This document shows, piece after piece, positions 1 to 64,000 of a stretch of DNA of 64,000 bases. This DNA is from Candidatus Micrarchaeota archaeon (GTDB lineage Archaea > Micrarchaeota > Micrarchaeia > Micrarchaeales > CABMGC01): contig JAJZOD010000003.1 of assembly GCA_021852055.1 (NCBI GenBank), positions 82,846 through 146,845 on the forward strand. Direction: 5' to 3'. Numbering within the stretch: position 1 is the stretch's first letter; every line of letters starts with the position of its first letter. The translations under genes and the position numbers were made by a program. The notes under the pieces are model-generated. The model searched no databases. It saw nothing but the letters and a program-made list of their open reading frames with translations, and was not told the origin of the DNA.

Positions 1-1
1 A

Positions 2-3000
2 GGAACAGGCAGCACCAGCAGCGTAACAACAGGAGACCTTCAGAACGGCCTTGAAGGACCGGTGCCTCCAAATGCAACCAGCAACAATTCTACAGTCAAA
101 GTGCAGCTCCAGTACTCTGCAAGTTCGCCATCAATAACAGCAACATACGAAGCAAGCACAGGCAATGTGATAGTAACGGGCAGCGGCTTCACCCCCGGGG
201 GCTCGGTCAGCATATCAGTCAGCTCCACATCCGGCACAAGCCTTGCAACTGTAAGCACAACAGCCAGCTCTGCTGGCGATATTAACTCTCAGATACCTGT
301 GTCATCTTACAGCGTAGGCAACCTCGATATCTCCGCAATAGACGTGAAAACGTTTGCATTTAGCAACACCGCAGAGGTTTCTATTACCAGCTCTCCTCCT
401 TCCTCGTTAAGCATAACAGCAACATACGAAGCAAGCACAGGCAATGTGATAGTAACGGGCAGCGGCTTCACACCCGGAGGCTCGGTCTCACTTGCATTCA
501 ATATTAACCACCAGATAGGCAGTACGACGACATACACAACTACTGCGGATTCAAGTGGTGGCATAAACTTCCAAGAGCCTGCTGCAAAACAGCCAACTGC
601 TTATATCTATTACATCGAAGCTACTGATGTACAAACAGGAAGCACAAGTGCAGAAGCGTCGGTAAATGTGCCGGCAATAGTCATACCAACAATGTCACTA
701 ACTGCATCTTATGACGCTGCTGCTGGCACTATCTCAGTCAGCGGCTCCGGCTTCACTCCCGGAGGCGCGGTGAATGTGCAGTTGTTCCTGAGCAGCTCCA
801 ACAGCTTCGTGAGCAGCGTCGCTGCAGTTGCAGGCTCAGATGGAGACTTCACAACTTCAATAAACGTAAACAGCCAGGAAACAAGCGCAATAACGTACTA
901 CGTCATGGCTACAAATAAAGACACAAATGCTGCAGCAAAAAGCGGCTCGGTCACAGTGCCTGCTGCTGCCCAAAACCCAGAGAACATAAACGCAGTATAT
1001 AACGAGCAACTTGGTGCAGTGGTTGTCACAGGCTCCGGCTTCAACATCAACACCAAAGTAACAGTAAGCTGCGTTGTATTATACGGCACTAACCCTGCTC
1101 CATCCTCTGTCTCAGATGCATGCACTGCAACTACACAGTCAAATGCCACAGGCGGCATAAATGTTACCCTTCCTCCAATGAGTCCATCGCCAAACTATTA
1201 CATATACGAGAACATATACGCGTTGGAGATAAACAGCCAGGGTGTATCGTTCGGTCCCGGAGCCTCAACACACATTACAATACCACAAAGGAGCGCAGGA
1301 ACAACTGCTTTGATAAAGCTTGAGAATACCAATGCAAACGGCATCTGCTCCAATGTATCCTGCTTCCAGCTTACATACAGCCAGCCAAGCCAGCTCAGCA
1401 GCCTGCAGCTGCAGGACATAGCTGCATCGCCGAGCGGCCAGCAGGTCTATATTACCGGACAGTTCGCAAGCGGCATATACGTAATGAGTGGCAATGATCT
1501 CTCGCTGCAATCAACAATCCCTCTCACGTTCTCTGCAAGTTCCGGCACTACAACGAATATTGGCAGCATAACTCCGGCTAATCTGAACATTACATACTGG
1601 CTTGCAAACAACGGGCTCTACAACCAGTCTATCTCTTTCACAAAGCCTGGCAGCCAGTACATAACTGGAGGCTCCGGCTTCGACCAGGCATATTTCCACC
1701 ACCCGCTCGGCATAGCTGATGTGAATGGGTACCTATACGTGCTTGACGACTGGAAGGGTATAGTAAGCAGCTCGGATGCAAATGCAAACAGCGGCACCTC
1801 TACAAGCGGTATATTCTTCAATATAGTAATGCTAAGGGTCCTAAACTCAACAGGCTCAAACGTGCCTATACAGCCTACATTCTTCAATGACATGTACAAC
1901 AATATCGCCTGCACGCCTACTGGCTACCTTGCAACCCACCAGAACACCTGCATACCAAGCACAACCCTACAGAATGTAAAGAACAGCGACTGGTGCACAG
2001 TCAACGAGCAAACAGGCCAGGCGTGCTCCATAGCGCCCATATCAGGTTCGTGCACTTTCTCATCGTTAGGCAGTGCAATAGCAGGCAGTTTCACCGGTGG
2101 TGGAGTCAACTATGCAGAGTACCAGTGCATAAGCACGGGCTCCCTTTCATCAAATTACACCTCGCTTGCTACAGGTTCAGGCTCATACAACAAAAACGTA
2201 TATCCCCCTTATGGCTGGGTAATTTCTGCAAACATAACCGGCGTAAGCAACGGAGCCGTAGGCCAGTCCTATAGCTTATGCTCGTCATTCAGCTGCACGA
2301 AGAATCCGACACAGCTTCTAGGCGGGGCAAACTCCTACCTGGAGGGATATGCGCCTGTAGGTCCACAGCTGCGTGCAGTCGGAAGCTGCAGCAGAGCAGG
2401 GGAATGCAACGCCTTTGAAACAATCTACAGCCCTGGCTTCTCAGTCAACTACAACAACACTGCTGTTATACTGTTCCCCAATTCAACAAACAGCAACAGC
2501 GCCCATGGGACAGATGAAGGCTTAGACAACTGGGGCGAGATACTCATCGCAAACATAAACTGGCAGAACTATACTAACTTGTTTTCGGGAATCACCAACT
2601 ATACCTGTTATGTAAAAGGCGAGGAGAACGGCAATCAGAATGTCTGCGGCGGAAAGTTTGTGAACGACCACTACTATTACACGTACAACAGCCTAGTCGA
2701 CAGCTTTACTGCGCCGATATACCTGCTTGGAGATCCGTTCAAGTATTACGAGAATCTTGGAACATCGCCTGTTCTGGGCTTTGCAAACCAGTTCTACTCA
2801 ACATACAACAACGGCAACCAGGGTTCTGGTTCCGGTTCGCCGCAAAGCCAGATATCTTCACAGTGCACGCAGCAGGTCCAGTCCGGTAGCATACCGACGG
2901 CATGCCTGGGGGCCAGCGGAACGCCTCCTACCCCAAGCCTGTCCGGCCTAAGCCTTGGCACTACAACTGGCCAGCTCGCAGTACCAATACTTTCTACGCC

Positions 3001-4738
3001 TCTGCTTCAGAGCAGCGTCAGCGGCGTAGTTCTTGTACCTTACACATACAGTGGTACTCTTGTGCAGAACTGGAGGGACTTCCAGCTCTTGTTCGGCGGA
3101 TACGGATGCCCCGGAAGCCTGCCCGACTGGCCTACAGTTACAACAAACAAGATAGAGTACACTTATCAGGAAGTGCCTGTATCGTCGAAGCCTACTCCTC
3201 TGGCAGCAAACATAGAGGGCGGCGATACATACATCGGTTATAGGGACGCGCTGGGCAGCGACATATACATGCCGAACCTGTCGGATTTTGGCGTATCGCT
3301 GCCTCCGCAGGTCCTGTTCAATGTGTCGAGCAACAGGGTTTTCGGAAACATATACATAAACCTGACAAACAACAAGACTACAAACAAACAGACGCTGCTT
3401 AATGCCACTGAAAGGCTCGAATACGTAGTGAATACATACAGCATAGGGCAGTACATGAAATTCCAGAGCATAAGCTCTGTGCCAGTAGGCCCATATTACG
3501 GCACACAGTACGCTGCAAGGCTTCAGAACAAGCCTAGTACCAATATAGCAACAGGCTTAAACTACACCCAGCTGCCTTCCGGAGGCTCTGGTTTTGTCTA
3601 TCTTAACCTTTTCAATATCTATAAGCAGTTTGTCTGGCAGAGCCCTCTAAACCTCTATATAAACAGCACAGCCCAGGGCCTGCCTTATGGGTACAGGCGC
3701 CTGATTTATGTATATCAGGACAGGTTCAACAACACCATATTCATGCCATTGGACGCTGACATAGCTAAGTTCACTGTCATCAACATGAGCGTAATCCCGA
3801 GCATAAACCCGACAAATGCAAACCAGACAACACTGCAGATAAACGGCACTGTAGGCTACTACCAGTTCAGCAACAACGGCCTTGTGTTCGAGCCGCTTAC
3901 GGGCAACAGCCTGTACCTATACTACAACACCAATCTCAATTATATTGATTATCCTCCGACTACAGATGCGTTCCATGCAACTGCGTGCGCCTTCGGTTCT
4001 CCTGTAAACAAATTCATCCAGACCCTCACATGCAACCTTGCAAATCCTATAAATTCACCGCAATCTGCAACTGCCAATATAGTGACATACAGCCCGCAGT
4101 ACAATGCACAGGGCGCATGCAACCCAGCAAACGTACTTCTGCCTCCAGTAAATTACAACTGCAATGTGTACAACAGCGGCAAGCAGTGCAGTACAGGCCC
4201 TTACGGCCAGCGCGAATACTGCGTAGGGCTGGATTCACAGGGCGATGGCATATGCACCAGCCAGGTGGGTCTTATAGGCGTAGTGCCTACAAATGCGCTT
4301 GGGTACTTCTCGACAAATATAGTGGCTTGCGGAATAGCCGATGTAAACATACAGGCAAACTTCTATGGCTCGCCGCCTCCGGAGCCTGTCAATGCCACAC
4401 AAGCGCCTTTGGGCATGGCTGCAAATGTCGCAATTCCAGATACGGGCGTGCCTCTGCCAGGGACAAACTTCCAGCACCCTACGCAGATCACATTCCCTGT
4501 TGACAACTACACATGGCTGAACAATGACACCATAGTACAGGCCCAGATAGGCCTTTGGGAGCTAGCTTACGGCGACATTCAGGCCCTCGAGGTTATAGGG
4601 CTGATTTCGTTAGTCGGTGCTGTAATAGCCGCAAAGCTCATATTAGAGTCCCGAAGCAAAACCAGAAGGAAAAGCGTTAAAAATAGAATAAGAAAACCAG
4701 AGAGAACAAGCCATAGAAACCGTAGAAACAATAAATAA
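2..4738 (+). CDS. Giant surface (S-layer/adhesin-like) protein, 5'-truncated by the window edge. Has tandem Ig/IPT-like domains, an NHL-like segment and a C-terminal TM anchor with a basic tail
   Basis: The reading frame is open from nt 2 with no upstream stop. The motif TGSGFTPGG recurs four times in the first ~350 aa. Composition is N/S/T/G/Y/C-rich with many N-x-S/T sequons. The C-terminus LISLVGAVIAAKLIL is followed by RSKTRRKSVKNRIRK. Confidence 0.8.
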   Translation, partial: GTGSTSSVTTGDLQNGLEGPVPPNATSNNSTVKVQLQYSASSPSITATYEASTGNVIVTGSGFTPGGSVSISVSSTSGTSLATVSTTASSAGDINSQIPVSSYSVGNLDISAIDVKTFAFSNTAEVSITSSPPSSLSITATYEASTGNVIVTGSGFTPGGSVSLAFNINHQIGSTTTYTTTADSSGGINFQEPAAKQPTAYIYYIEATDVQTGSTSAEASVNVPAIVIPTMSLTASYDAAAGTISVSGSGFTPGGAVNVQLFLSSSNSFVSSVAAVAGSDGDFTTSINVNSQETSAITYYVMATNKDTNAAAKSGSVTVPAAAQNPENINAVYNEQLGAVVVTGSGFNINTKVTVSCVVLYGTNPAPSSVSDACTATTQSNATGGINVTLPPMSPSPNYYIYENIYALEINSQGVSFGPGASTHITIPQRSAGTTALIKLENTNANGICSNVSCFQLTYSQPSQLSSLQLQDIAASPSGQQVYITGQFASGIYVMSGNDLSLQSTIPLTFSASSGTTTNIGSITPANLNITYWLANNGLYNQSISFTKPGSQYITGGSGFDQAYFHHPLGIADVNGYLYVLDDWKGIVSSSDANANSGTSTSGIFFNIVMLRVLNSTGSNVPIQPTFFNDMYNNIACTPTGYLATHQNTCIPSTTLQNVKNSDWCTVNEQTGQACSIAPISGSCTFSSLGSAIAGSFTGGGVNYAEYQCISTGSLSSNYTSLATGSGSYNKNVYPPYGWVISANITGVSNGAVGQSYSLCSSFSCTKNPTQLLGGANSYLEGYAPVGPQLRAVGSCSRAGECNAFETIYSPGFSVNYNNTAVILFPNSTNSNSAHGTDEGLDNWGEILIANINWQNYTNLFSGITNYTCYVKGEENGNQNVCGGKFVNDHYYYTYNSLVDSFTAPIYLLGDPFKYYENLGTSPVLGFANQFYSTYNNGNQGSGSGSPQSQISSQCTQQVQSGSIPTACLGASGTPPTPSLSGLSLGTTTGQLAVPILSTPLLQSSVSGVVLVPYTYSGTLVQNWRDFQLLFGGYGCPGSLPDWPTVTTNKIEYTYQEVPVSSKPTPLAANIEGGDTYIGYRDALGSDIYMPNLSDFGVSLPPQVLFNVSSNRVFGNIYINLTNNKTTNKQTLLNATERLEYVVNTYSIGQYMKFQSISSVPVGPYYGTQYAARLQNKPSTNIATGLNYTQLPSGGSGFVYLNLFNIYKQFVWQSPLNLYINSTAQGLPYGYRRLIYVYQDRFNNTIFMPLDADIAKFTVINMSVIPSINPTNANQTTLQINGTVGYYQFSNNGLVFEPLTGNSLYLYYNTNLNYIDYPPTTDAFHATACAFGSPVNKFIQTLTCNLANPINSPQSATANIVTYSPQYNAQGACNPANVLLPPVNYNCNVYNSGKQCSTGPYGQREYCVGLDSQGDGICTSQVGLIGVVPTNALGYFSTNIVACGIADVNIQANFYGSPPPEPVNATQAPLGMAANVAIPDTGVPLPGTNFQHPTQITFPVDNYTWLNNDTIVQAQIGLWELAYGDIQALEVIGLISLVGAVIAAKLILESRSKTRRKSVKNRIRKPERTSHRNRRNNK
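134..486 (+). repeat. Two near-identical 74-bp segments (134-207 and 413-486) spaced 279 bp (93 codons) apart inside the surface-protein gene
   Basis: A 59-nt core (ataacagcaacatacgaagcaagcacaggcaatgtgatagtaacgggcagcggcttcac) is identical in both copies and there are 2 mismatches in the next 15 nt. Both encode SITATYEASTGNVIVTGSGFTPGGSVS. Confidence 0.9.
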
Positions 4739-4771
4739 ACAAAAGCCTGTTCCTAACCCTGCGACGGACGT

Positions 4772-4897
4772 TTAACTCTCATCGTCGTCGACGTCTTCGT
4801 CCCAGTCCTCTTCATCGTCGCCTTCCTCATCCTCATCGAAGTCGTCATCGTCTTCGTCTGCAGGTTTCATTTTTGTCTTTGTATCCTTATCTGCCAT
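4772..4897 (-). CDS. Candidate 41-aa extremely acidic small protein (MADKDTKTKMKPADEDDDDFDEDEEGDDEEDWDEDVDDDES)
   Basis: ATG at 4897-4895 and TAA at 4774-4772. A GTGAT Shine-Dalgarno-like motif lies 4 nt upstream of the ATG. The plus-strand frame over the same bases has no start codon. The ORF is too short for the ORF track. Confidence 0.35.
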   Translation of the reverse strand: MADKDTKTKMKPADEDDDDFDEDEEGDDEEDWDEDVDDDES

Positions 4898-5049
4898 ATT
4901 ATCACAGCTTTAAGCCTTTAGGCAAATACCTAATATCAGAAAACTATTTAAATGTATTTGTCAACTTTGGCTTTAGTGCGATATGCGCCCAATCCGGCAT
5001 CCAAGCAAACATCTATTTAGTTATTTCCAGCATTTGATATTGCGATAGA

Positions 5050-5955
5050 ATGGCAGCCAAACCACAAGCCGTATCAACAAGTGGGCACTCAAGGAGGAAT
5101 ACGATAGCAATAATACTGGTGGCGCTGTCAGTTTTTGTAGGATTGTACATAATAACAAAGTATACTGGCTTTGCGCCAAGCACAAATTCGCAGGAGATAG
5201 CGCTCAGCGCAATAATAGGCATACTCGGCATTGAAGTTCTGGGATTTATAATCTATATGTACATGAAGGGGTCATTAAAGGAGGAGGAAGCCAGCACGCT
5301 GAGGAATCTTTTCCGTATAATAGGCTACACTATTCTTGTAATATTCCTGTTCTCGCTGCTTTCAATAAACATCACTGGCCTGCTGCTGACAACGGGCTTT
5401 CTCGGCATAGTACTGGGTCTTGCAGCCCAGTCAACGCTCTCAAACTTTATCTCAGGAGTGTATCTGCTTTCAAGCAAGGCATTCGAACCAGGAGACAGGG
5501 TTGTAATACACACCTGGCAGTATACAATGCAGCCGCAGAGCTACCCACATGACAAATTTGTTCCTGGCTTTTCCGGGAAGATCAAGAACATCGGGCTTTT
5601 GTATACAGAGCTCACCAACGATGAAAGTGTACCTGTCTACATGCCAAACAGCATAGCAGCAAGCGCCCTCATACTCAACTACGGCCGCGCAAAGGAGGAG
5701 TTTGTAAACTTATTGTTTGACATGCCTGTATCAGTGCCATTTGAAAATGTCAAGAAGCGCATACAGGAAGTCCTCAAATCTAAGAAGGTGACTAATTACA
5801 AGATAAATATGGAGTACCTGCATAATGACATATATGTTGTAACTGTACGCATGGAGTGCGAGTTTCAGGACAGGAGGCAGCTCCGCTCGGAAATATACCA
5901 GAAGATAGTCACCGACATCCAGCGCAGCCCAAAAAGGCATGATAAAAAGCAATAA
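5050..5955 (+). CDS. Small-conductance mechanosensitive channel (MscS family)
   Basis: N-terminal TM helices plus the pore-helix-like motif GLAAQSTLSNFISGVYLLSSKAFEPGDRV. Confidence 0.8.
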   Translation: MAAKPQAVSTSGHSRRNTIAIILVALSVFVGLYIITKYTGFAPSTNSQEIALSAIIGILGIEVLGFIIYMYMKGSLKEEEASTLRNLFRIIGYTILVIFLFSLLSINITGLLLTTGFLGIVLGLAAQSTLSNFISGVYLLSSKAFEPGDRVVIHTWQYTMQPQSYPHDKFVPGFSGKIKNIGLLYTELTNDESVPVYMPNSIAASALILNYGRAKEEFVNLLFDMPVSVPFENVKKRIQEVLKSKKVTNYKINMEYLHNDIYVVTVRMECEFQDRRQLRSEIYQKIVTDIQRSPKRHDKKQ

Positions 5956-5997
5956 GCAGGATTTAATATCTTTGCAGCTTATTACTAAGCTTGTCAT

Positions 5998-6109
5998 GGG
6001 CTCGTAGCGCAGTGGCAGCGCGCCCGCTTTGCAAAACTTCTTGGAAAGAAGTTTTATCAAGAAGAACCAGAAAAGCGGAAGGTCGCGGGTTCGAATCCCG
6101 CCGAGTCCA
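5998..6109 (+). tRNA. tRNA-Ala(UGC) with a 40-nt intron at the canonical 37/38 position (intron 6034-6073). CCA is not encoded
   Basis: Manual cloverleaf. Acceptor GGGCTCG/CGAGTCC includes the G3:U70 Ala identity pair. D arm GCGC-AGTGGCA-GCGC. Anticodon arm CCCGC-TTTGCA[intron]A-GCGGA, with a C27-A43 mismatch. Variable loop AGGTC. T arm GCGGG-TTCGAAT-CCCGC. Discriminator A. Confidence 0.85.
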
Positions 6110-6142
6110 TAAAACTTCTTGGGAAGAAGTTTTATCAAGAAG
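6033..6142 (+). repeat. 32-nt hairpin-containing repeat, once inside the tRNA-Ala intron (6033-6064) and again immediately 3' of the tRNA (6111-6142)
   Basis: aaaacttcttggaaagaagttttatcaagaag versus aaaacttcttgggaagaagttttatcaagaag, with one substitution in the hairpin loop. The 10-bp stem is AAAACTTCTT/AAGAAGTTTT. Confidence 0.9.
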
Positions 6143-6176
6143 CTGAAGGAAATTTAAGTGACAAACGCGCAAGCGG

Positions 6177-6210
6177 GTCTGGGTGCGATTGCGGTTTCAA
6201 AGCCGAATCC
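6177..6210 (+). repeat. Left copy of a 34-bp perfect direct repeat (gtctgggtgcgattgcggtttcaaagccgaatcc)
   Basis: Identical to 10724-10757. The 3' part gccgaatcc resembles the tRNA-Ala T-loop/stem segment ttcgaatcc. Confidence 0.9.
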
Positions 6211-6309
6211 CATCCCCAATTTTTTACTGTGGTATTTGTTCTTTAGTAATGAACAATAGTGTTCATTGGTAATGAAAACATTTAAATATCTTAGGCTCTA
6301 AATGAAATC

Positions 6310-7530
6310 ATGATACTAAAAGAAACACTTAGACAGATAGTCAAAGCTCAGAGGAAAGACTTAGAATCGTTCAGCTACGGGGTAGAAAGGGAAGAGTTGA
6401 ATGAGATAAAACTCAATATGCATTACGCATTGATACTATCAGGTATAAGGCGATGTGGTAAGAGTACTCTACTTCACCAATTGCTTAAAAAGCTTCCAAA
6501 TTTCTATTATCTAAACTTTGAGGACACACGGCTAGATAGCTTTCAAGTTGAGGATTTCGAAAAGTTAGATGAAATCTTCAAGGAAGATTACGGTGAATCC
6601 GAATATTATCTTTTCGATGAAATACAGAATATTTATAAATGGGAGCTTTTTGTAAGATCCAGACTAGACAAACAGAAGAAATTTATTATTACAGGCTCTA
6701 ACGCTTCACTTTTAAGTAAGGAGCTTGGTACTAGACTCACGGGCAGACACATCAACATGGAACTGTTTCCATTCTCCTTTATGGAGTCGCTTTCTATGAC
6801 TAAGGTAAAGGCAAGCGCAACTTCATTCTCAGAATACTTAAGAAGCGGAGGGTTTCCAGAATATCTGAGATATAAAAAACAAGAAATACTGCGCGAGTTA
6901 TTAACAGACATAATACAAAGAGATATTATAGTAAGACACAAATTGCGCGATTCTAAAACAGTAAAGACACTTGCGTTATATCTGCTTAGTAACACGGGCA
7001 ACGAGTTTTCATATAATAACCTTAAGAAGATGTTCAATCTGGGATCAGTGAATACCGCAATAGCATTTGTTTCTTATTTTGAGGACAGCTACCTTCTATT
7101 TACTGTGCCAAAGTTTGATTACTCGCTTAAAAAACAGATAGTTAATGCCAAAAAAGTATATTCTATAGATAATGGTCTTTCTACCTCAAATTCAGCTTCG
7201 TTCTCTTCAGATTTAGGAAGGATGTTAGAAAATTCTGTATTCTTGCATCTTCGTAGGAAATATAAAGAAATATTCTACTTCAAAGGAAAAAGAGAATGCG
7301 ATTTCTTAGTAAAGGAGCAAAGCAAGATAAAAATGGCAATACAAGTCTCGTATGAGCTAAACGAAGGAAACAAACAGAGAGAATTTGACGGACTTCTTGA
7401 AGCTATAAAAAAGTTTGATTTGGCAGAAGGATTAATACTTACATTTGATCAAGAAGACAAATTCGAGATTGAGGGAAAACACATAATAGCAAAACCGGTT
7501 TGGAAATGGATGCTAGAAAGCAATTTGTAG
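6310..7530 (+). CDS. AAA-superfamily ATPase of the AAA_14/DUF4143 type
   Basis: Walker A motif SGIRRCGKST and Walker B-like motif YYLFDEIQ. Length (~400 aa) and a C-terminal region (ECDFLV) are typical of the archaeal DUF4143 ATPase family. Confidence 0.75.
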   Translation: MILKETLRQIVKAQRKDLESFSYGVEREELNEIKLNMHYALILSGIRRCGKSTLLHQLLKKLPNFYYLNFEDTRLDSFQVEDFEKLDEIFKEDYGESEYYLFDEIQNIYKWELFVRSRLDKQKKFIITGSNASLLSKELGTRLTGRHINMELFPFSFMESLSMTKVKASATSFSEYLRSGGFPEYLRYKKQEILRELLTDIIQRDIIVRHKLRDSKTVKTLALYLLSNTGNEFSYNNLKKMFNLGSVNTAIAFVSYFEDSYLLFTVPKFDYSLKKQIVNAKKVYSIDNGLSTSNSASFSSDLGRMLENSVFLHLRRKYKEIFYFKGKRECDFLVKEQSKIKMAIQVSYELNEGNKQREFDGLLEAIKKFDLAEGLILTFDQEDKFEIEGKHIIAKPVWKWMLESNL

Positions 7531-7791
7531 TGTATGAAAGTGAAAAAAGAGATTAAAATTGTTTTGCCTATAAGTCCGTGTTCAAAAGAAATATCTCCAA
7601 TTTGGATTTTACCGAGTACACAAACCTTTTTGGAAATGTTTGGCGAAAACACTGGGTGCGGTTACAGCTAGATTTACACCGTATCTGTTTATATTTCTAA
7701 ACGCGGTGTAATCTGTGTGCGAAGACACAGATGTTCGCATTTTCCGAAATATGATCTACGGTGTCTTGAATGGCTAGAAAAATAGACGACA

Positions 7792-7853
7792 GGGCTCGTG
7801 AGCGCGTTCCGTTCGCAACAGAAAGGTCGCGGGTGCGATCCCCGCCGAGTCCA
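7792..7853 (+). pseudogene. Decayed 62-nt copy of tRNA-Ala. Both acceptor strands and the T arm are kept, while the D and anticodon arms are deleted
   Basis: GGGCTCGTGAGCGC...TTCGCAACAGAAAGGTCGCGGGTGCGATCCCCGCCGAGTCCA aligns to both ends of the 5998-6109 gene and keeps the last bases of its intron (CAGAA). It is followed by a third copy of the trailer hairpin (7855-7876). Confidence 0.75.
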
Positions 7854-7878
7854 TAAAACTTCTTAAAAAGAAGTTTAT

Positions 7879-8511
7879 TCAATATGGATTACTTAGTTTG
7901 CCAGAATCTGCCAAAAGCTTATATTTTTTTACAAAATTAAGTACAGATTTGGAAGTGTGCTTATCATACACCTTTAGGTATTTGTGCACTTTTTTGATTT
8001 CTATGGACCGCAAAAGTCCATCATAGTTCTGAGGAGGTAACTTTACTTTGTAATAGAACAGGTCTATTAACGTCTTCTCTGGATCTGAAACTGGCAATTT
8101 TAACACACCGTAATTTATTATATCAAACCCAAAAAAGTATCTTGTTGGCATATGGTGCACAAATATAACATCTTTAGGATCGTCGAATATTGTCGTACGG
8201 TTTGAACGTATTTTTTTTATTGTGAGTATTTCTGGTCTAGAATTCTGTATCCAAAGATCCCTTAATGTTAGTGCAGATAGCAACCCATAATAAAAAGGTG
8301 TATACGCAAACCCCGATACCATATCATTCTTTTTAAATGTATATACGCTTTTTTTCAATGAATACAAATCACCATTACTTTTCATGTATGATAAGATTCT
8401 CGTAAGATTTGATGATTTTATCCTCTTATTGCTGAAGTATAGTCTAAGGTCTCTGTGTGTGAAAACTGGATAATCTGAAAAATGCCTGGTTATTTCATTA
8501 ACTATTGTCAT
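7879..8511 (-). CDS. abiEi: AbiEi-like antitoxin/transcriptional regulator (COG5340-type, N-terminal wHTH)
   Basis: The N-terminal pattern ...PVFTHRDLRLYF...LTRILSYMKSNGDLYSLKKSVYTF and the C-terminal pattern ...LPVSDPEKTLIDLFYY are typical of AbiEi. It overlaps the adjacent nucleotidyltransferase gene by 14 nt. Confidence 0.65.
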   Translation of the reverse strand: MTIVNEITRHFSDYPVFTHRDLRLYFSNKRIKSSNLTRILSYMKSNGDLYSLKKSVYTFKKNDMVSGFAYTPFYYGLLSALTLRDLWIQNSRPEILTIKKIRSNRTTIFDDPKDVIFVHHMPTRYFFGFDIINYGVLKLPVSDPEKTLIDLFYYKVKLPPQNYDGLLRSIEIKKVHKYLKVYDKHTSKSVLNFVKKYKLLADSGKLSNPY

Positions 8512-9187
8512 TTATCCACTCCTTAAGTCTGTTTATCATTAGTTCAAACGATGGCGGCAGACCTGTTATTATCAAGTGATCCAGACTTGAGATATCTGAA
8601 GGGGGATTATTTTCTATCTTGGCAACCAGATTCTTTATTTTTTTAACAGTTTTATGGTCAGCCTTTTTTATTAACGAAACCAAATACCACATGTCATATA
8701 AGTCATGGGCTTCTGGATGCTTGAAGCCATCCTCATCATTAAGCTTATCTTCATATGCTACTATTTTCTCCTCCAATAAATCTACTGGGCTAAGAGATAG
8801 TACCACAATTTTGCTTTCATCAATCTTTGAATAGTCAGCGTGTATGCCTTTCTTATACTTAAAATTTATATCGATCTTCATTTTTGTGCCAACTAATTCG
8901 ACAATAAAATGCATTGTGTCATTTGACCTGCTGTATCCTTTTTCCTTAATCACAAACCCATTTTCTTGCAGAAACTTAGAAACTGCTCGGTATTCTTGCA
9001 TCTTTTCCGAAACTGTTTTCACTTTCATATAAAAATCAAGATCCCTCGAAAATCTGTTCCCTGAATAGCAACGCCATATTGCTGTTCCACCATGAAACAC
9101 GAGATTCGTATATCTACTGTATAATATCTCAATTAGTATATCTTCAAGTTTTGCTTTTTCAACTTGTGCTGGGTCTCTTAAGTTCAT
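8498..9187 (-). CDS. abiEii: AbiEii/AbiGii-family nucleotidyltransferase toxin (type IV TA / abortive infection)
   Basis: Motif FHGGTAIWRCYSGNRFSRDLDFY matches the family signature GGTAL..Y...RFS.DLDF. Size is 229 aa. Confidence 0.75.
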   Translation of the reverse strand: MNLRDPAQVEKAKLEDILIEILYSRYTNLVFHGGTAIWRCYSGNRFSRDLDFYMKVKTVSEKMQEYRAVSKFLQENGFVIKEKGYSRSNDTMHFIVELVGTKMKIDINFKYKKGIHADYSKIDESKIVVLSLSPVDLLEEKIVAYEDKLNDEDGFKHPEAHDLYDMWYLVSLIKKADHKTVKKIKNLVAKIENNPPSDISSLDHLIITGLPPSFELMINRLKEWINDNS

Positions 9188-9208
9188 AATATCATTAACT
9201 ACACTTTA

Positions 9209-9224
9209 TTACATATTTATGTAA
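9209..9224. promoter_or_regulatory. Perfect 16-bp palindrome TTACATATTTATGTAA 22-37 nt upstream of the abiEii start. Candidate autoregulatory operator overlapping the promoter
   Basis: The inverted repeat is read directly from the sequence. AbiEi proteins are known to autoregulate through promoter inverted repeats. Confidence 0.35.
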
Positions 9225-9281
9225 TAATATACATTTATATAACTGTATGTTAAAACAAACCGTTGTAGCTTTATCCGAAAG

Positions 9282-9712
9282 TCATAGACAACTTAAGAAT
9301 ATTATACCCAGTAGGACTTTTTTGATATAATGTTCGCCAATAAGTTTCGTCTTTCCGTATAGCGTTGGTGGGTCTTGATTTACACCGAGTGTAGAAATAT
9401 ATAGTACCTTAGAATTAATCATGTTTGCAGCCGTAACCACGTTTTTGGTTCCTTCAGAATTAATTGCGAGGGCACTTTTAGGATATTCTTCACATACTTT
9501 CCTACTTGGAATTGCAGCAGCATGTATAGTTAATTCCGGCCTTATGGTTAAGAAAGCTTGAACAACCGCTTCCTTATTAGTAATGTCCAGTTCTATTAAT
9601 TCATTGAATAATTTGTTTTTCTGAAATGTGCCAATTAATTCATAGTGCTTGCTTAGGTTCGTGAATATGCTTGCGCCTACATACCCGTTGCTCCTGTAAC
9701 TAAGATCTTCAT
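9282..9712 (-). pseudogene. Frameshifted and 3'-truncated NAD-dependent sugar reductase/epimerase (RmlD / dTDP-4-dehydrorhamnose reductase-like)
   Basis: The minus strand reads MKILVTGATGM* and then, after a -1 shift, GYVGASIFTNLSKHYELIGTFQ...IHAAAIPSRKVCEEYP...STLGVNQDPPTLYGKTKLIGEHYIKK. This contains a Rossmann GxxGxxG and a YxxxK. It ends after ~140 aa, against ~280 aa expected. Confidence 0.7.
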
Positions 9713-9713
9713 T

Positions 9714-10574
9714 CTAAAACTTTGTTTGATTTATATCTATGACAATTGGTGCGTGGTCACTCGGAGGCTCAAGGTTTTCTATAGGGACGCGCTCTTCTTT
9801 GTCTACCCATATCCGATCTACCAGACCTAGAATACCTTTGTCACCTAGGACTAAATCGAAACGCAGACCTTCGTCACGGTTAAATCCATCACGCATGTAA
9901 GGCCACCATGTGAAAACACGCTCTTGGGTTTTTGTTCGGAGTATGTCTTGAAGCCGTGTTCCTTGAAGTCTCTTTAGCCAAGCTCTTTCTTCTGGAGTAC
10001 AATGGATCCGGTCCTTAAGTCCTTCTGGATCCCATACGTCGCAATCGTCTGGAGCAACATTAAAATCACCCACAATAAGAAGAGGAGGAGTTCGAGGGAG
10101 ATGTTGCAGCCAATCTCCAAAAGTTTCCATCCAACGGCCTTTAAGCAGGAATTTATCGCTAGTTCTGTCGTCTCCGTTTATCACATAAGCATTAACCAAT
10201 CGCACTCCTCCAATACACGCCGATATTACTCTGGCTTCATCAGACGCAGGATCTTTTGGAAAACCACGCAAAACTTCAGAAAACTCTAGATTATTTTTCA
10301 TTTCATCCACCGTGGAAAGCTTGCTTTTAGGAAAAGCCGTTAAATTGTGTTGTTTAGCTTGACCACGAATCAGGATTGCCACACCATTATAGCTAGTTTG
10401 GCCGTAAAGTATTGAATAGTAACCTGCAGTGCTCAATTGGGCTTCAGGAAAATCTTTGTTAGCTACCTTAGTTTCTTGCAAGCACACCACGTCCGGTCTA
10501 TGGCGTTTGACTAAGGCCAAAAACCTAGGTAGTCGTGCTCGGATAGAATTTACATTCCAAGAGATAATGCGCAT
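9714..10574 (-). CDS. xth: Exodeoxyribonuclease III (AP endonuclease, EEP fold)
   Basis: MRIISWNVNSIRARL...VVCLQETK...GDFNVAP...SDHAP, the full ExoIII motif set. Confidence 0.9.
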   Translation of the reverse strand: MRIISWNVNSIRARLPRFLALVKRHRPDVVCLQETKVANKDFPEAQLSTAGYYSILYGQTSYNGVAILIRGQAKQHNLTAFPKSKLSTVDEMKNNLEFSEVLRGFPKDPASDEARVISACIGGVRLVNAYVINGDDRTSDKFLLKGRWMETFGDWLQHLPRTPPLLIVGDFNVAPDDCDVWDPEGLKDRIHCTPEERAWLKRLQGTRLQDILRTKTQERVFTWWPYMRDGFNRDEGLRFDLVLGDKGILGLVDRIWVDKEERVPIENLEPPSDHAPIVIDINQTKF

Positions 10575-10723
10575 AAGTAGTATTTGTAGTAATTATTTAT
10601 TAAAAGGGTGGTGCCGAATCCCGCGTCTTCATATGCATGGGCTAGACATGACCCTGCTCACCCATTTTTCTTCCGATTTCCTTACTGATGTATCTAAAGC
10701 AACGTATTTTACAAGTTTGAAAA

Positions 10724-10757
10724 GTCTGGGTGCGATTGCGGTTTCAAAGCCGAATCC
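10724..10757 (+). repeat. Right copy of the 34-bp perfect direct repeat
   Basis: Identical to 6177-6210. Another fragment, gccgaatcccgcg (10613-10625), resembles the tRNA-Ala T-arm 3' half. Confidence 0.9.
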
Positions 10758-10838
10758 GAAACATCTATAAAAAGTCCCTGTTGCCATATAAGGGTTTAAA
10801 TACTCGTTGAACCTAATTAATGGTTGATAGGTGATAAG

Positions 10839-11015
10839 ATGTCCAAAAAATTTGCATGCAAGGATATAGGTATATCGTGTGGTTTTGAAGCACGTGCAGG
10901 CTCTGAAGCAGATCTGATGAAGAAGATAGCTGCTCATGCCAAAAAAGCGCATAACATGTCTGAGATAGACTCAGCTACAATGGCAAAAGTAAAAGCAGCT
11001 ATAAAAGAAGCCTAA
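10839..11015 (+). CDS. DUF1059-family small protein
   Basis: MSKKFACKDIGISCGFEA... The ATG at 10839 is preceded by AGGTGAT. The ORF-track start at 10824 is a TTG. Confidence 0.6.
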   Translation: MSKKFACKDIGISCGFEARAGSEADLMKKIAAHAKKAHNMSEIDSATMAKVKAAIKEA

Positions 11016-11120
11016 AGTTGCAAAGCATGCGTCAAAGTAAGCGGTATGCTGCAATACCACAGATATGATTTTAGTGTTAGCTTGGCCTTTCTTATTCAAT
11101 TAAAATGTTCAAAATCAGTT

Positions 11121-11669
11121 TTACATCTTTGAGAATGTAAGCATGTAATGCGTTCCGATGTTCTGCTTCTTAATGAGATTGAACCTTTGTTTCTCCATCT
11201 TTTCTATTACATCTTCTTCGGAGAATCTTATCTTAACCGGAGGCCCAAATGCAGTTTCCTCCTTCTTCCAGTCAAGGTCTATAAACTTGCCATTCTTCTT
11301 CAGAACCCTGCCTATCTCACTTTCATATCCCAATGGAACATCATGGAATGAGTTTGCTGCAAACACAAAATCCATACTGCTGTCTTTAAACGGCAATCTG
11401 TCACGCGGCGCTTTGATTATCTTTATGTTTTCGAGCCCTGCCAGGTTTGTGTTCATTGCTGCTATTGCGTTATCAGACACATCAACGCAGTACAGGTTCT
11501 TGGCATAGCCTCCGAGTATTCTTGAGAACCTTCCGCCTCCTGCCCCCAAGTCTATGCCGTCCAAAAGACTGATATACTCCTTATCATCTTTTATTGCGTC
11601 TATGAACTGTTTTTCTACTTCTGTAACCTTCAAAAAATTATGCATGTGCATGTTTCCGCCGTTGTCCAT
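11121..11669 (-). CDS. Class I SAM-dependent methyltransferase
   Basis: Motif I is DLGAGGGRFS and there is a downstream acidic loop CVDVSD. Confidence 0.75.
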   Translation of the reverse strand: MDNGGNMHMHNFLKVTEVEKQFIDAIKDDKEYISLLDGIDLGAGGGRFSRILGGYAKNLYCVDVSDNAIAAMNTNLAGLENIKIIKAPRDRLPFKDSSMDFVFAANSFHDVPLGYESEIGRVLKKNGKFIDLDWKKEETAFGPPVKIRFSEEDVIEKMEKQRFNLIKKQNIGTHYMLTFSKM

Positions 11670-11729
11670 GAAATCACTATAATGCTATTACATATGCAAA
11701 GAAATAAAATAACGGACCTCTAATTTACT

Positions 11730-12248
11730 ATGGATGATTTTATGAGCATAGGCATTGGAAAGGATGCGCCAAAGAAGGTTAACGCCTTTATAGAGATACC
11801 AAAAGGGAGCAATGTCAAGTATGAGCTTGATGAGGAAACCCAGATGATAAAGGTAGACAGGATACTCCATACCTCTATGGTATATCCATACAACTACGGG
11901 TTTGTTGCAGGTACAAAAGGAGAAGACGGCGACCCGCTTGATATAATGGTGATAAGCACAGCACCGTTTGCAACTGGCACGTTTGTTGCTGCAAAACCAA
12001 TAGGAAACCTGCTTATGAAGGATGAGGAAGGCATAGATACAAAGGTTATTGCAGTGCCTACTGAAAAGGTGGACCCTGATTTTGGAAAGATTAATGACAT
12101 ATCAGAGCTCGGAGAACACACAAAGAACATGATATCGCACTTCTTCTCCTATTACAAGAGCCTTGAACCTGGCAAGTGGGCTGAAGTATCTGGCTGGGAA
12201 GGTGCAGAAAAGGCACAGGCACTCATCAAGAAGTCGGCAAAAGGCTGA
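11730..12248 (+). CDS. ppa: Inorganic pyrophosphatase (family I)
   Basis: FIEIPKGSNVKYELD...YPYNYGF...GEDGDPLD...DEEGIDTKVIAV. Confidence 0.9.
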   Translation: MDDFMSIGIGKDAPKKVNAFIEIPKGSNVKYELDEETQMIKVDRILHTSMVYPYNYGFVAGTKGEDGDPLDIMVISTAPFATGTFVAAKPIGNLLMKDEEGIDTKVIAVPTEKVDPDFGKINDISELGEHTKNMISHFFSYYKSLEPGKWAEVSGWEGAEKAQALIKKSAKG

Positions 12249-13034
12249 TTACCTTACTGAGAAAGGACCTGCGGGCAGATGCTGCATGATATAATCTACA
12301 TCATCATATCCGAGCTTTTTTGCTATAAGCTTGGCTGCATCGGATTTCTTCATCTTGCCAAGAGATATGCCAACAAAATCATTTATTCCGCGGTTTTCAC
12401 AGGCTGTGAGCGGTGCAATGCATGCAACCTTGCGCTTCTTGCCTTCTGCGCCAAGCTCTTCCATGAAAGCGCACAACCCTAAGGGCGTATTCTTGTACCA
12501 TTCACGCTCGCCTTTCAGTACGAAACTGCCCTTTCCTAATGATCCTGAGTTTCTTGACTTTGTAACCTGCCCGCGATCCAGTGCGTATACATCTACAGTG
12601 GTCTGCGAGTTGTCCCACGCTTTTGAAAACGATGCTGAAAGCTGTGCGGCTTCCTCCCTGTCTTTCCTGCCTGAACCCTTTCCGTCCTTAAGTATTACAA
12701 CCGAGGCGCCGAATATATCTGCATGGAAGAACAGGTCCGCTTCTGCGAAGTGCTTTGAGTTCAGCTCCTCGTTCTGGTCTGCGCTCCTTCCCCCTATAGC
12801 TAGAAGCCCAGAGCTTGTGAAGAACCAGTTGAACTTCTCGAACCACTCCCTCCTCTCCAAGGTCTTCATCTTTTTCTGCTTCTCCTGCTGCTCCTCTACC
12901 TTTGCAAATTTCGCCTTAAGCTCTTCAGCAGACAACCGCGCTCCCTCTGCCTTAGCCTTTGCTTTTTTTGATTTCTCAAAATACGATTGTGCGTTCTCCT
13001 GCGCACTCTTAGTGAAGTCTATTACAACATCCAT
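12249..13034 (-). CDS. NFACT-R/DUF814 domain protein (Rqc2/Tae2-related RNA-binding domain)
   Basis: N-terminal coiled coil, then ADLFFHADIFGASVVILKDG, which is typical of DUF814. Confidence 0.55.
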   Translation of the reverse strand: MDVVIDFTKSAQENAQSYFEKSKKAKAKAEGARLSAEELKAKFAKVEEQQEKQKKMKTLERREWFEKFNWFFTSSGLLAIGGRSADQNEELNSKHFAEADLFFHADIFGASVVILKDGKGSGRKDREEAAQLSASFSKAWDNSQTTVDVYALDRGQVTKSRNSGSLGKGSFVLKGEREWYKNTPLGLCAFMEELGAEGKKRKVACIAPLTACENRGINDFVGISLGKMKKSDAAKLIAKKLGYDDVDYIMQHLPAGPFSVR

Positions 13035-13053
13035 GCCCCTGCCCAGATGGGAG

Positions 13054-13254
13054 TCATGCCACGACTCCTATTATGATAGATATTACAAATCCAACTATAC
13101 CGAGAAGTATAGTTCCCAAAAGCACAACCTTCATGGTTCTCATGAATGCATCTGTTCCGGGTTTGTAGCTTACGCTCATCACGTGCTTTGAATTGGATAT
13201 AAAGCCCCTCAGGCGCTGAATTATGTTGATGTTCATAATACAACCAATACGCAT
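13054..13254 (-). CDS. secE: Protein translocase subunit SecE/Sec61-gamma. The true start is possibly the internal Met at 13236
   Basis: ...SYKPGTDAFMRTMKVVLLGTILLGIVGFVISIIIGVV has a single C-terminal TM helix. It sits immediately downstream of ftsZ, as in many archaea. Confidence 0.7.
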   Translation of the reverse strand: MRIGCIMNINIIQRLRGFISNSKHVMSVSYKPGTDAFMRTMKVVLLGTILLGIVGFVISIIIGVVA

Positions 13255-13310
13255 TGACTATAATATACTTGGCAGCTAGCATTAAAAAGGCTTTCTATAC
13301 AGTTGCGTTA

Positions 13311-14399
13311 TTATTCACTGTCATCAAAAATCTTGTCAAGGTCAAGATCTCCGGAGCCGCTGCCGCCTTTTCTTAAATTCAGATTCGAATAGTCTGCAAA
13401 TTCTACGCCGCCCATTACAACCATGACCTTGACTGCGCTTTTCTGCATTGATGCATCAATGCGGGCGCCCCATTTCATCATGGCGTCCTCACTTATCCTC
13501 CCTGCAACCTCCTGGAATACCTTCTCTGCCTCGCGTAGCGTTAGGTCTTCTCCTCCCACTATGTTTACAAGGGCTTTTTTAGCTTTAGACAAGTCTACAT
13601 CAAGAAGCGGAGAGTTAAGCGTATTGTTTATGGCTATGGATGCCCTGTCGCTTGTTTGCGTCGAGTTCGCCTCGCCTATGCCTATCACTGCATAGCCGGA
13701 GTCCTTGAGAACACTCCTGAGGTCGGCAAAATCAAGGTTGACCATGCCTGGTTTGGTGACCATCTCAACGATGCCTTTTGTTGCGTTTGCAAGCACTTCG
13801 TCGCTTATCCTGAAGGCCATATTGAGCGGCAGGTCAGGGGCTACAGCCAGCAACTTGTCATTAGGTATTATTATTGTAGTATCTGTTACCCTTTTTAATT
13901 TTGAAAGGCCCTCAAGCGCATTACGCATGCGTGCCTTGCCTTCGCTTGAGAACGGGAGCGTTACAATGGCAACTGTAAGTGCGCCTGCCTCTTTCGCCTC
14001 ATGCGCTATTATGGGTGCAGAGCCGGTCCCTGTGCCACCTCCAAGCCCGCATGTTATAAACACAAGCTGCGAGCTTTCAAGCACATGGCGTATCTCATCC
14101 TTGCTCTCTACGGCAGACTCCTCACCCATTTTCGGATCAGAGCCTGCTCCAAGGCCTTTTGATACCCTCTTTCCTATAAGCACCTTCCTGTTTGAACGCG
14201 TTTTTGCAAGATGCGATGCATCTGTGTTCATGGCTATAAGCGTAGTGCCATCTATGTTGAGCTCTGATACCCTTGATATGGTGTTCGAGCCGCTCCCTCC
14301 GGCACCTACTATGCATATCTTCGGCTTGGCAGACTCTATAAACTTGAGAAGCTCTTCATCATCCTGTGATATCACTGCATTGCTAATTACATCAGACAT
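13311..14399 (-). CDS. ftsZ: Cell division GTPase FtsZ
   Basis: Tubulin signature GGGTGTGSAP, plus NTDA and VGAGGSGSN motifs. Confidence 0.95.
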   Translation of the reverse strand: MSDVISNAVISQDDEELLKFIESAKPKICIVGAGGSGSNTISRVSELNIDGTTLIAMNTDASHLAKTRSNRKVLIGKRVSKGLGAGSDPKMGEESAVESKDEIRHVLESSQLVFITCGLGGGTGTGSAPIIAHEAKEAGALTVAIVTLPFSSEGKARMRNALEGLSKLKRVTDTTIIIPNDKLLAVAPDLPLNMAFRISDEVLANATKGIVEMVTKPGMVNLDFADLRSVLKDSGYAVIGIGEANSTQTSDRASIAINNTLNSPLLDVDLSKAKKALVNIVGGEDLTLREAEKVFQEVAGRISEDAMMKWGARIDASMQKSAVKVMVVMGGVEFADYSNLNLRKGGSGSGDLDLDKIFDDSE

Positions 14400-14501
14400 T
14401 TCGTCGCCCTGTTAATATTTATTAGCAAAAACATAAAAAGATTGCTGACAACGGCGTGCCTCCTCTATAATAGCAATTAATAGCAATTCGCATGACTGCA
14501 T

Positions 14502-15116
14502 TCATGGCGGACTTATGAGGTGCGACGATATGGCTGCGCTGCCTATGTAGCCTGCAAGAAGGCTTGCAAATAAGAGCACTATCCAGAAAAGCGCAATAAG
14601 AATGTACCAGCCTATCCAGGGATTCTTCTTAAGCCCTGGAAGGCGCTCGACTACAAGTGCAACAGGATATGAAAGAATGCCGGTAACTCCATACAAGAAG
14701 TATAAGCCAAGCAACGCCATCGGCGCGCTTGTCAAGCCTATGCCATATCCCTCTATGCCATATATGATTACCATCACGCCTACAAGCAGGCCGAGGAAGC
14801 CTACATACTCAAGCCTGACGTTGTATCTTACAGACAGCGCAAATCCCATCAGGAGTATGCCGAACGAGATAAACGGGTCGTAGAATAATATGTTGTAGCT
14901 GCCTGGAAGTGGCCATGTGAACTGGCCCCACAAGCCCACAATCAGCATATACGCCCCTATCAAGCCCAGCGGAACGCCTGCACTGCGCAGATAAACCCCA
15001 AAATCTTTTTTGTTTTTCCTGTAAGCCATATACACCGATGATATCGTATAAAGCAGGATGAAGCCGGCAAAGCTGAGCATGAACAGCGAGTATGCAAGGT
15101 TGTCTATAAATGCCAT
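14502..15116 (-). CDS. Integral membrane protein (about 6 TM helices, possibly DUF981-like)
   Basis: Hydrophobic helices run throughout. No catalytic motif recognised. Confidence 0.5.
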   Translation of the reverse strand: MAFIDNLAYSLFMLSFAGFILLYTISSVYMAYRKNKKDFGVYLRSAGVPLGLIGAYMLIVGLWGQFTWPLPGSYNILFYDPFISFGILLMGFALSVRYNVRLEYVGFLGLLVGVMVIIYGIEGYGIGLTSAPMALLGLYFLYGVTGILSYPVALVVERLPGLKKNPWIGWYILIALFWIVLLFASLLAGYIGSAAISSHLISPP

Positions 15117-15270
15117 ATCCTCTGATTTATGATTAATCAGATATATTTATAACTTTTATGGTATGCAGTTCTATGCCTTTCCGAAACTCGGCTACGCTGC
15201 ATCATCTGCAAATTTATGTAAATTTACGCAGTGTTTATTAATTTTAACATGTAAAGACGTATGATAAATC

Positions 15271-16332
15271 ATGGATATTGATGAGCGGATAGAGATAATA
15301 CGCTCCGAACCTACCGAGGAGATAGTTACTGACCAGGATCTGAGAACAGTGCTTGAAACAAAAGCGCATCCTAAACATTACATTGGCTTTGAGATAAGCG
15401 GCATGCTGCACATAGGCCATGTGCTTGTGGTCGGTAAGAAGATAAACGACCTTGAAAAGGCAGGTGTGCAGACCCAGATACTCATAGCAGACTGGCACAC
15501 TGTGGCGAACCAGAAGCTCGGCGGAGACTGGGAGCGCATTAAAAAAGCTGCCGAGTTTTACAAGAGAGTGTTCAGTTTTGTGTGCCCGAACTCAAAGATT
15601 ATACTCGGCTCTGATCTTTACCACAACAACAACGAGTACTGGAAGGATGTCATGAAAATTTCAGCAAAGACAACCATGGCCCGGGCCACGCGCACTCTCA
15701 TAATTCAGGGCCGGAGCGAGAAGGACACGCTTCATGTGTCGCAGTACATTTATCCTATGATGCAGGTTGCCGACATAAAGGCGCTCGATGTAGACATATC
15801 GCATGCTGGAATGGATCAGCGCAAGGTCCATATGCTTGCGCGCGAGGTGTTCGGAGAGCTGCATGACAAGCGGCCGCTTGCGCTGTTGCATACGCATCTG
15901 CTGCAGTCGCTTCTCGAGCCTCAGAAACTGAACGAGAGCGCGACAAAAGAGGAGATAGCAACTGCAATGAAGATGAGCAAATCAAAGCCAGGCTCCGGAA
16001 TAAACATCCTTGCAGGAAAGGAAGAGATCAAGCGCATAATCTCCGGAGGCTGGTGTCCTGAGGGTGTCACAGAAGGCAATCCGATACTGGGCCTGTGCAG
16101 GTATGTAATATTCCCCCACCTCAAGACAATGAAGATAGAGCGCAGCAGCAAATACGGCGGCGACATCGAATTTTCATCCTACAGGGACCTAGAAGAGTAC
16201 TTCGCCGGGAAGAAGCTGCATCCTGCTGATCTTAAAAGTGCTGTCGCATCGTCCATGATTAAGATTATCTCCCCAATATCTGACAGGTTCTCCGGAGAAA
16301 AAGAGGAGCTGGGGCGCCTTTTTGCTGTCTGA
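15271..16332 (+). CDS. tyrS: Tyrosyl-tRNA synthetase (class I)
   Basis: HIGH motif (LHIGH), KMSKS motif, and GMDQRKVHMLARE matching archaeal TyrRS GMEQRKIHMLARE. Confidence 0.8.
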   Translation: MDIDERIEIIRSEPTEEIVTDQDLRTVLETKAHPKHYIGFEISGMLHIGHVLVVGKKINDLEKAGVQTQILIADWHTVANQKLGGDWERIKKAAEFYKRVFSFVCPNSKIILGSDLYHNNNEYWKDVMKISAKTTMARATRTLIIQGRSEKDTLHVSQYIYPMMQVADIKALDVDISHAGMDQRKVHMLAREVFGELHDKRPLALLHTHLLQSLLEPQKLNESATKEEIATAMKMSKSKPGSGINILAGKEEIKRIISGGWCPEGVTEGNPILGLCRYVIFPHLKTMKIERSSKYGGDIEFSSYRDLEEYFAGKKLHPADLKSAVASSMIKIISPISDRFSGEKEELGRLFAV

Positions 16333-16384
16333 TGCCTCGCATTTATTTTAGCAGTCATCTGCTTCTCGCAGTGCAAATTACATT

Positions 16385-16585
16385 AATGTGCAAGCCTGGC
16401 AGCATATCCAAAAGCCAAGTGCAGGCAGGAAAAGGCACGCCGGGATTGGGACTTTCACAACCTTTAGTTTTAATCAAACTTTCCCTAAAAGCCTGTTTTG
16501 AACCCAAAAGGCCCGAAGGCCACCAGATCTCGAGTTTCGCCGCGCACACTGGCGCGATACCTGGTTCTGCCATCCCGGCTCAAGA
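16385..16585 (-). ncRNA. Candidate structured non-coding RNA of unknown class. Strand is tentative
   Basis: The gap between tyrS and the next gene is 311 nt with no credible ORF. Minus-strand structures are a GGCC-UUCG-GGCC hairpin (16510-16521), a CGCGC/GCGCG hairpin (16541-16556), a 7-bp helix ACCAGGU/AUCUGGU (16559-16565 with 16522-16528) and a long-range 8-bp helix GCCGGGAU/AUCCCGGC (16572-16579 with 16439-16446). Confidence 0.3.
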
Positions 16586-16643
16586 ATAATTGGCAAACAA
16601 ACCTTATTAATCTTGTCTTGGCGTATCTTTAGACTGTGCGGAT

Positions 16644-18092
16644 ATGAAGAAAAACGTAAGCAGGACAAATAGGACAAATGCCTTAGATGCTATAATAATC
16701 ATCATTCTGCTGATACTTCCTATAATGACTTTCTATGCCATACTTAGCATACAAGGGCCCTCATGGGATATTACTGCAAGATACCTGAATGGGAAGACGC
16801 TGCTTAATTTTATAGCCGGCGGAGCACACAAAGGAAATGCATTTGCTGGCGAGTACTCAAACAATCTTGCTTATTATTTCGAGCCTTACCGTGAACCGCT
16901 GAGCACGCCTATATTTGCGGTTATTGATGCAGTCTCTTCGGATTCTATCCTTGTTTATATAATCCTGATTTTTGTGGCTTATGCTGCAGTTGTGTGGAGG
17001 CTCGGAAAGGAGCTCAATATAGACACAGTAACCATCCTTGCAGCCATGACTGGACCATACGCTGTATTTTTCTTTTTTGTGCCGAACGGTGGCGAGGGGC
17101 TCGCAGTCATATTCGTGATTCTTGGTATCATATACCTCCTCAAAAAGAATCCAGTATCCGGCCTGTTCTTCGGCATCGCAGTGCTCGGAAAGTATCCTGC
17201 ACTAATACTTCTGCCTATACTTATTTTGCTGTGGAATAAGAAGAAGTTTGCCATAGCAGCCATCCTTGCTGCTGCTCCTATCGTGGCATGGGGTGTTATA
17301 GACTGGGGGCTCTATGGCGTGCCATTCTACAGTTATCTTGCATCAATATCCTATGCAAATGTTGCCTCTGCGCCATCTTATATAAGCTGGTCAGCAGTCA
17401 TCGGTGTTATTGCCTACCCTGTTGTGTTCGCATGCATTGGCATTGCCGCAATTTTTGCCTGCAGAAAGCGCATAAGCCTGTTCTTCAATTATAAAAGCTA
17501 TATAAATTACAAAGCAAAGGTATTTGCCGTATTAGTTGTGCTTTCGCTGCTGGGTTATGCTGCAATACTTCCGCATAATAATGCATTCACGCAGGCGAGG
17601 TATGGTTTCCTGCTGGCAGCAGCGCTCATGGCTTCCTCTGCAGTTATAATGGGGCGGGCCGTCCTCACAGTTTACAAGGTCAAATACGCTGCAGCAGCAT
17701 TTGCCATTGCAGTACTTTTGGGTTATCTCGTGTATTCGTCATTTATTCTCAATACAGCCCAGCTTAAATATTATAATCCAGGAAACAAAGCAAGCATATA
17801 TGCTTATTCTGAAAACGTACTCAGCAGTTTCGGCTTCAATAATTGCAGGGTAGTCTCAAATGCATGGATACCAATGCTGTATTCGGGTTACGATGCATAC
17901 TCCCCATACATATTTTATGGTGATATGGAGCAAGAGCACTACCCTGTTGTAGTATTCAACTACACTGGAGTGTCAATGGGCAGCACCAGGTACCTGCCGC
18001 TTCTAAAAAACGACACTAAAGCGTATTCCGGAGCCAACTTTACGATTTATCTACCAAAAGAGGCATCATGCTACAACTACACCGAACAATAA
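16644..18092 (+). CDS. Polytopic membrane protein, possible GT-C-type glycosyltransferase
   Basis: More than 10 predicted TM helices followed by a C-terminal soluble tail. It lies adjacent to a processive GT2. Assignment rests on architecture only. Confidence 0.4.
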   Translation: MKKNVSRTNRTNALDAIIIIILLILPIMTFYAILSIQGPSWDITARYLNGKTLLNFIAGGAHKGNAFAGEYSNNLAYYFEPYREPLSTPIFAVIDAVSSDSILVYIILIFVAYAAVVWRLGKELNIDTVTILAAMTGPYAVFFFFVPNGGEGLAVIFVILGIIYLLKKNPVSGLFFGIAVLGKYPALILLPILILLWNKKKFAIAAILAAAPIVAWGVIDWGLYGVPFYSYLASISYANVASAPSYISWSAVIGVIAYPVVFACIGIAAIFACRKRISLFFNYKSYINYKAKVFAVLVVLSLLGYAAILPHNNAFTQARYGFLLAAALMASSAVIMGRAVLTVYKVKYAAAAFAIAVLLGYLVYSSFILNTAQLKYYNPGNKASIYAYSENVLSSFGFNNCRVVSNAWIPMLYSGYDAYSPYIFYGDMEQEHYPVVVFNYTGVSMGSTRYLPLLKNDTKAYSGANFTIYLPKEASCYNYTEQ

Positions 18093-18188
18093 AAACAGCC
18101 AAATTTTACGGCTGCATAACACACAGCTGCACAGGATTTACGCTGCAGCATCCGCATTCCTTCTGCAGGCAATGCCAATATATTTATA

Positions 18189-19823
18189 TTGTTGGATAAT
18201 AAGATTTATCTGAAGCCGATACTGGCTAAAATTAAGCCTACTGATACCATGAAGAACATAAACGCTGACTACATAACACGCCTGTTTTCAGTTGTGCTAT
18301 TCGCATTCCTTACAATATTCGGGGCATTTTTCTTTGTATATCTTGTTATATACGCGCACAGCCTTTACAGCTACCTGCTCGCATTCTCATATCTTATTTT
18401 AATGCTGATATCCGGCTTCTTCAACATATTCACTGCATATGCATATTACCGCTCTTACTTCTATTACAAGTATCTTGACGGTATAAAGAGAAAAATTTCA
18501 TATTCTGCAGATAAAAAAAGCGTGCAAAACAAACCAAGCGTTGCAATAGTAATGTCAACTTTCAATGAAGACACCTCAGTAGTTAAAAGAAACCTCCAAC
18601 GTCTTCTTAAATTAAATTACCCTAAGGAAAAGCTGGCCTTTTATCTGCTTGATGATTCTACCGAGCCTACAATAATAACAGAGATGCGCAGTTTCTGCGG
18701 GAAGTTAGGCATAAAATACATACACCGGCAAAAAAGGCGCGCATACAAGGCCGGCGCGCTGAATAATATGCTCAAGTACTCAAAAGAAGACCTGATAGCC
18801 TACTTCGATTATGATGAGTATCTTGTAAACTTGAACTTTGTGCAGGATCTCGTGCCATATTTTGCAGACAAAAAGCTTACCTACATACAGACGGAGAAAA
18901 GCTACGCAAAGGGCAACTTCTTCTCAGACACAGTCGCACTTATAGACGGCTTCTTTTTCAAGTTCGTCCAGCCGGCAAGGGCTCTTGATAATACGGCAAT
19001 ATTTGCAGGTTCGTGCGGTATTATACGCAGGAAGCATCTGGTCGCAATGAAAGGATTTCCCGAATACATAACAGAAGACTCCTTCTTCAGTTTTGAGACT
19101 GATATGAACGGCTACAAAAGCCTTTATCTACCAAAGGTATACGCATTGGGCAAGCCAATAACAACATTTACTGAACTGGTCAGGCAGCAGTGGAGGTATA
19201 ATTACGGCGGAACCCAGTTTATAAGTTACTTTGCCGAAAGGCTGCGCCACAGAAACAAAGAGCGAAAGGTCTCAAGGCTTTCGATAGTGGATTACGCAAT
19301 GCACGGCTTCGGCTTAAACTATATATCGGTCATAGCAATAATATTTACTATCTTCTCCATACTGGTAACATTTTCACAGCTTCCTATAGTGAGTGTCAGC
19401 ATAAGCCAGCTGTTTCAGCCAAGCCTCATAAACCTTGATTTGGAGATATTCGGCATGGGTGTACTGTTTGCGTCTGTGTTAATGCCGATGATGCTCACAA
19501 AGATATACTTCGGTTCGTTCAAAAAAGGCATAATGTTCTTCTTCCTAACGTTTGCCCTGGTATTCGTACGGGCCAAGGCAGCCGCTGCAGCCGTATTCAA
19601 GACAAGCAGGAAGATAGTATGGGATAAAGATTCAATTAACGGAAACTACGGAAAGTTTGTATATGCATTTAGAAACTCATTGGCTGAATCGTCTTTCTCC
19701 CTCATATTAATGCTTCTGGGCGCTATGGCCATGGTAATAGGCAACCTGTTCGGCGGCTTCTGGCTTCTGTGGTATGCTGCCCTATACCTGATGACACCGT
19801 TAATGTTCTATAAATACGGCTGA
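18189..19823 (+). CDS. Membrane-embedded processive family-2 glycosyltransferase (cellulose/chitin-synthase-like)
   Basis: VAIVMSTFNE, DDST, an FDYDEY acidic motif, the QxxRW signature (RQQWRY) and flanking TM helices. The 18189 start is TTG and the first ATG is at 18249. Confidence 0.75.
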   Translation: MLDNKIYLKPILAKIKPTDTMKNINADYITRLFSVVLFAFLTIFGAFFFVYLVIYAHSLYSYLLAFSYLILMLISGFFNIFTAYAYYRSYFYYKYLDGIKRKISYSADKKSVQNKPSVAIVMSTFNEDTSVVKRNLQRLLKLNYPKEKLAFYLLDDSTEPTIITEMRSFCGKLGIKYIHRQKRRAYKAGALNNMLKYSKEDLIAYFDYDEYLVNLNFVQDLVPYFADKKLTYIQTEKSYAKGNFFSDTVALIDGFFFKFVQPARALDNTAIFAGSCGIIRRKHLVAMKGFPEYITEDSFFSFETDMNGYKSLYLPKVYALGKPITTFTELVRQQWRYNYGGTQFISYFAERLRHRNKERKVSRLSIVDYAMHGFGLNYISVIAIIFTIFSILVTFSQLPIVSVSISQLFQPSLINLDLEIFGMGVLFASVLMPMMLTKIYFGSFKKGIMFFFLTFALVFVRAKAAAAAVFKTSRKIVWDKDSINGNYGKFVYAFRNSLAESSFSLILMLLGAMAMVIGNLFGGFWLLWYAALYLMTPLMFYKYG

Positions 19824-19832
19824 GGCTGTGTT

Positions 19833-20147
19833 ATGCTATACATCAAACTGTACGAAACAGAAAAAGGAAGCATAGTAGCCCTGTGCGATGAAGGTCTTCT
19901 GGGGAAGAAGTACACAGACAAGCGCACCGGTGCAGAGCTTGATCTTAATAAGTACTCGGACTTTTATAAAGGCGACCTTGTCAATGCAGAGGAGGCAAAG
20001 CGAATAGTCTCACAAGAGTACATCTATTCTGCAAATGTGGTCGGCAATGAATCCGTAAGCCTTATGGTCGATGTTGGCCTTGCAGCAAGTGATGAGATAA
20101 AAATTATCGCCAAAGTCCCCTCTCTCCATATATATCGCCTGCTGTAA
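19833..20147 (+). CDS. DUF424-family protein
   Basis: MLYIKLYETEKGSIVALCDEGLLGKKY... matches the DUF424 pattern. The last 9 codons lie within the 37-bp repeat. Confidence 0.55.
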   Translation: MLYIKLYETEKGSIVALCDEGLLGKKYTDKRTGAELDLNKYSDFYKGDLVNAEEAKRIVSQEYIYSANVVGNESVSLMVDVGLAASDEIKIIAKVPSLHIYRLL

Positions 20148-20152
20148 TTATG
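20116..20152 (+). repeat. Left copy of a 37-bp imperfect direct repeat (exact 23-bp core atatatcgcctgctgtaattatg at 20130-20152)
   Basis: Aligns with 23706-23742 at a constant offset of 3590 nt with 3 mismatches. It covers the DUF424 C-terminal codons PSLHIYRLL and the stop codon. Confidence 0.9.
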
Positions 20153-20366
20153 CCTTAGCCTTTCACTGCGCTGGGTCAAAGTAGCTTTGACATAATAATT
20201 TAGTAAGAGTTTAAGATTGCTACGGGCAAATTTTGTCATTCGATGACAATCATCAGGAAACTGCAAAACGCACGAAAATTCTGCCGTCGAAGCCGTAAAA
20301 TTTTTGAACTGTTACGCGCTCACGGAAACCTTATTATCCTTTGCTATCTGAGAATAAAACAGTAAG

Positions 20367-21107
20367 GTGTTAGATATGGCAGACATAGGAAGAGTGAAGA
20401 CCGGAATACCGGGATTCGATGAACTTGTGGAAGGCGGAATACCAAACGGCAGTTTCGTAGTCGTGACTGGCGGCCCCGGAACAGGCAAGACGATACTTGG
20501 CCTGCAGTTCCTCGAGAATGGGATAAACCAGTACAAAGAGAAGGGAATTTTCATCAGTGTAGAGCAGTCGAAACCAGAGATACTCCGCCAGGCAGGGCAG
20601 TTCGGCTGGAACCTTGGGAAGATGGAGAAGGAAGGGAATCTTCGCATAATAATCCTAAGCACGCGCGACCTCTTCGATGCCTCAGAGGTCGAGAAGGTGA
20701 TATCCGCTATAAGGGAGGACCACTACTCAAGGGTCGTTATCGACAGCATCACCTCGTTCGTGATGACACCGCCGTCTCCCTCGACTGTAACACATAGCAT
20801 ATCCAACAAACAGGATGTCGGTGCTTTCGGCGAGCTGAGACGCGCCAGTGCAGCGATGCTCATAGACAGGATAAAGACAAGCGGAGTTACTGCATTGGGC
20901 CTTGCACAAAAGGTGGACGGCATGCCAGGATTGACAGCCGACACAATAAGCGAGTTCAAGGGCGACGGGCTGGTAATGTTATCCATTGTGGAAACAGGAG
21001 GAGATGTAAGTCGCATCCTGAAGGTGCTTAAGATGAGGAGTTCGAACAATGATCTTAATACCAAAAAATTCTCCATCAAGAAGGGCACCGGGATTGTTAT
21101 AGAATAG
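20367..21107 (+). CDS. Single-domain KaiC/RadA-like (RecA-superfamily) ATPase
   Basis: IPGFDELVEGGIPNGSFVVVTGGPGTGKT (Walker A) and VVIDSI (Walker B). Size is 246 aa. Confidence 0.85.
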   Translation: MLDMADIGRVKTGIPGFDELVEGGIPNGSFVVVTGGPGTGKTILGLQFLENGINQYKEKGIFISVEQSKPEILRQAGQFGWNLGKMEKEGNLRIIILSTRDLFDASEVEKVISAIREDHYSRVVIDSITSFVMTPPSPSTVTHSISNKQDVGAFGELRRASAAMLIDRIKTSGVTALGLAQKVDGMPGLTADTISEFKGDGLVMLSIVETGGDVSRILKVLKMRSSNNDLNTKKFSIKKGTGIVIE

Positions 21108-21119
21108 AGTGTTGTCTAG

Positions 21120-22238
21120 ATGCCTGCACTGGATAGGGTTAAAGATTTCTTTATAAAAAACATCTTGATACCTAAAGTATTCCGAATAGATATCCCAGGG
21201 TATGTGGCAGGCAAGTTTTATACGATAGAAGGGCAGTCGGTATTTGTAAGAAATGTTTTTGTTCCAGAAACGTTCTTCATTAAATTGGAGCATCTGGTGA
21301 TAAAAGAGATGGGTGCGGAAGGTGTGATTCAGTTATACCGCATCGGGAAGCAGTTTGGATACAGATTCTCACAGACGAACAGATTTCCACTGGACAATCC
21401 TGCCAAGGCTATTGTACTGGTTGCAAGCTTCTTTGAAACCTTATACGCAGATTCAATAAAATCCAAAGTAGATATACCTAACAAGATACTAGTACTGGAT
21501 ACTAAAGGATTAGTCATAACCCGAGAAAATGGCGGAGGTTACATTCTCACAATCGGCGGCTGTGCAGGAATCTGGGGTTATTTAGTGGGGGATTACTCTG
21601 TCGAGTGTTCTTCACGAAAGATAGGGAATGAAGAATACGAGTTGGTAAGTGCCGCTCCCAGCGTATTGGAGAAGGAACATCTTGATATTGTACGCTGTAT
21701 TGAGAAGCCGCAGAAGTTAAATGTAACAAGTTACAATTTATATAATCAGCCCCCTCTGGAGATTTCTGAAACGGCCCCCACCATAGATAAACTCATGACC
21801 GAGTCAGGCGTAATCTCTTATAAAGGAGGGAGGCTGCATTTATCAGTGTCAAATGTTAGATTTATTCCGATAGAGATATCCTTGCTGTCAGAAGTAAGCA
21901 TCCTTCCGGCAAAATTTGTTTCTAAGGCGGCTTATGATTCCTTCTACGAAATTGGTAAAAATACAACCAAACAGAAGGATCCATACTTGTTCATAGCTGA
22001 ATTGTTAACTGCATTTGGATTTGGAATAGTGGATGTCATAGTAAAAAAGAATAGCAGAGTCTTCAACATGAGAGGCTATCCCTATCTCACGGAAGCTTAT
22101 AAAAACACGGATTTCTCTTTCATAACAAGCATTTTGCGCGGATTTTTGGATGGAAATACACTGGAGACCCATTCTGCAGTTGGTGTATCCTCAAAAATAT
22201 CTGGTAACATGTTTATACTTACAATAGAGATTAAATGA
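21120..22238 (+). CDS. Uncharacterised 372-aa protein with two V4R-like (4-vinyl-reductase / hydrocarbon-binding) halves
   Basis: The N-terminal half reads ...VPETFFIKLEHLVIKEMGAEGVIQLYRIGKQFGYRF...GGCAGIWGYLVG. The C-terminal half reads ...FIPIEISLL...AAYDSFYEIGKN...ELLTAFGFG. This is pattern resemblance only. It starts 12 nt after kaiC-like and overlaps the next gene by ATGA. Confidence 0.4.
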   Translation: MPALDRVKDFFIKNILIPKVFRIDIPGYVAGKFYTIEGQSVFVRNVFVPETFFIKLEHLVIKEMGAEGVIQLYRIGKQFGYRFSQTNRFPLDNPAKAIVLVASFFETLYADSIKSKVDIPNKILVLDTKGLVITRENGGGYILTIGGCAGIWGYLVGDYSVECSSRKIGNEEYELVSAAPSVLEKEHLDIVRCIEKPQKLNVTSYNLYNQPPLEISETAPTIDKLMTESGVISYKGGRLHLSVSNVRFIPIEISLLSEVSILPAKFVSKAAYDSFYEIGKNTTKQKDPYLFIAELLTAFGFGIVDVIVKKNSRVFNMRGYPYLTEAYKNTDFSFITSILRGFLDGNTLETHSAVGVSSKISGNMFILTIEIK

Positions 22239-23107
22239 ATAACAGACTAAAAGGCGTAAGAGAGGCATTCAATCTACCAATATTGTTAGTTGTGGTTCCA
22301 ACAGTTGCATTAGGCTTTCTCGCAGGAGGATCTACAAACATTCTCCTTCTGCTCGACTCTTTAGCTTTGATTGTGCTGATGAGCATCAGTGCGAATGTAA
22401 TAAACAACTATGCGGATTGGGATATAGACATAATGAATAGGAAACGCAATATTATGCACGAAACATGGCGTCGGAACGAGCTTTTGGCGTTTTACCTTAT
22501 TCTGTTAGTTGTACTCTTTGTGATTGCCTTCCTGTCAAATGCAAGCATGTATCTTTGGATAACGGTAGTCTTACTGGTTATTCTTGGTATATGCTATTCA
22601 ATCACCATCAGACTGAAGAACATTGTCCCGCTGAATTACATTGCAATAGCCGGTGCGTATGGTTTCCTGTCTTTTTACATGGGCTTTTTCGCATCTTCTT
22701 TCTCTTCATCCAAGTTCTGGTTGTGGATACCGGTGCCACTGTTCCTATTTGCAATGGATTTGGGGTATTCAATAACTAAGGATTACAGTGATGTGATTGG
22801 GGATAAGGCATACGGCAAGAAAACGCTACCTCTGGTAATAGGAAAATCCGAATCCGTGAAGGTGCAAACGGTAATTATTACAATTGCGTATGTGTTTTTG
22901 TTCCTGTTAATACTATTTGGCAAGTTGAGTTATGCATTTTCAGTTCTATTTCTGTCTTATCTATTTGCACTTTATATACTCTGGCAAACCAGATCTACAG
23001 ATAACAATAAGCTCCTTCGAAATGCACATCTTGAGGCTCAGCTTAATGGATTGTTAGCAAGATTCATAATGATTACGATACTTTTACTTGCTCTTGCGGA
23101 AATCTAG
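22235..23107 (+). CDS. UbiA-family aromatic/isoprenoid prenyltransferase (about 8-9 TM helices)
   Basis: First Asp-rich motif NNYADWDID. Second motif KDYSDVIGDKAYGKKTLP. Confidence 0.8.
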   Translation: MNNRLKGVREAFNLPILLVVVPTVALGFLAGGSTNILLLLDSLALIVLMSISANVINNYADWDIDIMNRKRNIMHETWRRNELLAFYLILLVVLFVIAFLSNASMYLWITVVLLVILGICYSITIRLKNIVPLNYIAIAGAYGFLSFYMGFFASSFSSSKFWLWIPVPLFLFAMDLGYSITKDYSDVIGDKAYGKKTLPLVIGKSESVKVQTVIITIAYVFLFLLILFGKLSYAFSVLFLSYLFALYILWQTRSTDNNKLLRNAHLEAQLNGLLARFIMITILLLALAEI

Positions 23108-23249
23108 CTCTGCACGGTTTCACTACTTGTAGTTATTTGGGGGTCAGGTAAATCTCCTCCGGCAAGACTCTCTGCCTCGAAAGATGCAAACCCCACTATA
23201 AGCGGTTGGGAGATTTCTCCGCACTAAATTAATTGGTCTGTTGATAGTC

Positions 23250-23700
23250 CTAAGTTATTTCAACTGAAGGGCATCGTAGCAGTGCTGTTTATCTGATTCC
23301 TATTTTCAATCACGATGGCTTTGTTTTCATATTGCCATAATGCTGTATAGGTTTCCTACGCTTTCTTTCACTGTCGTTCCAATACCTTCGTTTAGTACCA
23401 CAAACACAAGTTGTGTGTTTACCCTCTTCGCCTTATCCACTCCCTTCTCCAACTCTTCTCTCATCGCATTCGTCTGTCATTCGTAAATGGTCAGACTGCC
23501 AGTATCCTATGCTATCCTCCTCCTTGCTTTTATCGCGCCAACATGAACCAGTTCTTATCCAAATCGACAAACGCGAAATTACCTTTATCCTGCACCATGA
23601 GAATCGCCTTGCGCATAGGTCTTTGTGCTCCTCGCCTACTGCGAGAACTCCCATCTTGCGATCATGCGGTCGGGATCTATCACGTTAAGTCTCTTCACCG
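23250..23700 (-). pseudogene. Frame-disrupted gene remnant(s) of unknown family at the right end of the insertion
   Basis: Minus-strand fragments in three frames are separated by stops: MRKAILMVQDKGNFAFVDLDKNWFMLAR*, ...NAMREELEKGVDKAKRVNTQLVFVVLNEGIGTTVKESVGNLYSIMAI* and ENKAIVIENRNQINSTATMPFS*. Confidence 0.3.
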
Positions 23701-23705
23701 TCAAT

Positions 23706-23742
23706 TTCCCTCCCTCCACATATATCGCCTGCTGTAATTATG
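23706..23742 (+). repeat. Right copy of the 37-bp imperfect direct repeat
   Basis: See 20116-20152. It lies about 50 nt from the convergent NAC gene stop. Confidence 0.9.
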
Positions 23743-23793
23743 TCTTCTGCCCAGGCTATACGCTACAATGGGTCAAAAAATATCGGCAAGGCA

Positions 23794-24138
23794 TCATGAA
23801 AGCTTTAGTATAGCATCGGCTATGTTCCCACGAGCTTCCTCGAGTGCCTTTCTGGATTTTTCTTCATCTGCGCCTGTTTTCTCCATAACTATCTTTACAT
23901 CGTCCTCGCTTATTTCTACTGCAACCTTGTCTACGTGGCTTACAGAACCGCCTGTTATACTGAACGTTGTTGTGCCCTGCACTTCTATAAGCGTTACCGA
24001 AGGGCCCTCTATAACTATATCGCCGTCAGCACTGCTTATGGTTACCTTGTCTGCGGGTATCTCCGTGCTCTTCATGCCCATGCTGTCCATCATCCTCTTC
24101 AGCGCCCTAGGGTCCATATTAGGCATCATAAAAATCAC
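23794..24138 (-). CDS. nac: Nascent polypeptide-associated complex protein (archaeal NAC, NAC + UBA domains)
   Basis: NMDPRALKRMMDSMGMK...VIEGPSVTLIEVQG...EDDVKIVMEKTGADEEKSRKALEEARGNIADAI. Confidence 0.85.
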   Translation of the reverse strand: MIFMMPNMDPRALKRMMDSMGMKSTEIPADKVTISSADGDIVIEGPSVTLIEVQGTTTFSITGGSVSHVDKVAVEISEDDVKIVMEKTGADEEKSRKALEEARGNIADAILKLS

Positions 24139-24185
24139 TACATTAATTCCTATTTATTGTGCATCTACAATTATAAATAAGTTGT

Positions 24186-24491
24186 TTGCCTGTTATATAC
24201 ATGCGGGAAAACATCGGCAAGGCGAGCTTCAAGGTGCCTAAGGGAAAGCTGATTACTGCAAAGGTTGTTTACGGAAGCGAAATAAAGAGGGTTGAACTTA
24301 CAGGCGATTTTTTTATACATCCAGAAGAAGGTCTGTCTGTGATAGAGTCTTCAATTGAAGGAATGCCGTCCAATGCCCCTGAGGAAGATGTAGCTGCAGA
24401 AGTACAGTCTGCAATGGACGCAAACATGGTTCAGGCTATAGGGATAGATGCTTCTTCAGTTGCAAAGGTTGTAAAAAAGGCTATGGCATGA
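24186..24491 (+). CDS. lplB: Lipoate-protein ligase C-terminal-domain subunit (LplB-type, stand-alone)
   Basis: A 101-aa protein overlapping the lplA start by 4 nt. The pattern KVPKGKLITAKV...I..V.LTGDFFIHPEE is typical of the LplA C-terminal domain. Confidence 0.65.
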   Translation: MPVIYMRENIGKASFKVPKGKLITAKVVYGSEIKRVELTGDFFIHPEEGLSVIESSIEGMPSNAPEEDVAAEVQSAMDANMVQAIGIDASSVAKVVKKAMA

Positions 24492-25231
24492 AATGGCGCG
24501 TAATAAGCCTAGAAGAGCACGATGCTTTTTCCAACATGGCTATAGACGAGACTATTATGGCGCGGATTGCAAATAAGGAGGCCCACCCGACAATCCGGTT
24601 CTACACCTGGGAGCCCGGTGCTGTTTCAATAGGCAGATTTCAGAGCATGGCCGATGAAGTAAATCTCGAAAGGTGCAGGTCCCTCGGCATAGATTATGTG
24701 AGGCGCATAACAGGCGGAGGAGCTGTGTATCATTCCCATGGCGGCGAGATAACCTACAGCCTGATAGCGCCAGAGAAGCTTTTCAGCAAAGGCATACGGG
24801 AAAGCTACATGGAGATATGCTCTTATGTAATAAAAGGGCTCGAGGTTCTCGGAATCCATGCGGATTTCGCTCCGATAAACGATATATTAGTCAATGGCAG
24901 GAAGATATCTGGCAGTGCGCAAACAAGACGCCAGGGCGTACTGCTGCAGCACGGCACAATCCTTTACAAGCTAGATATACACGAAATGTTTTCCCTTCTT
25001 AACGTGAGCAGCGAGAAGATCTCCGACAAAGCTATAAAAAGCGCCGAGGACAGGGTCACATGCGTAAGCGATATTGCCGATGTCAGCCTTGAAGGGCTCT
25101 ACAAAGCCCTTTTATCAGGCTTTACCTCCGGCATAGACTATGAAATATCTAACCTTAGTAAGCAGGAGATTGATGATGCATCAGACCTCTCTGCATCGTA
25201 TAAAAGCGCGCAATGGAACATGATGCGATAG
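24488..25231 (+). CDS. lplA: Lipoate-protein ligase A catalytic subunit
   Basis: RRITGGGAVYH and GRKISGSAQ (catalytic Lys), within a BPL/LPL catalytic domain. Confidence 0.85.
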   Translation: MKWRVISLEEHDAFSNMAIDETIMARIANKEAHPTIRFYTWEPGAVSIGRFQSMADEVNLERCRSLGIDYVRRITGGGAVYHSHGGEITYSLIAPEKLFSKGIRESYMEICSYVIKGLEVLGIHADFAPINDILVNGRKISGSAQTRRQGVLLQHGTILYKLDIHEMFSLLNVSSEKISDKAIKSAEDRVTCVSDIADVSLEGLYKALLSGFTSGIDYEISNLSKQEIDDASDLSASYKSAQWNMMR

Positions 25232-25296
25232 GCTGCCTGCGCGGTGTTGAATTTCGATTCTATATAACTGCACGTTTCAGATAAACATACGCATAG

Positions 25297-26307
25297 CTAA
25301 GCTTTTTTGATGTCGCTTTCAACCATCAGCTTCACAAGCTCCTCAAATGTGGTTTTAGGCTTCCATCCCAGCAGCCGTTTTGCCTTGCTGTAATCAGCGA
25401 GCATATTGTCGGCTTCAAGAGGCCTGAAGAACTTGCTGCTCACGCTTACTACCTCCCTGCCGTTGTAAAATCCCTTTTCGTTCATGTCATTGCCTTTCCA
25501 TTCTATGTTCATGCCGGCAACTTCAAAAGCGCCTTCAACAAAGTCCCTTACTGTATGCAGCACGCCTGTTCCAAGTACAAAATCATCTGGCTCCTTCTGC
25601 TGCATCATCAGCCACATGCCTTCAACATAATCCTTTGCATATCCCCAGTCTTTTCTTGCATTCATGTTGCCAAGTTCGAGTACCTCCCTGCTGCCATTAT
25701 GCATCCTTGCAGCTGCAAGGCTTATCTTTCTTGTGACGAATTCCGGCCCGCGCACCTCGCTCTCATGGTTGAAAAGTATTCCATTAGCTCCAAAGATTCC
25801 GTAAGCCTCGCGGTAATTCTTAGTAAGCCAGTAACCTGCAAGCTTGCTTATGGCGTAAGGGCTCCTTGGGTGAAATGGCGTGCTCTCATCCTGCGGGACC
25901 TTCTCTGCAGTGCCATAAAGTTCGCTTGTCCCAGCAAAATAAAACCTGCTTTTAGGAGAAACCTCCTTTACAGCATTTACTATGTTCAGCGTACCTATTA
26001 TGTTGGTTTCAAGCGTAGCCTGCGGATTATGGAAGCTGTAGCCTACGAAGCTCTGCGCTGCGAGGTGGTATATCTCATCCGGTTCAGTGGCCTTGATGAC
26101 GTTGTTTATGAACTGTGCATCCGTCACATCACCGTGCTCCAGCTTTATCCTCTGGACAGTCTCGCGCGGCAGCATTTCAAGAGTTCCGAGCCGCATGTCC
26201 CTGTTCCTTCTGACTATGCCTGTAACGTCATAGCCCTTATCAAGCAGAAACTGCGCCATGAAGTATCCGTCCTGGCCTGTTATCCCTGTAACTAAAGCTT
26301 TTTTCAT
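25297..26307 (-). CDS. gmd: GDP-mannose 4,6-dehydratase
   Basis: MKKALVTGITGQDGYFMAQFLLDKGYDVTGIVRR...SELYG...YAISK...NHESE.RG. Confidence 0.9.
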   Translation of the reverse strand: MKKALVTGITGQDGYFMAQFLLDKGYDVTGIVRRNRDMRLGTLEMLPRETVQRIKLEHGDVTDAQFINNVIKATEPDEIYHLAAQSFVGYSFHNPQATLETNIIGTLNIVNAVKEVSPKSRFYFAGTSELYGTAEKVPQDESTPFHPRSPYAISKLAGYWLTKNYREAYGIFGANGILFNHESEVRGPEFVTRKISLAAARMHNGSREVLELGNMNARKDWGYAKDYVEGMWLMMQQKEPDDFVLGTGVLHTVRDFVEGAFEVAGMNIEWKGNDMNEKGFYNGREVVSVSSKFFRPLEADNMLADYSKAKRLLGWKPKTTFEELVKLMVESDIKKA

Positions 26308-26497
26308 GATATCCCTTAAATTATTGTATATAATTCCTAATATATAAGTTTTAGGATATGTATTCTATTAACATCCATAATTATTATAATTTGCGTGGAT
26401 GCGTGATAAGGCGTGCTACGGGCGCTGCCCTTGGGATAAGAGCGTAATTACCTATTTTTGTATGTGTCGCCTCATTTTAGGTTCAGCGGCAATACAT

Positions 26498-27616
26498 CTA
26501 TCGAAGAAGTTTTTTGTAGAATCTTCCAACATCCTGAATATAAAATGCCTCAAGGTTCTCCTTGTTTCTTATATACCTGCCTTTATCCCTGCTTCTTATT
26601 ATCTCAAGCGCTTTCTTTGCCATATCCTTTTCAGGCACAACTACGCACATGCTCTTCGCCTCATCGGATATCGGCGAGCCTTCCGGAATGAGAACCGGTG
26701 TGCCGACTGCAAGACTCTCAAGCGTTATTATGCTTAGCCCTTCTCTCTCAGACATATGCAACAGCAGCGAGGATCCTGCAAGTTTGTCGTAAAGCCTTGC
26801 CTTGTCTTTGTAAAACCCAGCAACACTAACATTCCTCTCCAGTGAAAGGCCTCTTATGTCGCGTTCTATGCTTTTCTTCTCAACGCCATCGCCTATTATC
26901 AGGCCTTTTACGCTGCTGTCCATTTTGATTATATCAGACATTATCCTGAGCCATTTGTCAATCCTCTTCTCCTTGATGAATCTGCCGGAGAAAATTACCA
27001 CTTTTTCACGTGCAGTGCCCCCTGCATGTTTTGCCTCAAGCTCTTTTCTGTCTAATATCGGTGCAAACACCAATATGCTACCTGCAGGTATGCCTCTTTC
27101 TTTCAAGGTATCCGCTATCCTTCCAAAATCTGCTATGTACCTGGCGGAATTTGATTTTATAAGAATATCCGAGTACCATCCTGCAATGCGCCCAAGTACC
27201 GGCCCGAGATAATCAACCCAATACCTTCTATCCCATACCTCGTCAAATCTTACCACCAGCTTGCATCTTCTGGCAAGCCTGTAGGTTCGTATGCCCAGCA
27301 GGTGCAGCACAGGAAACTCGTCTGTTATTATTGCATCGAACTTATACCTGAAAATGTTCATCGCATACAACGAAAACACAACCGCTTCACGTACCGAGCG
27401 CCTGCCGTGCCTGTATACATTTGTTTCACTTGCATCTCCATACGCGTGATATCTTACCCCGTTGTGCACGAACTCGCTCTGCATTCCAGGCCATTTAAGC
27501 GTGAAGAAGTGCACTTCATGCTCCTTTGCGAGCTCCTCTGCCTCGATGGCCATTATGTGTTCTATGCCTCCTTTATGCCATGGATACGGCACATCGTAGA
27601 CGAATGCTATTTTCAT
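26498..27616 (-). CDS. Glycosyltransferase, GT4 (group 1) family
   Basis: GT-B architecture with the C-terminal EGLSIITLESLAVGTPVL E-x7-E-type motif. Confidence 0.75.
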   Translation of the reverse strand: MKIAFVYDVPYPWHKGGIEHIMAIEAEELAKEHEVHFFTLKWPGMQSEFVHNGVRYHAYGDASETNVYRHGRRSVREAVVFSLYAMNIFRYKFDAIITDEFPVLHLLGIRTYRLARRCKLVVRFDEVWDRRYWVDYLGPVLGRIAGWYSDILIKSNSARYIADFGRIADTLKERGIPAGSILVFAPILDRKELEAKHAGGTAREKVVIFSGRFIKEKRIDKWLRIMSDIIKMDSSVKGLIIGDGVEKKSIERDIRGLSLERNVSVAGFYKDKARLYDKLAGSSLLLHMSEREGLSIITLESLAVGTPVLIPEGSPISDEAKSMCVVVPEKDMAKKALEIIRSRDKGRYIRNKENLEAFYIQDVGRFYKKLLR

Positions 27617-27690
27617 TAATTATCCCCTTCAAGCCCTAACCATCAATTCCCTGTTTTTTGACTTTCCATGTTCCACTTTTAGAAATAACC

Positions 27691-27724
27691 ACATACTTTG
27701 ATCTATAACATACTTTGATCTATA
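27691..27724. repeat. Perfect tandem duplication, 2 x 17 bp (acatactttgatctata), upstream of the GT4 gene
   Basis: Read directly: 27691-27707 equals 27708-27724. Confidence 0.9.
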
Positions 27725-27739
27725 TGCATATTTAACTAG

Positions 27740-28273
27740 TCACTTATGGCCTATCCTCTCTAAGACGAAATCCACGCGCTTCGATACCGGTAGCTTGGGT
27801 ATGGATACAACATTATACCCTGATTCTATATACGCCTCTTTCATAAACTCGGAAAGCCTGGAAGCTACGCTGAAAGGCTCCTTCCTCTCGGAATCAGTTG
27901 CATAAATCTCCTTCCATGGTTCTGTAAAGAATACTTCCTTACTGAAGCGGTACTTGCTTATGGCTTCAGATATGCCCTCAAGCACAGGCACTCCGGAGTG
28001 TTTCAGGTAGCCAATATTATCCACGAAGCTCCTGTCAAGGAACCATGTCCCGTCCTTTGCTGCAAGGTACTGTTTGACCTGCCTGTCCAAAAGCAGTTTG
28101 TTGAATGCCAAAATATCGCGCCATGGCAGAGCAGGGCTGTCAATCTCTATAAGCTCCTTTATGAGCAAACGGCTCTCTTCAGGCAGGCACCTGAATCCGC
28201 GCCTCTCAAGTTCTGTTATTATTGAAGTTTTGCCGCCTCCTGGCGCTCCTGTTATTACAAAAACATTTTTCAT
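27740..28273 (-). CDS. P-loop ATPase / nucleotide-kinase-like protein (AAA_28-type)
   Basis: MKNVFVITGAPGGGKTS is a Walker A motif at the N-terminus. Size is 177 aa. Confidence 0.6.
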   Translation of the reverse strand: MKNVFVITGAPGGGKTSIITELERRGFRCLPEESRLLIKELIEIDSPALPWRDILAFNKLLLDRQVKQYLAAKDGTWFLDRSFVDNIGYLKHSGVPVLEGISEAISKYRFSKEVFFTEPWKEIYATDSERKEPFSVASRLSEFMKEAYIESGYNVVSIPKLPVSKRVDFVLERIGHK

Positions 28274-28280
28274 CGCATCC

Positions 28281-29537
28281 TCATGTGCCTGTTTTCCAGC
28301 TTGACAGATACTCTATCTGCTCTTCTGTAAGCTTGTCTATAGAGATTCCCATAGCTTCAAGTTGCAGCCTAGAGATGTCATCATCAATGCTTTCCGGAAG
28401 GAGCACAACTTCTGCACCTAGTTTGCCCTTGTTTTTAACAAGGTATTCGCATGCAAGCGCCTGCCCTGCAAAGCTTGTTGCCATGACTTCGCTTGGATGC
28501 CCTTCTGCAGCTGCAAGGTTCACCAATCTGCCTTCCCCACACACATAGATCTTCCTGTCACCGAGTCCGTATTCATGGAAGTTTGGGCGTATCTGCCTTT
28601 TGCTGAAGTCTTTCAGCGATGCCATGTCTATTTCAACATCAAAATGTCCCGAATTTGCAAGTATTGCGCCGTCTTTCATCTTTTTCATATGCTCAAGGCG
28701 TATAACATTCTTGTCTCCTGTGACTGTCACGAATATGTCTCCCAGGCCTGCCGCGTCATCCATCTTCATCACCCTGAACCCGTCAAGTGCCGCCTGGAGC
28801 GCCTTGAAGTTGTCTACCTCTGTAACTATGACGTTCGCGCCCATGCCTTTGGCCCGCAGTGACACTCCCTTGCCGCAGCTCCCGTAACCTGCTACCACAA
28901 AGGTTTTGCCTGATATGAGGGTTGCGCTTGCGCGGATCAGGCCGTCGAGCGTTGACTGCCCTGTGCCATAATAATTATCAAGGAGATGTTTTGTCTTGTT
29001 GTCGTTTACTGCAATCACTGGATACTTCAGTGCATCTGCCTTCTTCATTGAATGAAGCCTTATTATCCCTGTGGTAGTTTCTTCGCATCCGCCTATTATC
29101 GAGCTTATCTGGCTAGGATACTTCTCATGAATCCTTGTTACTAGGTCGCAGCCGTCGTCTATTGTAATTGTTGGTTTTTCCGATATGACTTTATCCAAAT
29201 ATCTGTAATAATCCTCTACACTCTCCCCCCTGTAACCGTAGACCTTGACTCCTTCCTCGGCCAGGGCCGCAGCCACGTCATCCTGCGTTGAGAGCGGGTT
29301 GCAGCTTGCTATTGCCACATCCGCTCCTCCAGCGCGCAGAGCCTTTACGAGCACCGCAGTTTCCTTTGTAAGGTGGAGCGCCATGCCTACTGTCATGCCT
29401 TTGAACGGCCTCTCCTTCGAAAATCTATCCCTGATCTTGGTCACTATCTCCATGCGTTTTTCAGCGAGCTCTATGTTGAGCCTGCCCTGTTCTGCCAGCT
29501 TAAGGTCTTTTACTTCGTATGTGCTGCCTTTGTCCAT
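28281..29537 (-). CDS. ahcY: Adenosylhomocysteinase
   Basis: 418 aa, with VAGYGSCGKG NAD-binding loop, DDGCDL and HFDVEID motifs. Confidence 0.9.
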   Translation of the reverse strand: MDKGSTYEVKDLKLAEQGRLNIELAEKRMEIVTKIRDRFSKERPFKGMTVGMALHLTKETAVLVKALRAGGADVAIASCNPLSTQDDVAAALAEEGVKVYGYRGESVEDYYRYLDKVISEKPTITIDDGCDLVTRIHEKYPSQISSIIGGCEETTTGIIRLHSMKKADALKYPVIAVNDNKTKHLLDNYYGTGQSTLDGLIRASATLISGKTFVVAGYGSCGKGVSLRAKGMGANVIVTEVDNFKALQAALDGFRVMKMDDAAGLGDIFVTVTGDKNVIRLEHMKKMKDGAILANSGHFDVEIDMASLKDFSKRQIRPNFHEYGLGDRKIYVCGEGRLVNLAAAEGHPSEVMATSFAGQALACEYLVKNKGKLGAEVVLLPESIDDDISRLQLEAMGISIDKLTEEQIEYLSSWKTGT

Positions 29538-29589
29538 ATAATCACATAAATATATACATTTTATAAGGTATCAAATCAATGTCTGTCGA

Positions 29590-30312
29590 TTATGTTTTCC
29601 TAAGTTTTGCATAATACTCGGACGCTTTTAGCAACGAATCAAAGCTTCCAACATCAGACCAGAAGCCCTCTACCATGACAACTCTCAAAAGTCCATCATT
29701 CATATACTCTTTGTTCACGTCAGTGAGTTCTAGTTCACCTCTTGGGCTTTCCTTAAGCTGCCTTATGCGCTTAAAAACGTCGTTGGGGTAAATGTATAAT
29801 CCCGTAAGAACAAATTTTGATTTTGGATTCTCTGGCTTCTCTTCAATACTTATGACTTTATCATCCTTATCAAGCTCAACGACGCCAAACAACGATGGAT
29901 TATCGCTTTCTTTTACAAATATATACGCATACTTATCGGTGAAAGCTCCCCCTGGAATCTCTGCGGAGCTAAATACATTATCGGCAAGTATCACAACTAC
30001 TTTCTCTTTTCCAAAGAATTCTTCTGTCTGCAACAGTGCATGGGCAGTACCGCGGGGTTTGTTTTGCACCCTATACGTTAATGTAAGTTCCGGTCTCGCG
30101 TATACCTCGAGAAATCTTATAAAATCCTCAAGATGATCCTCACCTGTGACTATACAGACATTATCCACGCCGGATTTCTTGAGCGTATCCAACGGATATG
30201 TCACCATTGGTCTATCAAATACAGGAAGCAAACTCTTGTTAGTTACATATGTAAGCGGTCGTAGCCGTTTGCCCTCGCCTCCGGCAAGTATGGTACCCCT
30301 TCTGTTTGCCAA
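29590..30312 (-). CDS. Sugar-1-phosphate nucleotidylyltransferase (short form, RmlA/GlmU-N-like)
   Basis: ILAGGEGKRLRPLT signature. Confidence 0.8.
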   Translation of the reverse strand: MANRRGTILAGGEGKRLRPLTYVTNKSLLPVFDRPMVTYPLDTLKKSGVDNVCIVTGEDHLEDFIRFLEVYARPELTLTYRVQNKPRGTAHALLQTEEFFGKEKVVVILADNVFSSAEIPGGAFTDKYAYIFVKESDNPSLFGVVELDKDDKVISIEEKPENPKSKFVLTGLYIYPNDVFKRIRQLKESPRGELELTDVNKEYMNDGLLRVVMVEGFWSDVGSFDSLLKASEYYAKLRKT

Positions 30313-30392
30313 AAAACTACCTAATATATTATTACAGGCAAGATATTAAAGTGCTTTGCATGAATAAATAATCTGTCAAAATTTGTGATGTA

Positions 30393-31436
30393 ATGCAGAA
30401 ACTCTCTGTGCTCATAATGACTCGGAATAATACCAAGACAGCTATAAATCTAATTGAAGATCTGAAAGACATTGCAGACGAGTTTGTAATTATAGAAAGC
30501 AGTGAAGGAAAAGATAAAAATCTAATAAAGAAATATTCCTTAAAAAACAGAAAAGTCAGTATATACGATTCAGTAGCCCTTGGATATCAAGATCCATTGC
30601 GCATGTATGGTCTTAGCAAATGCGAAAACGAATGGGTTCTTCATCTGGATGTTGACGAGAGACTTTCATCTAGCCTAAAAACGGGACTTAAAAGTATGAT
30701 AAACACTCAAAAAGTGAGTGCATTCTCATTCAGAAGATACGAACACGTAGAAAACAATAACCATCGCAGGACTTCATTCTTCACTTGGCAGGTGCGTTTG
30801 TTTAAAAAGAGCAAGATAGTTTTCCATGGATTAATACACGAAGCCCCAATTATAAACGGCCATATCTATTATATAAAAGACAAAGAAAAATATGTCGAAC
30901 ATGTAGAAGAGTTCAAGGTATCCGGCCCGAGAGAGTATTCAATAATGCACAAGCTGGATAGATTATCCTATGCGGCATATAATGATGCCATGTTGGAATA
31001 CTTGGCAAAATTTACAAAAACTGACAAGAAGAAAATCAAAAAAACATTTGCAGGTAGAGTACTTATATCCCTAATTCTACTATATGAGCGGATAACCTTA
31101 AAGAAATATGACAAAGAGATAAGTAATTTTGACTATTTTTTTTATAATCTATTCAAGAGCGTAGGATACGCTATTATGATGAAAAGCCCTATGGCATTTA
31201 TAAGATCTTTCGAAAATGCAACATACGAGTCCCGGCGCATAAAAGAATGGAGGCGCGAGCCCGATGCCAAAGAACTATTTGAGTTATCTAAAATTATACG
31301 AAAAATCGGGATAATAAAGTTTCTAAATCTAGATAAGGAGGAAACTGTAAAAATAATATACAACAAATACAAAGGCAAAAAACAGGGGATATCCTTATTA
31401 CTTCATCTCCTTATTGAACAATATAAAAAACAATAA
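30393..31436 (+). CDS. Glycosyltransferase family 2 with a helical C-terminal extension
   Basis: LSVLIMTRNN... and an LDVDERL (DxD-like) motif. Confidence 0.65.
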   Translation: MQKLSVLIMTRNNTKTAINLIEDLKDIADEFVIIESSEGKDKNLIKKYSLKNRKVSIYDSVALGYQDPLRMYGLSKCENEWVLHLDVDERLSSSLKTGLKSMINTQKVSAFSFRRYEHVENNNHRRTSFFTWQVRLFKKSKIVFHGLIHEAPIINGHIYYIKDKEKYVEHVEEFKVSGPREYSIMHKLDRLSYAAYNDAMLEYLAKFTKTDKKKIKKTFAGRVLISLILLYERITLKKYDKEISNFDYFFYNLFKSVGYAIMMKSPMAFIRSFENATYESRRIKEWRREPDAKELFELSKIIRKIGIIKFLNLDKEETVKIIYNKYKGKKQGISLLLHLLIEQYKKQ

Positions 31437-31452
31437 AACAAACTTAGTAAAA

Positions 31453-32424
31453 TCAATTCAAAGAATGCAATGTCATTTCAGACCCCTTTTTTCTATATAT
31501 ATTATAGCCTTCAAAAATAGCCCGAAAGGTGACGCTAACTCTCCACAAGATTCTATCTTTGAGTCTAAGGCTTGATAATTTTCTTTGCCGGGTACTGCTC
31601 TCTATTGAGAAAATTGCGCTGAATAATATTATAAGTAGCGCCTCAAATCTCTTTACAAAACCAAAATTCTTGAAGATAAAATAAACCCAGTTTTTCTGGT
31701 TATTCTCAAAAAACCTGTCTCGTGCGCTCTTCTTCGGAGAATTGACATGCGTATAACCCTCCAAATGTGTCAGACTTACTCTGCCATCATACATTACTGA
31801 AAAACCGCTCTTCCTTGCTCTCACACAATAATCCGTATCCTCAAATCCAAATTTTAAATTTTCATCAAACAATCCAATTTTGTTTATGAGTTCCTTTTTC
31901 AATAAACACATAGCTGCAGTAGACGCCTCCACTTCTTCAATTTTATTATACTGACCTTTATCGATTTCACCCCTACCCCTGCTTCTGGGAGCAATGCCTA
32001 TTATCCCTCCTGCTTGTTGTATCCTACCTGTCGGATAACGCAGTTTGCACGTAAGTATTCCACAATGCTTATGACTTTCTGCTGTAACTACAAGTTCTCT
32101 CAACCAGTTCTTATTTTCAGCAAAAACGTCATTGCTAAAAAGAACCACGTAATCTGGGTTGTATTTGTGTATAGCATAAAAAATGCCCTTGTTGTTGACG
32201 TACGAAAAGTTATATACATTATTCTCTAACCGTAATAAATCACATTTTGCAGATTTTATGACTCGGAGTGAATCATCAGTAGAGCCATTGTCAACAACTA
32301 TAATTTTAAGATTGTTGTAATTTGTCTGTAGCAATCTTTTAAGGCTCTCCTGCAATATCCCTTTTCCGTTGAATTTCCTTTCCATGCCGTTATAGTTCAG
32401 CAAGATTATGGCGACTCTCTTCAT
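31453..32424 (-). CDS. Glycosyltransferase family 2
   Basis: VAIILLNYNG...VVDNGSTDDS...FGFEDTDYC. Confidence 0.8.
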   Translation of the reverse strand: MKRVAIILLNYNGMERKFNGKGILQESLKRLLQTNYNNLKIIVVDNGSTDDSLRVIKSAKCDLLRLENNVYNFSYVNNKGIFYAIHKYNPDYVVLFSNDVFAENKNWLRELVVTAESHKHCGILTCKLRYPTGRIQQAGGIIGIAPRSRGRGEIDKGQYNKIEEVEASTAAMCLLKKELINKIGLFDENLKFGFEDTDYCVRARKSGFSVMYDGRVSLTHLEGYTHVNSPKKSARDRFFENNQKNWVYFIFKNFGFVKRFEALLIILFSAIFSIESSTRQRKLSSLRLKDRILWRVSVTFRAIFEGYNIYRKKGSEMTLHSLN

Positions 32425-32495
32425 TATATCGTTACTGATTCTTCGCTAACATTTAAATATTTGGTAAGTCATCTATAAGTAAGTACGGTATAATT

Positions 32496-33752
32496 ATGGT
32501 CATAGCTAAAGAGATAAGTAGCTGTAGGATCTGTGGCTCAAAGGCACTTATAAGAATATTGTCGCTGGGCAACCAATGCGTTACTAACTTTCTCGATAAT
32601 TCAAACGAAGAGGTATACAAAGCACCCTTAGAGCTTGTATTATGTGATCCAAAATCCGGTGGGTGCGGTTTGCTGCAATTGAAGCACACATTTGATCATG
32701 ATCTATTATACAAAAAGTATTGGTATCAATCCGGCATAAGTACTACGATGGTCAGGGCGTTGTCCAATATAGTTGAAAGTGCAGAAGACATAGTAGTTCT
32801 AAAACCTAATGATATAGTCCTTGATATCGGGTCTAATGATGGTACCCTTCTAAAGCAGTATAAAAACAACGGAATAATTCGTATAGGGTTTGAGCCATCA
32901 AATCTGTGGCAGATAAGCAACAACGATGGCATAGAAGTAATCCACAATTACTTCAATTCAGCTGATTTTAATAGCCGATTCCCCTACAAGAAAGCAAAAA
33001 TTATCACAAGCATAGCTATGTTCTACGATTTGGAGAATCCCAGTCTGTTTGTTGAAAATATTAAAGAGTGCCTAGATTCTGACGGCTTATGGATTATACA
33101 GATGAATTATCTTGGCCTAATGTTAGAAAACAACACCTTTGATAATATAAGCCACGAGCATCTTGAATACTATTCTCTCGGAACGCTTGAGTATTTATTG
33201 AAAGCGCATAATCTTTCGGTGAAAGATGTATTGTTGAATGATGTCAATGGAGGCAGTTTTAGAATATATGTGACTCACAGCTCTTCCAAGCTTAGATTTC
33301 CTGAAGGGTCAGAATCCCGTATTACTGCCCAGAGAGAATACGAACGCTCTGCAGGATTCAATAATCCAGAGTCATATCACAAGTTTGCTGAGCGTATTAA
33401 AAACATCAAGAACCAACTTCTGCAATTTCTCAACTCTGAGAAGAATAATGGCAAGATCTCATATATTTATGGGGCGTCGACTCGTGGCCTTGTCCTTCTC
33501 CAATTCTGCGGTATAGATAATAAGCTAATAAAGTTCGCAACCGACAAGAATTCAGAAAAGTGGGGAAAATATATAGCAGGTACCGGTATTAAAATATTGC
33601 CAATTGATGAATATAGAAAAAATAAACCCGACTATTTATTGGTTTTGCCATATCAGTTTATAGACGAAATAGCCGAACAGGAAGCCAATTTTCTAGACGA
33701 TGGTGGGAAACTCTTAATAGCAATACCCTCACTAAAGATAATAAGTAAGTAG
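32496..33752 (+). CDS. NDP-hexose C-methyltransferase-like enzyme (N-terminal Zn ribbon + SAM MTase + C-terminal C-MTase domain)
   Basis: CRICGSKALIRILSLGNQ (Zn ribbon), LDIGSNDG (motif I), 418-aa architecture of the TylC3/Coq-like sugar C-methyltransferases. Confidence 0.65.
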   Translation: MVIAKEISSCRICGSKALIRILSLGNQCVTNFLDNSNEEVYKAPLELVLCDPKSGGCGLLQLKHTFDHDLLYKKYWYQSGISTTMVRALSNIVESAEDIVVLKPNDIVLDIGSNDGTLLKQYKNNGIIRIGFEPSNLWQISNNDGIEVIHNYFNSADFNSRFPYKKAKIITSIAMFYDLENPSLFVENIKECLDSDGLWIIQMNYLGLMLENNTFDNISHEHLEYYSLGTLEYLLKAHNLSVKDVLLNDVNGGSFRIYVTHSSSKLRFPEGSESRITAQREYERSAGFNNPESYHKFAERIKNIKNQLLQFLNSEKNNGKISYIYGASTRGLVLLQFCGIDNKLIKFATDKNSEKWGKYIAGTGIKILPIDEYRKNKPDYLLVLPYQFIDEIAEQEANFLDDGGKLLIAIPSLKIISK

Positions 33753-33762
33753 TTGATACTTT

Positions 33763-34731
33763 ATGAAAAAGATTTTGATAACTGGTGTAACAGGCTTCAT
33801 AGGCAGCAATCTGGCCAAGAATCTCACTATGCGTGGCTATGAAGTTATCGGTATAACCAAGTATTCATCGAGCAGGGACTCTGGGGCTCTTGCAGGATAT
33901 CTTGATGGTGTAAAAGTACTTACCTGTGATATAACTGATTTCCATTCCGTTTATCAAACTATCAGAAGCGTAAATCCGGATGCTGTAATACACCTGGCAG
34001 CACTCAGTGCTGTACACGGTTCATTCGAGAAGCCGATATTTTATACGCAGACGAACCTAATCGGCACTATGAACATAGTGCACAGCATTCTTGATCTTCC
34101 AGACTTCAAGTCAAAGAAATTATTATTCGCTTCCTCCGCGTTAGTTTACGGGATACAAGAAAATAAGGCAATAAATGAAGAAACTCCTCTGCTCCCGCTG
34201 AATCCATATTCTCTAACCAAAGCAACAATGGATTTATACTTAAGAAACATTAACAAAATATATGGGCTGAAAACTACCTCTATACGATTTGCTAATACCT
34301 ACGGGAGAACACTGAACAACGAGTTCTTTATAGAACATACCATATCCTCAATGCTGAAAAATGAGAAGATATACTTGGGCAATCCTGATACTGTAAAAGA
34401 TTATATGTACGTTTCTGATCATGTCAATATATACATAAATGCCTTAGAAAGCGACAAAGCAGGGGGAGAAGCATTCAATGCAGGAACCGGTGTGGGTGTA
34501 ACAAATAAAGAAATAGTATTCAAGCTTGCTGATATAATAGGCTATGATAAGGGCAATATCATACTCGGTCAGTTTCCTCCAGGATATCCTAGCAGACCAC
34601 AAGCTGCAAACGAACCATTTATAATACTTGACATAACAAAATCAAAAAGAATGTTAGGTTGGGATCCGAGGGTAAGCCTTGACGAAGGTCTCAAAATGTG
34701 CGTCAAGTTTTGGAAAGAGAGAATAAAGTGA
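33763..34731 (+). CDS. NAD-dependent nucleotide-sugar epimerase/dehydratase/reductase (extended SDR)
   Basis: ITGVTGFIGSNL and the catalytic YSLTK (YxxxK). Confidence 0.85.
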   Translation: MKKILITGVTGFIGSNLAKNLTMRGYEVIGITKYSSSRDSGALAGYLDGVKVLTCDITDFHSVYQTIRSVNPDAVIHLAALSAVHGSFEKPIFYTQTNLIGTMNIVHSILDLPDFKSKKLLFASSALVYGIQENKAINEETPLLPLNPYSLTKATMDLYLRNINKIYGLKTTSIRFANTYGRTLNNEFFIEHTISSMLKNEKIYLGNPDTVKDYMYVSDHVNIYINALESDKAGGEAFNAGTGVGVTNKEIVFKLADIIGYDKGNIILGQFPPGYPSRPQAANEPFIILDITKSKRMLGWDPRVSLDEGLKMCVKFWKERIK

Positions 34732-34733
34732 AA

Positions 34734-35450
34734 CTAAATCTGCATCCACGTCTGTGGTATTTTTTCAGCCTCCTTCACGTCCTTCGGTGTGTTAATGCTT
34801 ATCCATTCCTCATCTCCTGAAATCATTTTGCCTTTTATCTTTCCGCTATTTATCAATTCAGCAAATGTTGTATTCTCTATGGATCCGCTGCTTGGTATAA
34901 AATCTATTATTTTCTTATCGAATATGTAAACGCCTATGCTTATCGGTATGGCATTAAGTTTCTTTCCATACTCAAAGCTTGTTACTGTATTTGAAGAATC
35001 GAATTTGACTACGCTGAATCTACATGGGAACGGTGACAAAGCCATGGTGACTATCGGCTTATATTTAAAATATAGTGCTTTCATATTCTCAAGATTAAGG
35101 TTTGTTAGTTCATCTCCATTCATTGCAACAAACGCATCATCTTTCACAAACCGTTTTATTGCAAGTCCAAAAGCCTCAGCGGTACCTCCCTCTATAGTAT
35201 GTTCGCTTATGTCGACTTCTAATCCGAAGTTGTCGTTCTCCTTCATATACTCGTAAATTTTTTCTTTTTTGTATGACACCCCCAAGACCAAATGCGTTAT
35301 ACCATATTTCTTGAGCCATCTAATTATCCAATAAAGGAGTGGTTTTCCACTGACTTCTACGAGTGTTTTCGGCATGTCTTTTGTGAGCGGGGCAAGTCTG
35401 GATCCTTCACCACCAACTATTACGACTGCTGTTCTTATCTCAAAAATCAT
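34734..35450 (-). CDS. Sugar-phosphate nucleotidylyltransferase
   Basis: VVIVGGEGSRLAPLTKDMPKTLVEV. Confidence 0.8.
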   Translation of the reverse strand: MIFEIRTAVVIVGGEGSRLAPLTKDMPKTLVEVSGKPLLYWIIRWLKKYGITHLVLGVSYKKEKIYEYMKENDNFGLEVDISEHTIEGGTAEAFGLAIKRFVKDDAFVAMNGDELTNLNLENMKALYFKYKPIVTMALSPFPCRFSVVKFDSSNTVTSFEYGKKLNAIPISIGVYIFDKKIIDFIPSSGSIENTTFAELINSGKIKGKMISGDEEWISINTPKDVKEAEKIPQTWMQI

Positions 35451-36528
35451 GACAAATCGCCTTGATTATTCTAATACCAGCCTTTCCATCTCCAAAAGGC
35501 ATACCCCAGTCTGTATTCTTCCTTAACATTTTTGTTCCAAATTTATTTATTAGTTTTGGATTTGTTCCTACAAGTGCATTAGAGCCAACTTCGATAGTTT
35601 CTGGTCTTTCCGTATCGTCCCTCAAAGTTATGCATGGCACTTTGAGTATGCATGCTTCCTCCTGCAGACCACCTGAGTCAGTTAATATAAGACTTGCATT
35701 TGCTTCAAGTTGTAAGAATTCGATGTACCCTACTGGCTCTATGGTTTTTATGCATTCTGGCAACTTCAGCCTTAATCTACTGATCATCTTTAACGTCCTA
35801 GGATGTGCTGGAAACACTATTGGCATCTTAACATTTTTATGCAGAAGCGTAATGCCCTTCAGTATACTGCTAAGTCGTTTCTTGTTATCAACGTTCTCCT
35901 GTCTATGCATTGTCAGGAGCATGTAATTTTTTCTGACTAATTCTAGCTCTCTCAATGCAGACGCACGCCTTTTAGCGATTTTTATGTTATTAAGTACCGC
36001 ATCTACTACTGTGTTTCCTGTTACAAGGATCTTCTTAGGATCTATACCTTCTTTGATAAGTTGTCGCCTTGCATTCTTCGTAGGCGCAAATAGATAGTCG
36101 GATATGTGATCCACTAATATCCTATTGAGCTCCTCTGGCATATACCTATTAAAGCTCCTTATCCCTGCCTCTACGTGACCTATTCTTATGTGGAGCTTTC
36201 CGGCAGCCAGTGAAGCTGCGAGCACTGTATTCGTATCACCTTGCACCAAAACAACATCTGGTTTCTCCTTCATTAATACCTGTTCTATTTTTACTAACAT
36301 CCTGCCTGTCTGGTCTCCCTGAGTACCGGATCCTATCTTCAAGTTGTATTTTGGCTTTTTAAGCCCAAGTTCCTTGAAGAATATACCATCCATATTATAT
36401 GAATAATGTTGCCCTGTATGCAGCACGAAGTGGTTCAATCTCTGCTTAACTAACTCTTTTATTATAGGGCTCATTTTTACTATCTCTGGTCTTGTACCAA
36501 CAACTATGCAAACTTTCATACCATCCAT
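35440..36528 (-). CDS. wecB: UDP-N-acetylglucosamine 2-epimerase (non-hydrolysing)
   Basis: VGTRPEIVKMSPI...VQGDTNT...HVEAGIRSF...SDSGGLQEE. Confidence 0.9.
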   Translation of the reverse strand: MDGMKVCIVVGTRPEIVKMSPIIKELVKQRLNHFVLHTGQHYSYNMDGIFFKELGLKKPKYNLKIGSGTQGDQTGRMLVKIEQVLMKEKPDVVLVQGDTNTVLAASLAAGKLHIRIGHVEAGIRSFNRYMPEELNRILVDHISDYLFAPTKNARRQLIKEGIDPKKILVTGNTVVDAVLNNIKIAKRRASALRELELVRKNYMLLTMHRQENVDNKKRLSSILKGITLLHKNVKMPIVFPAHPRTLKMISRLRLKLPECIKTIEPVGYIEFLQLEANASLILTDSGGLQEEACILKVPCITLRDDTERPETIEVGSNALVGTNPKLINKFGTKMLRKNTDWGMPFGDGKAGIRIIKAICHDF

Positions 36529-37599
36529 CTACAATATTGATTTATATGCCTGTATGGTCTTCTTTGCTACAGAGTCCCATGTGAAGTTCTCAAGTATGTG
36601 ATTCTGAAGCTTGTCACTTCTTGGACGTTCATACGCAGCTACTATAGCCTTTCTTATGCTACTTATGCTGTAAGGATCAAGATAGTCTGCAAATTTGCCG
36701 AAGTATTCGTCTGTGCCACCTATTTTTGTTATTGCAATGTTCGCACCGGCAAGGCCTCCTTCAAGTGCCGAGAGACCCGGAGTCTCATAATAACTTGGCA
36801 AAACAACCACCTTTGCGGCCTTATAAGCGGACTTAAGCAATCGTGAAGCATGATCCATAGGTCCTATGAACTTGACCTTCTTATTCGAAATGGCCTTACA
36901 TGATTTGTAATATGCCTCTTCCGCCACAGAACCTACTATCACGAGTTCCGTGTCGAGTCCTGAAGTCTCAAACGCCTTTATCAGCTTTAACAGGTTCTTC
37001 CTCCGTTCGATTCTTCCAACAAACAGTATGAAGTTCTCAATACCAAACTTCCTCCTGAATAACTCCCTATTTCCATCTTTGAATTCATTATCTACCCCAT
37101 TCGGGACAACTGAAAATCTATTGTGCCTTATATCAAAAACGCTCTTTATAATTTTTCTCTCTTCATCGGTATTTGGGAGCACCATATCACTGGTCTCGAA
37201 CAGAAGTTTCAGATATGATGGTCCGTACATTGGTATGCTGTTACCTATTCTTATTGCCATCTTGTTTATCGGGTTTATCTTGAGCACATTCAATGCGCGT
37301 GTTTTGTATACTGGAAGCCAGAAAACCGAAGACACAACGACCTTTGTGTTCTTCTTCGCCTGTTCAGCCAGCGAGTAAGCATCCATGGGGAAAACAGACG
37401 GAGCAAATATATGCAAAATATCATATTTGGAAATATCCTTTACACGCTTATCCAAGAGTTTTACGTTTACTCCTAGTTTCTTCAAGCTCTCTATGGTTCT
37501 CTCAGCCTGTACATCGCCACCTCCAATCATATTAAAGGAGTATGATTTCGTAGCTACAAGAACATTCATAGATACACGCAATTCAAATTTGTTGTGCAA
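36529..37599 (-). CDS. Glycosyltransferase, GT4 family
   Basis: GT-B fold pattern, with C-terminal ...VVLPSYYETPGLSALEGGLAGANI. Confidence 0.75.
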   Translation of the reverse strand: MHNKFELRVSMNVLVATKSYSFNMIGGGDVQAERTIESLKKLGVNVKLLDKRVKDISKYDILHIFAPSVFPMDAYSLAEQAKKNTKVVVSSVFWLPVYKTRALNVLKINPINKMAIRIGNSIPMYGPSYLKLLFETSDMVLPNTDEERKIIKSVFDIRHNRFSVVPNGVDNEFKDGNRELFRRKFGIENFILFVGRIERRKNLLKLIKAFETSGLDTELVIVGSVAEEAYYKSCKAISNKKVKFIGPMDHASRLLKSAYKAAKVVVLPSYYETPGLSALEGGLAGANIAITKIGGTDEYFGKFADYLDPYSISSIRKAIVAAYERPRSDKLQNHILENFTWDSVAKKTIQAYKSIL

Positions 37600-37713
37600 G
37601 ATTATAATTTATACTCTTTCAACAGTTCCTTATAAATCCCTATCCTAAATATTGATAGCTGCAGATACCGAGCACCATAAGTTATTAGATTCTACTTTTC
37701 TAATACCTTTGAT

Positions 37714-38778
37714 ATGATGAGAGTTGCTTTTTTAGGGCTTAAAGGAGAGTTTGATCCGGAACAAAATGGAATATCGCATCGATACACCAGAGAACTTTAC
37801 TCAAGCGTATCAAAAGCAAAATTCAAGAACAAAGATGTGCAAATAGACGCTGTGGAAATACCACTAAACCCAATTCTAGGGGCAGGTTTATCGTTTTTTG
37901 CAAATACTCTTATCAAAAACTTTGAAGGATACGACATTATACACAATATAAACTTCAAGCCTTGCATTCCTATTCTAAAAAGGAAAGCGGTATTTCTAAC
38001 AACCGCCCTTGATTTTCAACCTCTGCTTTACCCAGATCTAAAGCGGAAATTTAGTGTGAATCTTAAGACCTGGCTTTGGATGCGATTGGTAGTCGAGTTC
38101 GGTCTTAAAATGGCACTAAAATCAGACTACATGATAACGATATCAACGCAAACAAAGGAAGAAGCAATAATCTTGGGATATGACAAGAATAAAATTTTTG
38201 TTGTAAATATCGGGATAAGTCCAAAGTTTATAAGGACTCCAATAAAAAGTAACAAAAATAAGAAGTTTCTTGTGGGATATATCGGTAGCTTTGCACCACA
38301 CAAGAACACGATAATGTCTATAGCTGCATTTAAAAAAATACCTGACAAAGATATGCGCTTTGAAATTTGGGGGCATTCAAAATACTGGTATGAAACACTT
38401 AAAAAAAGCGCAAGCGATGATAAACGTATAGTATTCAAGGGCTTCGCTCCAGAAAAAGATATAGTTAGCATATACGACTCGTTCGATGTTTATATTCATC
38501 CTGTTCTACACTGTGGGTTTGAAATGGAGATTCTAGAAGCGCAGGCACGTGGACTTCCGGTCGTGATATACAAAAAAGGAAAAGTCCCAAAGGAAGTGCG
38601 AAAATATTGTCTAGAAGCAGAAGATGTTGATCAAATGGCCAAGATTCTTATAGATTTGAAGGAAAATGGTTACAGCGAGAAGCTAAGAAAAGAAGCCATG
38701 TTATATGCAAGAAGCTTTACCTGGGAAAAATGTGCGAATGAGACAATAAACGTTTATAGAAAGATAATAAATCATTAA
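37714..38778 (+). CDS. Glycosyltransferase, GT4 family
   Basis: C-terminal ...YIHPVLHCGFEMEILEAQARGLPVV (E-x7-E). Confidence 0.7.
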   Translation: MMRVAFLGLKGEFDPEQNGISHRYTRELYSSVSKAKFKNKDVQIDAVEIPLNPILGAGLSFFANTLIKNFEGYDIIHNINFKPCIPILKRKAVFLTTALDFQPLLYPDLKRKFSVNLKTWLWMRLVVEFGLKMALKSDYMITISTQTKEEAIILGYDKNKIFVVNIGISPKFIRTPIKSNKNKKFLVGYIGSFAPHKNTIMSIAAFKKIPDKDMRFEIWGHSKYWYETLKKSASDDKRIVFKGFAPEKDIVSIYDSFDVYIHPVLHCGFEMEILEAQARGLPVVIYKKGKVPKEVRKYCLEAEDVDQMAKILIDLKENGYSEKLRKEAMLYARSFTWEKCANETINVYRKIINH

Positions 38779-38811
38779 AGCAATATATACATTGCTTATG
38801 TCAGTGGTTAA

Positions 38812-39993
38812 ATGGAGAGAATATATATCGGGGTCGGAGATCTGCAACTCACAAGAGAGGATAAGGATGCAGTGAACAAAGTACTAGATAGTAATAGACT
38901 ATCATACGGGCCTGTATCAAAAGAGTTTGAAAGAGAATTTGCCAAATTTCACGACTCTAAATTTGCGATATTTACTAATAGTGGGACTAGTTCGTTGCAT
39001 ATCGCACTTGCAGCACTGAAAGAGAAATACAATTGGGAATCCGGCGATGAAGTCATAGTTCCTGCAGTAACGTTCATCGCTACCTCTAATGTAGTTCTTC
39101 ACAACAACATGATGCCTGTATTTGTTGATGTTGAAGAAAATACATTTAATATAGATCCTCAGAAGATTGAAGAAGCCATAACTTCTAAAACAAGAGCAAT
39201 AATTCCAGTACATCTTTTGGGACTTCCCGCAGATATGGATCCTATATTAAAAATAGCCAAAAAGTACAATCTTCATGTAATAGAAGATTCCGCAGAGACA
39301 ATGTTTGCTAAGTATAAAGGAAAAACAGTTGGTTCTTTCGGAGATATAGGCTGTTTTTCCACTTATATCGCGCACTACATAGTTACTGGCGTGGGCGGAC
39401 TTAATACGACTTCAGATCCCCAGATCGCAACAATGTTACGAAGTCTAATGAATCACGGAAGGGACTCAATATACATAAGTATAGATGATGATAATATTGA
39501 TGACGAGGAAAAATTCAAGGAGGTAATAAGCAAGAGATTCAAGTTTGTTACTTTAGGGCATAGTTTTAGATCTACGGAGATTGAAGCAGCTCTTGGCCTT
39601 TCCCAACTAAAAAGAAAAGACCAGATAATAACTAGGAGGAAGTATGTCGCCGCAAGATATCTCAAAGGCCTCGAAGATCTATCTGAGCATCTTCAATTCC
39701 AGCAAACGCCTCTGGACAGAGAGAATGTTTATATGCTCTTCGGGATAGTGCTAAAAGATGGTGATAAGACTGAACTCATTAACTATCTTGAAGAAAATAA
39801 TATTGAGACAAGAGATCTCCTGCCGCTGTTGAACCAACCAGTCTACAAACGGATCTTTGGTGACAAAGAGAACGATTATCCAGTCGCTAAGAAACTAAAT
39901 AGAAGCGGATTTTATATCGGATGTCATCAATATTTGAGCGATGAAGACATAGACTACGTAATCAATAAGTTCCATCAGTTCTTCAAAAGGTAA
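38812..39993 (+). CDS. DegT/DnrJ/EryC1/StrS-fold PLP/PMP enzyme with His in place of the Schiff-base Lys (ColD/E1-like sugar 3-dehydratase candidate)
   Basis: GDEVIVPAVTFIATSN, IIPVHLLG and EDSAETMFA motifs. The canonical FSF...K..T.GEGG reads FSTYIAHYIVTGVGG here. Confidence 0.7.
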   Translation: MERIYIGVGDLQLTREDKDAVNKVLDSNRLSYGPVSKEFEREFAKFHDSKFAIFTNSGTSSLHIALAALKEKYNWESGDEVIVPAVTFIATSNVVLHNNMMPVFVDVEENTFNIDPQKIEEAITSKTRAIIPVHLLGLPADMDPILKIAKKYNLHVIEDSAETMFAKYKGKTVGSFGDIGCFSTYIAHYIVTGVGGLNTTSDPQIATMLRSLMNHGRDSIYISIDDDNIDDEEKFKEVISKRFKFVTLGHSFRSTEIEAALGLSQLKRKDQIITRRKYVAARYLKGLEDLSEHLQFQQTPLDRENVYMLFGIVLKDGDKTELINYLEENNIETRDLLPLLNQPVYKRIFGDKENDYPVAKKLNRSGFYIGCHQYLSDEDIDYVINKFHQFFKR

Positions 39994-39997
39994 GCGT

Positions 39998-41299
39998 ATG
40001 CAACCAAAAAGAGAACTTGCGGTTATATGGTTCGGTCCTATATACGGGACCGGAGGCTACAGTTCAGTTTCAAGGGCCTATATAATGGGTTTGATTAAGG
40101 CAGGCGTAAAAATAAAAGTCTTGAACTACGGAGACAACGAAAAGGACAAACTGAGCACTAAAGTCCGGAAAACTCTTGAGAGCCACGAGGGCACTGTGAT
40201 AAGAAACTACGATAAAAAGATTCTAGTCCTTCATCAGACCCCAGATAACGCATCGGGAATAACCTTTAGCGGGATTGATTATACGATATGTTTGACTATA
40301 TTCGAAACAGACAAGATTCCTAAAAACTGGGTAGGCATATGTAACAGCAAACGGATTAACGAGGTATGGGTCCCAACTAAATTTAATATAGAAACCTTCT
40401 CAGAATCAGGTGTAAAGAAAGAAAAACTTAGGATTCTACATTATGGATTAGATGCAAGCAAGTACAAGCCAAAGTCATTATCACAGAATAAAGTCTTTCG
40501 CATACTTTACATAGCAGATTTGACTGAAAGGAAAAACATACCGCTGCTGATAAAAGCATTTAACGAGGAGTTTTGCGGCAAAGAAAATATCGAGCTTTTT
40601 TTGCATATAACTAGCAACAATGTCTTGGCTATTGAAGAATTTGTCAAGATCAATGCGGAACAAATAGAAAGCAGCCACATAACACTAAGCACACAAAAAT
40701 TATCCGAGAAAAAGATACACGAACTAATAAAGTCAGCAGACCTTTACATTTCTGTAGATCGGGCGAACGGTTGGGGGATGCCTTGCATGGAAGCGATGGC
40801 TATGGGGGGCTTAGCCGCTACAGTGAATTGGAGTGGATCTACAGAGTTTATGGATAAAACAAATAGCCTCCTGCTAAATCCAAATAGACTTGAAAGAGCA
40901 AGTCCTGAATCAACGCTCACAAGCCCTTTATACATAGGACACAAGTGGGCGCATGTTGAAATTGGCGAAATTAGGAGAGTCTTAAGATATGCGCATGCTA
41001 ATTATAATAAAACCAAGGATATCAGAAAGAAAGCATTAAACGACATAAAAACGAGGTTTAGCTCAGATATTGTAACAAAAGAGATGATACGCGCACTGAA
41101 CTCTGTAGATGTCTCCAATAAAGCTGGATGTGATATGGTGTTAAAACCCTATTCTAAAAACAAAATAGGCTTAAACGCTGTAAGAAATAACTTCAGATTC
41201 AACCTAAATTACTTATTAGAGTATCATTCAGCTAGATTCTTTCTTAGGACGATAAATTCTATAAAAACGAAAGCAATCAAAATACTGAGCCCCAAATAA
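39998..41299 (+). CDS. Glycosyltransferase, GT4-like
   Basis: GT-B pattern with ...YISVDRANGWGMPCMEAMAMGGLAA. Confidence 0.6.
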   Translation: MQPKRELAVIWFGPIYGTGGYSSVSRAYIMGLIKAGVKIKVLNYGDNEKDKLSTKVRKTLESHEGTVIRNYDKKILVLHQTPDNASGITFSGIDYTICLTIFETDKIPKNWVGICNSKRINEVWVPTKFNIETFSESGVKKEKLRILHYGLDASKYKPKSLSQNKVFRILYIADLTERKNIPLLIKAFNEEFCGKENIELFLHITSNNVLAIEEFVKINAEQIESSHITLSTQKLSEKKIHELIKSADLYISVDRANGWGMPCMEAMAMGGLAATVNWSGSTEFMDKTNSLLLNPNRLERASPESTLTSPLYIGHKWAHVEIGEIRRVLRYAHANYNKTKDIRKKALNDIKTRFSSDIVTKEMIRALNSVDVSNKAGCDMVLKPYSKNKIGLNAVRNNFRFNLNYLLEYHSARFFLRTINSIKTKAIKILSPK

Positions 41300-41340
41300 C
41301 TAAAAAAGGCAGTGCCTTCTTCCCTCTGTGCCTACGTTAC

Positions 41341-42258
41341 TTATTTGGGAAGGTGCTGTGATTCAGTTTCGAGTGTAAACCCTTCATTCCCAGCGCACAA
41401 TACTCTGGGCTTTTTGTCCCTTAGGATTACGAAGCCGCTGCATACCTGCATGGGCTTTCCCAGCCTTATTTTGTAGTCGTTGCCGTTCTTCGATATCTTA
41501 CACGGAGCCACTCCGAACCCGGACACCATGGTATACTGTGTGTCTTCAGAGAACTCTCCCCCCAATGGATTGAATGAAAGCTTCGCTGTAAGCTCTTCAA
41601 CCATGCCGATGCGCTCCTTCGCGAGCACCTCGCCCTTCTCAACTTCTTTTTCGTCAATGCCCTTCACAGCCAGGCCAACCCTTGCGCCTGCAGTAGCGCT
41701 GTCGCAGTCCTCATCCTGCACCTGTATCGAGCGCACCTGCAGCCTCTTCCCGTGCTGTGTGACAAGCTCGTCATGTTTCTTAATCACGCCGCTCAAGGCT
41801 ATTCCCAGCAGTACAGTCCCAACCCCTTTAACCGGAAATGACTTGTCTACATCTATTACTGGATCTCCGGAAGCGCTCTTCGCCTGCGCAATTGTATCAA
41901 GCTTCTGGAGGATATCCTCCTTTTCTACAAGCTCATAATCAAGGCCTAGTTTGCCTACGATGCCTGACACGTCATTTTCTTTTGTAATAAGAACTCTCTT
42001 CTTCAGCAGTGAAGCTGCGATTACCGCCTCGCCGAATGTTGAATCAAGATTTTTAGTGCTTATCACTGCGACATCGCATACTGTGAGTATCTCTCCTATG
42101 GCGTAGAACTTCTCCTCCAGATTTGAGGGCGCGAGTATGGTTAGCACAGTCTCGCCTTCGCGCCTATTGTAAAAAGTTATGCCGTTCACGCTGCCTTTTT
42201 TCCCAAGCCATGATGCGAGCTCAGGATCATTAGGCACAGCGGCAACCAAGTATCTCAT
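41341..42258 (-). CDS. EF-Tu/SelB-like protein with a degenerate G domain (keeps the beta-barrel domain 2)
   Basis: The domain-2-like segment is FPVKGVGTVLLGIALSGVIKKHDEL...GKRLQVRSIQVQDEDCDSATAGARVGLAVKGI. The N-terminus lacks GxxxxGK[ST], DxxG and NKxD. Confidence 0.55.
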   Translation of the reverse strand: MRYLVAAVPNDPELASWLGKKGSVNGITFYNRREGETVLTILAPSNLEEKFYAIGEILTVCDVAVISTKNLDSTFGEAVIAASLLKKRVLITKENDVSGIVGKLGLDYELVEKEDILQKLDTIAQAKSASGDPVIDVDKSFPVKGVGTVLLGIALSGVIKKHDELVTQHGKRLQVRSIQVQDEDCDSATAGARVGLAVKGIDEKEVEKGEVLAKERIGMVEELTAKLSFNPLGGEFSEDTQYTMVSGFGVAPCKISKNGNDYKIRLGKPMQVCSGFVILRDKKPRVLCAGNEGFTLETESQHLPK

Positions 42259-42318
42259 ATACTGCTTATTTATGCAAAGAAGGTTTATAATTCCACTGCA
42301 GCGCGCCTATGCTCTGCC

Positions 42319-43515
42319 TCAGAATGTCCTGTATTTACCAAGCGCTATATTGTTTGTAAACTCTCCTATATTGTCTAGAAATCCATCTGCAATGTACGCA
42401 GCTTTAGGTCTGAGCGCTTCAAACTCCTTCTTGCCTGCTACTATGTTGATATTAAGGTTGTGCGGCTCGCTTATAGGCTTGCCTATCTGCGACAATATTG
42501 CAATATCGCACTCCTTAATGCCAGGATACTCTGATGTAATCTGCTTTGCGAGCTCTGTTGCAAGTATGTTGTATATCTTTCCTATGTGGCTTACTGGATT
42601 CTTTCCTGCAGCAGCCTCAAGGCTCATGTGCCTGAACGGGGTTATGAGGCCATTCACCCTGTTTCCTCTGCCAACGGAGCCATCATCGCCTGCCTCGCAG
42701 CTAAGCCCTGTTTTGGTTATATACACTTCCCCACCCTCTTCCGGATCTCCAGTATTAATGTGCACCTTCACTATTTTGTTGGTTGACTTGCGCGCATTTT
42801 TTATTATATCCTGCGCTATCTTCGCCTTGTATGCTTTGTACTCTTCCAGATCCTTCACATTCTTCGCTACAAAGGCTATCGCAACAGTAAGCGTTATTGC
42901 GTCATTCTCACGCATGCCCATTACCTTTATGTCCTCGCCTACTGCAGGAACCTTTTTTTTGTATTCTTTCGAGTTCAGGTAGTTCTCTGTTGCAAGAACC
43001 AGCCTTTCTGTATCAGTAAACGGCGCAAATCCTATGCCGAATGATGTGTCGTTTGCCAGCGGCACCTTGCTGCCCCTGCTGAAAATGTGCCCAAGATCTG
43101 CGCTACCTTCAGCTACCTTGGGCCGTATCAACACTTCGTCATCGACTTCCAGGAACCTCGTATTCTCTTTAAGGTACTTCCTGGCAGTCTCCTCTGCAAT
43201 GCCGTTCACGTCAATCTCGCGGCCGTTTGTGCCCCTGGATGCCCTGCCGGTTACTATAACTTCTATCCTTTTTGTTATGATCCCGTGTCCGAAACCCACC
43301 CTTGATGCACCGCCTATTATGAGACCCTTGTCAACATTATGGTGCAGTATTGACCCAAACTCTTCAATATACCTTTTTGATAGTGAAACACTTGTTGCAT
43401 CAACAATTCCATCTATAAGGCTGTCAGGATGCCCAAGCCCCTTCCTCTCTACATATTCGGTGCCCTGTTCGCTAACCGGAACCACATCAAGCCTGCCTAC
43501 TGATATATTCGACAT
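42319..43515 (-). CDS. mat: Archaeal-type S-adenosylmethionine synthetase
   Basis: ERKGLGHPDSLIDGI, and the ~400-aa length of archaeal MAT. Confidence 0.9.
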   Translation of the reverse strand: MSNISVGRLDVVPVSEQGTEYVERKGLGHPDSLIDGIVDATSVSLSKRYIEEFGSILHHNVDKGLIIGGASRVGFGHGIITKRIEVIVTGRASRGTNGREIDVNGIAEETARKYLKENTRFLEVDDEVLIRPKVAEGSADLGHIFSRGSKVPLANDTSFGIGFAPFTDTERLVLATENYLNSKEYKKKVPAVGEDIKVMGMRENDAITLTVAIAFVAKNVKDLEEYKAYKAKIAQDIIKNARKSTNKIVKVHINTGDPEEGGEVYITKTGLSCEAGDDGSVGRGNRVNGLITPFRHMSLEAAAGKNPVSHIGKIYNILATELAKQITSEYPGIKECDIAILSQIGKPISEPHNLNINIVAGKKEFEALRPKAAYIADGFLDNIGEFTNNIALGKYRTF

Positions 43516-43648
43516 GTTTATACCCGCTTTTTCTTAAGTTGCGTTAAGGTCTGTTTTGAACAGGAAGCTATATAAATACTTTTATCTTATAATAAATACA
43601 TTAATAAAAATTACTATTGGTAATATATAAAATCAATAATGTGGCATT

Positions 43649-44245
43649 ATGCATACTCAGATTGAAAGCCTGGAGTCTGTTTCCTCTGCTATACGCACCG
43701 GCCGGAAAGCAGCGGGGCTGAGCCAGGGCGAGCTTGCAAAGAGATGCGGCCTTAGCCAAAGCATGATATCAAGGCTGGAAGGCGATATCAAAAAACTCAA
43801 TCCAAGCTATGCCGTAGTATATGGTGTATTTTGCAGATTGTCAGATGCAATTGCGTCCTCGGACAAGCAGAGCATGCTGATGAAAACCGCAGCAGAGGTA
43901 ATGCACCGCAACGTAGTAGTTCTAGATGTCCACGACAGCATAGACAAAGCTATACGCATAATAAAAAACCATGACTTCGCTTATATACCTGTAGTTGACG
44001 GCACCGGTGCAGTTGTCGGGACAGTGTACCAAAAAGACTTGCTTGACATAGCAACCCAAAAAACAGGCACGGTTTCAAAGATAGAGGTAAACAGCATAAT
44101 TGCGCCGCCGCTGCCGCAGATAGACGGTAATACACGCGTGGCATCCATCAAGCCGCTTCTTGAGGCTTTCGGCTCTGTGCTGGTCATGCGCCGTGGCAGG
44201 CTCATAGGCATAATAACTGCATATGATGTGCTGCAGCTTTTCTAA
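43649..44245 (+). CDS. XRE-type HTH + CBS-pair regulator
   Basis: LSQGELAKRCGLSQSMISRLE (HTH), followed by two CBS motifs. Confidence 0.75.
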   Translation: MHTQIESLESVSSAIRTGRKAAGLSQGELAKRCGLSQSMISRLEGDIKKLNPSYAVVYGVFCRLSDAIASSDKQSMLMKTAAEVMHRNVVVLDVHDSIDKAIRIIKNHDFAYIPVVDGTGAVVGTVYQKDLLDIATQKTGTVSKIEVNSIIAPPLPQIDGNTRVASIKPLLEAFGSVLVMRRGRLIGIITAYDVLQLF

Positions 44246-44287
44246 ATGCACTAATGTGTGGAAGCTAAGGCATCAAAAGTAGCGCTT

Positions 44288-45331
44288 TCAAAGTTTAAAT
44301 GCGGCAGCCACAAGTATAGGGAATATTATGGATGCCTCGCCCCATACCTTTACGTCAGTTTTGCCTGCTGATGCCTTGCCCCAGCTTTTGGCTTCCTCGG
44401 TATTTGCACCTGCATTGCTGCCCTCCTCTTCATGCCCTGTATTTATGTAAACAGTGTAATCTGCGCCTTCCCTAAGCATCATCGCATTCATTATATGGTG
44501 CTTCGGGACACTGCCTCCAAGTATTATGGCTCCTGTCTTTTCGGCATTTAGGACGGCATCATAAATAACCTCCACCTCCCTGCACAGGTCTATGTCAAAT
44601 TCCCTGTGCTTCTTTCTGAAGAAGTAAATATGGTCGCCTATGGCGCCATCGGCAAGTGGCACGCACAGGAGCGGTATCTTATTTTTATAAGCCCAGTATG
44701 TAAAGCTCTGCTCCTTGTTATCCACGTTCTCCATAGCCCTGCCTATCTCCTCTACAAATTCAATGCTGTTGCATGCTCTGCCTGTTGTTTTCTGCCTTGC
44801 ATACGCAGCCTCAAGAGGAGTTTCCATGAACTTCTCAAACCAGATGTACCTCTCATTGGGTACGAATATGTTCCCGCTCCTGTTTACTCCCTTTTCCCTT
44901 AAAAAAGCTCCATCTGCATCAAATGATCCGTGCAGGAAACTGCCGTGGGTCTTTATAATATCTTCTTCAAGGCCTCCAGTAGTTGTTACAAGGAAGTGCA
45001 CAAGCCTGTTCTTTACCAGATACGTAATTACGTCGCGCAGGCCGCTGGTTGTTATGTTTGACGTAAACCCTAAGAAGATCATTGCATTGTTCCTGCGCAT
45101 CTCCTTTACAAGGTCTATCGCCACGGCAAGGTTTGTTGCCTGGAAACCTGTGCCTTTATATGCTGCAAAAAACTCCCTGATGTCGAATTCCCCCTCGAAA
45201 TCGTAACCCTGTACCTTCCCTGAGCCAAGCTCAACGCTCTTCTTGAACAGCGATTTCTTGGGATCTATCTCTTTAATATAACCACTAATTGAAGACGCTG
45301 GCATAGCAGCGTGCAGCTCTCGTTCATACAT
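44288..45331 (-). CDS. dhys: Deoxyhypusine synthase
   Basis: 347 aa with FLGFTSN..TSGLRD, GGLEEDIIK and ILGGSVPKHH patterns. Confidence 0.85.
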   Translation of the reverse strand: MYERELHAAMPASSISGYIKEIDPKKSLFKKSVELGSGKVQGYDFEGEFDIREFFAAYKGTGFQATNLAVAIDLVKEMRRNNAMIFLGFTSNITTSGLRDVITYLVKNRLVHFLVTTTGGLEEDIIKTHGSFLHGSFDADGAFLREKGVNRSGNIFVPNERYIWFEKFMETPLEAAYARQKTTGRACNSIEFVEEIGRAMENVDNKEQSFTYWAYKNKIPLLCVPLADGAIGDHIYFFRKKHREFDIDLCREVEVIYDAVLNAEKTGAIILGGSVPKHHIMNAMMLREGADYTVYINTGHEEEGSNAGANTEEAKSWGKASAGKTDVKVWGEASIIFPILVAAAFKL

Positions 45332-45360
45332 CAGCTTTACAGATATAAAAAGTATGCTGT

Positions 45361-45897
45361 TCAGCAGCTGAGGAGTGAAATTACATTGTAGCCATGCAGC
45401 TTGCTTCGGCCATCTAAAGCCTTTAGTTCAACAACAAAAGCCATTCCTGCGACAACGCCTCCGGCCTTTTCAACAAGCCTTGCAGCTGCAAGCGCAGTGC
45501 CCCCAGTTGCAAGAAGGTCGTCAACTATGAGTATAGCGCTCCCTTTTTCTAAAGCATCAGTATGAATGTCAAGCGCTGCTGAGCCGTACTCTAGCGAGTA
45601 CTCCTCGGATATTACGCTGTAAGGCAGCTTGCCTTTCTTTCTTGCAGGTATAAAGCCCTTCCCAAGCCTGTAAGCAAGCGCGCTTCCAAAGATGAAACCC
45701 CTTGCCTCTATCCCAATCACATAATCAAAATGCATGCCTGATACTGATTTAACTAACATCTCCACCGATTTCTTGAAAGCACCCCCGTCTTTGAGCAAAG
45801 GCGTAACGTCCTTGAATATTATGCCCTGCTTTGGGTAGTCCTTTATGTCGCGTATCCTGCTGAGCAGTTCATCTGCGTTGTTTCTGCTTATCGACAT
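45361..45897 (-). CDS. apt: Adenine phosphoribosyltransferase
   Basis: PRPP-binding loop ILIVDDLLATGGT, plus DYPKQGIIFKDVTPLL. Confidence 0.9.
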   Translation of the reverse strand: MSISRNNADELLSRIRDIKDYPKQGIIFKDVTPLLKDGGAFKKSVEMLVKSVSGMHFDYVIGIEARGFIFGSALAYRLGKGFIPARKKGKLPYSVISEEYSLEYGSAALDIHTDALEKGSAILIVDDLLATGGTALAAARLVEKAGGVVAGMAFVVELKALDGRSKLHGYNVISLLSC

Positions 45898-45974
45898 TTC
45901 GAAACGCCACTTTAAGCTATTTATACCTATTCATATAAACTTTACTATATAAATATGCTGTAAGGCAGATTATT

Positions 45975-46673
45975 ATGGCCGCAAGAAACGTCCCGAAGTC
46001 AATTGCACTTATACCAGATGGCAACAGGCGCTGGGCACGTGCTCATGCCTTCTCAATGTTTCAGGGTTACAGTTTGGGAGTCAAGAAGTTCATAGAGTTT
46101 TCAGAATGGTGCAAGGAGTACGGAATAAACAGTATAGCCGTATGGGCATTTTCAACAGAAAACTTCTCAAGGGACAGCCGCGAGGTGAAGACGCTGTTCA
46201 GCATATATACACGCATGGCAAAGGACAAGAGCATATTAAAAAGGCTGCACAAGAACCGGACCAGGCTGCGGATTTTAGGCAACAAAAAGATGCTTCCTAA
46301 GGATTTACTCAGTGCGCTACAGAAGATAGAGCGCGAGACCAGGGTGTACAAGGACAGGGTAATAAACATGCTTCTCGGTTACGGCGGCAAGGACGACATA
46401 CTGCATGCTGTCAGAATGTTATCAAAAGCGCCAGTCGAAGCAAAGCAGATAAACGAGGCATTTTTCAGGAAGTTTCTTATCACCAACGCAATGCCCGAGA
46501 TTGACCTTGTAATACGCACATCAGGAGAACAGCGATTATCCGGTCTGCTGCCCTGGCAGACAAGTTATTCTGAGCTTTACTTCACAAAGAAGCTCTGGCC
46601 TGACTTTACTAAAAAGGACCTGGATGCGGCGCTCTTAGATTACAATGAAAGGCAGCGCCGTTTCGGAAGGTAA
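45975..46673 (+). CDS. uppS: cis-Prenyltransferase (undecaprenyl/dolichyl diphosphate synthase)
   Basis: IPDGNRRWA...FSTENF.R...IRTSGEQRLS. Confidence 0.9.
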   Translation: MAARNVPKSIALIPDGNRRWARAHAFSMFQGYSLGVKKFIEFSEWCKEYGINSIAVWAFSTENFSRDSREVKTLFSIYTRMAKDKSILKRLHKNRTRLRILGNKKMLPKDLLSALQKIERETRVYKDRVINMLLGYGGKDDILHAVRMLSKAPVEAKQINEAFFRKFLITNAMPEIDLVIRTSGEQRLSGLLPWQTSYSELYFTKKLWPDFTKKDLDAALLDYNERQRRFGR

Positions 46674-46681
46674 GTGTTTCG

Positions 46682-48526
46682 ATGCCTGATGGAAGACGGG
46701 ACGTTACCCATTTTACCAGATATTTCAGATTAGATGCTCCAAAGGCACAGTATCTTGCGCTTGTTATAATTCTTCTTGGAATCATTGCTGGCATAGCGAT
46801 GGAGCTTATTCTCCATTCAACATACAGCCAAGGCACTGCGCTTTCAATCATATACGGCGCCAGTTCAGGAATAGTTGTCATATCGCTGCCTGCAATACTC
46901 ACAGCCCTGCTTTTAAAAGGAATGCGACGAAAGCTTAAGCTCAAACACAGCTTTGTCGCAGTGCTTGCCATAACAACAGTGTACTGCCTATTTCTTATTA
47001 TAATGTCAGCAGTTTTCAGGTTTACCCATAACTATGCCCTTGCATATCTTGTGCTTCTGCTCAGCAATGCAGGCATATACGGATACTGGTTCATGATAAA
47101 TCGCGTTGTGCTAAATCAACGGAAGAGCCAGGTGCTTACTGCTGCAGTACAACCCATGCTTAATATACTCCTGTATCTGCCTGCTAGCCCATATCTTCTT
47201 GCAATTCAGATACCTGTAAATGTACTGCTAATCAAACTTTGGGCTGGGATGCTGGTGTTTATGTTTTGCGGTTATGCCATTCTCTATGTAATGGACAGGC
47301 CTGCAAAGCGCCAGCTAAATTTTAGCGGGGTTGATCTTATGTCCAGCATGATACATCAGTGGCTTTATGACGCTAATATAAGCAAAAGCAATGATGCACT
47401 TGAAGGCTCCGGAGTCAAAAGGGACGTTCCTGTGCAGATGCTTTCGATCTTCAGCAATGGCACTCCGAAAGCTGTTTTCGTCAAGCCTGAGATACATTAT
47501 GGGCCCATAAAAGGCGTAGGCGGCAGTGCAGCTACAGAGTACATCGGAGCAGGCATACTATGCGAGGGCGCGGTGCCCTTTGTAATGCACGGCCTTGTTA
47601 ACATAGAGGACAATCCCATAAGCAACAGCCAGATACCGCAAATATCAAAGGCAGTCGCAAAAAGCCTAGGAGCTCAGCGCACAAAAGCATCAGCTGCGTA
47701 CGGTTCCATAGGCACCGGCAGCTCCGGCCCGTGCACTGCCACAGCCATCCGTGTAAATGATTCATGCATAGTAGTACTTACCAAGGCGCCTATGATAACA
47801 GAAGATATAAACAGGGATGTCGGTATAAGCTTTACCGAGATTGCAAAAGGCTATGTCAAGAATGCCATAGTAATAGATGCACACAACTCTAGATTCGAGT
47901 CTGCACCTGCCGATGAGCTTCTAGGCGTATACAAGGACAGCAAGTACGTGGCCATGTATAAAAATGCCATAACATCTGCAATGAAGTCTGTGTCAACAGG
48001 CAGGCAGCAGCGCCTTATGTTTGGCAGTGCATCGGCGCCGACTGAGAGCAAGCCCAAAGCCAGGGACATCGGCAACGGCCCTCTTAGCGCATGCGTGTTT
48101 GCATACGGCAGGAAGCGCTTCTGCATGGTTTATTTTGATGCAAACAACATGCTACCCAGTTTCCGCTCTGAAGTTCTGAAACACATAAAAAACAAGTTCG
48201 GAATAGATGCCGAGCTGTGCACTACCGATACACACGCAGTAAACACGCTATCGCTTCCTGCAAGCAATGTCTTGGGGAGGGAGACAAGGCCGAGTGCGGT
48301 GTTGCCCGTGATAGATGCACTTATAACAAAATCGCTGTCCTGCATGAAACCTGTGCATGCGTCATATTCAGAGCCTACACTTAAAAATTTCAAGGTGTGG
48401 GGCAAAGGGTCCGAAGATCTTATGATAAAGGTAAGCCGTGATGTGATCCATACTGGAAAGCGAAGGCTGCCTCTGATAATAACGGGATTCTTCATACTTG
48501 CAATGTGGATAATATACGTGGCGTGA
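46682..48526 (+). CDS. Large membrane protein (N-terminal multi-TM region, soluble domain, C-terminal TM helix), possibly DUF2070 family
   Basis: Architecture only. It starts 9 nt after uppS, and the next gene starts 2 nt after it ends. Confidence 0.45.
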   Translation: MPDGRRDVTHFTRYFRLDAPKAQYLALVIILLGIIAGIAMELILHSTYSQGTALSIIYGASSGIVVISLPAILTALLLKGMRRKLKLKHSFVAVLAITTVYCLFLIIMSAVFRFTHNYALAYLVLLLSNAGIYGYWFMINRVVLNQRKSQVLTAAVQPMLNILLYLPASPYLLAIQIPVNVLLIKLWAGMLVFMFCGYAILYVMDRPAKRQLNFSGVDLMSSMIHQWLYDANISKSNDALEGSGVKRDVPVQMLSIFSNGTPKAVFVKPEIHYGPIKGVGGSAATEYIGAGILCEGAVPFVMHGLVNIEDNPISNSQIPQISKAVAKSLGAQRTKASAAYGSIGTGSSGPCTATAIRVNDSCIVVLTKAPMITEDINRDVGISFTEIAKGYVKNAIVIDAHNSRFESAPADELLGVYKDSKYVAMYKNAITSAMKSVSTGRQQRLMFGSASAPTESKPKARDIGNGPLSACVFAYGRKRFCMVYFDANNMLPSFRSEVLKHIKNKFGIDAELCTTDTHAVNTLSLPASNVLGRETRPSAVLPVIDALITKSLSCMKPVHASYSEPTLKNFKVWGKGSEDLMIKVSRDVIHTGKRRLPLIITGFFILAMWIIYVA

Positions 48527-48527
48527 C

Positions 48528-49445
48528 ATGGCATATACAACAATAATACTTTACATAATTGCGCTTGCCTTAGTAGCGTACAAGGCTGTGTCAGTAAAGG
48601 ACACAAAGGAGCTCCTGCTGTTCATGGCGTTACTTGTTGCATCGTGGCTGCTTTTCAATTACGAAGGCTATTCAGCAATCACGACGACCCTTCTAAGCGG
48701 CTTTATAATATTCAATGCCATTACCTCATTCTACGGCAAGGCATGGGGCAGCGCATTGCTTCTCCTTGCTGCATACTACCTTTTTGCAACTTGGGGAATA
48801 AGCACAGGCATTGTCCTTCAATCTGCAGTTATAGGTGCACTGAGCACCACGCGCATGTATTCCAAATCCAAGCACAGAAAAGCAGAGGCTAAAGTTGAGA
48901 ATATGCGCAACATCTTTCAGATAGCTGCCGGAATATTTTTCATACTGCTATTTATATTTGTACAGCAGCAGTACGCATCGATACTGCTTCTGCTCGTATT
49001 CATGGCCGGCGTAGCCATAAGCAACTATACAATGAGCTCCAAAAACGGCGGCGTGTTCGATGTCCTCTCGCGTATGGAGCGGGAAGGCTTCGATTTCGGG
49101 CATGGCGCATTTTGGCTCGGGGTAGGTGCGCTTTTTGCTGCAGCATTCCTTAATGCGAATATGGTGCTTGTTGTGTTTTCTGCAATATTCTTCGGGGACT
49201 CATTTTCTACAATACTAGGGGTGCACTACGGCCATGTAAAACTGCCGTACAACAAAAAGAAAAGCGTGATAGGCACTGCCTCATATTTTGCCATAGTGCT
49301 TCTAATGTCATTTCCTATACTCTCCTACTTGGCATTGCCTGTTGCTGCTCTCGCTGCACTAGTTGAAAGCCTGCCGATACCTCTGGATGACAACTTTGAT
49401 GTTTCACTTGTGCTTTCAATAATTCTGCAGCTATTTTTGGTATAG
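48528..49445 (+). CDS. Polyprenol (dolichol) kinase / CTP-dependent CdsA-superfamily membrane enzyme
   Basis: FFGDSFSTILGVHYGHVKLPYNKKKSVIGTASYF matches the GDxxAxxxGxxxG...K.S.EG motif of dolichol kinase/CdsA. Confidence 0.6.
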   Translation: MAYTTIILYIIALALVAYKAVSVKDTKELLLFMALLVASWLLFNYEGYSAITTTLLSGFIIFNAITSFYGKAWGSALLLLAAYYLFATWGISTGIVLQSAVIGALSTTRMYSKSKHRKAEAKVENMRNIFQIAAGIFFILLFIFVQQQYASILLLLVFMAGVAISNYTMSSKNGGVFDVLSRMEREGFDFGHGAFWLGVGALFAAAFLNANMVLVVFSAIFFGDSFSTILGVHYGHVKLPYNKKKSVIGTASYFAIVLLMSFPILSYLALPVAALAALVESLPIPLDDNFDVSLVLSIILQLFLV

Positions 49446-49478
49446 AAAAGCACATCAGCAACGGTTACATCCAGTGCA

Positions 49479-49501
49479 TTTATTTCAGAGCCTGAAATAA
49501 A
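49479..49501. terminator. 10-bp-stem hairpin with T-rich arms between convergent genes. Possible bidirectional terminator
   Basis: TTTATTTCAG-agc-CTGAAATAAA gives an oligo-T run on both strands (TTTATTT on plus, TTTTTATTT on minus). Confidence 0.3.
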
Positions 49502-49611
49502 AACAACGTTCTGCCTTGGATATGTGACTGATCCATAATGTTTACTGGCAGAAGCAAAACAAGAAAATAATAAGGCATATGCCTGCAACCAGCATCTGTG
49601 ATGGAATGCAG

Positions 49612-50130
49612 CTACACTCTCCTCCCGCGCCTTCCGCCGGGCCTCTTTGTAGTGTCTGTAGGCATCGGTGTAACGTCCTCTATGCTCCCTATTCTGAAGC
49701 CTGATCTCGCAAGCGCTCTTACTACTGCCTGTGCTCCATGCCCGGGCGTTTTAGAATTATGGCCTCCGGGCGCCCTTATTTTAATATTTATGTGTGTGAC
49801 TCCTTTTTCTATTGCTGTTGCAGCAACCTTATACGCAGCCTGCGTTGCCGCATACGGCGAACCCTCTTCGTGATCTGTATCTACAACCATACCTCCGCTG
49901 CCTATGGCTATAGTTTCAGCTCCCGACAAGTCTGTAAGCGTTATTATTGTGTTGTTTTTGCTTGAGTATATGTGCGCAACGCCCCATCTCGTGCCTTTCT
50001 GTTTGTACTTCTCCTGCGCAGCCGCAACAACATTCTCGTAAGACACTTCGCTCTTTTTGGTCTGCTGCTGCTCCGTCTTTCCTTGTTTTTCTGTCTTTTT
50101 CTGTTTCGGTGCGCCTTTTTCTTTCGCCAT
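49612..50130 (-). CDS. rps11: 30S ribosomal protein S11 with a ~45-aa Lys/Gln-rich N-terminal extension
   Basis: [20 protein letters not shown]...[23 protein letters not shown]. Confidence 0.9.
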
Positions 50131-50139
50131 TAAATCACA

Positions 50140-50709
50140 TCATGCTCCAGTAACTGCCTCCCCTGTTTCTGCGTGCGCAGTATTGTGCTCTGCAGTCTGT
50201 GCCTGTGTTTCTGGGGCCGCCTGCTGCACGAACTCTATCTTAATCGGTTTGTAATATGATATCTCGCTTTCTTCGTCCCTTTTTACTATGTATCCAGGAC
50301 TTCTTACCTTTCTGCCATTTATGGCTATAAATCCGTGCGCTACAAGCTGCCTTGACTGCCTAAGGGTCTTTGCCATGCCTTTCCTGTAAACAACAGTCTG
50401 CAGCCTTCGTTCAAGAAGCGCTTCAGGCTTTATTACAAGTATGTCGTCAAATGCCGCACCGTCGCTGACTATGCCTTGCCTCGCAAGCCTTGCTACTATA
50501 TCCTTTCCTACGTTGTCAGCGGCACTGCCTGAAAGCACATCCCTGATGTGCCTTCTTATGCGCCGTATCTCGCTCGCTGCTTTCCACAGTTCGCCTAAAT
50601 TCTTAAGTCCGTAATTATCGCGCAGTTTGTGCTCCTCCTCTATTCTCTGCTTGTTCCACATGGCCGATGGCCTTTCGTATTTCTTCCTTGTTCTTTTAGG
50701 CGATCCCAT
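50140..50709 (-). CDS. rps4: 30S ribosomal protein S4 with a C-terminal low-complexity tail
   Basis: MGSPKRTRKKYERP... plus an S4 RNA-binding domain (LQTVVYRKGMAKTLRQSRQLVAHGFIAINGRKV). Confidence 0.9.
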   Translation of the reverse strand: MGSPKRTRKKYERPSAMWNKQRIEEEHKLRDNYGLKNLGELWKAASEIRRIRRHIRDVLSGSAADNVGKDIVARLARQGIVSDGAAFDDILVIKPEALLERRLQTVVYRKGMAKTLRQSRQLVAHGFIAINGRKVRSPGYIVKRDEESEISYYKPIKIEFVQQAAPETQAQTAEHNTAHAETGEAVTGA

Positions 50710-50713
50710 TTAC

Positions 50714-51343
50714 TCACTTTGACTCTTTTGCCGAAGCTGCAGCAGGTGCAGCCGCTGCAGGCTTGGCCTCTTCAGAAGGGCCTTTTGCCTGCTTAAGCCC
50801 TGCTCCCTTGCCCTTATCCTCAGCTTTTCCTGGCACTGCAGGCTGTTGTGCTGATTTCTTCATAACTCCGATAGTGGTTCCTGTCCTGCCAGTGTTTCTC
50901 GTGCGCTGTCCTCTTGCGCGCTGGCCGTACTGGTGCCTTGTCCCGATCCACGTCTGTGTTTTTATGCCCATGTCTATATCCTGCCTTGTTTTCACTATTA
51001 AATCTGTTCCTGCAACGTGCATATCCATCCCTGTCTCCAGGTCTCTGCGTCTGTTGAGCATATAAGCAGGCACACCTGACTTTGCCGGCTCTTTTATCAA
51101 ACCTTCAAGCTGTGCAACCTGCGTATCAGAAAGCGCACCGAGCTTGGTATCTTCAGGCACATTGTATGTGGCAGCGTAGCCTTTTGCAATAGCGCTCGCC
51201 ATGTTGTATCCTATGCCTTTTATCTGCATAAGTCCGCGCATGACGTTGTAGTTGCCGTTTATGTCGCGCCCTGCCATTCTAATTATGCTTGACTCTACCT
51301 TCTCTCTCTTCTGCTCCTTGCCTTTCTGTTCTTTATTATCCAT
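50714..51343 (-). CDS. rps13: 30S ribosomal protein S13 (start re-assigned to Met22 of the ORF-track model) with an Ala/Lys/Pro-rich C-terminal tail
   Basis: IIRMAGRDINGNYNVMRGLMQIKGIGYNMA... The upstream 21 codons of the ORF-track model overlap a tRNA-Ser 3' exon and intron. A TATA box lies between the tRNA and the ATG at 51343. Confidence 0.85.
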   Translation of the reverse strand: MDNKEQKGKEQKREKVESSIIRMAGRDINGNYNVMRGLMQIKGIGYNMASAIAKGYAATYNVPEDTKLGALSDTQVAQLEGLIKEPAKSGVPAYMLNRRRDLETGMDMHVAGTDLIVKTRQDIDMGIKTQTWIGTRHQYGQRARGQRTRNTGRTGTTIGVMKKSAQQPAVPGKAEDKGKGAGLKQAKGPSEEAKPAAAAPAAASAKESK

Positions 51344-51358
51344 TATTGCACCAATGCC

Positions 51359-51367
51359 TTTTATAAA
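51359..51367 (-). promoter_or_regulatory. TATA box (TTTATAAAA on the minus strand) about 16-24 nt upstream of the rps13 ATG, implying a leaderless or near-leaderless transcript
   Basis: Read directly from the sequence. It sits immediately 3' of the tRNA-Ser discriminator base. Confidence 0.5.
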
Positions 51368-51496
51368 CGCCAGGGCTGGGATTTCCACAAACTTCTGCAT
51401 ATGCAAAAGTCCATTTTGAACCCAGGTGGCTCATAGAGCCATACGCTTCCGGGTATGTTTCCAGGCGTACGCATTACCGGATTCTGCCACCCTGGC
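51368..51496 (-). tRNA. tRNA-Ser(GGA), class II, with two introns: 11 nt at 37/38 (51448-51458) and ~33 nt inside the T-loop (about 51382-51414)
   Basis: Manual parse: GCCAGGG-TG-GCA[GAATCCGGTAA]TGC-G-TACGC-CTGGAA[ACATACCCGGA]A-GCGTA. The variable arm is T-GGCTC-TAT-GAGCC-AC. The T arm is CTGGG-TTCAAA[ATGG..hairpin..GGAAA]T-CCCAG. Then CCCTGGC-G. All four stems are fully complementary once the inserts are removed, and the mature length is 85 nt. Confidence 0.75.
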
Positions 51497-52136
51497 AAGT
51501 TCATCTATTAATTATACTTCTCAATATTTAAAAGTACGTATGTTAGTATTGACCCTAATTATATGTGACATCCTCCCACTGATAAATCGTGTGGGCTTCT
51601 CAAGTGAAACATGAATATAAAATTATCTGCAAAAAGGTATATATATGTTTGTAACTGTTTGCAACAAAATCTTATTATACGGCGGGACACGTCGAAATCT
51701 ACGATCAGGGAGATTTTGTAAGACCTCAATTCCATGAGGCAATTTTTGCTGAACTGAGAGCATACCACGTGAAACATGGTTTGATGCCATTTTCTCCAGA
51801 ATGGAAAAAGGGAATTTTCCTAGATGAAGATTCGTCTAATGATTCTAGGCTACTATTTATACAGTTCGCTTTCATCCCACCTATAAATGATGTGTGATTT
51901 CCAGCTCACTTTGTTAAATCTTACTTTTGCCGTCTCTGCCAAAAATTCTAGCATCTAAACGGTCTTGTTGTGCTGCTTGATAATACCTCCTCTTCCTATT
52001 TCACTCAGTTTCCCAGCCTTTTTGGCAGATTCGGAGTTTTTAACAAGTTCTTCCAGTGCATCTAATAAGATGTTGTTAAATGCATATTAAATAAATTAAA
52101 ATAAAAAACAATAAAAAGATAACACAGTCCGCAGTA

Positions 52137-52316
52137 CTAATTTCTTTGCTCTATTGCTGCTGCCAACTGCTCCTCCTTAAGGTCTGCACACACGTTGCAT
52201 GACGCAACATGTTCCTTTGCCTTGGCAATGACTTCCTCCCTTGCATCAGATGCAAACTGGAAGTCGCAGTTCTTTCCTGCTTTCCTCGCGGAAAAGCTGT
52301 ATTTTCCTTCTGTCAT
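52137..52316 (-). CDS. DUF1059-family small protein (second paralog in the window)
   Basis: MTEGKYSFSARKAGKNCDFQF...AKEHVASCNVCADL. The ORF-track start at 52343 is a TTG and the first ATG is at 52316. Confidence 0.55.
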   Translation of the reverse strand: MTEGKYSFSARKAGKNCDFQFASDAREEVIAKAKEHVASCNVCADLKEEQLAAAIEQRN

Positions 52317-52357
52317 TTCATCACTATCCTGCTTTTGTTGCAAATGTTATTTATAAT

Positions 52358-52397
52358 ATATGAAATAATTTCATATGTAAAGTAAACATATGTTTAC
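52358..52397. promoter_or_regulatory. Two perfect palindromes in the divergent DUF1059/arsR intergenic region. Candidate ArsR-family operators
   Basis: ATATGAAAT-A-ATTTCATAT (52358-52376) and GTAAACATATGTTTAC (52382-52397). Confidence 0.4.
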
Positions 52398-52495
52398 GCA
52401 GATAAACGAAATGCATGCTGCAAAACGCCTGCAAACATAACCTTTTTAGCTATTATCAAATAAGTATTTACTGGAATCTATCCGGAGCTGTTTAA

Positions 52496-52906
52496 ATGAA
52501 AGACATTGCAACTTTATTTTCAGATGCTTTTGGCAGCAAAAGCCGGTTCAAGATTCTGGATGTTCTTGCTAGCAGGCAGTACTCGGTAAACGACATAGCG
52601 CGTATCTCCGGCCTAAGCCAAACTAACGTTTCGCATAATCTCCGACTGCTATCTGACTACAAGATAGTCAACCAGAAGGTAATCGGGAAATCACACATAT
52701 ATTACATAAATGACAACCTAGAAGGATTTGTGGTGTCTGTGCTAAAAAATGCCAAAAAGCACGAAAAAGCGCTCAAGACTACTGCCATACTGGCGTTTGC
52801 CGTGGTCCTTGCGACAAAGCCCTTACTTACTCATGAGGTCGGCACATTTACCTATCAGTCTTCGTTTAGCCTTTTCAGTACATTCAGGCTAATTCTGTTC
52901 AACTGA
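52496..52906 (+). CDS. ArsR/SmtB-family wHTH regulator with a hydrophobic C-terminal segment
   Basis: RFKILDVLASRQYSVNDIARISGLSQTNVSHNLRLLSDYKIV. Confidence 0.8.
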   Translation: MKDIATLFSDAFGSKSRFKILDVLASRQYSVNDIARISGLSQTNVSHNLRLLSDYKIVNQKVIGKSHIYYINDNLEGFVVSVLKNAKKHEKALKTTAILAFAVVLATKPLLTHEVGTFTYQSSFSLFSTFRLILFN

Positions 52907-52971
52907 CCTCTTTTAGCTTTATGCATCTTATTTAGCTTAGCTATTTATTCTTTTAAGTATTATAGCGATTT

Positions 52972-55368
52972 ATGGATCGCAGCCATTATACGAATATGAG
53001 CGCGGGCGAGGTTTTCAGGGAACTTCAGTCAGGGAAAAACGGCTTGTCAGAAAAGGAAGCGGAGAAAAGGCTTTTGGAATCCGGATATAATGAAATAAGC
53101 GATGCAAAACAGAGTGCTGTGCTGAAATTCATAAGCAAGCTTTACGGTCCTGTGCCTCTATTGTTGTGGGCGGTCCTAATCCTATCCTATGCACTGGGGC
53201 ACTTCAAGGATTTCGTCGTTGTTCTGGTGCTGCTGATATTCAACGCCACAGTAGGCTTTTTGGAGGAGCACAAAGCAGACCATTCCATAGAGATGCTCAA
53301 AAAACGGCTGAGCACAAACGCGAGGGTTCTGCGCTCCGGTTCCTGGGTGTCAATACCATCCAAATTTCTTGTAAAAGGCGATGTCATAAGGGTGCGCATG
53401 GGCGATGTAATCCCTGCAGACCTTAAAATTCTTGAATTAGAGGCACTCCAGGTAGATGAGTCTGCGCTTACAGGGGAATCGCTTCCTGTGCGCAAACAAG
53501 CGGGCAATATAGCATATGAAGGATCAGCAGTAAAAGCAGGCGAAGCTACCTGCATGGTAATCGCAACGGGCAACAGCACATTTTACGGGAAGACGGCTGC
53601 ACTTGTAAAGATTGCAAAGCCGAAGCCCCATCTCGAAAAGGTAATACTCAAGATAGTGAAGTACCTAATAATTGCGGATTCGGTAATCATCGCAGTAATG
53701 TTTATCTTCGGCATAATCCTGTTTAACGTAAGCCTTTCGACACTGCTGCCTCTTCTGCTTGTCGTCCTTATAGCCTCTGTCCCTGTAGCATTGCCTGCTG
53801 CATTCACCGTGTCCATGGCTCTTGGCACAGAGTATCTTGCAAAGCATTCAATACTTGTCAGGAAGCTTGATTCTATCGAAGGTGCAGCTACGGCAAATGT
53901 GCTGTGCCTAGATAAGACAGGCACGCTGACAGAGAACAGGATAGTTGTAAAAGATATAGTTACGTTTGGCTGCAGTGAAGACGACGTAATAATGTACGCT
54001 GCCGAAGCCTCGCGTGCAGAAGACAATGACGTCATAGACAATGCAATATTAAAATTTGCAACAGAGAAGAAAATCAGGATAAGCAGGCAGCTGTCGTTCA
54101 GCCCTTTTGATCCCTCAACAAAAAGAACCGAGGCAAAAATCACCGGCGGCGGATATCTTGTGACAAAAGGCGCCACCATAGCTGTCGGCAGGCTGTGTAA
54201 ATTAAGCAGGACCGAGCGGGCTGATTTTGAAGGTGCAGTGGAACGGTTGTCGAAGCAGGGCTTCAGAAGCCTCGCCGTAGCAACTACGCACAACAACCGC
54301 AACAAATACAAGCTTGTAGGCATAGTGGCACTATATGATCCACCACGAAAGGATGCAAGGCTTTTCATAAACGAGCTTGAAAAGCTGGGAGTGAAGACAA
54401 AGATGCTCACGGGCGACAATATTGCAGTAGCAAACCAGATGGCATATGAACTGGGATTTAAGGGCAGTATAGTGGCAATGAGCGACATCAAAAAACTAAA
54501 TGACAAGCAGCTGTTCAAAGCCGTAGAGGAGGCAGACGGATTCGCAGACATATACCCGTCCGACAAGTACAACATAGTAAAGGCGCTCCAGAATAACGGC
54601 CTTTCTGTAGGTATGACTGGCGACGGAATAAATGATGCCCCTGCACTAAAGCAGGCAGAGGTAGGCATTGCAGTTTCCAATGCCACTGACGTGGCAAAAA
54701 GTGCAGCCGCACTTGTGCTCACTAAAAATGGCATAGGTGTCATAGCCGAAGCCGTAAAAGAGAGCCGGAGAACGTTTGAGCGTATGATGACTTATACCCT
54801 TGCAAAAGTAGTAAAGGTATTTCAGATAATCGGCACCATAGCCGTCATTTTCATAGCTTTGCATGGCTTTATAGCCATAACTCCATTCCTGCTAATACTT
54901 CTGATATTTACAAATGACATTGTAAACATTGCCATCTCTACAGATAATGCCAATTATTCAAAGAGCCCAGATGTGTGGAACATAAAATCCATAGTGTACT
55001 CCTCTGCAATAATCGGAGTCCTACTTCTTATAGAGACTCTCGGCGTAGCCCACGCCTATCTGTACCAGCTGGGCCTCACTGCAGCAGGGTTTCAGACCGC
55101 CATGTTCCTCTTTCTAGATGTTTCAGACAAATTCACAGTATTCAATGTCAGAAGCAGGAGGTATTTTTGGGATATAAAACCGAGCAGGGCGCTTTTAGTC
55201 TCGTCAATTTCTGGAGCTGCAGCAGGCATACTGATATCCTATTACGGAATACTCGTCCAAGGCATAAGCCTCCAGGCCATAACACTTATACTTATATCTG
55301 CTGGATTGTTTTTCATAATAAATGATTATGTGAAATCCCTGGTATTCAAAAAGCTTGGAATATACTGA
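52972..55368 (+). CDS. P-type ATPase, plasma-membrane H+/cation-pump-like (P3A-like)
   Basis: CLDKTGTLT phosphorylation site, TGES, MLTGD and MTGDGINDAPALKQAEVGIAV motifs. 798 aa. Confidence 0.85.
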   Translation: MDRSHYTNMSAGEVFRELQSGKNGLSEKEAEKRLLESGYNEISDAKQSAVLKFISKLYGPVPLLLWAVLILSYALGHFKDFVVVLVLLIFNATVGFLEEHKADHSIEMLKKRLSTNARVLRSGSWVSIPSKFLVKGDVIRVRMGDVIPADLKILELEALQVDESALTGESLPVRKQAGNIAYEGSAVKAGEATCMVIATGNSTFYGKTAALVKIAKPKPHLEKVILKIVKYLIIADSVIIAVMFIFGIILFNVSLSTLLPLLLVVLIASVPVALPAAFTVSMALGTEYLAKHSILVRKLDSIEGAATANVLCLDKTGTLTENRIVVKDIVTFGCSEDDVIMYAAEASRAEDNDVIDNAILKFATEKKIRISRQLSFSPFDPSTKRTEAKITGGGYLVTKGATIAVGRLCKLSRTERADFEGAVERLSKQGFRSLAVATTHNNRNKYKLVGIVALYDPPRKDARLFINELEKLGVKTKMLTGDNIAVANQMAYELGFKGSIVAMSDIKKLNDKQLFKAVEEADGFADIYPSDKYNIVKALQNNGLSVGMTGDGINDAPALKQAEVGIAVSNATDVAKSAAALVLTKNGIGVIAEAVKESRRTFERMMTYTLAKVVKVFQIIGTIAVIFIALHGFIAITPFLLILLIFTNDIVNIAISTDNANYSKSPDVWNIKSIVYSSAIIGVLLLIETLGVAHAYLYQLGLTAAGFQTAMFLFLDVSDKFTVFNVRSRRYFWDIKPSRALLVSSISGAAAGILISYYGILVQGISLQAITLILISAGLFFIINDYVKSLVFKKLGIY

Positions 55369-55400
55369 ATACTACTGAATATTAAAGGCGCGGCCTGGCA

Positions 55401-56651
55401 CTATTTCTGTTGCTTATTTTTGAGTAGAATCGGATACAGAAGCCCGCCAAACATCTGGATCAGCCCTCCAACAAACAACGGCAGAGGCAGTGCAGCCTCT
55501 ATGAGATATCCGCTAAGGCCGCTACTAGTCTGTGCGAAGTTCAATGCAAGGTTCTGCACGCTTGTAGCAGTGCCGTAATCCTCTCTGTCCAGGCCGTTAA
55601 TGCTTACTGTGCTTATAGAAGAGGATCCAAAACCCGATATAAATGACCTGCATGAATACAGCAATGAAGCCAGAAAAAGCAGAGGCAGGAAAACCATGAT
55701 TCCGTAATACTGCATTGCAAACACAACTCCGAGTAATATAAGAAAAGCGCCGTTTAGAAATCTAGTAAGCGATGCTATCCTGATCATCATCGTGCCTTTT
55801 ACATACCTTCTTGAAAGGTACGACCCAAGAAGCGTGGCCAGGTATGCCGGTATGTATATTATGCCTATATACAGTGCAGTTGTCTGCTCTGTCAGTTTGA
55901 ATGCAATCGCAAAAAGAAGAGGCAAAAGCGGCAGCGATATTCCAAGTGCAGAGCCGCTGATTGCGTTGAGAACTACGATTTTCGACATATACCTGAAGCT
56001 TACTCCCTTCATCACCTTTGTAGATTTTACCGGCGTAGGTGCTTCTTCCAGGAAAATAAGGCTTATGAGCGAGACCATGATAAAAACCGCAGCAACGCCG
56101 AATAGCACCCTGAAAGCGGCGACAGTACCTACATATGGTTGTATATATGACTGACTTACAAGAACCAAAGCGCCTATTATGCTCGCTACAGAAGCAGCCA
56201 TTACAAGCACGCTGAATTTTCTTACCCTTATGTTGTTATCAGGATAGTTCCTTGCAATCAGTGCAGTCATGCCTGGGGAGAATGTGCCGCGCATGCCTCC
56301 TGCAATGCCTCCTATGCCGGCTATAATCACGCCAAGGGTTACAATGGCTGTGTTCGGCGTCGCAAAAAGCAGCATCGAGCCGACAAGCGGCGGAATTTCT
56401 CCTAGTATGAGCGCTTTTCTGTAGCCGTGCCTGTCCCCAAAGGTTCCAAGGCTTATTGAAAGCACAGCAGAGAAGACCATAACTCCCGCATATATTATTC
56501 CTATGCTTGTTATGCTGATATGAATGCTGTTCAAGTATATCGGTGCAGCCAGTGTCATGAATATCAGGGCAACGCTCCTGAATATCCGCGAGTACAAAAG
56601 AAACTTAAATCCGAAATCCTTTTTCATAGAAACACTGTCAAGTAAAGCCAA
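55401..56651 (-). CDS. Major facilitator superfamily transporter
   Basis: About 12 TM helices, with a GDRHGYRK-type loop between TM2 and TM3. Confidence 0.75.
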   Translation of the reverse strand: MALLDSVSMKKDFGFKFLLYSRIFRSVALIFMTLAAPIYLNSIHISITSIGIIYAGVMVFSAVLSISLGTFGDRHGYRKALILGEIPPLVGSMLLFATPNTAIVTLGVIIAGIGGIAGGMRGTFSPGMTALIARNYPDNNIRVRKFSVLVMAASVASIIGALVLVSQSYIQPYVGTVAAFRVLFGVAAVFIMVSLISLIFLEEAPTPVKSTKVMKGVSFRYMSKIVVLNAISGSALGISLPLLPLLFAIAFKLTEQTTALYIGIIYIPAYLATLLGSYLSRRYVKGTMMIRIASLTRFLNGAFLILLGVVFAMQYYGIMVFLPLLFLASLLYSCRSFISGFGSSSISTVSINGLDREDYGTATSVQNLALNFAQTSSGLSGYLIEAALPLPLFVGGLIQMFGGLLYPILLKNKQQK

Positions 56652-56683
56652 ATAAGACTGTCAAATAAAGCATTAAATGCAAT

Positions 56684-56758
56684 CGGGCCCGGTGGGATTT
56701 GAACCCACGACTTAAAGGTTAAAAGCCTTCCACTCTAGCCAAGCTGAGTTACGGACCC
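56684..56758 (-). tRNA. tRNA-Lys(UUU), intronless, 75 nt
   Basis: GGGTCCG-TA-ACTC-AGCTTGGCTA-GAGT-G-GAAGG-CTTTTAA-CCTTT-AAGTC-GTGGG-TTCAAAT-CCCAC-CGGGCCC-G. Confidence 0.9.
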
Positions 56759-56806
56759 ATTTTTATAGTTTTTATAGTAGTTCTGACTGACTTAATATAA
56801 AATCCT

Positions 56807-57811
56807 TTACTTTTTTTCAGATGTAAAGCCATTTTTTATATGGTCTATTATATTCTGCACCGCAGCGTCAAGATTTGCGATTTTTTTACCATATGCGCCT
56901 GCAGCACACGGATGCCCGCCTCCTGTTCCATTTATAATATCCCCTACCTCATTCATTATCCTGCCGAGATTTATAGACAGCTCCTTGTCAAGCGGAGATC
57001 TGAGCCTTGCGGATATTGTCACCTCCTTTTCTTTTAAGGACCAGAATACTGATGCGTCAGCGCCTATCCTGAGAGCAATCTCAGCCGAAGTATTTGCCTG
57101 GAATTTAGCCTCTCCATATAAAAGCAGGTATCTGCCGCATTCATCGATTCTCGCAGAGAACAGGTCCTTCATTATCCTGCTTCTTATATCTGGAGATGCG
57201 GCCATGTGCTCAGTGCTCACTATCTCTGTATAAATTTTGCCTGACACTTCAAGAAGCTCAGATATCTGCCTGAACATGAGTGGATTCGAGTTCTGAAAAT
57301 CAGCAGAGTCAGATACGATGCCGCTTATTAGAATCTGCGCTGTTTGCTTGCTTATCCTTGTGCCGCTTGATTTTAATACGTCGCATACAATACTAGAAGC
57401 TGAGTTGTACTCCTCGCTGTTGAATACCCTTATCTTGTTGCCGTATTCCGGCTGCTCCGGCAGCGCATGATGGTCTATGAACAGCACCTCGCCGCTGAAA
57501 TTCATGAGCTTCTCCTCAAACCTGCCCATTATCTCAAACCTGTTTGCATCAGACACTATCACAAGGTCTATACCTTCAGGAAACACCGAATCTATTTCAA
57601 TGTCGTATGCTGCATCCTGCAGCATCTTCTTTGCGTTGTTTGTTATATAGTCTGGCGCCATTATGACTGATTTTGGAAAAAGCTGTGAAAGTCCGACAGC
57701 AGAAGCCACTCCGTCCCTATCTCCTATGCTGTGGAATGTCAGCAAGATGTTTTTTTCTTTGCTTTTCCAGAGAAATTCCAGAAGGTCACTATATGACAGG
57801 AAGCCATACAC
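56807..57811 (-). CDS. DHH/DHHA1 phosphoesterase (RecJ/NrnA-like)
   Basis: DRDGVAS, VSDAN, FIDHH and GGGHPCAAGA motifs. Confidence 0.8.
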   Translation of the reverse strand: MYGFLSYSDLLEFLWKSKEKNILLTFHSIGDRDGVASAVGLSQLFPKSVIMAPDYITNNAKKMLQDAAYDIEIDSVFPEGIDLVIVSDANRFEIMGRFEEKLMNFSGEVLFIDHHALPEQPEYGNKIRVFNSEEYNSASSIVCDVLKSSGTRISKQTAQILISGIVSDSADFQNSNPLMFRQISELLEVSGKIYTEIVSTEHMAASPDIRSRIMKDLFSARIDECGRYLLLYGEAKFQANTSAEIALRIGADASVFWSLKEKEVTISARLRSPLDKELSINLGRIMNEVGDIINGTGGGHPCAAGAYGKKIANLDAAVQNIIDHIKNGFTSEKK

Positions 57812-57815
57812 TCTC

Positions 57816-58169
57816 TCACTGCTGTTTGTACAGCTGCGTAAGCTTTTCGTTGAGCTGCTTCTCCCTTGCCTTTACTTCAGTATACTGCTTATTGAAAGAC
57901 TGGAGTCTTGCAGTTGTAAGCGAGTATCTGTCCTCTATGTCAGCCAACGCCTTCTCCTTTGTCGTTTCAACTATCACGCCACCTATGCTAAAGTAGACCT
58001 TTCCCGAAGCCTTTCCAAGCTCCTCCTTTGCTTTTTCCATCTCTGCTTTCTGCGCCTGAAATTGCTCTAGCTGTATAGCAAGAGTACGTAGCTGTTCCTG
58101 CGTTGACTGGTAGTCTCTCAGGAGTTTTTCTACTTCCTGTTCTGGTTGTGGTATCCCTGGCTGTGCCAT
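57816..58169 (-). CDS. pfdB: Prefoldin beta subunit
   Basis: 117-aa coiled-coil/beta-hairpin/coiled-coil layout, with ...GKVYFSIGGVIVETTKEKA... Confidence 0.8.
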   Translation of the reverse strand: MAQPGIPQPEQEVEKLLRDYQSTQEQLRTLAIQLEQFQAQKAEMEKAKEELGKASGKVYFSIGGVIVETTKEKALADIEDRYSLTTARLQSFNKQYTEVKAREKQLNEKLTQLYKQQ

Positions 58170-58233
58170 AATATCATCATTTAACTATAACCGCAAAATG
58201 CTAATAACTTAACGATTACGGGATGCATAATTA

Positions 58234-58446
58234 TCAATGCGTATCCTGCGGCCTACTTATCGCAAACCTGTTGTGAATTCTATGCAATTTACGGCATTCT
58301 CTATGCAGCATGTGTATTTCAGCTGCCAATGCCTGCGGCACATCTGGCAGTACCGTTTCAAAAAATTCACTACGTTGCTCTCTAATCATATTCTTCAATT
58401 CCGAATACATTTTCTTAATCTTGCCGCTTCTATTCATCATAAGCAC
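58234..58446 (-). CDS. Hypothetical 70-aa helical basic protein
   Basis: ORF only. It lies between pth2 and pfdB on the same strand and no family was recognised. Confidence 0.35.
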   Translation of the reverse strand: MLMMNRSGKIKKMYSELKNMIREQRSEFFETVLPDVPQALAAEIHMLHRECRKLHRIHNRFAISRPQDTH

Positions 58447-58526
58447 AGTTTATTTAACAAATTAAACAGAACCAACAGAACCCATATATAATTATTTATT
58501 AATCTACGTTAATCTATAATTTAAAT

Positions 58527-58886
58527 CTAAAGCAGCTTCAATGCTGATGTGAAAAAGTCTATCTCCTTTGCTTTCCACGGGCCTACTCCGAGTGCTGTTA
58601 CTGTGCCGGGTGGCACCTGCGTAAGCCCTGCGTCTGTCACGAGTGCGCACGGAAACCCTTTATACTTGAATGCTTCATTCAGCTTCCTCAATGCCTTTTC
58701 ATCATTGACTTTAAGCACTATTTTTTTCTCTCCCGAGGCAAGCCACTCCTTTGCTACGCCTTTGTCTATTTTCTCCGCTTCAAAATAACTCATTAAAGAT
58801 GCGTGCGCTACCTGTGCTGCAAGTTTTCCAGTGCCCAGGTCAAGATCCTTCCTTACTATTATTGCCTGTTTTATCTCATCTGCCAT
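58527..58886 (-). CDS. pth2: Peptidyl-tRNA hydrolase, archaeal Pth2 type
   Basis: MADEIKQAIIVRKDLDLGTGKLAAQVAHAS...DAGLTQVPPGTVTALG. The start was moved to the Met preceding the conserved core. Confidence 0.85.
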   Translation of the reverse strand: MADEIKQAIIVRKDLDLGTGKLAAQVAHASLMSYFEAEKIDKGVAKEWLASGEKKIVLKVNDEKALRKLNEAFKYKGFPCALVTDAGLTQVPPGTVTALGVGPWKAKEIDFFTSALKLL

Positions 58887-58963
58887 AAGAAGCCACCTCT
58901 TGAAAATCCACAATCAAAGACCATGACGCCACCACAGAGCAAAGAGCAATTATAATATTGTAT

Positions 58964-59016
58964 TTATAAATACTCTAATTATAAATACTCTAATTATAAA
59001 TACTCTAATACTCTAA
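58964..59016. repeat. Tandem repeat of 3 x 15 bp (ttataaatactctaa) plus a partial unit, each carrying a TATA-like TTATAAAT, between divergent pth2 and priS
   Basis: Perfect copies at 58964-58978, 58979-58993 and 58994-59008. The partial unit tactctaa is at 59009-59016. Confidence 0.9.
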
Positions 59017-59040
59017 AATATAAATCATTGCAGTGATTCA

Positions 59041-60213
59041 TTGGAGCTTACTCGTGAGCAGGGATACACGGCAGCCTTGAAACTCTTCAGCGAATACTAT
59101 CAAAAGCAGGACGCATCCACGCTGTCTCCCGGCAAAACAAACATGCGCGAATTCGGCATAGGAGACTTTGAGCGTAAGATAAAATTCAGGCACATGGAGT
59201 TCAAGGATAATTCCGAGCTCAAAAACTATCTCTCTACAAAAACGCCTGCGTTTGTCTCCTGTTCAACTGCATACTACGCACATCCAAGTTTCAGGCCGAT
59301 GGAAAACAAGGGCTGGCTAGGCTCAGAACTTGTATTTGATATAGATGCTACAGACATCCGTTTGGATTGCCAAAAATCGCATGGAACTTCCTGGGTCTGC
59401 GACAACTGCCTTACAAAAGCCAAAGAGGAGACCATAAAACTTATAGACGAGTTCCTTGTGCCGGATTTCGGATTTTCAAAGAGCGATATAAAAATAAACT
59501 TCAGCGGCAACAGGGGCTATCACATCCACATAGACAATGAGTCAGTCCTTAATCTTGACTCAAATGCAAGAAAGGAGATAAGCAGCTATATAACTGGCGC
59601 AGGGATAAGCTTCGACGATTTCTTCAATACAGAAGAGATAGGTGGCGGGAAGCGGATTAAACGGCTTACTGGCCCAAAGCCTTCAGACCCGGGGTGGCGC
59701 GGAAAGATAGCAAGAAACGTAATAAAGGACATGGAAAAAGGGCCTGAATACCTTATTTCAACTGGGATAGATAAAAAGACAGCAAGAAACCTATACAACA
59801 AAAGGGCGCTGATAGAGATGGGAATCAACAACGGCAACTGGGATATAGTGTATATAAAGGACAAGGCCCAGTTCTGGTCCGAAGTTATAAAAAATCGTGC
59901 AGTTGCCCAATCTGATAAGATAGATGAGAACGTGACAAACGATACCGGACATATGATACGCTTACCAGGCACAATACACGGCGGCACAGGCCTGCTTTCA
60001 AAACGCGTGAGCATGAGCGAGCTGCAATCTTTTGATCCCATGTCGGATGCCATAGCTCTTCATGGGGAGACGATTAAAGTAAAGGCAAATGCAAGAAACA
60101 TCCTTATCATGAAAGGCGAAAGCTTCGGGCCGTTCTCAGATGAGGTTGCAGATCTGCCTGTTTACGCTGCCATGTACCTCTTCTTAAAAGGAGCTGCGGT
60201 GTTGTCTGCATAA
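59041..60213 (+). CDS. priS: DNA primase small (catalytic) subunit PriS
   Basis: ELVFDIDA, SGNRGYHIH and a Zn-knuckle CQKSHGTSWVCDNC. The TTG start is preceded by GTGAT. Confidence 0.9.
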   Translation: MELTREQGYTAALKLFSEYYQKQDASTLSPGKTNMREFGIGDFERKIKFRHMEFKDNSELKNYLSTKTPAFVSCSTAYYAHPSFRPMENKGWLGSELVFDIDATDIRLDCQKSHGTSWVCDNCLTKAKEETIKLIDEFLVPDFGFSKSDIKINFSGNRGYHIHIDNESVLNLDSNARKEISSYITGAGISFDDFFNTEEIGGGKRIKRLTGPKPSDPGWRGKIARNVIKDMEKGPEYLISTGIDKKTARNLYNKRALIEMGINNGNWDIVYIKDKAQFWSEVIKNRAVAQSDKIDENVTNDTGHMIRLPGTIHGGTGLLSKRVSMSELQSFDPMSDAIALHGETIKVKANARNILIMKGESFGPFSDEVADLPVYAAMYLFLKGAAVLSA

Positions 60214-60427
60214 CCAAACATACGCATGTTCTGCTCTTCTGCAGTGTTTTGATCGCTATAACTGCTTTGTTGCTCGGTTGGCGATAGATATATAAATTAA
60301 TTATGCTAATATTCTACCTATATTCTAAGCAAGAGTGCCTCCAATTTTGGAGGAAGCGTTATCCATTCTGGCGTAGCGTACTTCAGAATATCCACGTTCA
60401 GCAATGCACGGCATTAACGGTATTTCA

Positions 60428-61006
60428 ATGGGCGCATATAAATACATAAAAGAGAACTTCCAGAAGGAGTACAGCGAGCGCAGCGAGCTGTACAGGAGCA
60501 ATGTATCTGCCTGGAGAAAAGACGCGGCAGTTGTCAGGCTTGAAGCGCCTACAAACATTGCGCGCGCGCGCGAACTCGGATACCGCGCAAAGCCAGGCGT
60601 AATAATCGCCAGGGTAAGGACGTCCAAAGGCATGTCAAAAAGAATAAAACCGCGAGGCGGCAGAAAACCCTCAAAAAGCGGACGTTTCTTCTCATACGTA
60701 AAATCACTGCAGTCAGTTGCTGAAGATCGCGCTGCGAGGAGGTACTCCAATGCAGAAGTGCTAAATTCATATTATATAGGAGAAGACGGAAAATACAAGT
60801 TCTTTGATGTTATTCTATTGGACAGGTCACACAGCGCCATAACAAGCGATCCCATATACAACGGCATAATAAACTCCAAAGGCAGGTCGTTCAGGGGGCT
60901 TACAAGCTCAGGCCTCAAGCATCGTGGCATAAGGTACAAAGGCAGGGGCGCTATAAACAACAGACCAAGCGTCAGGGCTTCACACAGAGGAGTAAAAGTA
61001 ATATGA
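60428..61006 (+). CDS. rpl15e: 50S ribosomal protein L15e
   Basis: MGAYKYIKENFQKEY...RLEAPTNIARARELGYRAKPGVIIARVRT. Confidence 0.9.
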   Translation: MGAYKYIKENFQKEYSERSELYRSNVSAWRKDAAVVRLEAPTNIARARELGYRAKPGVIIARVRTSKGMSKRIKPRGGRKPSKSGRFFSYVKSLQSVAEDRAARRYSNAEVLNSYYIGEDGKYKFFDVILLDRSHSAITSDPIYNGIINSKGRSFRGLTSSGLKHRGIRYKGRGAINNRPSVRASHRGVKVI

Positions 61007-61030
61007 GTTTGAGCTATAAGGTATGATTTT

Positions 61031-61303
61031 ATGTTTAATTCATCTATATCAATAAATGCCGGCCATGAAATTGACTATTCAAAAATAGTAGGCAGAAAGC
61101 TCTCCTACACCAATGCAGAAGCAGAGATGCACGCAGCAAAGGACGGCATAAAGATAGATTTTGTTGCAGATGATGCAAAATCGCTTCTAAGTTCAATGGG
61201 TAGCGTAATAAAACAGTTGACAATAGTTGAGAATACGCTTGCAATAGCAGAAAAGCTTGAAAAATCTGCGCCGCACAAAACTGAAAAAAGGGCTGTTAAA
61301 TGA
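61031..61303 (+). CDS. Small protein, possibly a KEOPS Pcc1-like subunit
   Basis: 90 aa. ...DGIKIDFVADDAKSLLSSMGSVIKQLTIVENTL resembles the Pcc1 pattern (..I.F.A.D...LRA..NS.......). Confidence 0.4.
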   Translation: MFNSSISINAGHEIDYSKIVGRKLSYTNAEAEMHAAKDGIKIDFVADDAKSLLSSMGSVIKQLTIVENTLAIAEKLEKSAPHKTEKRAVK

Positions 61304-62256
61304 GAAAAGGATCTTTAGAGTATTGGCCGCACAGGCGTGCGAAAAAACTGATGCCGAGGGTCAGAAGCGCACTGCAGACACAAGAAAAAAGCATGCTCGG
61401 ATTTGTAGCTTTCAAGGCAGGCATGACACATGTAATGATGATTGATGACACTGAAGGTCCTGCAAAGGGCACCGAGGTTGCGCGTGCAGTTACAGTCCTA
61501 GAAGTGCCAAAAGTACAGATTTACGGAATACGGCTTTATAGCATGGGCTACTCCTATAAACATTCTGCAGGCGAAATATATGATTCTGCAGCTGCAGCAA
61601 AAGTGGGCATAAAAACCATAAAGAATAATGACATTTCACAGTTCAAATCAAAACCAGATAAGCTTCATGATGTAACGCTGCTTGCGTTCCTAGATCCTGC
61701 AGCTTTGGGTTTCGGAAACAAGCGCGTTATGAGATTTGAGGTTCCTGTAGGCGGCAAAGACAGCGCAGAGAAACTTTCCTTTGCAGAAGGCGTTCTTGGG
61801 AAAGAGGTAAAGATATCAGAGTTCATAAAGCCAGGGGATTATATTGATGTAACAAGCATAAGCAAAGGCAAGGGCTGGGCTGGGGTCATAAAACGTTTCG
61901 GTGTTTCAAGGCAGTATAGAAAAGCTACAGGAAAAGTGCGGCACGTAGGAACTCTCGGAGCATGGCACCCTCCAAAGGTAATGTTCGGAGTGCCTCATTC
62001 GGGCCATATGGGCTACAACTACCGTACAGAGATAAACAAAAGAGTGCTTAAGGTCGGCACAAATGCTGATGCAGCGGCAATAAACATAAAAGGCGGATTT
62101 CTAGGATACGGCTTAATAAAGAATGATTATATACTTATAGACGGATCAATACCAGGAGTCGCAAAGCGCCTTGTTAGGATAAGGAAGGCGATAAGAAATA
62201 ACTGGGCAGTAAAGCAGCCGCAGCTAAACTACGTGTCTCTTGAGTCTAAACAGTGA
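61300..62256 (+). CDS. rpl3: 50S ribosomal protein L3
   Basis: GSLEYWPHRRA...FKAGMTHV...SKGKGWAGVIKRFG. Confidence 0.95.
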   Translation: MRKGSLEYWPHRRAKKLMPRVRSALQTQEKSMLGFVAFKAGMTHVMMIDDTEGPAKGTEVARAVTVLEVPKVQIYGIRLYSMGYSYKHSAGEIYDSAAAAKVGIKTIKNNDISQFKSKPDKLHDVTLLAFLDPAALGFGNKRVMRFEVPVGGKDSAEKLSFAEGVLGKEVKISEFIKPGDYIDVTSISKGKGWAGVIKRFGVSRQYRKATGKVRHVGTLGAWHPPKVMFGVPHSGHMGYNYRTEINKRVLKVGTNADAAAINIKGGFLGYGLIKNDYILIDGSIPGVAKRLVRIRKAIRNNWAVKQPQLNYVSLESKQ

Positions 62257-62261
62257 TATTT

Positions 62262-63074
62262 ATGGAAGTCAAAGAAGCAGATGTGTACGCAATCGATGGC
62301 AGCGTTGCAGGAAAGATGACGTTGCCAGGCACATTTTCAAAGGAGTTCAGGAAGGACATTGTTCTCCGTGCAATACTCAGCGAACAGAGCGCAATCTACC
62401 AGCCACAGGGTCACAGCGTTATGGCCGGATTCAATACCACTGCAATATATGTAGGTAAATATTCTGGTTACCGCAGAGGCAGGCACATGGGAATTGCGAT
62501 TAGACCTAGGCAGAAACTAGGTGGAGGTGCCATGGGCGATGTACGCAGGATACCTTCAAGCGTTAAAGGCCACCGTGCGCATCCCCATAAGATAGAAAAG
62601 AGGATTACGGAGCAGATGAACAGGCGCGAATATATCCTTGCAATTGAATCGGCTATCGGCGCATCGACAAACACTGAAGCCATATCTCAAAAACATGTTA
62701 TTGAAAAGCGCGGCACTCCGTTTATAGTAGAGGACAAAATAGAACAGGTAAACAAGACAAAGGATCTTATAAAAATACTTGGTGCACTTGGAATATCGAA
62801 AGATATGGAGAGATCGCATAAGCCGCATCTGAGAAAAGGGGCTGCAAGGAAATCATCAAAGCGGCACTTCAGGAACAGCGTGCTCATAGTAGCCAAGAAT
62901 GCGCATAACATAACCAAGGCAGGCAGGAATATAGCTGGTGTTGATGTGTGCAGCATAAATTCCCTGACGGTTTCAAAATTATCACCAGGCGCGCTTCCGC
63001 GGCTGATGCTTTGGAGCAAGAGCGCAGTTGAAGGCGTAGAGCAGGAACTCAAAAAACAAGAGGTAAGTAAGTGA
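62262..63074 (+). CDS. rpl4: 50S ribosomal protein L4
   Basis: ...QPQGHSVMAGFNTTA...GRHMGIAIRPR... The ATG at 62262 is preceded by AGTGAT. Confidence 0.9.
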   Translation: MEVKEADVYAIDGSVAGKMTLPGTFSKEFRKDIVLRAILSEQSAIYQPQGHSVMAGFNTTAIYVGKYSGYRRGRHMGIAIRPRQKLGGGAMGDVRRIPSSVKGHRAHPHKIEKRITEQMNRREYILAIESAIGASTNTEAISQKHVIEKRGTPFIVEDKIEQVNKTKDLIKILGALGISKDMERSHKPHLRKGAARKSSKRHFRNSVLIVAKNAHNITKAGRNIAGVDVCSINSLTVSKLSPGALPRLMLWSKSAVEGVEQELKKQEVSK

Positions 63075-63325
63075 ACAACCTACTGCAGTATCCGATAGCA
63101 ACAGAAAAGGCATTAAACATGGCAGAGAGAGGCAACACTATAATATACGTTGTGAATTTCAACGCAGCCAAAAAGGACATAAAGAAGGAGTTTGAGGATA
63201 CGTTCAAGGTAAAAGTCGAACGCGTCAATACTGTAATAATGCCAGAGAACGTCAAGAGAGCGTATATAAAACTGAAGAAAGAGTATCTGGCTGGAGACAT
63301 AGCAAAGAGGCTGAAACTAGTATAA
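63071..63325 (+). CDS. rpl23: 50S ribosomal protein L23
   Basis: LQYPIATEKALNMAERGNTIIYVVNFNAAKKDIKKEFEDTFKVKVERVNT. Confidence 0.9.
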   Translation: MNNLLQYPIATEKALNMAERGNTIIYVVNFNAAKKDIKKEFEDTFKVKVERVNTVIMPENVKRAYIKLKKEYLAGDIAKRLKLV

Positions 63326-63333
63326 GTGATTAA

Positions 63334-64000
63334 ATGGGAAAAAGACTTAAGCAGCAAAGAAGAGGAAAGGGCAGCAATGCATACCGGAAACCTCCAAACC
63401 GCTTCAAAGCTGATGTCATGTTTACAAACAGGCCTGGCAAATATATCGGTGAGGTAATAGAATTCATAGATGACCCAGGGCATACGGCTCCGCTTATGCG
63501 GATACGATATGATGATTACACCGAGAACATACTCATAGCGCCAGAAGGCATAAAAATCGGCGACAAGATACAGGAAGGTACGGGCGCTTCACTATCCTTG
63601 GGTAGTGTGCTGCGGCTCGGCGACATACCAGACGGCACGCCGATATACAATATAGAGTCAAAGCCAGGCGATGGCGGCAAGCTTACGCGCGCAGCAGGCA
63701 GCTATGCAACAGTAGCAGTGCATTCAGGCAATACTGTTACTGTTTTATTGCCTTCCAAACATTCAATGGATTTTAGCAATGCATGCAGGGCCGAGATAGG
63801 TGCTGTAGCAGGAGGAGGAGCAAAAGCAAAGCCCATAATGAAAGCAGGAAAGAATTTCTACATAAAGCATGCAGTAAACAGGACATGGCCTACAAACCGC
63901 GGAGTAAAGTCAAATCCTGTGGACCACCCATTCGGAGGCAAGCAGCATCACAAGGGAGCATCAAGCATGACTTCCAGAAATGCACCTCCTGGAGCGAAGG
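63334..64000 (+). CDS. rpl2: 50S ribosomal protein L2, 3'-truncated by the window edge
   Basis: MGKRLKQQRRGKGS...GKLTRAAGSYATV...NPVDHPFGGKQHHKG. The frame is open to nt 64000. Confidence 0.95.
   Translation, partial: MGKRLKQQRRGKGSNAYRKPPNRFKADVMFTNRPGKYIGEVIEFIDDPGHTAPLMRIRYDDYTENILIAPEGIKIGDKIQEGTGASLSLGSVLRLGDIPDGTPIYNIESKPGDGGKLTRAAGSYATVAVHSGNTVTVLLPSKHSMDFSNACRAEIGAVAGGGAKAKPIMKAGKNFYIKHAVNRTWPTNRGVKSNPVDHPFGGKQHHKGASSMTSRNAPPGAK

Follow-up and report, generated by a model that had tools for sequence, protein, structure and literature searches.

How did a 3.6-kb block of DNA (3,590 bp), consisting of three metabolic genes and a dead fourth gene, come to lie between the DUF424 and NAC genes of an acid-mine Micrarchaeon, with a copy of the DUF424 gene end on its far side? 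These DPANN archaea have very small genomes, and gene acquisition in them is poorly documented. We analysed the surrounding 64,000 nucleotides (the window), which carry the NCBI label Marsarchaeota; the features of the locus are given in Table 1.

Table 1. Features of the DUF424/NAC locus in window coordinates
Feature	Position	Strand	Details
DUF424 gene, target, 104 aa	19833..20147	+	Pfam PF04242, E=1e-12; native C-terminus VPSLHIYRLL
Left repeat copy (attL)	20113..20156		Last 11 codons of DUF424, stop codon and 9 nt downstream
Exact core, left copy	20130..20152		23 nt
Element-specific left end, 168 nt	20157..20324		Two perfect hairpins
Intact three-gene operon with ~50 nt upstream region	20325..23107	+	Pfam, NCBIfam
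KaiC-domain ATPase	20376-21107	+	Operon gene 1
Tandem V4R-fold protein X (predicted)	21120-22238	+	Operon gene 2
UbiA-family prenyltransferase	22235-23107	+	Operon gene 3
Fossil 3' end of second, L011-type UbiA gene	23249..23300	+	…KGIVAVLFI-stop; stop codon 23294-23296
R pseudogene, uncharacterised family	23327..23704	-	3 frameshifts and 2 in-frame stops (six-frame translation)
Right repeat copy (attR)	23703..23746		Element-borne DUF424 3'-end look-alike; 5 differences from left copy
Exact core, right copy	23720..23742		23 nt
NAC gene	23794..24138	-	Pfam PF01849; convergent partner of DUF424 ancestrally
attB (empty site)			…CTCTCCAT-core-CCTTCTGCCCAGG…

The repeat pair and the empty site

The initial annotation had reported 37-nt direct repeats at an offset of 3590 nt, with 3 mismatches and a 23-nt core. 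We recovered this pair at the same offset with a slightly longer true extent of 44 nt, in which 39/44 positions are identical, and both copies encode ...PSLHIYRLL and a stop codon in the + frame, as had been described. The exact core, ATATATCGCCTGCTGTAATTATG, was present at 2 sites only in the window when up to 3 mismatches were allowed, and 0 were expected in 100 shuffles. Local alignment against shuffles detected no significant similarity past the 44 nt (right p=0.06, left p=0.22), and the shared TGGGTCAAA was rejected as further homology for this lack of significance.

A search of relatives for DUF424 followed directly by NAC, which the initial annotation had suggested as a check, identified an empty site in contig L007, from a near-identical strain. 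The stop codons of the two genes are 56 nt apart in this contig, and removal of 3590 nt from the window leaves them convergent at the same distance, close to the ~50 nt anticipated. The DUF424 protein of L007 is identical to that of the window, the flanks are 99.5% and 98.8% identical, and the junction consists of the complete left repeat copy joined to the right flank. The base following the core is C in L007 and the left copy only, and T in the right copy of every filled contig (at least 12/12); with this C, L007 thus cannot have arisen by a jump through the 23-nt core, whether assembler-made or homologous. Another 34 Micrarchaeota species, a complete genome among them, share the GT2-DUF424-><-NAC order, with a DUF424-NAC spacing of 12-111 nt. 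The empty state is therefore ancestral and the insert a gain, in agreement with the earlier proposal of a genuine insertion bounded by repeats. The DUF424-NAC interval holds other genes in 13 species, but in none of them was the DUF424 end duplicated or an integrase obvious, and recurrent att-type targeting of DUF424 elsewhere was rejected on these grounds. A scan of genome contigs with a single DUF424 protein gave no match. All copies of the insert were at one site, with no independent second integration.

Comparison with L007 also revealed which repeat copy belongs to the chromosome. The left copy equals the empty site at 44/44 positions, and all 5 differences are located in the right copy, at least 2 of them within the 33 positions that are clearly DUF424-like. 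The element had been thought to carry a replacement end for DUF424; instead, the DUF424 C-terminus is native, its motif is conserved across the family alignment, and the right copy is joined to no DUF424 body. Two differences between the left and right copies in the P-S-L-H codons (TCT/TCC and CAT/CAC) fall on third codon positions of the DUF424 frame and are synonymous, which suggests that the right copy may have descended from the DUF424 end of another host. Upstream alignment with L011 and L024 indicated that the right repeat has, at its left end, ~11 nt that are by origin the ribosome-binding region of R; some of the 44-nt similarity is therefore due to chance or low complexity. The most parsimonious junction would lie at 20156|20157, 9 nt 3' of the DUF424 stop codon, and could be microhomology-mediated.

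Composition did not distinguish the insert from its surroundings. Its GC content was 42.7% against 43.5%, and its tetranucleotide distance was unexceptional (32% of same-size segments were farther from the mean), so that compositional foreignness was rejected. The initial annotation had named such a match between 20153-23705 and the flanks, together with the lack of an empty site, as an outcome that speaks against an insertion, but the empty site overrides it. Filled and empty alleles were 0.13% different in the left flank and about 1% in the right flank, and the insert had 0 SNPs in at least 12 contigs. The stretch without SNPs runs from 16966 to 23766, taking in 3.2 kb of left flank; since it is not confined to the insert, the population data are no proof of mobility, and a reading of this SNP desert as proof of recent mobility was rejected. 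Haplotype boundaries hug the insert (23743-23767, and 20090-20157 in L006), as expected when tracts of homologous exchange are stopped by a large heterology. Filled and empty alleles coexist in one natural population, and the locus is a clean population-level case of genes recently gained by a DPANN archaeon.

Gene content and ancestry of the insert

The element-specific left end had no homolog in any fetched locus. The two perfect hairpins described there earlier, each with a 7-bp stem and 3-nt loop (20175-20191, GTCAAAG-TAG-CTTTGAC; 20233-20249, TTGTCAT-TCG-ATGACAA), were confirmed, against 0.07 expected from the window-wide density. No Rfam match was obtained for this end, a terminator scan returned nothing, and the overall RNA fold was not significant (z=-0.76).

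The operon is homologous to L028 over 20325-23106 (86% nucleotide identity) and to L012/L013 over 20325-23074 (74%), and its context is different in both L028 and L012; the operon circulates and recombines among Micrarchaeota chromosomes. An AF2 model of protein X (pLDDT 85.9) matched MopR/PoxR sensor domains, the MJ1460 V4R protein and TRAPP Bet3 in Foldseek, and on the basis of this model X is predicted to be a tandem V4R-fold ligand-binding protein. The tandem V4R protein represents an uncharacterised family that is always paired with a UbiA prenyltransferase.

Frame-broken remnants had been noted in the right ~600 bp, and these were found on the - strand. Alignment to L011 (3' end of UbiA, spacer and 3' end of R) identified a fossil of the 3' end of a second UbiA gene, followed by the R pseudogene, whose start is a probable TTG at 23704-23702 preceded by a Shine-Dalgarno-like GGAGGGAGGG. 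R belongs to a family of ~120 aa (homologs P0001 and P0020-P0025) in which the motifs KD-FDVG and YECQT-AI are invariant and EEHK is kept in every member covering that region. The predicted order of secondary structure, alpha-beta-beta-beta-beta-alpha-beta, is reminiscent of a PD-(D/E)xK nuclease. Searches of Pfam, PHROGs and NCBIfam returned nothing on the function of R, which is absent from IMG/VR, and its AF2 model (pLDDT 47.7) was unusable. In L011, L024 and L026, R is preceded by a 74-aa HAD-like fragment, with E~0.1 only; a HAD hydrolase of which R would be the C-terminal half was not supported, as R of L024 has its own ATG and Shine-Dalgarno sequence.

At the nucleotide level, R is 78% identical to its counterpart in L011 and 76% to those in L024-26, whereas the operons of these loci are only 33-40% identical to the window operon in amino acid sequence. 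R adjoins three divergent operon versions (window, L011 and L024/25), and it is also present in the L027 defence island, beside a transposase fragment. No att-like repeats were found around the L024/L025 cluster. By sequence comparison, the pieces of the insert form a mosaic whose nearest relatives differ from piece to piece and are all chromosomal.

The initial annotation recognised no integrase, and none of the tyrosine or serine type, whole or split, came up in Pfam searches of every segment ORF and of the reconstructed remnant. Among the 29 window ORFs scanned, which take in all segment ORFs and those flanking the only tRNA gene, there was no gene for an integrase, a transposase or replication; Pfam gave no Cas1 gene in the segment ORFs, and no inverted repeat joins the insert ends. 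An SSV-type split integrase was rejected, as reading frames that cross attL and attR on the - strand do not combine into one ORF and the remnants belong to R. The suggestion that these remnants might be a decayed integrase did not hold, since they represent a pseudogene of the R family, which in other lineages adjoins this operon on the chromosome. The attP pattern or core had 0 matches in viral and metagenome contig collections, a weak negative given that even the filled locus is missing from the metagenome collection, and 24/24 contigs carrying the remnant ORF have it in the integrated context.

Proposed origin and rival explanations

We consider it fairly probable that the insert stems from a single crossover of the chromosome with foreign Micrarchaeota DNA, presumably circular, that bore a slightly diverged copy of the DUF424 3' end. 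A foreign but compositionally similar segment of 3,590 bp would have been gained at the convergent DUF424/NAC junction when the DUF424 3' end of the chromosome and the incoming copy, about 33-44 nt long, recombined reciprocally, and the crossover may have fallen in or beside CTT (20154-20156 / 23744-23746). The left copy would then be pure chromosome, and the right copy the element's own, abutting the start of the dead R; attP on the circular intermediate would be expected to read …CCTCCCTCCAC-ATATATCGCCTGCTGTAATTATG-[T/C]CTT-AGCCTTTCACTG…. The right copy is different at 5/44 positions while the alleles differ by 0.13% to ~1%, which indicates that the look-alike is older than the insertion, much as attP differs from attB. 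Because the segment encodes no recombinase, the crossover would have required an integrase supplied in trans, or host recombination acting on the short look-alike. That R is itself a new small site-specific nuclease or recombinase mobilising Micrarchaeota KaiC-V4R-UbiA cassettes, with its attachment sequence abutting the R start codon and the window copy a dead relic, appears to us a long shot.

A linear chromosomal fragment from another Micrarchaeon may instead have been inserted by illegitimate, microhomology-primed joining, an explanation that we regard as unlikely but worth serious attention. An R-proximal …CCCTCC… would have annealed to the similar polypyrimidine run …CCCTCT… at the DUF424 end, and repair synthesis would have copied the next ~27-33 nt of the target, giving rise to the duplication; mismatches would have accumulated later, and homologous recombination would have spread the insertion among strains. 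The homology of the right repeat's left arm to the ribosome-binding region of R in L011 and L024 fits this sequence of events, because it places the start of the repeat in a microhomology zone. The cargo, too, is ordinary chromosomal DNA that keeps its neighbour R and has no mobile-element genes, inverted repeats are absent, and the mosaic strain haplotypes imply frequent homologous exchange. However, at least 2 substitutions in ~33 nt (6%) would be needed although the flanks differ by only 0.13-1%, both coding differences are synonymous in the DUF424 frame, and a templated duplication of ~30 nt is atypical.

It is improbable that the filled state is the older one in this species and that L007 arose by secondary precise deletion or excision between the repeats. 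Direct repeats do favour deletion, only 1/24 contigs carrying the DUF424 protein is empty, and L007 has left-flank SNPs in common with the filled contig L006, which ends 228 nt into the insert. Yet L007 retains the C of the left copy, so that a homologous crossover must fall in the 3-nt CTT and not in the 23-nt core; the empty arrangement is ancestral phylum-wide, and even so the original event would be an insertion. An assembly or binning artefact, at either the insertion or the empty site, is scarcely credible: all sequences come from metagenome assemblies and contigs L006, L010 and L023 break within the left end, but at least 12 independent assemblies have the identical filled structure, and a collapse through the shared 23-mer is incompatible with the base that follows the core in the empty contig.

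Comparison with known integrated elements

The insert resembles cryptic integrated elements (CIEs) and other archaeal integrase-type integrated elements (with SSV- or pNOB8-type integrases) in its imperfect flanking repeats, whose 44 nt are typical of archaeal att sites (29-69 bp, median 45; PMC6563490). As in those elements, one repeat overlaps the 3'-distal end of a protein gene, a close relative has the empty site, and the size is in range (the smallest known is 2.6 kb). The initial annotation considered a protein-gene 3' end to be an unusual site, which is not so in archaea, since 14/68 integrated elements of Thaumarchaeota target one (PMC6563490). The integrase is, however, the defining conserved gene of these elements, whereas the insert has neither an integrase nor a split integrase at its ends; it also lacks replication and wHTH genes, its cargo is a chromosomal-type metabolic operon, and a circular form was not found.

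Cis-mobilisable elements (CIMEs) of streptococci, a concept from literature such as PMC5704250 and PMC7563491, are att-flanked islands without recombination or transfer genes, for which a related ICE provides mobilisation in trans. The insert is similar in that att-like repeats flank it, it lacks a recombinase and a mobilisation module, and its cargo is adaptive or metabolic. It differs in that the host is a DPANN archaeon and the insert is at most a candidate mobile element. We know of no cognate autonomous element with the att site of the window, and, to our knowledge, of no conjugation in a DPANN host. Casposons and IS-type transposons at protein-gene 3' ends share with the insert a position beside a conserved gene end with a direct target repeat; in contrast to them, the insert has no terminal inverted repeats, Cas1 or transposase, and its repeat of 44 nt has 5 mismatches, while theirs is a short exact target-site duplication.

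Elements integrated at the 3' ends of protein genes are already known, as are att-flanked islands without an integrase, and the locus introduces no new principle. Here an att-like insertion that mimics a gene end brings in a metabolic operon but no recombinase, and indicates a route for operon shuffling through trans-acting integrases or through host recombination on only ~30-40 nt of homology. The locus also flags two uncharacterised families for study, the tandem V4R protein and the R protein.

The empty site and the direct repeat

Looking up the exact DUF424 protein sequence gave 24 contigs; among the matches listed, nine carried the 3,590-nt segment between DUF424 and NAC (filled) and one, L007 (GCA_023474585.1), was empty. 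L007 aligned to the window at 99.5% over 15301-20156 and at 98.8% over 23708-26246, and its junction, …CTCTCCAT-core-CCTT|CTGCCCAGG…, consisted of the whole left copy of the repeat followed by the right flank. Its DUF424 and NAC stops are separated by 56 nt, in agreement with the empty site predicted by the initial annotation. An alignment scan of GTDB species genomes with DUF424 gave 80 loci, nearly all from Micrarchaeota. In 34 species, including Ca. Micrarchaeum sp. A_DKE with its complete genome, NAC lies convergently 12-111 nt past DUF424, which is usually preceded by the same GT2 gene. The ancestral state is therefore the empty one, and the segment is an insertion gained at the DUF424/NAC junction.

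Other genes (0.26-3.9 kb) separate DUF424 and NAC in 13 species, none of which had a duplicated DUF424 end. These genes are unrelated (His-phosphatase, C39-like peptidase, HAD, membrane proteins and an AsnC-type HTH protein; loci L038, L041, L043, L044, L049, L055, L057, L059, L064, L066, L067, L076 and L080) and lack repeats, and the convergent junction seems to be a place of recurrent gene gain. The source MAGs are labelled 'Candidatus Marsarchaeota' at NCBI, but the relatives of DUF424, NAC and the operon protein X, together with synteny, are overwhelmingly from Micrarchaeota (DPANN), and the label is probably a misclassification.

The repeat described by the initial annotation (37 bp) is real and forms a two-copy family of 44 nt, with 89% identity and a constant offset of 3590. 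Its exact core, ATATATCGCCTGCTGTAATTATG, has just two occurrences in the 64-kb window, starting at 20130 and 23720, even with up to three mismatches tolerated, and was seen in 0 of 100 shuffles; beyond the repeat, local alignment against shuffles detected no similarity (p = 0.06 and 0.22). Both copies encode PSLHIYRLL followed by a stop. All five inter-copy differences were assigned to the right copy, so that the replacement gene end proposed earlier is neither needed nor used by DUF424; the two that fall in the P-S-L-H codons affect third positions and are synonymous when read in the frame of DUF424.

Features of the segment and of related loci (window coordinates unless a locus is named)
Feature	Coordinates	Strand	Remarks
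Left repeat copy (attL)	20113-20156
Left end	20157-20324		168 nt
Operon	20325-23107	+	KaiC-domain ATPase, protein X, UbiA-family prenyltransferase
Fossil 3' end of a second, L011-type UbiA	23249-23300 (surviving ~23267-23296)	+	…KGIVAVLFI-stop; between intact UbiA and R pseudogene
R start codon	23704-23702	-	TTG
Right repeat copy (attR)	23703-23746
HAD-like fragment	L011 663-887; L024 ~9890-10000; L026 ~356-466		DxN motif; Pfam E~0.1 only

The operon and the R pseudogene

The plus strand of the segment carries three intact genes; a further 600 nt or so of minus-strand sequence is frame-broken. Protein X (372 aa) had no Pfam match; a model built from an 18-sequence alignment was confident (pLDDT 85.9), and its best PDB matches were the aromatic-sensor domains of MopR/PoxR/DmpR, the vinyl-4-reductase-family protein MJ1460 and TRAPP Bet3, which identifies X as a tandem V4R-type fold. 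The modelled fold suggests that X may bind a small hydrophobic ligand. X-UbiA pairs are widespread on Micrarchaeota chromosomes, with or without KaiC. Homology to the nearest operon relatives begins exactly at 20325 and stops at the UbiA stop codon. The operon shares 86% nucleotide identity with L028, where its neighbours are an MFS transporter and a 1112-aa protein; with L012/L013, in yet another genomic context, it shares 74%. KaiC is closer to L012 (81% aa identity, vs 71% to L028), whereas for X and UbiA the nearer relative is L028 (92% and 91%, vs 79% and 64% for L012); judged from these identities, the operon is a mosaic. Two divergent KaiC-X clusters, L028 and L029, occur in one MAG (GCA_023485825.1), their X proteins being 92% and 34% identical to that of the window, which could reflect paralogy, xenology or bin mixture. 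The X homolog at 2118-3268 of L011 is broken into ORFs of 102 and 283 aa, by either a frameshift or an assembly error.

The initial annotation had noted the frame-broken right end and proposed a search there for integrase or recombinase remnants; the sequence is instead a pseudogene, with three frameshifts and two in-frame stops, of the uncharacterised R family (~120 aa; P0001, P0020-25). R also adjoins KaiC-X-UbiA clusters in L011 and L024/L025, and L027 carries it in a restriction/GmrSD island with a DDE-transposase fragment alongside. In this defence island (L027 4890-7762), which includes a type I/IIG restriction-modification system, the R homolog (P0023, 215 aa) is longer and is extended at its N terminus. 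The window R is 76-78% identical in nucleotides to those of L011 and L024-26, whereas their operons share only 33-40% aa identity with that of the window; this, together with the fossil UbiA end, indicates that the R module and the operon are of different origins. The fossil suggests an earlier swap of one operon version for another.

Alignment of the region upstream of R (window, L011, L024, L026) placed a Shine-Dalgarno-like GGAGGG and the start codon within the leftmost ~11 nt of the right repeat. From ~23714 rightwards, likeness to other R loci fades and DUF424-like sequence takes over, identical at 31 of 33 positions through the stop codon and 9 nt further; as read from this alignment, a CCCTCC microhomology marks the join of the R module and the DUF424 look-alike. 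It is highly improbable that R represents a new small nuclease or recombinase with an att site abutting its own start codon. A shared ~74-aa HAD-hydrolase-like N-terminal fragment lies directly upstream of R, in another frame, at three loci; it could be a truncated target gene there, by analogy with the DUF424 end in the window. The left end matched none of the fetched loci and contains the two perfect hairpins reported initially (7-bp stems; 0.07 expected).

Origin of the insert

Divergence between filled and empty alleles is only 0.13% to the left of the insert and about 1% to its right. Given this, a duplication made at insertion would be expected to leave near-identical copies; the copies differ at no fewer than 2 of 33 nt (5 of 44), which speaks for the incoming DNA having already carried the look-alike, as in an attP/attB situation (element-borne and empty chromosomal sites). 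The length of 44 nt fits archaeal att sites (PMC6563490). We consider it probable that the insert arose by a single crossover of circular DNA carrying a DUF424-end look-alike. A crossover at or beside CTT (20154-20156) would give an attL of pure chromosome and an attR of pure element, exactly as observed, and could have been catalysed by a trans-acting integrase (CIME-like) or by host recombination on short homeology. The main alternative is that a chromosomal fragment was inserted illegitimately, primed by microhomology and with templated duplication. It is favoured by the chromosomal nature of the cargo and by the derivation of the right repeat's left arm from R, but is hard to reconcile with the differences between the copies despite near-identical flanks; we regard it as possible but doubtful.

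The base following the core is T in the right copy of every filled contig and C in the left copy and in L007. This excludes both an assembler jump and a homologous deletion through the 23-nt core in L007, making an assembly artefact extremely unlikely and a secondary deletion in L007 improbable; the latter would in any case leave the original gain of the segment unchanged.

A search of the segment for an integrase, transposase, replication gene, inverted repeat, Rfam family or terminator found none. Pfam analysis of the segment ORFs bore out the earlier impression that no integrase is recognisable, and none was found among 29 window ORFs, a set that includes those on either side of the sole tRNA gene. 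No circular form turned up in contig collections or in a metagenome collection that lacks this organism. The segment resembles thaumarchaeal integrated elements in its position at the 3'-distal end of a protein gene, a target of about a fifth of them (PMC6563490) and thus less unusual than first supposed; it differs in having no integrase, their defining feature. The closest concept is that of a non-autonomous att-flanked (CIME-like) island, or simply of an islet acquired horizontally.

Composition and variation among strains

The composition comparison proposed initially was run, and the insert proved host-like. The window's two most extreme stretches in tetranucleotide composition, far beyond the insert, were 5500-9500, where low GC (~36%) surrounds an AAA_14/DUF4143 ATPase gene (6310-7530), and 1-4738, of high GC (~50%) and covering a 1558-aa ORF.

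No SNPs were present in the insert across at least 12 assemblies whose right flanks differ by 0.5-1.1%. Haplotype boundaries lay at most 24 nt from its right edge and, in L006 (a filled contig ending 228 nt into the insert), at most 67 nt from its left edge. We discounted both observations as evidence of repeated integration, since the SNP-free block (16966-23766) includes 3.2 kb of left flank, and boundaries close to the insert are expected if heterology stops tracts of homologous exchange between strains with and without it. Strain haplotypes are also told apart by an in-frame 9-nt indel polymorphism (16662-16670) near the start of a 482-aa membrane protein. A large cell-surface glycosylation cluster at 25297-41299 (several GT1/GT2/GT4 glycosyltransferases, epimerases, a DegT aminotransferase and a C-methyltransferase) showed a block-wise mosaic of SNPs between strains.

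What the first reader, a model, noticed from the sequence alone, without database searches (positions are those of the whole stretch)
20367..23107. Tightly coupled KaiC-like ATPase / double V4R-like protein / UbiA prenyltransferase operon carried on an inserted segment
The three co-oriented genes are translationally coupled, with a 12-nt gap and then an ATGA start/stop overlap at 22235-22238. A single-domain KaiC/RecA-like ATPase is followed by a 372-aa protein. Its two halves each resemble the V4R small-hydrophobic-ligand-binding domain. The third gene is a polytopic UbiA-family prenyltransferase with both Asp-rich motifs intact (NNYADWDID and DYSDVIGD). KaiC-like ATPases have been proposed as archaeal signalling hubs. 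I know of no described module that pairs one with a V4R sensor and a prenyltransferase. My inference is an ATPase switch gated by a prenylated or isoprenoid ligand made by the co-encoded enzyme, or a membrane-lipid-modifying cassette spread by horizontal transfer. This is my best candidate for an undescribed system in the window.
Basis: partly seen in the sequence, partly recalled or inferred. Interest (0 to 1): 0.75.

Follow-up and report, generated by a model that had tools for sequence, protein, structure and literature searches.

The report
KaiC/double-V4R module beside lipid prenyltransferase
A small archaeal operon pairs a KaiC-like ATPase with an unannotated protein made of two fused V4R-type ligand-binding modules, and across two lineages of tiny symbiotic (DPANN) archaea this pair sits directly in front of the enzymes that build archaeal ether-lipid membranes, suggesting an undescribed control or substrate-handling step in membrane-lipid assembly.

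Summary
KaiC-like (PF06745, E 3e-50) and UbiA (PF01040, E 2e-31, both Asp-rich motifs present) are confirmed. The 372-aa protein "X" has no Pfam or NCBIfam hit. Its confident AF2 model, and a separate model of its C-half, match only the V4R/Bet3/H-NOX fold superfamily, and each half looks like a MopR-type XylR_N+V4R sensor module.

X defines an unannotated family of about 347 clusters at 50% identity, seen here only in DPANN archaea labelled Micrarchaeota, Iainarchaeota/Diapherotrites or Aenigmatarchaeota. In 27 non-redundant loci a KaiC gene abuts X upstream in 20. The gene directly downstream is a UbiA in 10 loci (Micrarchaeota type) and a PcrB/GGGP-synthase homologue in 8 (Iainarchaeota type). 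A geranylgeranyl-reductase-like flavoprotein is often next.

The module is therefore tied to the geranylgeranyl steps of ether-lipid synthesis. My best reading is a ligand-binding V4R pseudo-dimer plus an ATPase that gates or feeds the neighbouring prenyltransferase.

The "inserted segment" idea is only weakly supported. A significant 44-nt direct repeat flanks the segment and the operon moves as a block between relatives. There is no integrase, tRNA, odd composition, or plasmid or virus relative.

Verdict: a new variant of a known kind.

The parts
20113..20156 (+). Left copy of the 44-nt imperfect direct repeat. It covers the last ~35 nt of the DUF424 gene, its stop codon and 9 nt beyond.
   Evidence: the repeat finder family D1. 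About 3e-9 such repeats are expected by chance per 64 kb.
20325..20366 (+). Conserved leader or promoter region that travels with the operon.
   Evidence: DNA homology to L016 (86%) and L011 (74%) begins exactly at 20325.
20367..21107 (+). Single-domain KaiC-like RecA-superfamily ATPase. The likely true start is the ATG at 20376.
   Evidence: PF06745 at E 2.9e-50. The best PDB matches are KaiC, PH0186, PH0284 and SSO2452. Walker A G35/G38/G40/K41, Glu66, Walker B Asp126 and Arg216/Lys222/Arg224 are invariant among the X-linked KaiCs.
21120..21704 (+). X N-terminal module (residues 1-195): an XylR_N-like beta-hairpin plus a V4R-like domain. It carries GxxxG doublets G76-G80 and G146-G150, together with C148, E162 and C163.
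   Evidence: AF2 model. Foldseek hits to MopR, PoxR, Bet3 and MJ1460. Sub-threshold PF02830 hits at the same site in 8 of 10 distant relatives. Residue conservation.
21705..22238 (+). X C-terminal module (residues 196-372): a second XylR_N-like plus V4R/Bet3-like domain. It carries G300xG302 and G341xxxG345.
   Evidence: The separate AF2 model has pLDDT 78. Foldseek hits to BcsD, TPC6, YslB, MJ1460 and DmpR. The family profile aligns this module's start to MopR residues 11-67.
22235..23107 (+). Polytopic UbiA-family prenyltransferase of the DGGGP-synthase/chlorophyll-synthase branch. Its start overlaps the X stop codon (ATGA).
   Evidence: PF01040 at E 2.2e-31. N57/D61/D65 and D183/D186/D190 are invariant. 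The profile's best PDB hits are 6m31 DGGGPS (E 8e-21) and chlorophyll synthase (E 9e-20). Multiple hydrophobic stretches.
23108..23702 (-). Gene-free tail inside the repeat-bounded segment. It holds three protein-like ORF fragments in two frames, probably a decayed gene.
   Evidence: Translations. No Pfam, PHROG or Rfam hit. No intact copy elsewhere in the window or the fetched loci. Not shared with L016 or L011.
23703..23746 (+). Right copy of the 44-nt direct repeat (39/44 identical to the left copy).

Best explanation
This is a conserved DPANN operon. A KaiC-like ATPase and a cytosolic protein X work together on the geranylgeranyl (C20) steps of archaeal ether-lipid assembly. X is a covalently fused pseudo-dimer of two MopR-like XylR_N+V4R ligand-binding modules.

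Proposed mechanism:
1. X binds a geranylgeranyl-bearing molecule in its hydrophobic V4R cavities. Candidates are GGPP, GGGP or a related lipid.
2. Ligand occupancy is coupled to the nucleotide or oligomeric state of the KaiC-like ATPase.
3. The pair thereby gates, or hands substrate to, the enzyme encoded immediately downstream.
4. In this window that enzyme is a membrane UbiA prenyltransferase of the DGGGP-synthase branch. In the Iainarchaeota-type relatives it is the soluble GGGP-synthase homologue.

Shown: gene order and tight coupling, domain and fold assignments, intact ATPase and prenyltransferase motifs, and conservation of the linkage across two DPANN phyla.

Inferred: physical KaiC-X and X-enzyme contacts, the identity of the ligand, and whether control is regulatory or by substrate hand-off.
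For: 1. KaiC abuts X upstream, within 12 nt or less, in 20 of 27 non-redundant loci spanning Micrarchaeota, Iainarchaeota and related MAGs.
2. Of 24 loci with enough downstream sequence, the gene directly after X on the same strand is UbiA in 10 and PcrB (GGGPS family) in 8. Overlapping or abutting stop/start codons are common.
3. GGR-family flavoproteins scoring 137-145 bits against TIGR02032 (cutoff 158.8) lie within one gene in L001, L005, L023, L031 and L033-35, and within three genes downstream in L028.
4. UbiA (DGGGPS branch), GGGPS and GGR all handle a geranylgeranyl chain. This follows from established knowledge of the pathway, summarised in PMC8975820.
5. X has the V4R/Bet3 fold in both halves. 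It carries the GxxxG doublets that Podar 2008 gives as diagnostic.
6. Characterised V4R/Bet3 proteins are dimers with cavities that bind small hydrophobic ligands such as phenols and palmitate. In MopR- and DmpR-type regulators they gate an ATPase domain.
7. The KaiC catalytic motifs are invariant.
8. Stand-alone V4R genes follow KaiC genes in the same genomes, and in L014 they share an operon with a cis-prenyltransferase.
9. The operon block alone (20325-23106) is conserved at DNA level in three different genomic contexts.
10. X-UbiA persists without an adjacent KaiC in four lineages, which points to a direct X-enzyme relationship.
Against: - No binding, interaction or expression data exist.
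- X itself gives no Pfam V4R hit.
- Foldseek TM-scores are modest (0.4-0.64) and E-values are only 1e-3 to 1e-4.
- The X-linked UbiA is far below every DGGGPS equivalog cutoff (48-78 bits against 269-353). It is more divergent than a second UbiA type found in L020 and L028, so it may not be the housekeeping DGGGPS.
- Some loci have X with no adjacent lipid gene (L003, L026, L027, L029).
- Part of the synteny could be inherited rather than independently selected.
- No output or DNA-binding domain is present to show how a 'switch' would act.
- Multimer prediction was not possible with these tools.
Confidence: 0.45

Rival explanations
1. X is a pure substrate chaperone or carrier, like BchJ. It solubilises and channels hydrophobic geranylgeranyl substrates or host-derived lipid precursors to the prenyltransferases. 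KaiC supplies ATP-driven loading or release rather than signalling.
For: - BchJ, the founding V4R protein, is considered a probable chaperone of bacteriochlorophyll synthesis (PMC7242693).
- bchG (UbiA family), bchP (GGR) and idi cluster together, and bchJ is part of the photosynthesis cluster in Rhodobacter-type strains.
- Bet3 binds palmitate.
- X overlaps the enzyme gene by ATGA, which suggests stoichiometric co-production.
- X-UbiA persists without an adjacent KaiC.
- The host lineages have incomplete precursor pathways.
Against: - All biochemically characterised V4R domains found in the fold search are sensors (MopR, PoxR, DmpR).
- KaiC-like ATPases are not known as lipid-handling motors.
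- The BchJ chaperone role is itself unverified.
- This reading overlaps with the best explanation and cannot be separated from it computationally.
Confidence: 0.25
2. KaiC-X is a general signalling pair and its adjacency to lipid genes is hitch-hiking. X senses some small hydrophobic molecule, KaiC transmits the signal to unrelated targets, and UbiA or PcrB merely share a transcript.
For: - KaiC-like ATPases have been proposed as general signalling hubs (title cited).
- Several loci have multiple KaiC paralogues around X: three in tandem in L026, and KaiC-X-KaiC in L028.
- Some loci lack lipid neighbours: L003 sits next to ribosomal protein genes, and L026, L027 and L029 sit next to a methyltransferase.
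Against: - Two different lipid prenyltransferases occupy the slot directly downstream of X in two clades, and GGR recurs in both.
- The stop/start overlaps are conserved.
- With only one or two such genes per roughly 1000-gene genome, repeated adjacency is very unlikely by chance.
Confidence: 0.15
3. The X-linked UbiA makes a non-membrane-lipid product, such as a prenylated aromatic, quinone-like or other acceptor. X binds the aromatic acceptor, as the phenol-binding MopR and PoxR domains do.
For: - X's best structural matches are phenol sensors.
- The X-linked UbiA is divergent, fails all DGGGPS cutoffs, and on its own detects only chlorophyll synthase in the PDB (E 2e-3).
- A second, more canonical UbiA type occurs near X in L020 and L028.
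Against: - The UbiA profile's best solved match is DGGGPS. The 4-hydroxybenzoate-type enzyme 4od4 (E 8e-3) and UBIAD1 8djk (E 7e-6) score far weaker.
- The sister clade puts GGGPS and GGR in the same position.
- These reduced genomes are not known to make quinones (my own knowledge, not tested here).
Confidence: 0.1
4. The segment is a horizontally mobile membrane-lipid-modifying cassette inserted at the 3' end of the DUF424 gene.
For: - A 44-nt direct repeat brackets the 3.6-kb segment.
- The operon block occurs in three unrelated contexts in relatives at 86% and 74% nucleotide identity.
- A decayed ORF lies in the tail.
Against: - No integrase, recombinase or tRNA is present.
- GC is 0.425 against 0.435 for the window.
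- No relatives occur on plasmids, phages or viral contigs.
- The family is confined to related DPANN lineages and is broadly syntenic, which is consistent with vertical descent plus local rearrangement.
- No empty site was found.
Confidence: 0.1

Closest known systems
XylR/DmpR/MopR/PoxR aromatic-sensing NtrC-type activators (XylR_N + V4R sensor domain controlling an ATPase)
   Same: They have the same sensor fold and the same XylR_N+V4R module order. The sensor works as a dimer, binds a small hydrophobic ligand and is coupled to an ATPase.
   Different: The ATPase here is a separate RecA/KaiC-type protein, not a fused AAA+ sigma-54 activator. There is no DNA-binding domain. The two sensor modules are fused in one chain. 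The Zn-type Cys cluster is lost in the window protein. The host is archaeal and the neighbours are lipid-synthesis enzymes.
Archaeal single-domain KaiC-like ATPase modules (the signalling-hub proposal of Makarova et al. 2017; ArlH, PH0284, PH0186, SSO2452)
   Same: It is a single KaiC/RecA domain with intact Walker A and B motifs and catalytic Glu, encoded beside a putative sensor or adaptor partner.
   Different: The partner is an unannotated double-V4R family. The operon continues into ether-lipid prenyltransferases. I could not read the 2017 survey, so I cannot exclude that it lists KaiC-V4R neighbourhoods.
BchJ-BchG-BchP of bacterial photosynthesis gene clusters
   Same: The same three families occur together: a V4R protein, a UbiA-family GGPP-using prenyltransferase and a geranylgeranyl reductase. 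BchJ is thought to be a substrate chaperone. The UbiA here scores almost equally to chlorophyll synthase and to DGGGPS.
   Different: That system is bacterial, serves a tetrapyrrole pathway, has a single V4R domain and has no KaiC ATPase. The exact bchJ-bchG adjacency is my recollection and was not verified here.
Bet3/TRAPPC3 family and stand-alone archaeal V4R proteins (MJ1460, Thorarchaeota TRAPPC3)
   Same: They share the alpha/beta-plait fold, the GxxxG helix-packing doublets, dimeric organisation and a hydrophobic cavity.
   Different: Those proteins are separate subunits that form homo- or heterodimers, and none has a known link to a KaiC ATPase or to lipid-synthesis enzymes. X is a tandem fusion with an extra N-terminal helix.

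Membership tests
KaiC/RecA-like ATPase (Pfam PF06745) | Profile match above the gathering score | tested here: met
   171.3 bits against a cutoff of 26.6, covering residues 10-245.
KaiC/RecA-like ATPase (Pfam PF06745) | Walker A, catalytic Glu and Walker B motifs intact | tested here: met
   G35, G38, G40, K41, E66 and D126 are invariant in 12 X-linked KaiCs.
Circadian KaiC (equivalog) | Tandem CI+CII double domain of about 500 aa, scoring above the NCBIfam equivalog cutoff | tested here: not met
   The protein has a single domain of 246 aa. It scores 124 bits against a cutoff of 408 (NF006799) and 107 against 546 (TIGR02655).
V4R domain (Pfam PF02830) | Profile match above the gathering score (31 bits) | tested here: not met
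   The window protein gives no hit. Distant family members score 12-21 bits at a consistent site in the N-half.
V4R/Bet3/H-NOX fold superfamily | Alpha/beta-plait fold: a helical layer packed on a 4-stranded antiparallel sheet | tested here: met
   Apart from two de-novo designed proteins and one low-probability TRAPPII hit, the 50 listed Foldseek PDB hits of the full model belong to this superfamily, with TMt up to 0.64. The same holds for the C-half modelled alone, apart from one designed protein.
V4R/Bet3/H-NOX fold superfamily | Two GxxxG doublets in helices alpha2 and alpha5 (Podar 2008) | tested here: met
   In the N-half, G76xxxG80 and G146xxxG150 are at least 94% conserved. The C-half has G341 invariant and G345 in 18 of 32 sequences. 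Its alpha2-equivalent doublet is degenerate, so the feature is met in the N-half and only partly in the C-half.
V4R domain (MopR/PoxR type) | Glu plus Cys cluster forming the structural Zn site (E...CxGxGxxxC) | tested here: not met
   The window protein keeps E162 and C163 but lacks the CxGxGxxxC pair. The motif is present in the Iainarchaeota-type members.
UbiA prenyltransferase superfamily (PF01040) | Profile match above cutoff, two Asp-rich motifs and a polytopic membrane protein | tested here: met
   109.5 bits against a cutoff of 34.2. NxxxDxxxD and DxxDxxxD are invariant. Multiple hydrophobic stretches.
DGGGP synthase (NCBIfam equivalogs PRK12882/12883/12884) | Score above the equivalog cutoff | tested here: not met
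   77.6 bits against 269, 55.5 against 296 and 46.6 against 353. The clade profile's best PDB hit is nonetheless DGGGPS 6m31 at E 8e-21.
DGGGP synthase | Catalyses GGGP + GGPP -> DGGGP | not testable with these tools
   This needs an enzyme assay or heterologous lipidomics.
NtrC-type aromatic sensors (XylR/DmpR/MopR) | V4R sensor fused to an AAA+ sigma-54 activator domain and an HTH | tested here: not met
   No Sigma54_activat or HTH domain occurs in X or KaiC.
Integrative mobile element | Integrase or recombinase gene, flanking att repeats, often a tRNA target | tested here: inconclusive
   The flanking 44-nt repeat is present. There is no integrase signature, no tRNA nearby and no plasmid or virus relative.

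The most novel reading that the evidence does not exclude
KaiC-X is a dedicated ATP-driven machine for precursor salvage, hand-off or control in archaeal ether-lipid assembly. It would have evolved in the Iainarchaeota-Micrarchaeota lineage, which is inferred to have lost G1P dehydrogenase while keeping GGGPS and DGGGPS. It would let these host-dependent cells build membranes from scavenged host isoprenoids or lipids. It would be the first accessory or regulatory component known for the archaeal lipid core pathway, and a functional context for prokaryotic V4R/Bet3-like proteins in membrane biogenesis.
Probability: 0.15. Interest if true: 0.85.

Novelty: new variant of a known kind. Interest (0 to 1): 0.62.

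Why it matters
No regulatory or accessory proteins are known to me for the core archaeal ether-lipid pathway (GGGPS, DGGGPS, GGR). How DPANN symbionts with incomplete precursor pathways obtain or assemble their membranes is an open question.

A conserved ATPase plus hydrophobic-ligand-binding pair placed directly in front of these enzymes gives a concrete, testable candidate. It also gives a physiological context to two poorly understood archaeal families:
- single-domain KaiC-like ATPases;
- V4R/Bet3-like proteins, the proposed ancestors of a eukaryotic vesicle-tethering subunit.

Finally, it defines an unannotated protein family of about 350 clusters that currently has no Pfam model.

Tried and rejected
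- Profile-profile comparison of the N-half with the C-half found no sequence similarity. The duplication is therefore argued from structure only.
- Sequence searches of X, and of the A1 and A3 profiles, against the PDB gave nothing significant. The best was MopR at E 0.18.
- The Makarova 2017 KaiC survey is not held, either by DOI or by PMC id.
It was repeated with a 7-sequence alignment. The search patterns were derived from Micrarchaeota-type sequences, which may bias the taxonomic range recovered.
- A metagenome scan for the repeat core, looking for an empty site, found nothing.
- A homology search with a stand-alone XylR_N+V4R protein returned only the query itself. I could not measure how widespread KaiC-V4R pairing is outside these loci.
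- Searches of plasmids, phages and viral contigs found no relatives.
- Rfam found nothing in the locus.
- The reconstructed pseudogene in the tail gave no Pfam or PHROG hit and has no intact copy elsewhere.
- I considered and rejected a link to the upstream cellulose-synthase-like GT2, which the BcsD fold hits suggested. That gene does not accompany the operon in L011 or L016.
Full report
OBSERVATION

There is a 12-nt gap between the first two and an ATGA stop/start overlap between the second and third.

- The first protein matches Pfam KaiC (PF06745, E 2.9e-50) as a single domain. It is far below the NCBIfam cutoffs for true circadian KaiC.
- Gene callers and the closest orthologue start this gene at the ATG at 20376, three codons downstream of the GTG at 20367.
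- The third protein matches UbiA (PF01040, E 2.2e-31) and carries NNYADWDID and DYSDVIGD.
- The middle 372-aa protein, called X here, has no hit in Pfam or NCBIfam. No solved structure is detectable by sequence.

WHAT X IS

An alignment of 18 homologues gave a confident AlphaFold2 model (pLDDT 85.9, pTM 0.87). Its secondary-structure order repeats twice: three strands, three helices, two strands, two helices, two strands.

Foldseek against the PDB returned one superfamily almost without exception: the MopR, PoxR and DmpR phenol-sensor domains, the MJ1460 V4R protein, Bet3/TPC6/TRAPPC3, BcsD/CesD, YslB and H-NOX. E-values were modest (7e-4 and up) and target TM-scores were 0.5-0.64.

I modelled the C-half separately (pLDDT 78). 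It hit the same superfamily on its own, including BcsD at 1.3e-4, TPC6 at 2.9e-4, YslB, MJ1460 and DmpR.

Sequence-level support is weak but consistent:
- Eight of ten distant family members give sub-threshold Pfam V4R hits at the same position in the N-half.
- The family profile aligns the start of the C-half with the XylR_N segment of MopR.
- Two members give weak DUF2507/YslB hits in the C-half.
- The two GxxxG doublets that Podar et al. give as the V4R/Bet3 signature are present and at least 94% conserved in the N-half (G76-G80 and G146-G150). They are partly present in the C-half (G341-G345).

The halves have no detectable sequence similarity to each other.

Characterised V4R/Bet3 proteins act as dimers with hydrophobic ligand cavities. 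I therefore read X as a covalently fused pseudo-dimer of two XylR_N+V4R modules. It cannot be made by an HMM search on this protein alone.

FAMILY AND DISTRIBUTION

A word-indexed search found 18 clusters. An exhaustive HMMER profile search found 347 representatives at 50% identity, 145 of them below E 1e-30, and nearly all full-length at 355-390 aa.

Every member with a taxonomic label comes from a DPANN MAG, apart from one bin labelled only 'bacterium'. The labels are Micrarchaeota (including a bin labelled Marsarchaeota), Iainarchaeota/Diapherotrites and one Aenigmatarchaeota. All are annotated 'hypothetical protein'.

The window itself is ordinary chromosomal DNA of a Micrarchaeota-type MAG, with FtsZ, SecE, TyrRS, NAC and LplA nearby.

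NEIGHBOURHOODS

I assembled 27 non-redundant loci and annotated them with phmmer and Pfam.

- A KaiC-like gene abuts X upstream on the same strand, within 12 nt or less, in 20 of the 27.
- 24 loci have enough downstream sequence to assess. In 10 of them (Micrarchaeota type) the gene directly after X is a UbiA of the same clade as the window's, usually with a 4-nt overlap.
- In 8 of the 24 (Iainarchaeota type) the gene directly after X is a PcrB-family protein that scores as a GGGP-synthase family member.
- A flavoprotein just under the geranylgeranyl-reductase superfamily cutoff (137-145 bits against 158.8) lies within one gene in L001, L005, L023, L031 and L033-35, and within three genes downstream in L028.
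- One example on a 788-kb contig reads KaiC-X-GGGPS-GGR-HAD, all overlapping or abutting.
- L028 has KaiC-X-KaiC followed by UbiA, GGR and stand-alone V4R genes.
- L014 has X facing an operon of KaiC, V4R, a 183-aa protein, a cis-prenyltransferase and an FAD protein.
- Four loci have only a convergent SAM-methyltransferase next to X. One has ribosomal protein genes.

GGGPS, DGGGPS and GGR are consecutive enzymes acting on geranylgeranyl chains. Each genome holds only one or two of them. Their occupation of the same slot behind X in two clades argues strongly for a functional link rather than accident.

THE ENZYMES

The X-linked KaiCs keep Walker A, the catalytic Glu66, Walker B Asp126 and conserved Arg/Lys residues invariant. 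Their nearest solved relatives are KaiC domains and the archaeal single-domain proteins PH0186, PH0284 and SSO2452. An active ATPase is likely.

The X-linked UbiA clade keeps both Asp-rich motifs invariant. Its profile hits the M. jannaschii DGGGP synthase best (E 8e-21), nearly tied with chlorophyll synthase (E 9e-20), and far ahead of the 4-hydroxybenzoate-type and UBIAD1 enzymes. That places it in the C20-prenyl branch.

However, it is well below every DGGGPS equivalog cutoff. It is also more divergent than a second UbiA type seen in L020 and L028. I therefore cannot say that it is the housekeeping DGGGPS. The 64-kb window has no other KaiC, X, UbiA, PcrB or GGR gene.

THE 'INSERTED SEGMENT'

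A 44-nt direct repeat (39/44 identical) at 20113-20156 and 23703-23746 brackets the operon plus a 600-nt tail. About 3e-9 such repeats are expected by chance in 64 kb.

DNA homology to the two closest relatives (86% and 74% identity) runs from 20325 to the UbiA stop codon (23106) in L016 and to 23074 in L011. Their flanks are unrelated to the window's, so the operon relocates as a block.

Against a mobile element:
- There is no integrase or recombinase signature. The tail holds only a decayed ORF of unknown family.
- There is no nearby tRNA.
- GC is 0.425 against 0.435 for the window.
- There are no plasmid, phage or viral-contig relatives.
- No empty site was found.

I regard insertion or rearrangement as possible and horizontal spread as unsupported.

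MECHANISM

I commit to the following, at confidence 0.45. X binds a geranylgeranyl-bearing ligand in its V4R cavities. Occupancy is coupled to the ATP or oligomeric state of the KaiC-like ATPase. The pair gates, or hands substrate to, the prenyltransferase encoded next to it. The closest mechanistic precedent is the MopR/DmpR class, where the same sensor module gates an ATPase in cis.

The main rival (0.25) is a BchJ-like substrate chaperone. BchJ, the founding V4R protein, is thought to be a chaperone of bacteriochlorophyll synthesis. It belongs to clusters that also hold a UbiA-family GGPP-using synthase (BchG) and a geranylgeranyl reductase (BchP). The exact bchJ-bchG adjacency is from memory.

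Lesser rivals are:
- a general signalling pair with hitch-hiking lipid genes (0.15);
- a non-lipid prenylated product (0.1);
- a mobile cassette (0.1; this concerns how the segment arose and is not exclusive of the functional readings above).

Shown: gene order, folds, motifs and conservation of the linkage. Inferred: the ligand, the protein contacts and the direction of control.

CONTEXT AND NOVELTY

Published work reports that Micrarchaeota retain GGGPS, DGGGPS and CDP-archaeol synthase while precursor pathways are patchy. G1P dehydrogenase is inferred lost in the common ancestor of Iainarchaeota and Micrarchaeota. The cultured Ca. Micrarchaeum harzensis appears to depend on host lipids or precursors. 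X's distribution matches that clade. This is suggestive but may be a simple clade effect.

I found no paper linking V4R or KaiC-like proteins to archaeal lipid genes. The central KaiC survey could not be read.

I classify the finding as a new variant of a known kind. KaiC-like ATPase modules and V4R sensors that gate ATPases are both known. New here are an unannotated fused double-V4R family and a conserved link to ether-lipid prenyltransferases. Interest is 0.62.

Noticed in passing
window 23108-23793: This is a 686-nt gene-free tail between the convergent UbiA and NAC genes. Its minus strand carries three protein-like ORF fragments in two frames, probably a frameshifted pseudogene. It has no Pfam, PHROG or Rfam hit and no intact copy elsewhere.
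   Followed up: yes
window 16644-19823: A 482-aa polytopic protein with no family hit and a 544-aa cellulose-synthase-like GT2 lie just upstream. The best fold hits of X's C-half are the cellulose-synthase subunit BcsD/CesD. The GT2 does not accompany the operon in relatives, so this is probably coincidence.
   Followed up: partly
L026 3724-7110: Three tandem KaiC-like genes directly precede X. L028 has KaiC-X-KaiC. This suggests hetero-oligomeric or multi-paralogue KaiC assemblies.
   Followed up: no
L026 7091-8200, L027 3666-4343, L029 7105-8142, L037 4034-5083: In a sub-group of loci a 345-370-aa SAM-methyltransferase with weak CMAS/UbiE-like similarity lies next to X on the opposite strand (convergent downstream in L026, L027 and L029; upstream in L037). 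X has no prenyltransferase gene downstream in L026, L027 and L029; in L037 the contig ends within X.
   Followed up: partly
L014 7149-11310 (minus strand): An operon of KaiC, stand-alone V4R (29.6 bits), a 183-aa unknown protein, a cis-prenyltransferase (PF01255) and a 445-aa FAD protein converges on X. This is another KaiC/V4R module sitting with isoprenoid enzymes.
   Followed up: partly
L030 7903-8709, L032 7898-8695, L034 8988-9680, L036 3448-4218: A HAD-IB, phosphoserine-phosphatase-like hydrolase consistently closes the KaiC-X-PcrB(-GGR) operon in Iainarchaeota-type loci.
   Followed up: partly
L001, L013, L015, L022: In the Micrarchaeota sub-clade that lacks an adjacent KaiC, the order X-UbiA-glutamate dehydrogenase is conserved.
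   Followed up: no
L016 and L024 (MAG JAMCZF01, labelled Marsarchaeota): One MAG carries two very different X loci, at 92% and 34% identity to the window protein. Either it has two paralogous modules or it is a mixed bin.
   Followed up: no
window 6000-10000 and 30000-40000: These are low-GC stretches (0.34-0.39 against about 0.45 elsewhere). I did not examine them.
   Followed up: no
X family alignment, window residues 148-175: Iainarchaeota-type members keep a V4R-style E...CxGxGxxxC cluster. Micrarchaeota-type members, including the window protein, have lost the Cys pair through a 3-residue deletion and carry C148, E162 and C163 instead.
   Followed up: yes

Follow-up and report, generated by a model that had tools for sequence, protein, structure and literature searches.

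Analysis of a 64-kb stretch of DNA (the window) identified a gene, His-DegT, whose product matches the DegT family and carries histidine at the position of the Schiff-base lysine that binds PLP. Assignment of this protein as a sugar 3-deoxygenating enzyme of the ColD type is a solid function prediction from its sequence. For the fuller reading, that it would be a PMP-dependent, Fe-S-free nucleotide-sugar 3-dehydratase acting in the manner of ColD, most likely on GDP-4-keto-6-deoxy-D-mannose, we estimate a probability of about 0.6. GDP-4-keto-6-deoxymannose is our best guess for the substrate and is moderately supported; it stays a guess because the gmd gene of the window lies 12.5 kb away, outside the glycan-synthesis island that holds His-DegT, and because the closest relatives of His-DegT have other neighborhoods, among them CDP-glucose genes or only a GT4 glycosyltransferase gene. 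Features of the window are collected in Table 1.

Table 1. His-DegT, its diagnostic residues, and neighboring features in the window
Feature	Position	Strand	Details
Gmd, GDP-mannose 4,6-dehydratase	25297..26307	-	TIGR01472, 430 bits vs cutoff of 415
Second nucleotidyltransferase	29590-30312		
Low-GC glycan-synthesis island	30393..41299	.	GC 0.36-0.40 vs 0.41-0.47 in flanks
TylC3/TcaB9-type sugar 3-C-methyltransferase	32496..33752	+	418 aa; Pfam Methyltransf_13, _23, _14
Extended SDR (SDR322)	33763..34731	+	322 aa; candidate C4-ketoreductase or epimerase; motifs SSALVYG, YSLTK
Sugar-1-phosphate nucleotidylyltransferase	34734..35450	-	238 aa; man1P_GTase 111 bits, HddC 96 bits, all below cutoffs
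GT4 glycosyltransferase, upstream	37714..38778	+	354 aa; Pfam Glycos_transf_1; directly upstream of His-DegT, 33-bp gap
His-DegT	38812..39993	+	393 aa, ATG start; predicted PMP-dependent, Fe-S-free NDP-4-keto-6-deoxyhexose 3-dehydratase
His188 codon CAC	39373..39375	+	Occupies Schiff-base lysine position
Val194 codon	39391..39393	+	T-G-V-G-G here; Glu (G-E-G-G) in aminotransferases, ColD, E1
Insertion, residues 218-241	39463..39534	+	DSIYISIDDDNIDDEEKFKEVISK; no Cys; from alignments with ColD, E1, PerA
GT4 glycosyltransferase, downstream	39998..41299	+	433 aa; Pfam; starts 4 bp past His-DegT stop codon

Histidine at the lysine position and the surrounding clade

Residues 14-387 of His-DegT match Pfam DegT_DnrJ_EryC1 (PF01041) with 342.5 bits (E value, 4e-102). 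Its AF2 model (pLDDT 90.9) predicts an aspartate-aminotransferase-type (DegT) fold, with TM scores of 0.86-0.88 to GDP-perosamine synthase, E1, and ColD. The initial annotation had read this as a DegT-fold enzyme with His replacing the PLP lysine, and HMMER and MAFFT alignments bear it out: in the motif FSTYIAHYIVTGVGG, whose first residue is residue 182, His188 stands opposite the Schiff-base Lys186 of the GDP-perosamine synthase PerA ('fsffgnK'), His188 of ColD (2gms), and His220 of E1/RfbH (3bcx), with the K of the H220K mutant (3bb8) in the same column. The register was correct, and no Lys is found there; the active-site Lys for a PLP internal aldimine, by which DegT/DnrJ/EryC1/StrS aminotransferases are recognized, is replaced by His. 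Lys-to-His substitution has been described as the defining feature of the 3-dehydratases (review, PMC8987622).

This His is kept far more often than chance would allow. FSTY[VI]AH is kept in all 120 nearest cluster representatives, which come from archaea and bacteria and share 61-86% identity with the query. Among the best 149 representatives at 50% identity that align at the His188 position, 119 have His, 28 Lys, 1 Cys, and 1 Gln, and Lys occurs only below ~37% identity to the query. In the alignments, Asp159, Ser183, and the S57-G58-T59 loop vary little or not at all, which suggests that the cofactor-binding residues (Asp to the pyridine N; Ser/Gly/Thr phosphate loop) are retained.

An insertion of approximately 24 residues after HGRD is common to His-DegT, ColD, and E1 and is absent from perosamine synthase. 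In E1 it reads GRDCYCAPGCDNTC and holds the four-Cys motif C-x-C-x3-C-x4-C, whereas that of His-DegT has no Cys and the whole protein only two (Cys181 and Cys371); it therefore lacks the E1-type [2Fe-2S] site, and the ColD mode is expected. No FNR- or ferredoxin-reductase-like (E3-type) protein was found among the 49 window ORFs scanned, 38 of which had a Pfam match. With neither a Cys cluster nor a reductase partner in the window, an E1-type mechanism was ruled out. Of the ColD/E1-like signature originally proposed, the His, the shared insertion, and the clade stand; the E1-like part does not, as the four-Cys motif and a nearby E3 are both missing.

In NJ trees, His-DegT groups with ColD and E1. 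All 93 His-type sequences, ColD and RfbH included, form one clade with the Lys-type sequences outside it; bootstrap support for this clade was 140/200 (70%) with the motif columns removed and 51% in a small tree, so that common descent with the characterized 3-dehydratases appears moderately supported. The query's subclade, which lies apart from ColD, was recovered in 189 of 200 NJ replicates (94%). It is also marked by a second substitution: the Glu of G-E-G-G, found in 22/23 Lys-type and 9/9 ColD/E1-type sequences, is replaced in 84/84 of the His-bearing subclade members (62 Val, 13 Ile). We know of no characterized member of this Val/Ile subclade.

The His-DegT clade is commonly met in MAGs of DPANN and other archaea, and the large His188/Val194 subclade extends widely through DPANN and TACK archaea, CPR bacteria, and other groups. 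Among 72,556 plasmids, tblastn returned no close relative, every match being below 37% identity; the comparators RfbH, PerA, and a His-type homologue of S. magneticus were taken from this search. Where relatives carry names at all, these are 'DegT aminotransferase', 'perosamine synthetase', or 'dTDP-4-amino-4,6-dideoxygalactose transaminase'. Whole-protein scores are close for the NCBIfam models PseC (257 bits) and RfbH (248 bits), both below their cutoffs; whole-protein HMM scores and Foldseek ranking were discarded as classifiers, since they fail to separate dehydratase from aminotransferase.

Gene neighborhoods and the probable substrate

The low-GC island contains, besides His-DegT, a GT-A-like ORF, a GT2, the C-methyltransferase, the SDR, a nucleotidyltransferase, WecB, and three GT4 genes. 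The neighbors named in the initial annotation (Gmd, the extended SDR, the sugar C-methyltransferase, and two nucleotidyltransferases) are present in the window as described, and mannose-1-P guanylyltransferases are among the top matches of the nucleotidylyltransferase at 34734..35450. Orthologues of the upstream GT4 (37-42% identity) adjoin His-DegT in L007/L034, L008, L010, L029, L042, and L043, and orthologues of the downstream GT4 lie directly downstream of it in L005/L006 (39-41%) and L031 (35%). Homologues of SDR322 (35-41% identity) are beside or near His-DegT orthologues in L029, L034, L035, L036, L042, and L044. In the subclade to which the window gene belongs, an SDR and GT4 glycosyltransferases are the partners that are conserved; natural fusions of His-DegT with an SDR and with GT domains also occur, the His-DegT-GT4 fusion being P0143.

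SDR322 is most similar to the UDP-hexose 4-epimerase 4zrm (142 bits); it scores 98 bits to Rmd 2pk3 and 59 bits to the Fcl model, and it may not be the reductase for the His-DegT product. As a feeding 4,6-dehydratase the window copy was ruled out, its SSALVYG motif being without the catalytic Glu. The C-methyltransferase scores 178.6 bits against the D-mycarose 3-C-methyltransferase 4rv9, and no homologue of it was found in any other examined His-DegT locus. The suggestion that the sugar is C-methylated keeps its co-located methyltransferase, but this is a single gene that is a conserved partner in no other examined locus, and as a conserved pathway partner the methyltransferase is not supported. 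A paper on Coxiella virenose contained nothing on GDP-sugar C-methyltransferases.

Apart from Gmd, the window encodes no 4,6-dehydratase, and SDR322 is the one other extended SDR detected in it; gmd is on the strand opposite to His-DegT, in native-GC DNA. The 34 related loci do not sample the phylogeny independently; in 15 of them a true Gmd is found no more than 10 kb from His-DegT, directly upstream in L005, L020, L024, L030, and L033. L013, L017, and L023 carry a cassette of Gmd (509-515 bits), a GDP-fucose-synthase (GFS)-like SDR (293-302 bits), and His-DegT, which by its composition appears to be a colitose-type pathway. Such GFS-like (ColC-type) SDRs, with 243-390 bits to the Fcl model, stand beside orthologues in L013, L017, L022, L023, and L028 and are absent from the window; L004 has a cupin epimerase, as in C. 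jejuni. Gmd supply is thus linked to His-DegT, but less firmly so in the subclade of the window gene, whose closest relatives (70-80% identity) mostly have no gmd within 10 kb; L043 has only a His-DegT-GT4 pair. The earlier proposal that Gmd makes the substrate gains from the true gmd genes beside many orthologues and loses from the place of the window's own gmd outside the island.

The position of the window's gmd also leaves room for the same 3-dehydratase chemistry on a different substrate, either CDP-4-keto-6-deoxy-D-glucose, the substrate of E1, or a dTDP- or UDP-4-keto-6-deoxyhexose made elsewhere in the genome, which we consider rather unlikely. The nearest relatives on long contigs, L034 (79%) and L042 (80%), lie beside a divergent operon with true RfbF (glucose-1-P cytidylyltransferase; 329 bits vs a cutoff of 300) and CDP-glucose 4,6-dehydratase (382 bits vs a cutoff of 278), and RfbF and RfbG also adjoin the gene in L013 and L023. 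In the latter two loci, however, rfbFG are on the opposite strand, and His-DegT forms a contiguous, same-strand run with gmd and the GFS-like SDR. As the 4,6-dehydratase nearby, Gmd (15 loci) far outnumbers the CDP type (4 loci) and the dTDP type (1 locus), no CDP- or dTDP-glucose 4,6-dehydratase was detected within the 64-kb window, and outside the clade the GDP-sugar enzymes PerA and ColD come closest in structure and sequence.

Proposed mechanism and other activities

If the protein is a 3-dehydratase of GDP-4-keto-6-deoxy-D-mannose, it should follow the ordinary chemistry of ColD, and the following steps are proposed by homology. Without an active-site lysine, the cofactor would be held noncovalently, and PMP would be loaded through transamination, with an amino acid as the donor; characterized ColD-type enzymes use PLP and L-glutamate (PMC10440746). 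PMP would form a ketimine with the C4 keto group of the NDP-4-keto-6-deoxyhexose, here GDP-4-keto-6-deoxy-D-mannose presumably supplied by Gmd. His188 would take the C4' proton of PMP and help the 3-OH to leave, giving a 3,4-ene intermediate, the hydrolysis of which would yield PLP, ammonia, and an NDP-4-keto-3,6-dideoxyhexose. Reduction at C4 would follow, for which SDR322 is the sole candidate in the window, and the flanking GT4 glycosyltransferases might then attach the 3,6-dideoxyhexose to a surface glycan.

Some observations run counter to this scheme. ColD and E1 share only 31% identity with the query, a little less than GDP-perosamine synthase does (36%); in the subclade, Val or Ile takes the place of the otherwise invariant Glu of G-E-G-G, and residue 187 is Ala where ColD has Ser. 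The Glu change also bears on the possibility, which we regard as distinctly improbable, that His-DegT is a lysine-less PMP enzyme with another outcome (a C4 aminotransferase or a PMP/PLP lyase or isomerase), the replacement of Glu194 by Val marking an altered chemistry. His-bearing SpnQ without its reductase is aminotransferase-active with PLP and glutamate, but neither wild-type ColD nor wild-type E1 transaminates in the same conditions (PMC8987622). Similarity to GDP-perosamine synthase is as high as to ColD, and two members of the clade carry Cys or Gln at the His position; on the other side, the cassette of gmd, GFS-like SDR, and His-DegT mirrors the colitose pathway, and a separate Lys-type DegT aminotransferase adjoins the His enzyme in L004, L025, L027, and L035, which argues for distinct roles. 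A degenerate, noncatalytic aminotransferase relic, or a sequencing or assembly artifact at the Lys codon, would account for the missing canonical Lys but is hardly credible: the identical protein occurs on 14 contigs of independent assemblies, turning CAC into a Lys codon takes at least two base changes (which excludes a single-base error), and decay is incompatible with such identity across archaea and bacteria, an invariant His, and intact cofactor residues, so that sequencing error and pseudogene were ruled out.

Significance and comparison with known systems

Relatives of His-DegT are annotated as aminotransferases without having the lysine that those enzymes need; if they are re-annotated as 3-dehydratases, many genomes would be predicted to make a 3,6-dideoxy sugar instead of an amino sugar. 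Among the sugars of bacterial O antigens, 3,6-dideoxyhexoses count as rare. A 2020 survey of complete genomes found the L-colitose pathway absent from TACK archaea (PMC7725333). The present clade, whose genes often adjoin gmd and the gene for a fucose-synthase-like reductase, suggests that uncultivated archaea and CPR bacteria commonly have such sugars; the initial view that they would be unusual in archaea thus holds for experimentally described glycans, as far as we found, and not for genomes. More speculatively, and with the odds well against it, the His188/Val194 subclade would be a distinct lineage of predicted Fe-S-free sugar deoxygenases whose chemistry or partners (the amino donor or the fate of the intermediate, for example) may differ from those of ColD because an otherwise invariant Glu is lost, and His-DegT, Gmd, the TylC3-type 3-C-methyltransferase, and the GalE/Rmd-like SDR may together make a GDP-linked, C-methyl-branched 3,6-dideoxyhexose for an archaeal surface glycan. 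To our knowledge, no such sugar has been described. The clade is also a natural experiment on the Glu of G-E-G-G and on the Ala or Ser before the catalytic His.

One of the nearest known counterparts is ColD (WbdK) of E. coli O55:H7, a GDP-4-keto-6-deoxy-D-mannose 3-dehydratase (PDB 2GMS, 3B8X, 2R0T, 3GR9). His-DegT resembles it in the DegT fold, the His at residue 188, the lack of an Fe-S cluster, the insertion past the H-G motif, and, judging from the Gmd neighborhoods, the probable substrate; orthologous loci further resemble the ColD pathway in their ColC-like SDR or, in L004, cupin epimerase. The window, unlike ColD loci, has no ColC-like partner and only the GalE/Rmd-like SDR. Conversion of ColD to an aminotransferase needs both S187N and H188K. 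The S187N/H188K double mutant is, by its entry title, PDB 3GR9. In place of the Ser187-His188 pair of ColD, His-DegT has Ala187-His188, as in E1, and it has Val194 where ColD has Glu. E. coli ColD shares 62-67% identity with its orthologues from Y. pseudotuberculosis and C. jejuni HS:5/HS:11 (PMC10440746); at 31% identity and in a separate subclade, His-DegT does not qualify as an orthologue of the characterized ColD enzymes.

E1 (AscC/DdhC/RfbH; PDB 3BCX), a CDP-6-deoxy-L-threo-D-glycero-4-hexulose 3-dehydrase, shares with His-DegT the Ala-His dyad (A219-H220, corresponding to A187-H188), the G-R-D motif before the insertion, the His-bearing clade, and 31% identity; it differs in its four-Cys [2Fe-2S] motif, its need for the E3 reductase, and its CDP-sugar substrate. 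GDP-perosamine synthase (PerA/RfbE; PDB 3BN1, 3DR4) is the best fold match (TM 0.87-0.88) and uses the substrate proposed for His-DegT, with 200.6 bits and 35-36% identity, just behind the sugar aminotransferase 7b0m (201.5 bits). Unlike His-DegT, it is a true aminotransferase with the Schiff-base Lys186, G-E-G-G, and no insertion. SpnQ, the dTDP-4-keto-2,6-dideoxyglucose 3-dehydrase of spinosyn, is a His-type enzyme of the same superfamily, likened here by description only (PMC8987622); it differs from His-DegT in having an Fe-S motif and in needing ferredoxin/flavodoxin reductases.

The histidine at the Schiff-base lysine position and its conservation

The query protein carries the motif FSTYIAHYIVTGVGG from residue 182, with the His at residue 188, and the CAC codon of this His is at least two substitutions away from any Lys codon. 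The initial annotation had read His188 as replacing the Schiff-base Lys of DegT aminotransferases, and this register is correct by three analyses that agree: phmmer against PDB sequences placed His188 opposite the Schiff-base Lys of Caulobacter GDP-perosamine synthase; residues 170-297, searched as the sole query, returned E1 (3bcx) and ColD (2gms) as top matches, aligning His188 with E1 His220 and ColD His188 and with Lys in the H220K mutant (3bb8); and a MAFFT alignment with ColD, RfbH, PerA (GDP-perosamine synthase, a Lys-type aminotransferase), and family members gave the same register. The ColD sequence used is 100% identical to 2gms_A, and Salmonella RfbH and E. coli O157 PerA were taken from annotated plasmid records.

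The His is genuine and conserved. Fourteen contigs (NCBI, ENA, and Logan assemblies) encode a protein identical to the query, and FSTY[VI]AH is kept in 120/120 best cluster representatives (61-86% identical). Where a source organism is given, these belong to Micrarchaeota, Caldisphaera, Gemmataceae, or a 'Baltobacteraceae' MAG; those with a protein name are labeled as perosamine synthetases or generic aminotransferases. When 1.84 billion representatives were searched exhaustively with HMMER, 149 of the best 150 matches spanned position 188, with His in 119, Lys in 28, Cys in 1, and Gln in 1; among these, Lys appears solely below ~37% identity. Two representatives nested within the His clade, P0182 and P0213, have Cys (FSTYCGCVV) or Gln (FSTAGSQPV) in place of His at the catalytic position.

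Placement among sugar 3-dehydratases

Sugar 3-dehydratases have an aminotransferase fold in which the catalytic Lys is replaced by a His acting as acid/base; E1 and SpnQ contain a four-Cys [2Fe-2S] motif and require reductases, whereas ColD lacks the motif and regenerates PMP with glutamate (PMC8987622). The AF2 model of the query (pLDDT 90.9) has TM scores of 0.86-0.88 to PerA, E1, and ColD, its cofactor residues are intact in the alignments, and an insertion of ~24 residues after H-G-R-D is shared with ColD and E1 but absent from PerA. The E1 insertion reads GRDCYCAPGCDNTC, whereas the query has only two Cys in total and none in this region. From the fold, the His, the cofactor residues, the insertion, and this Cys content, we conclude that the predicted mode is ColD-like, not E1-like.

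Identity in the MAFFT alignment is 31% to ColD, 31% to RfbH, and 36% to PerA. Neither HMM scores nor fold scores separated dehydratases from aminotransferases, and trees were therefore used. A neighbor-joining tree of 16 sequences grouped the query family first with a plasmid-encoded His-type enzyme of Solidesulfovibrio magneticus (94%), then with ColD and RfbH (51%), leaving PerA outside (99%). In a 118-sequence tree, the 93 His-type sequences, with ColD and RfbH among them, all fell in one clade, and within it a subclade comprised 84/84 sequences that combine the His with a residue other than Glu at position 194; when motif columns 182-196 were removed, the His-type versus Lys-type split was recovered in 140/200 bootstrap replicates and the subclade in 189/200. 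These results place the query in a distinct, well-supported lineage of the 3-dehydratase clade. Its grouping with ColD and RfbH bears out the ColD/E1-like signature first claimed, in an Fe-S-free and thus ColD-like form.

The lineage is marked by replacement of Glu194 in the G-E-G-G turn by Val or Ile, a change that covaries with the query subclade: the Glu is kept in 22/23 Lys-type aminotransferases sampled and 9/9 ColD/E1-type enzymes in the 118-sequence alignment, and is Val, Ile, or another residue in 84/84 His-bearing subclade members.

By homology at every catalytic step, the chemistry is most likely ColD-type. An amino donor would load PMP, which would form a ketimine with the C4 keto group; His188 would take the C4' proton as the 3-OH leaves, and hydrolysis would yield PLP, ammonia, and an NDP-4-keto-3,6-dideoxyhexose. 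An SDR would then reduce C4, and the adjacent GT4s would transfer the sugar.

The glycan island and the candidate substrate

The window is archaeal chromosome, with AdoMet synthetase, deoxyhypusine synthase, DUF2070, FtsZ, and primase genes. His-DegT lies within a low-GC island (~30.4-41.3 kb; GC 0.36-0.40, flanks 0.41-0.47), and the drop in GC suggests that the island was acquired horizontally; its genes have their closest homologues in Micrarchaeota. One island ORF, of 347 aa, had no Pfam or NCBIfam match, and it travels with the His-DegT module, since orthologues (37-39% identity) occur in the Micrarchaeota loci L007, L008, and L010. The Gmd, extended SDR, and sugar C-methyltransferase first reported here were all recovered; Gmd, 12.5 kb from His-DegT in native-GC DNA, and the island SDR are the only extended SDRs in the window.

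Features of the window and of related loci
Feature	Position	Strand	Remarks
ORF	62-4738	+	1558 aa; GC-rich (0.50); no Pfam match at E<=1e-5
ORF	16644-18092	+	482 aa; no Pfam match; close to GT2 (18189-19823) and KaiC-like genes
ORF	21120-22238	+	372 aa; as preceding
Gmd	25297-26307	-	TIGR01472 430 bits, cutoff 415
S-adenosylhomocysteine hydrolase	28281-29537		flanks the island
GT-A-like ORF	30393-31436	+	347 aa; N-terminus LSVLIMTRNN ... DVDE looks GT-A-like
GT2	in island
3-C-methyltransferase	in island		TylC3/TcaB9-type
SDR	33763-34731		in island
Nucleotidyltransferase	in island		best matches include mannose-1-P guanylyltransferases
WecB	in island
GT4 (three)	in island		two of them flank His-DegT
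GT4s flanking His-DegT	37714-38778, 39998-41299	+
His-DegT	38812-39993	+	393 aa; Pfam DegT_DnrJ_EryC1 342.5 bits, almost full length
His188 codon	39373-39375	+
Val194	39391-39393	+	alignment of 118 family sequences
Archaeal S-adenosylmethionine synthetase	42319-43515		flanks the island, on the other side
Divergent operon	L034:4553-8958, L042:4535-8936	-	closest Micrarchaeota orthologues; transketolase N and C halves
L035 module	L035:548-7332
L040 plasmid cluster	L040:1997-7902
Fused His domain	L022:784-2679

Of 34 related genomic and metagenomic loci, 15 have a true Gmd no more than 10 kb from His-DegT; in L005, L020, L024, L030, and L033 it is directly upstream. The order gmd, GDP-fucose-synthase-like SDR, His-DegT in L013, L017, and L023 is a colitose-type cassette; gmd scores 509-515 bits in the two scanned (L013 and L017), and the SDR, at 293-302 bits, falls below the Fcl cutoff, as expected for a ColC-like paralogue. 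Locus L004 has gmd, an RmlC-like cupin, His-DegT, and a Lys-type DegT, recalling the C. jejuni cupin C5-epimerase that partners a C3-dehydratase (PMC10440746). CDP-glucose 4,6-dehydratase neighbors occur in four loci and the dTDP type in one. Natural fusions support coupling to reduction/epimerization and to transfer: the His domain carries a GDP-fucose-synthase-like SDR (four representatives) or a GT2 plus methyltransferase at its N-terminus, carries a GT4 at its C-terminus, or is joined to a ~240-aa DPM1-like GT2 fragment (P0143, P0148, P0151, P0158, P0159, P0162, P0144, P0145, P0152, P0164, and one in L022). A HINT/intein domain is inserted in one copy.

In the query's own subclade (>=70% identity), Gmd directly neighbors His-DegT in L005 and lies at a distance of 3 kb in L035, but was not found within 10 kb at the other loci. 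The two conserved partners there are GT4s orthologous to the flanking GT4s and an SDR 35-41% identical to that of the island (L029, L034, L035, L036, L042, and L044); L043 has His-DegT and GT4 only. The island SDR lacks the dehydratase Glu, as its motif SSALVYG...YSLTK indicates, where relatives 36-41% identical, beside or near His-DegT orthologues in L034, L035, and L036, have the Gmd/Rmd-like TSEEYG with Glu. If these are orthologous, the Glu is dispensable, which would argue for a reductase/epimerase and against a dehydratase role.

A divergent operon in L034 and L042 encodes a true RfbF, the glucose-1-P cytidylyltransferase, together with CDP-glucose 4,6-dehydratase, an SDR, and a transketolase split into N and C halves, and the S. 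magneticus plasmid locus L040 has TPP-enzyme and transketolase genes, a GDP-fucose-synthase-like SDR, and a His-type DegT with four Cys in its insertion; both suggest branched-chain or two-carbon-extended deoxysugar pathways. L035, whose contig is labeled Baltobacteraceae but looks archaeal, has the order STT3, unknown gene, GT4, His-DegT (76% identical to the query), SDR, and this STT3/AglB-type oligosaccharyltransferase gene links the module to protein N-glycosylation.

Across the whole clade, GDP-4-keto-6-deoxymannose is thus the best-supported candidate substrate, and no other can be supplied by the window. The Gmd-fed pathway initially proposed is well supported for the clade and tentative for the query itself, whose subclade differs in Gmd linkage and partners. 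C-methylation, first raised as a possibility, is indicated by co-location only, since the methyltransferase had no counterpart in any other related locus examined.

Relation to known 3-dehydratases

Re-annotation as a 3-dehydratase is well founded and points to 3,6-dideoxy sugars as candidate components of archaeal glycans, although the chemistry is expected to be ordinary. The initial view that such a sugar would be unusual in archaeal surface glycans appears to hold for experimentally described glycans but not at the genomic level. Among 303 complete archaeal genomes surveyed, the L-colitose pathway was reported as absent from TACK archaea (PMC7725333), yet the His-DegT family is frequent in archaeal MAGs. 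We found no characterized member of the query subclade in the literature. Characterized ColD-type enzymes from E. coli O55, Y. pseudotuberculosis, and C. jejuni HS:5 and HS:11 share 62-67% identity among themselves (PMC10440746), whereas ColD and the query are 31% identical and fall in different subclades.
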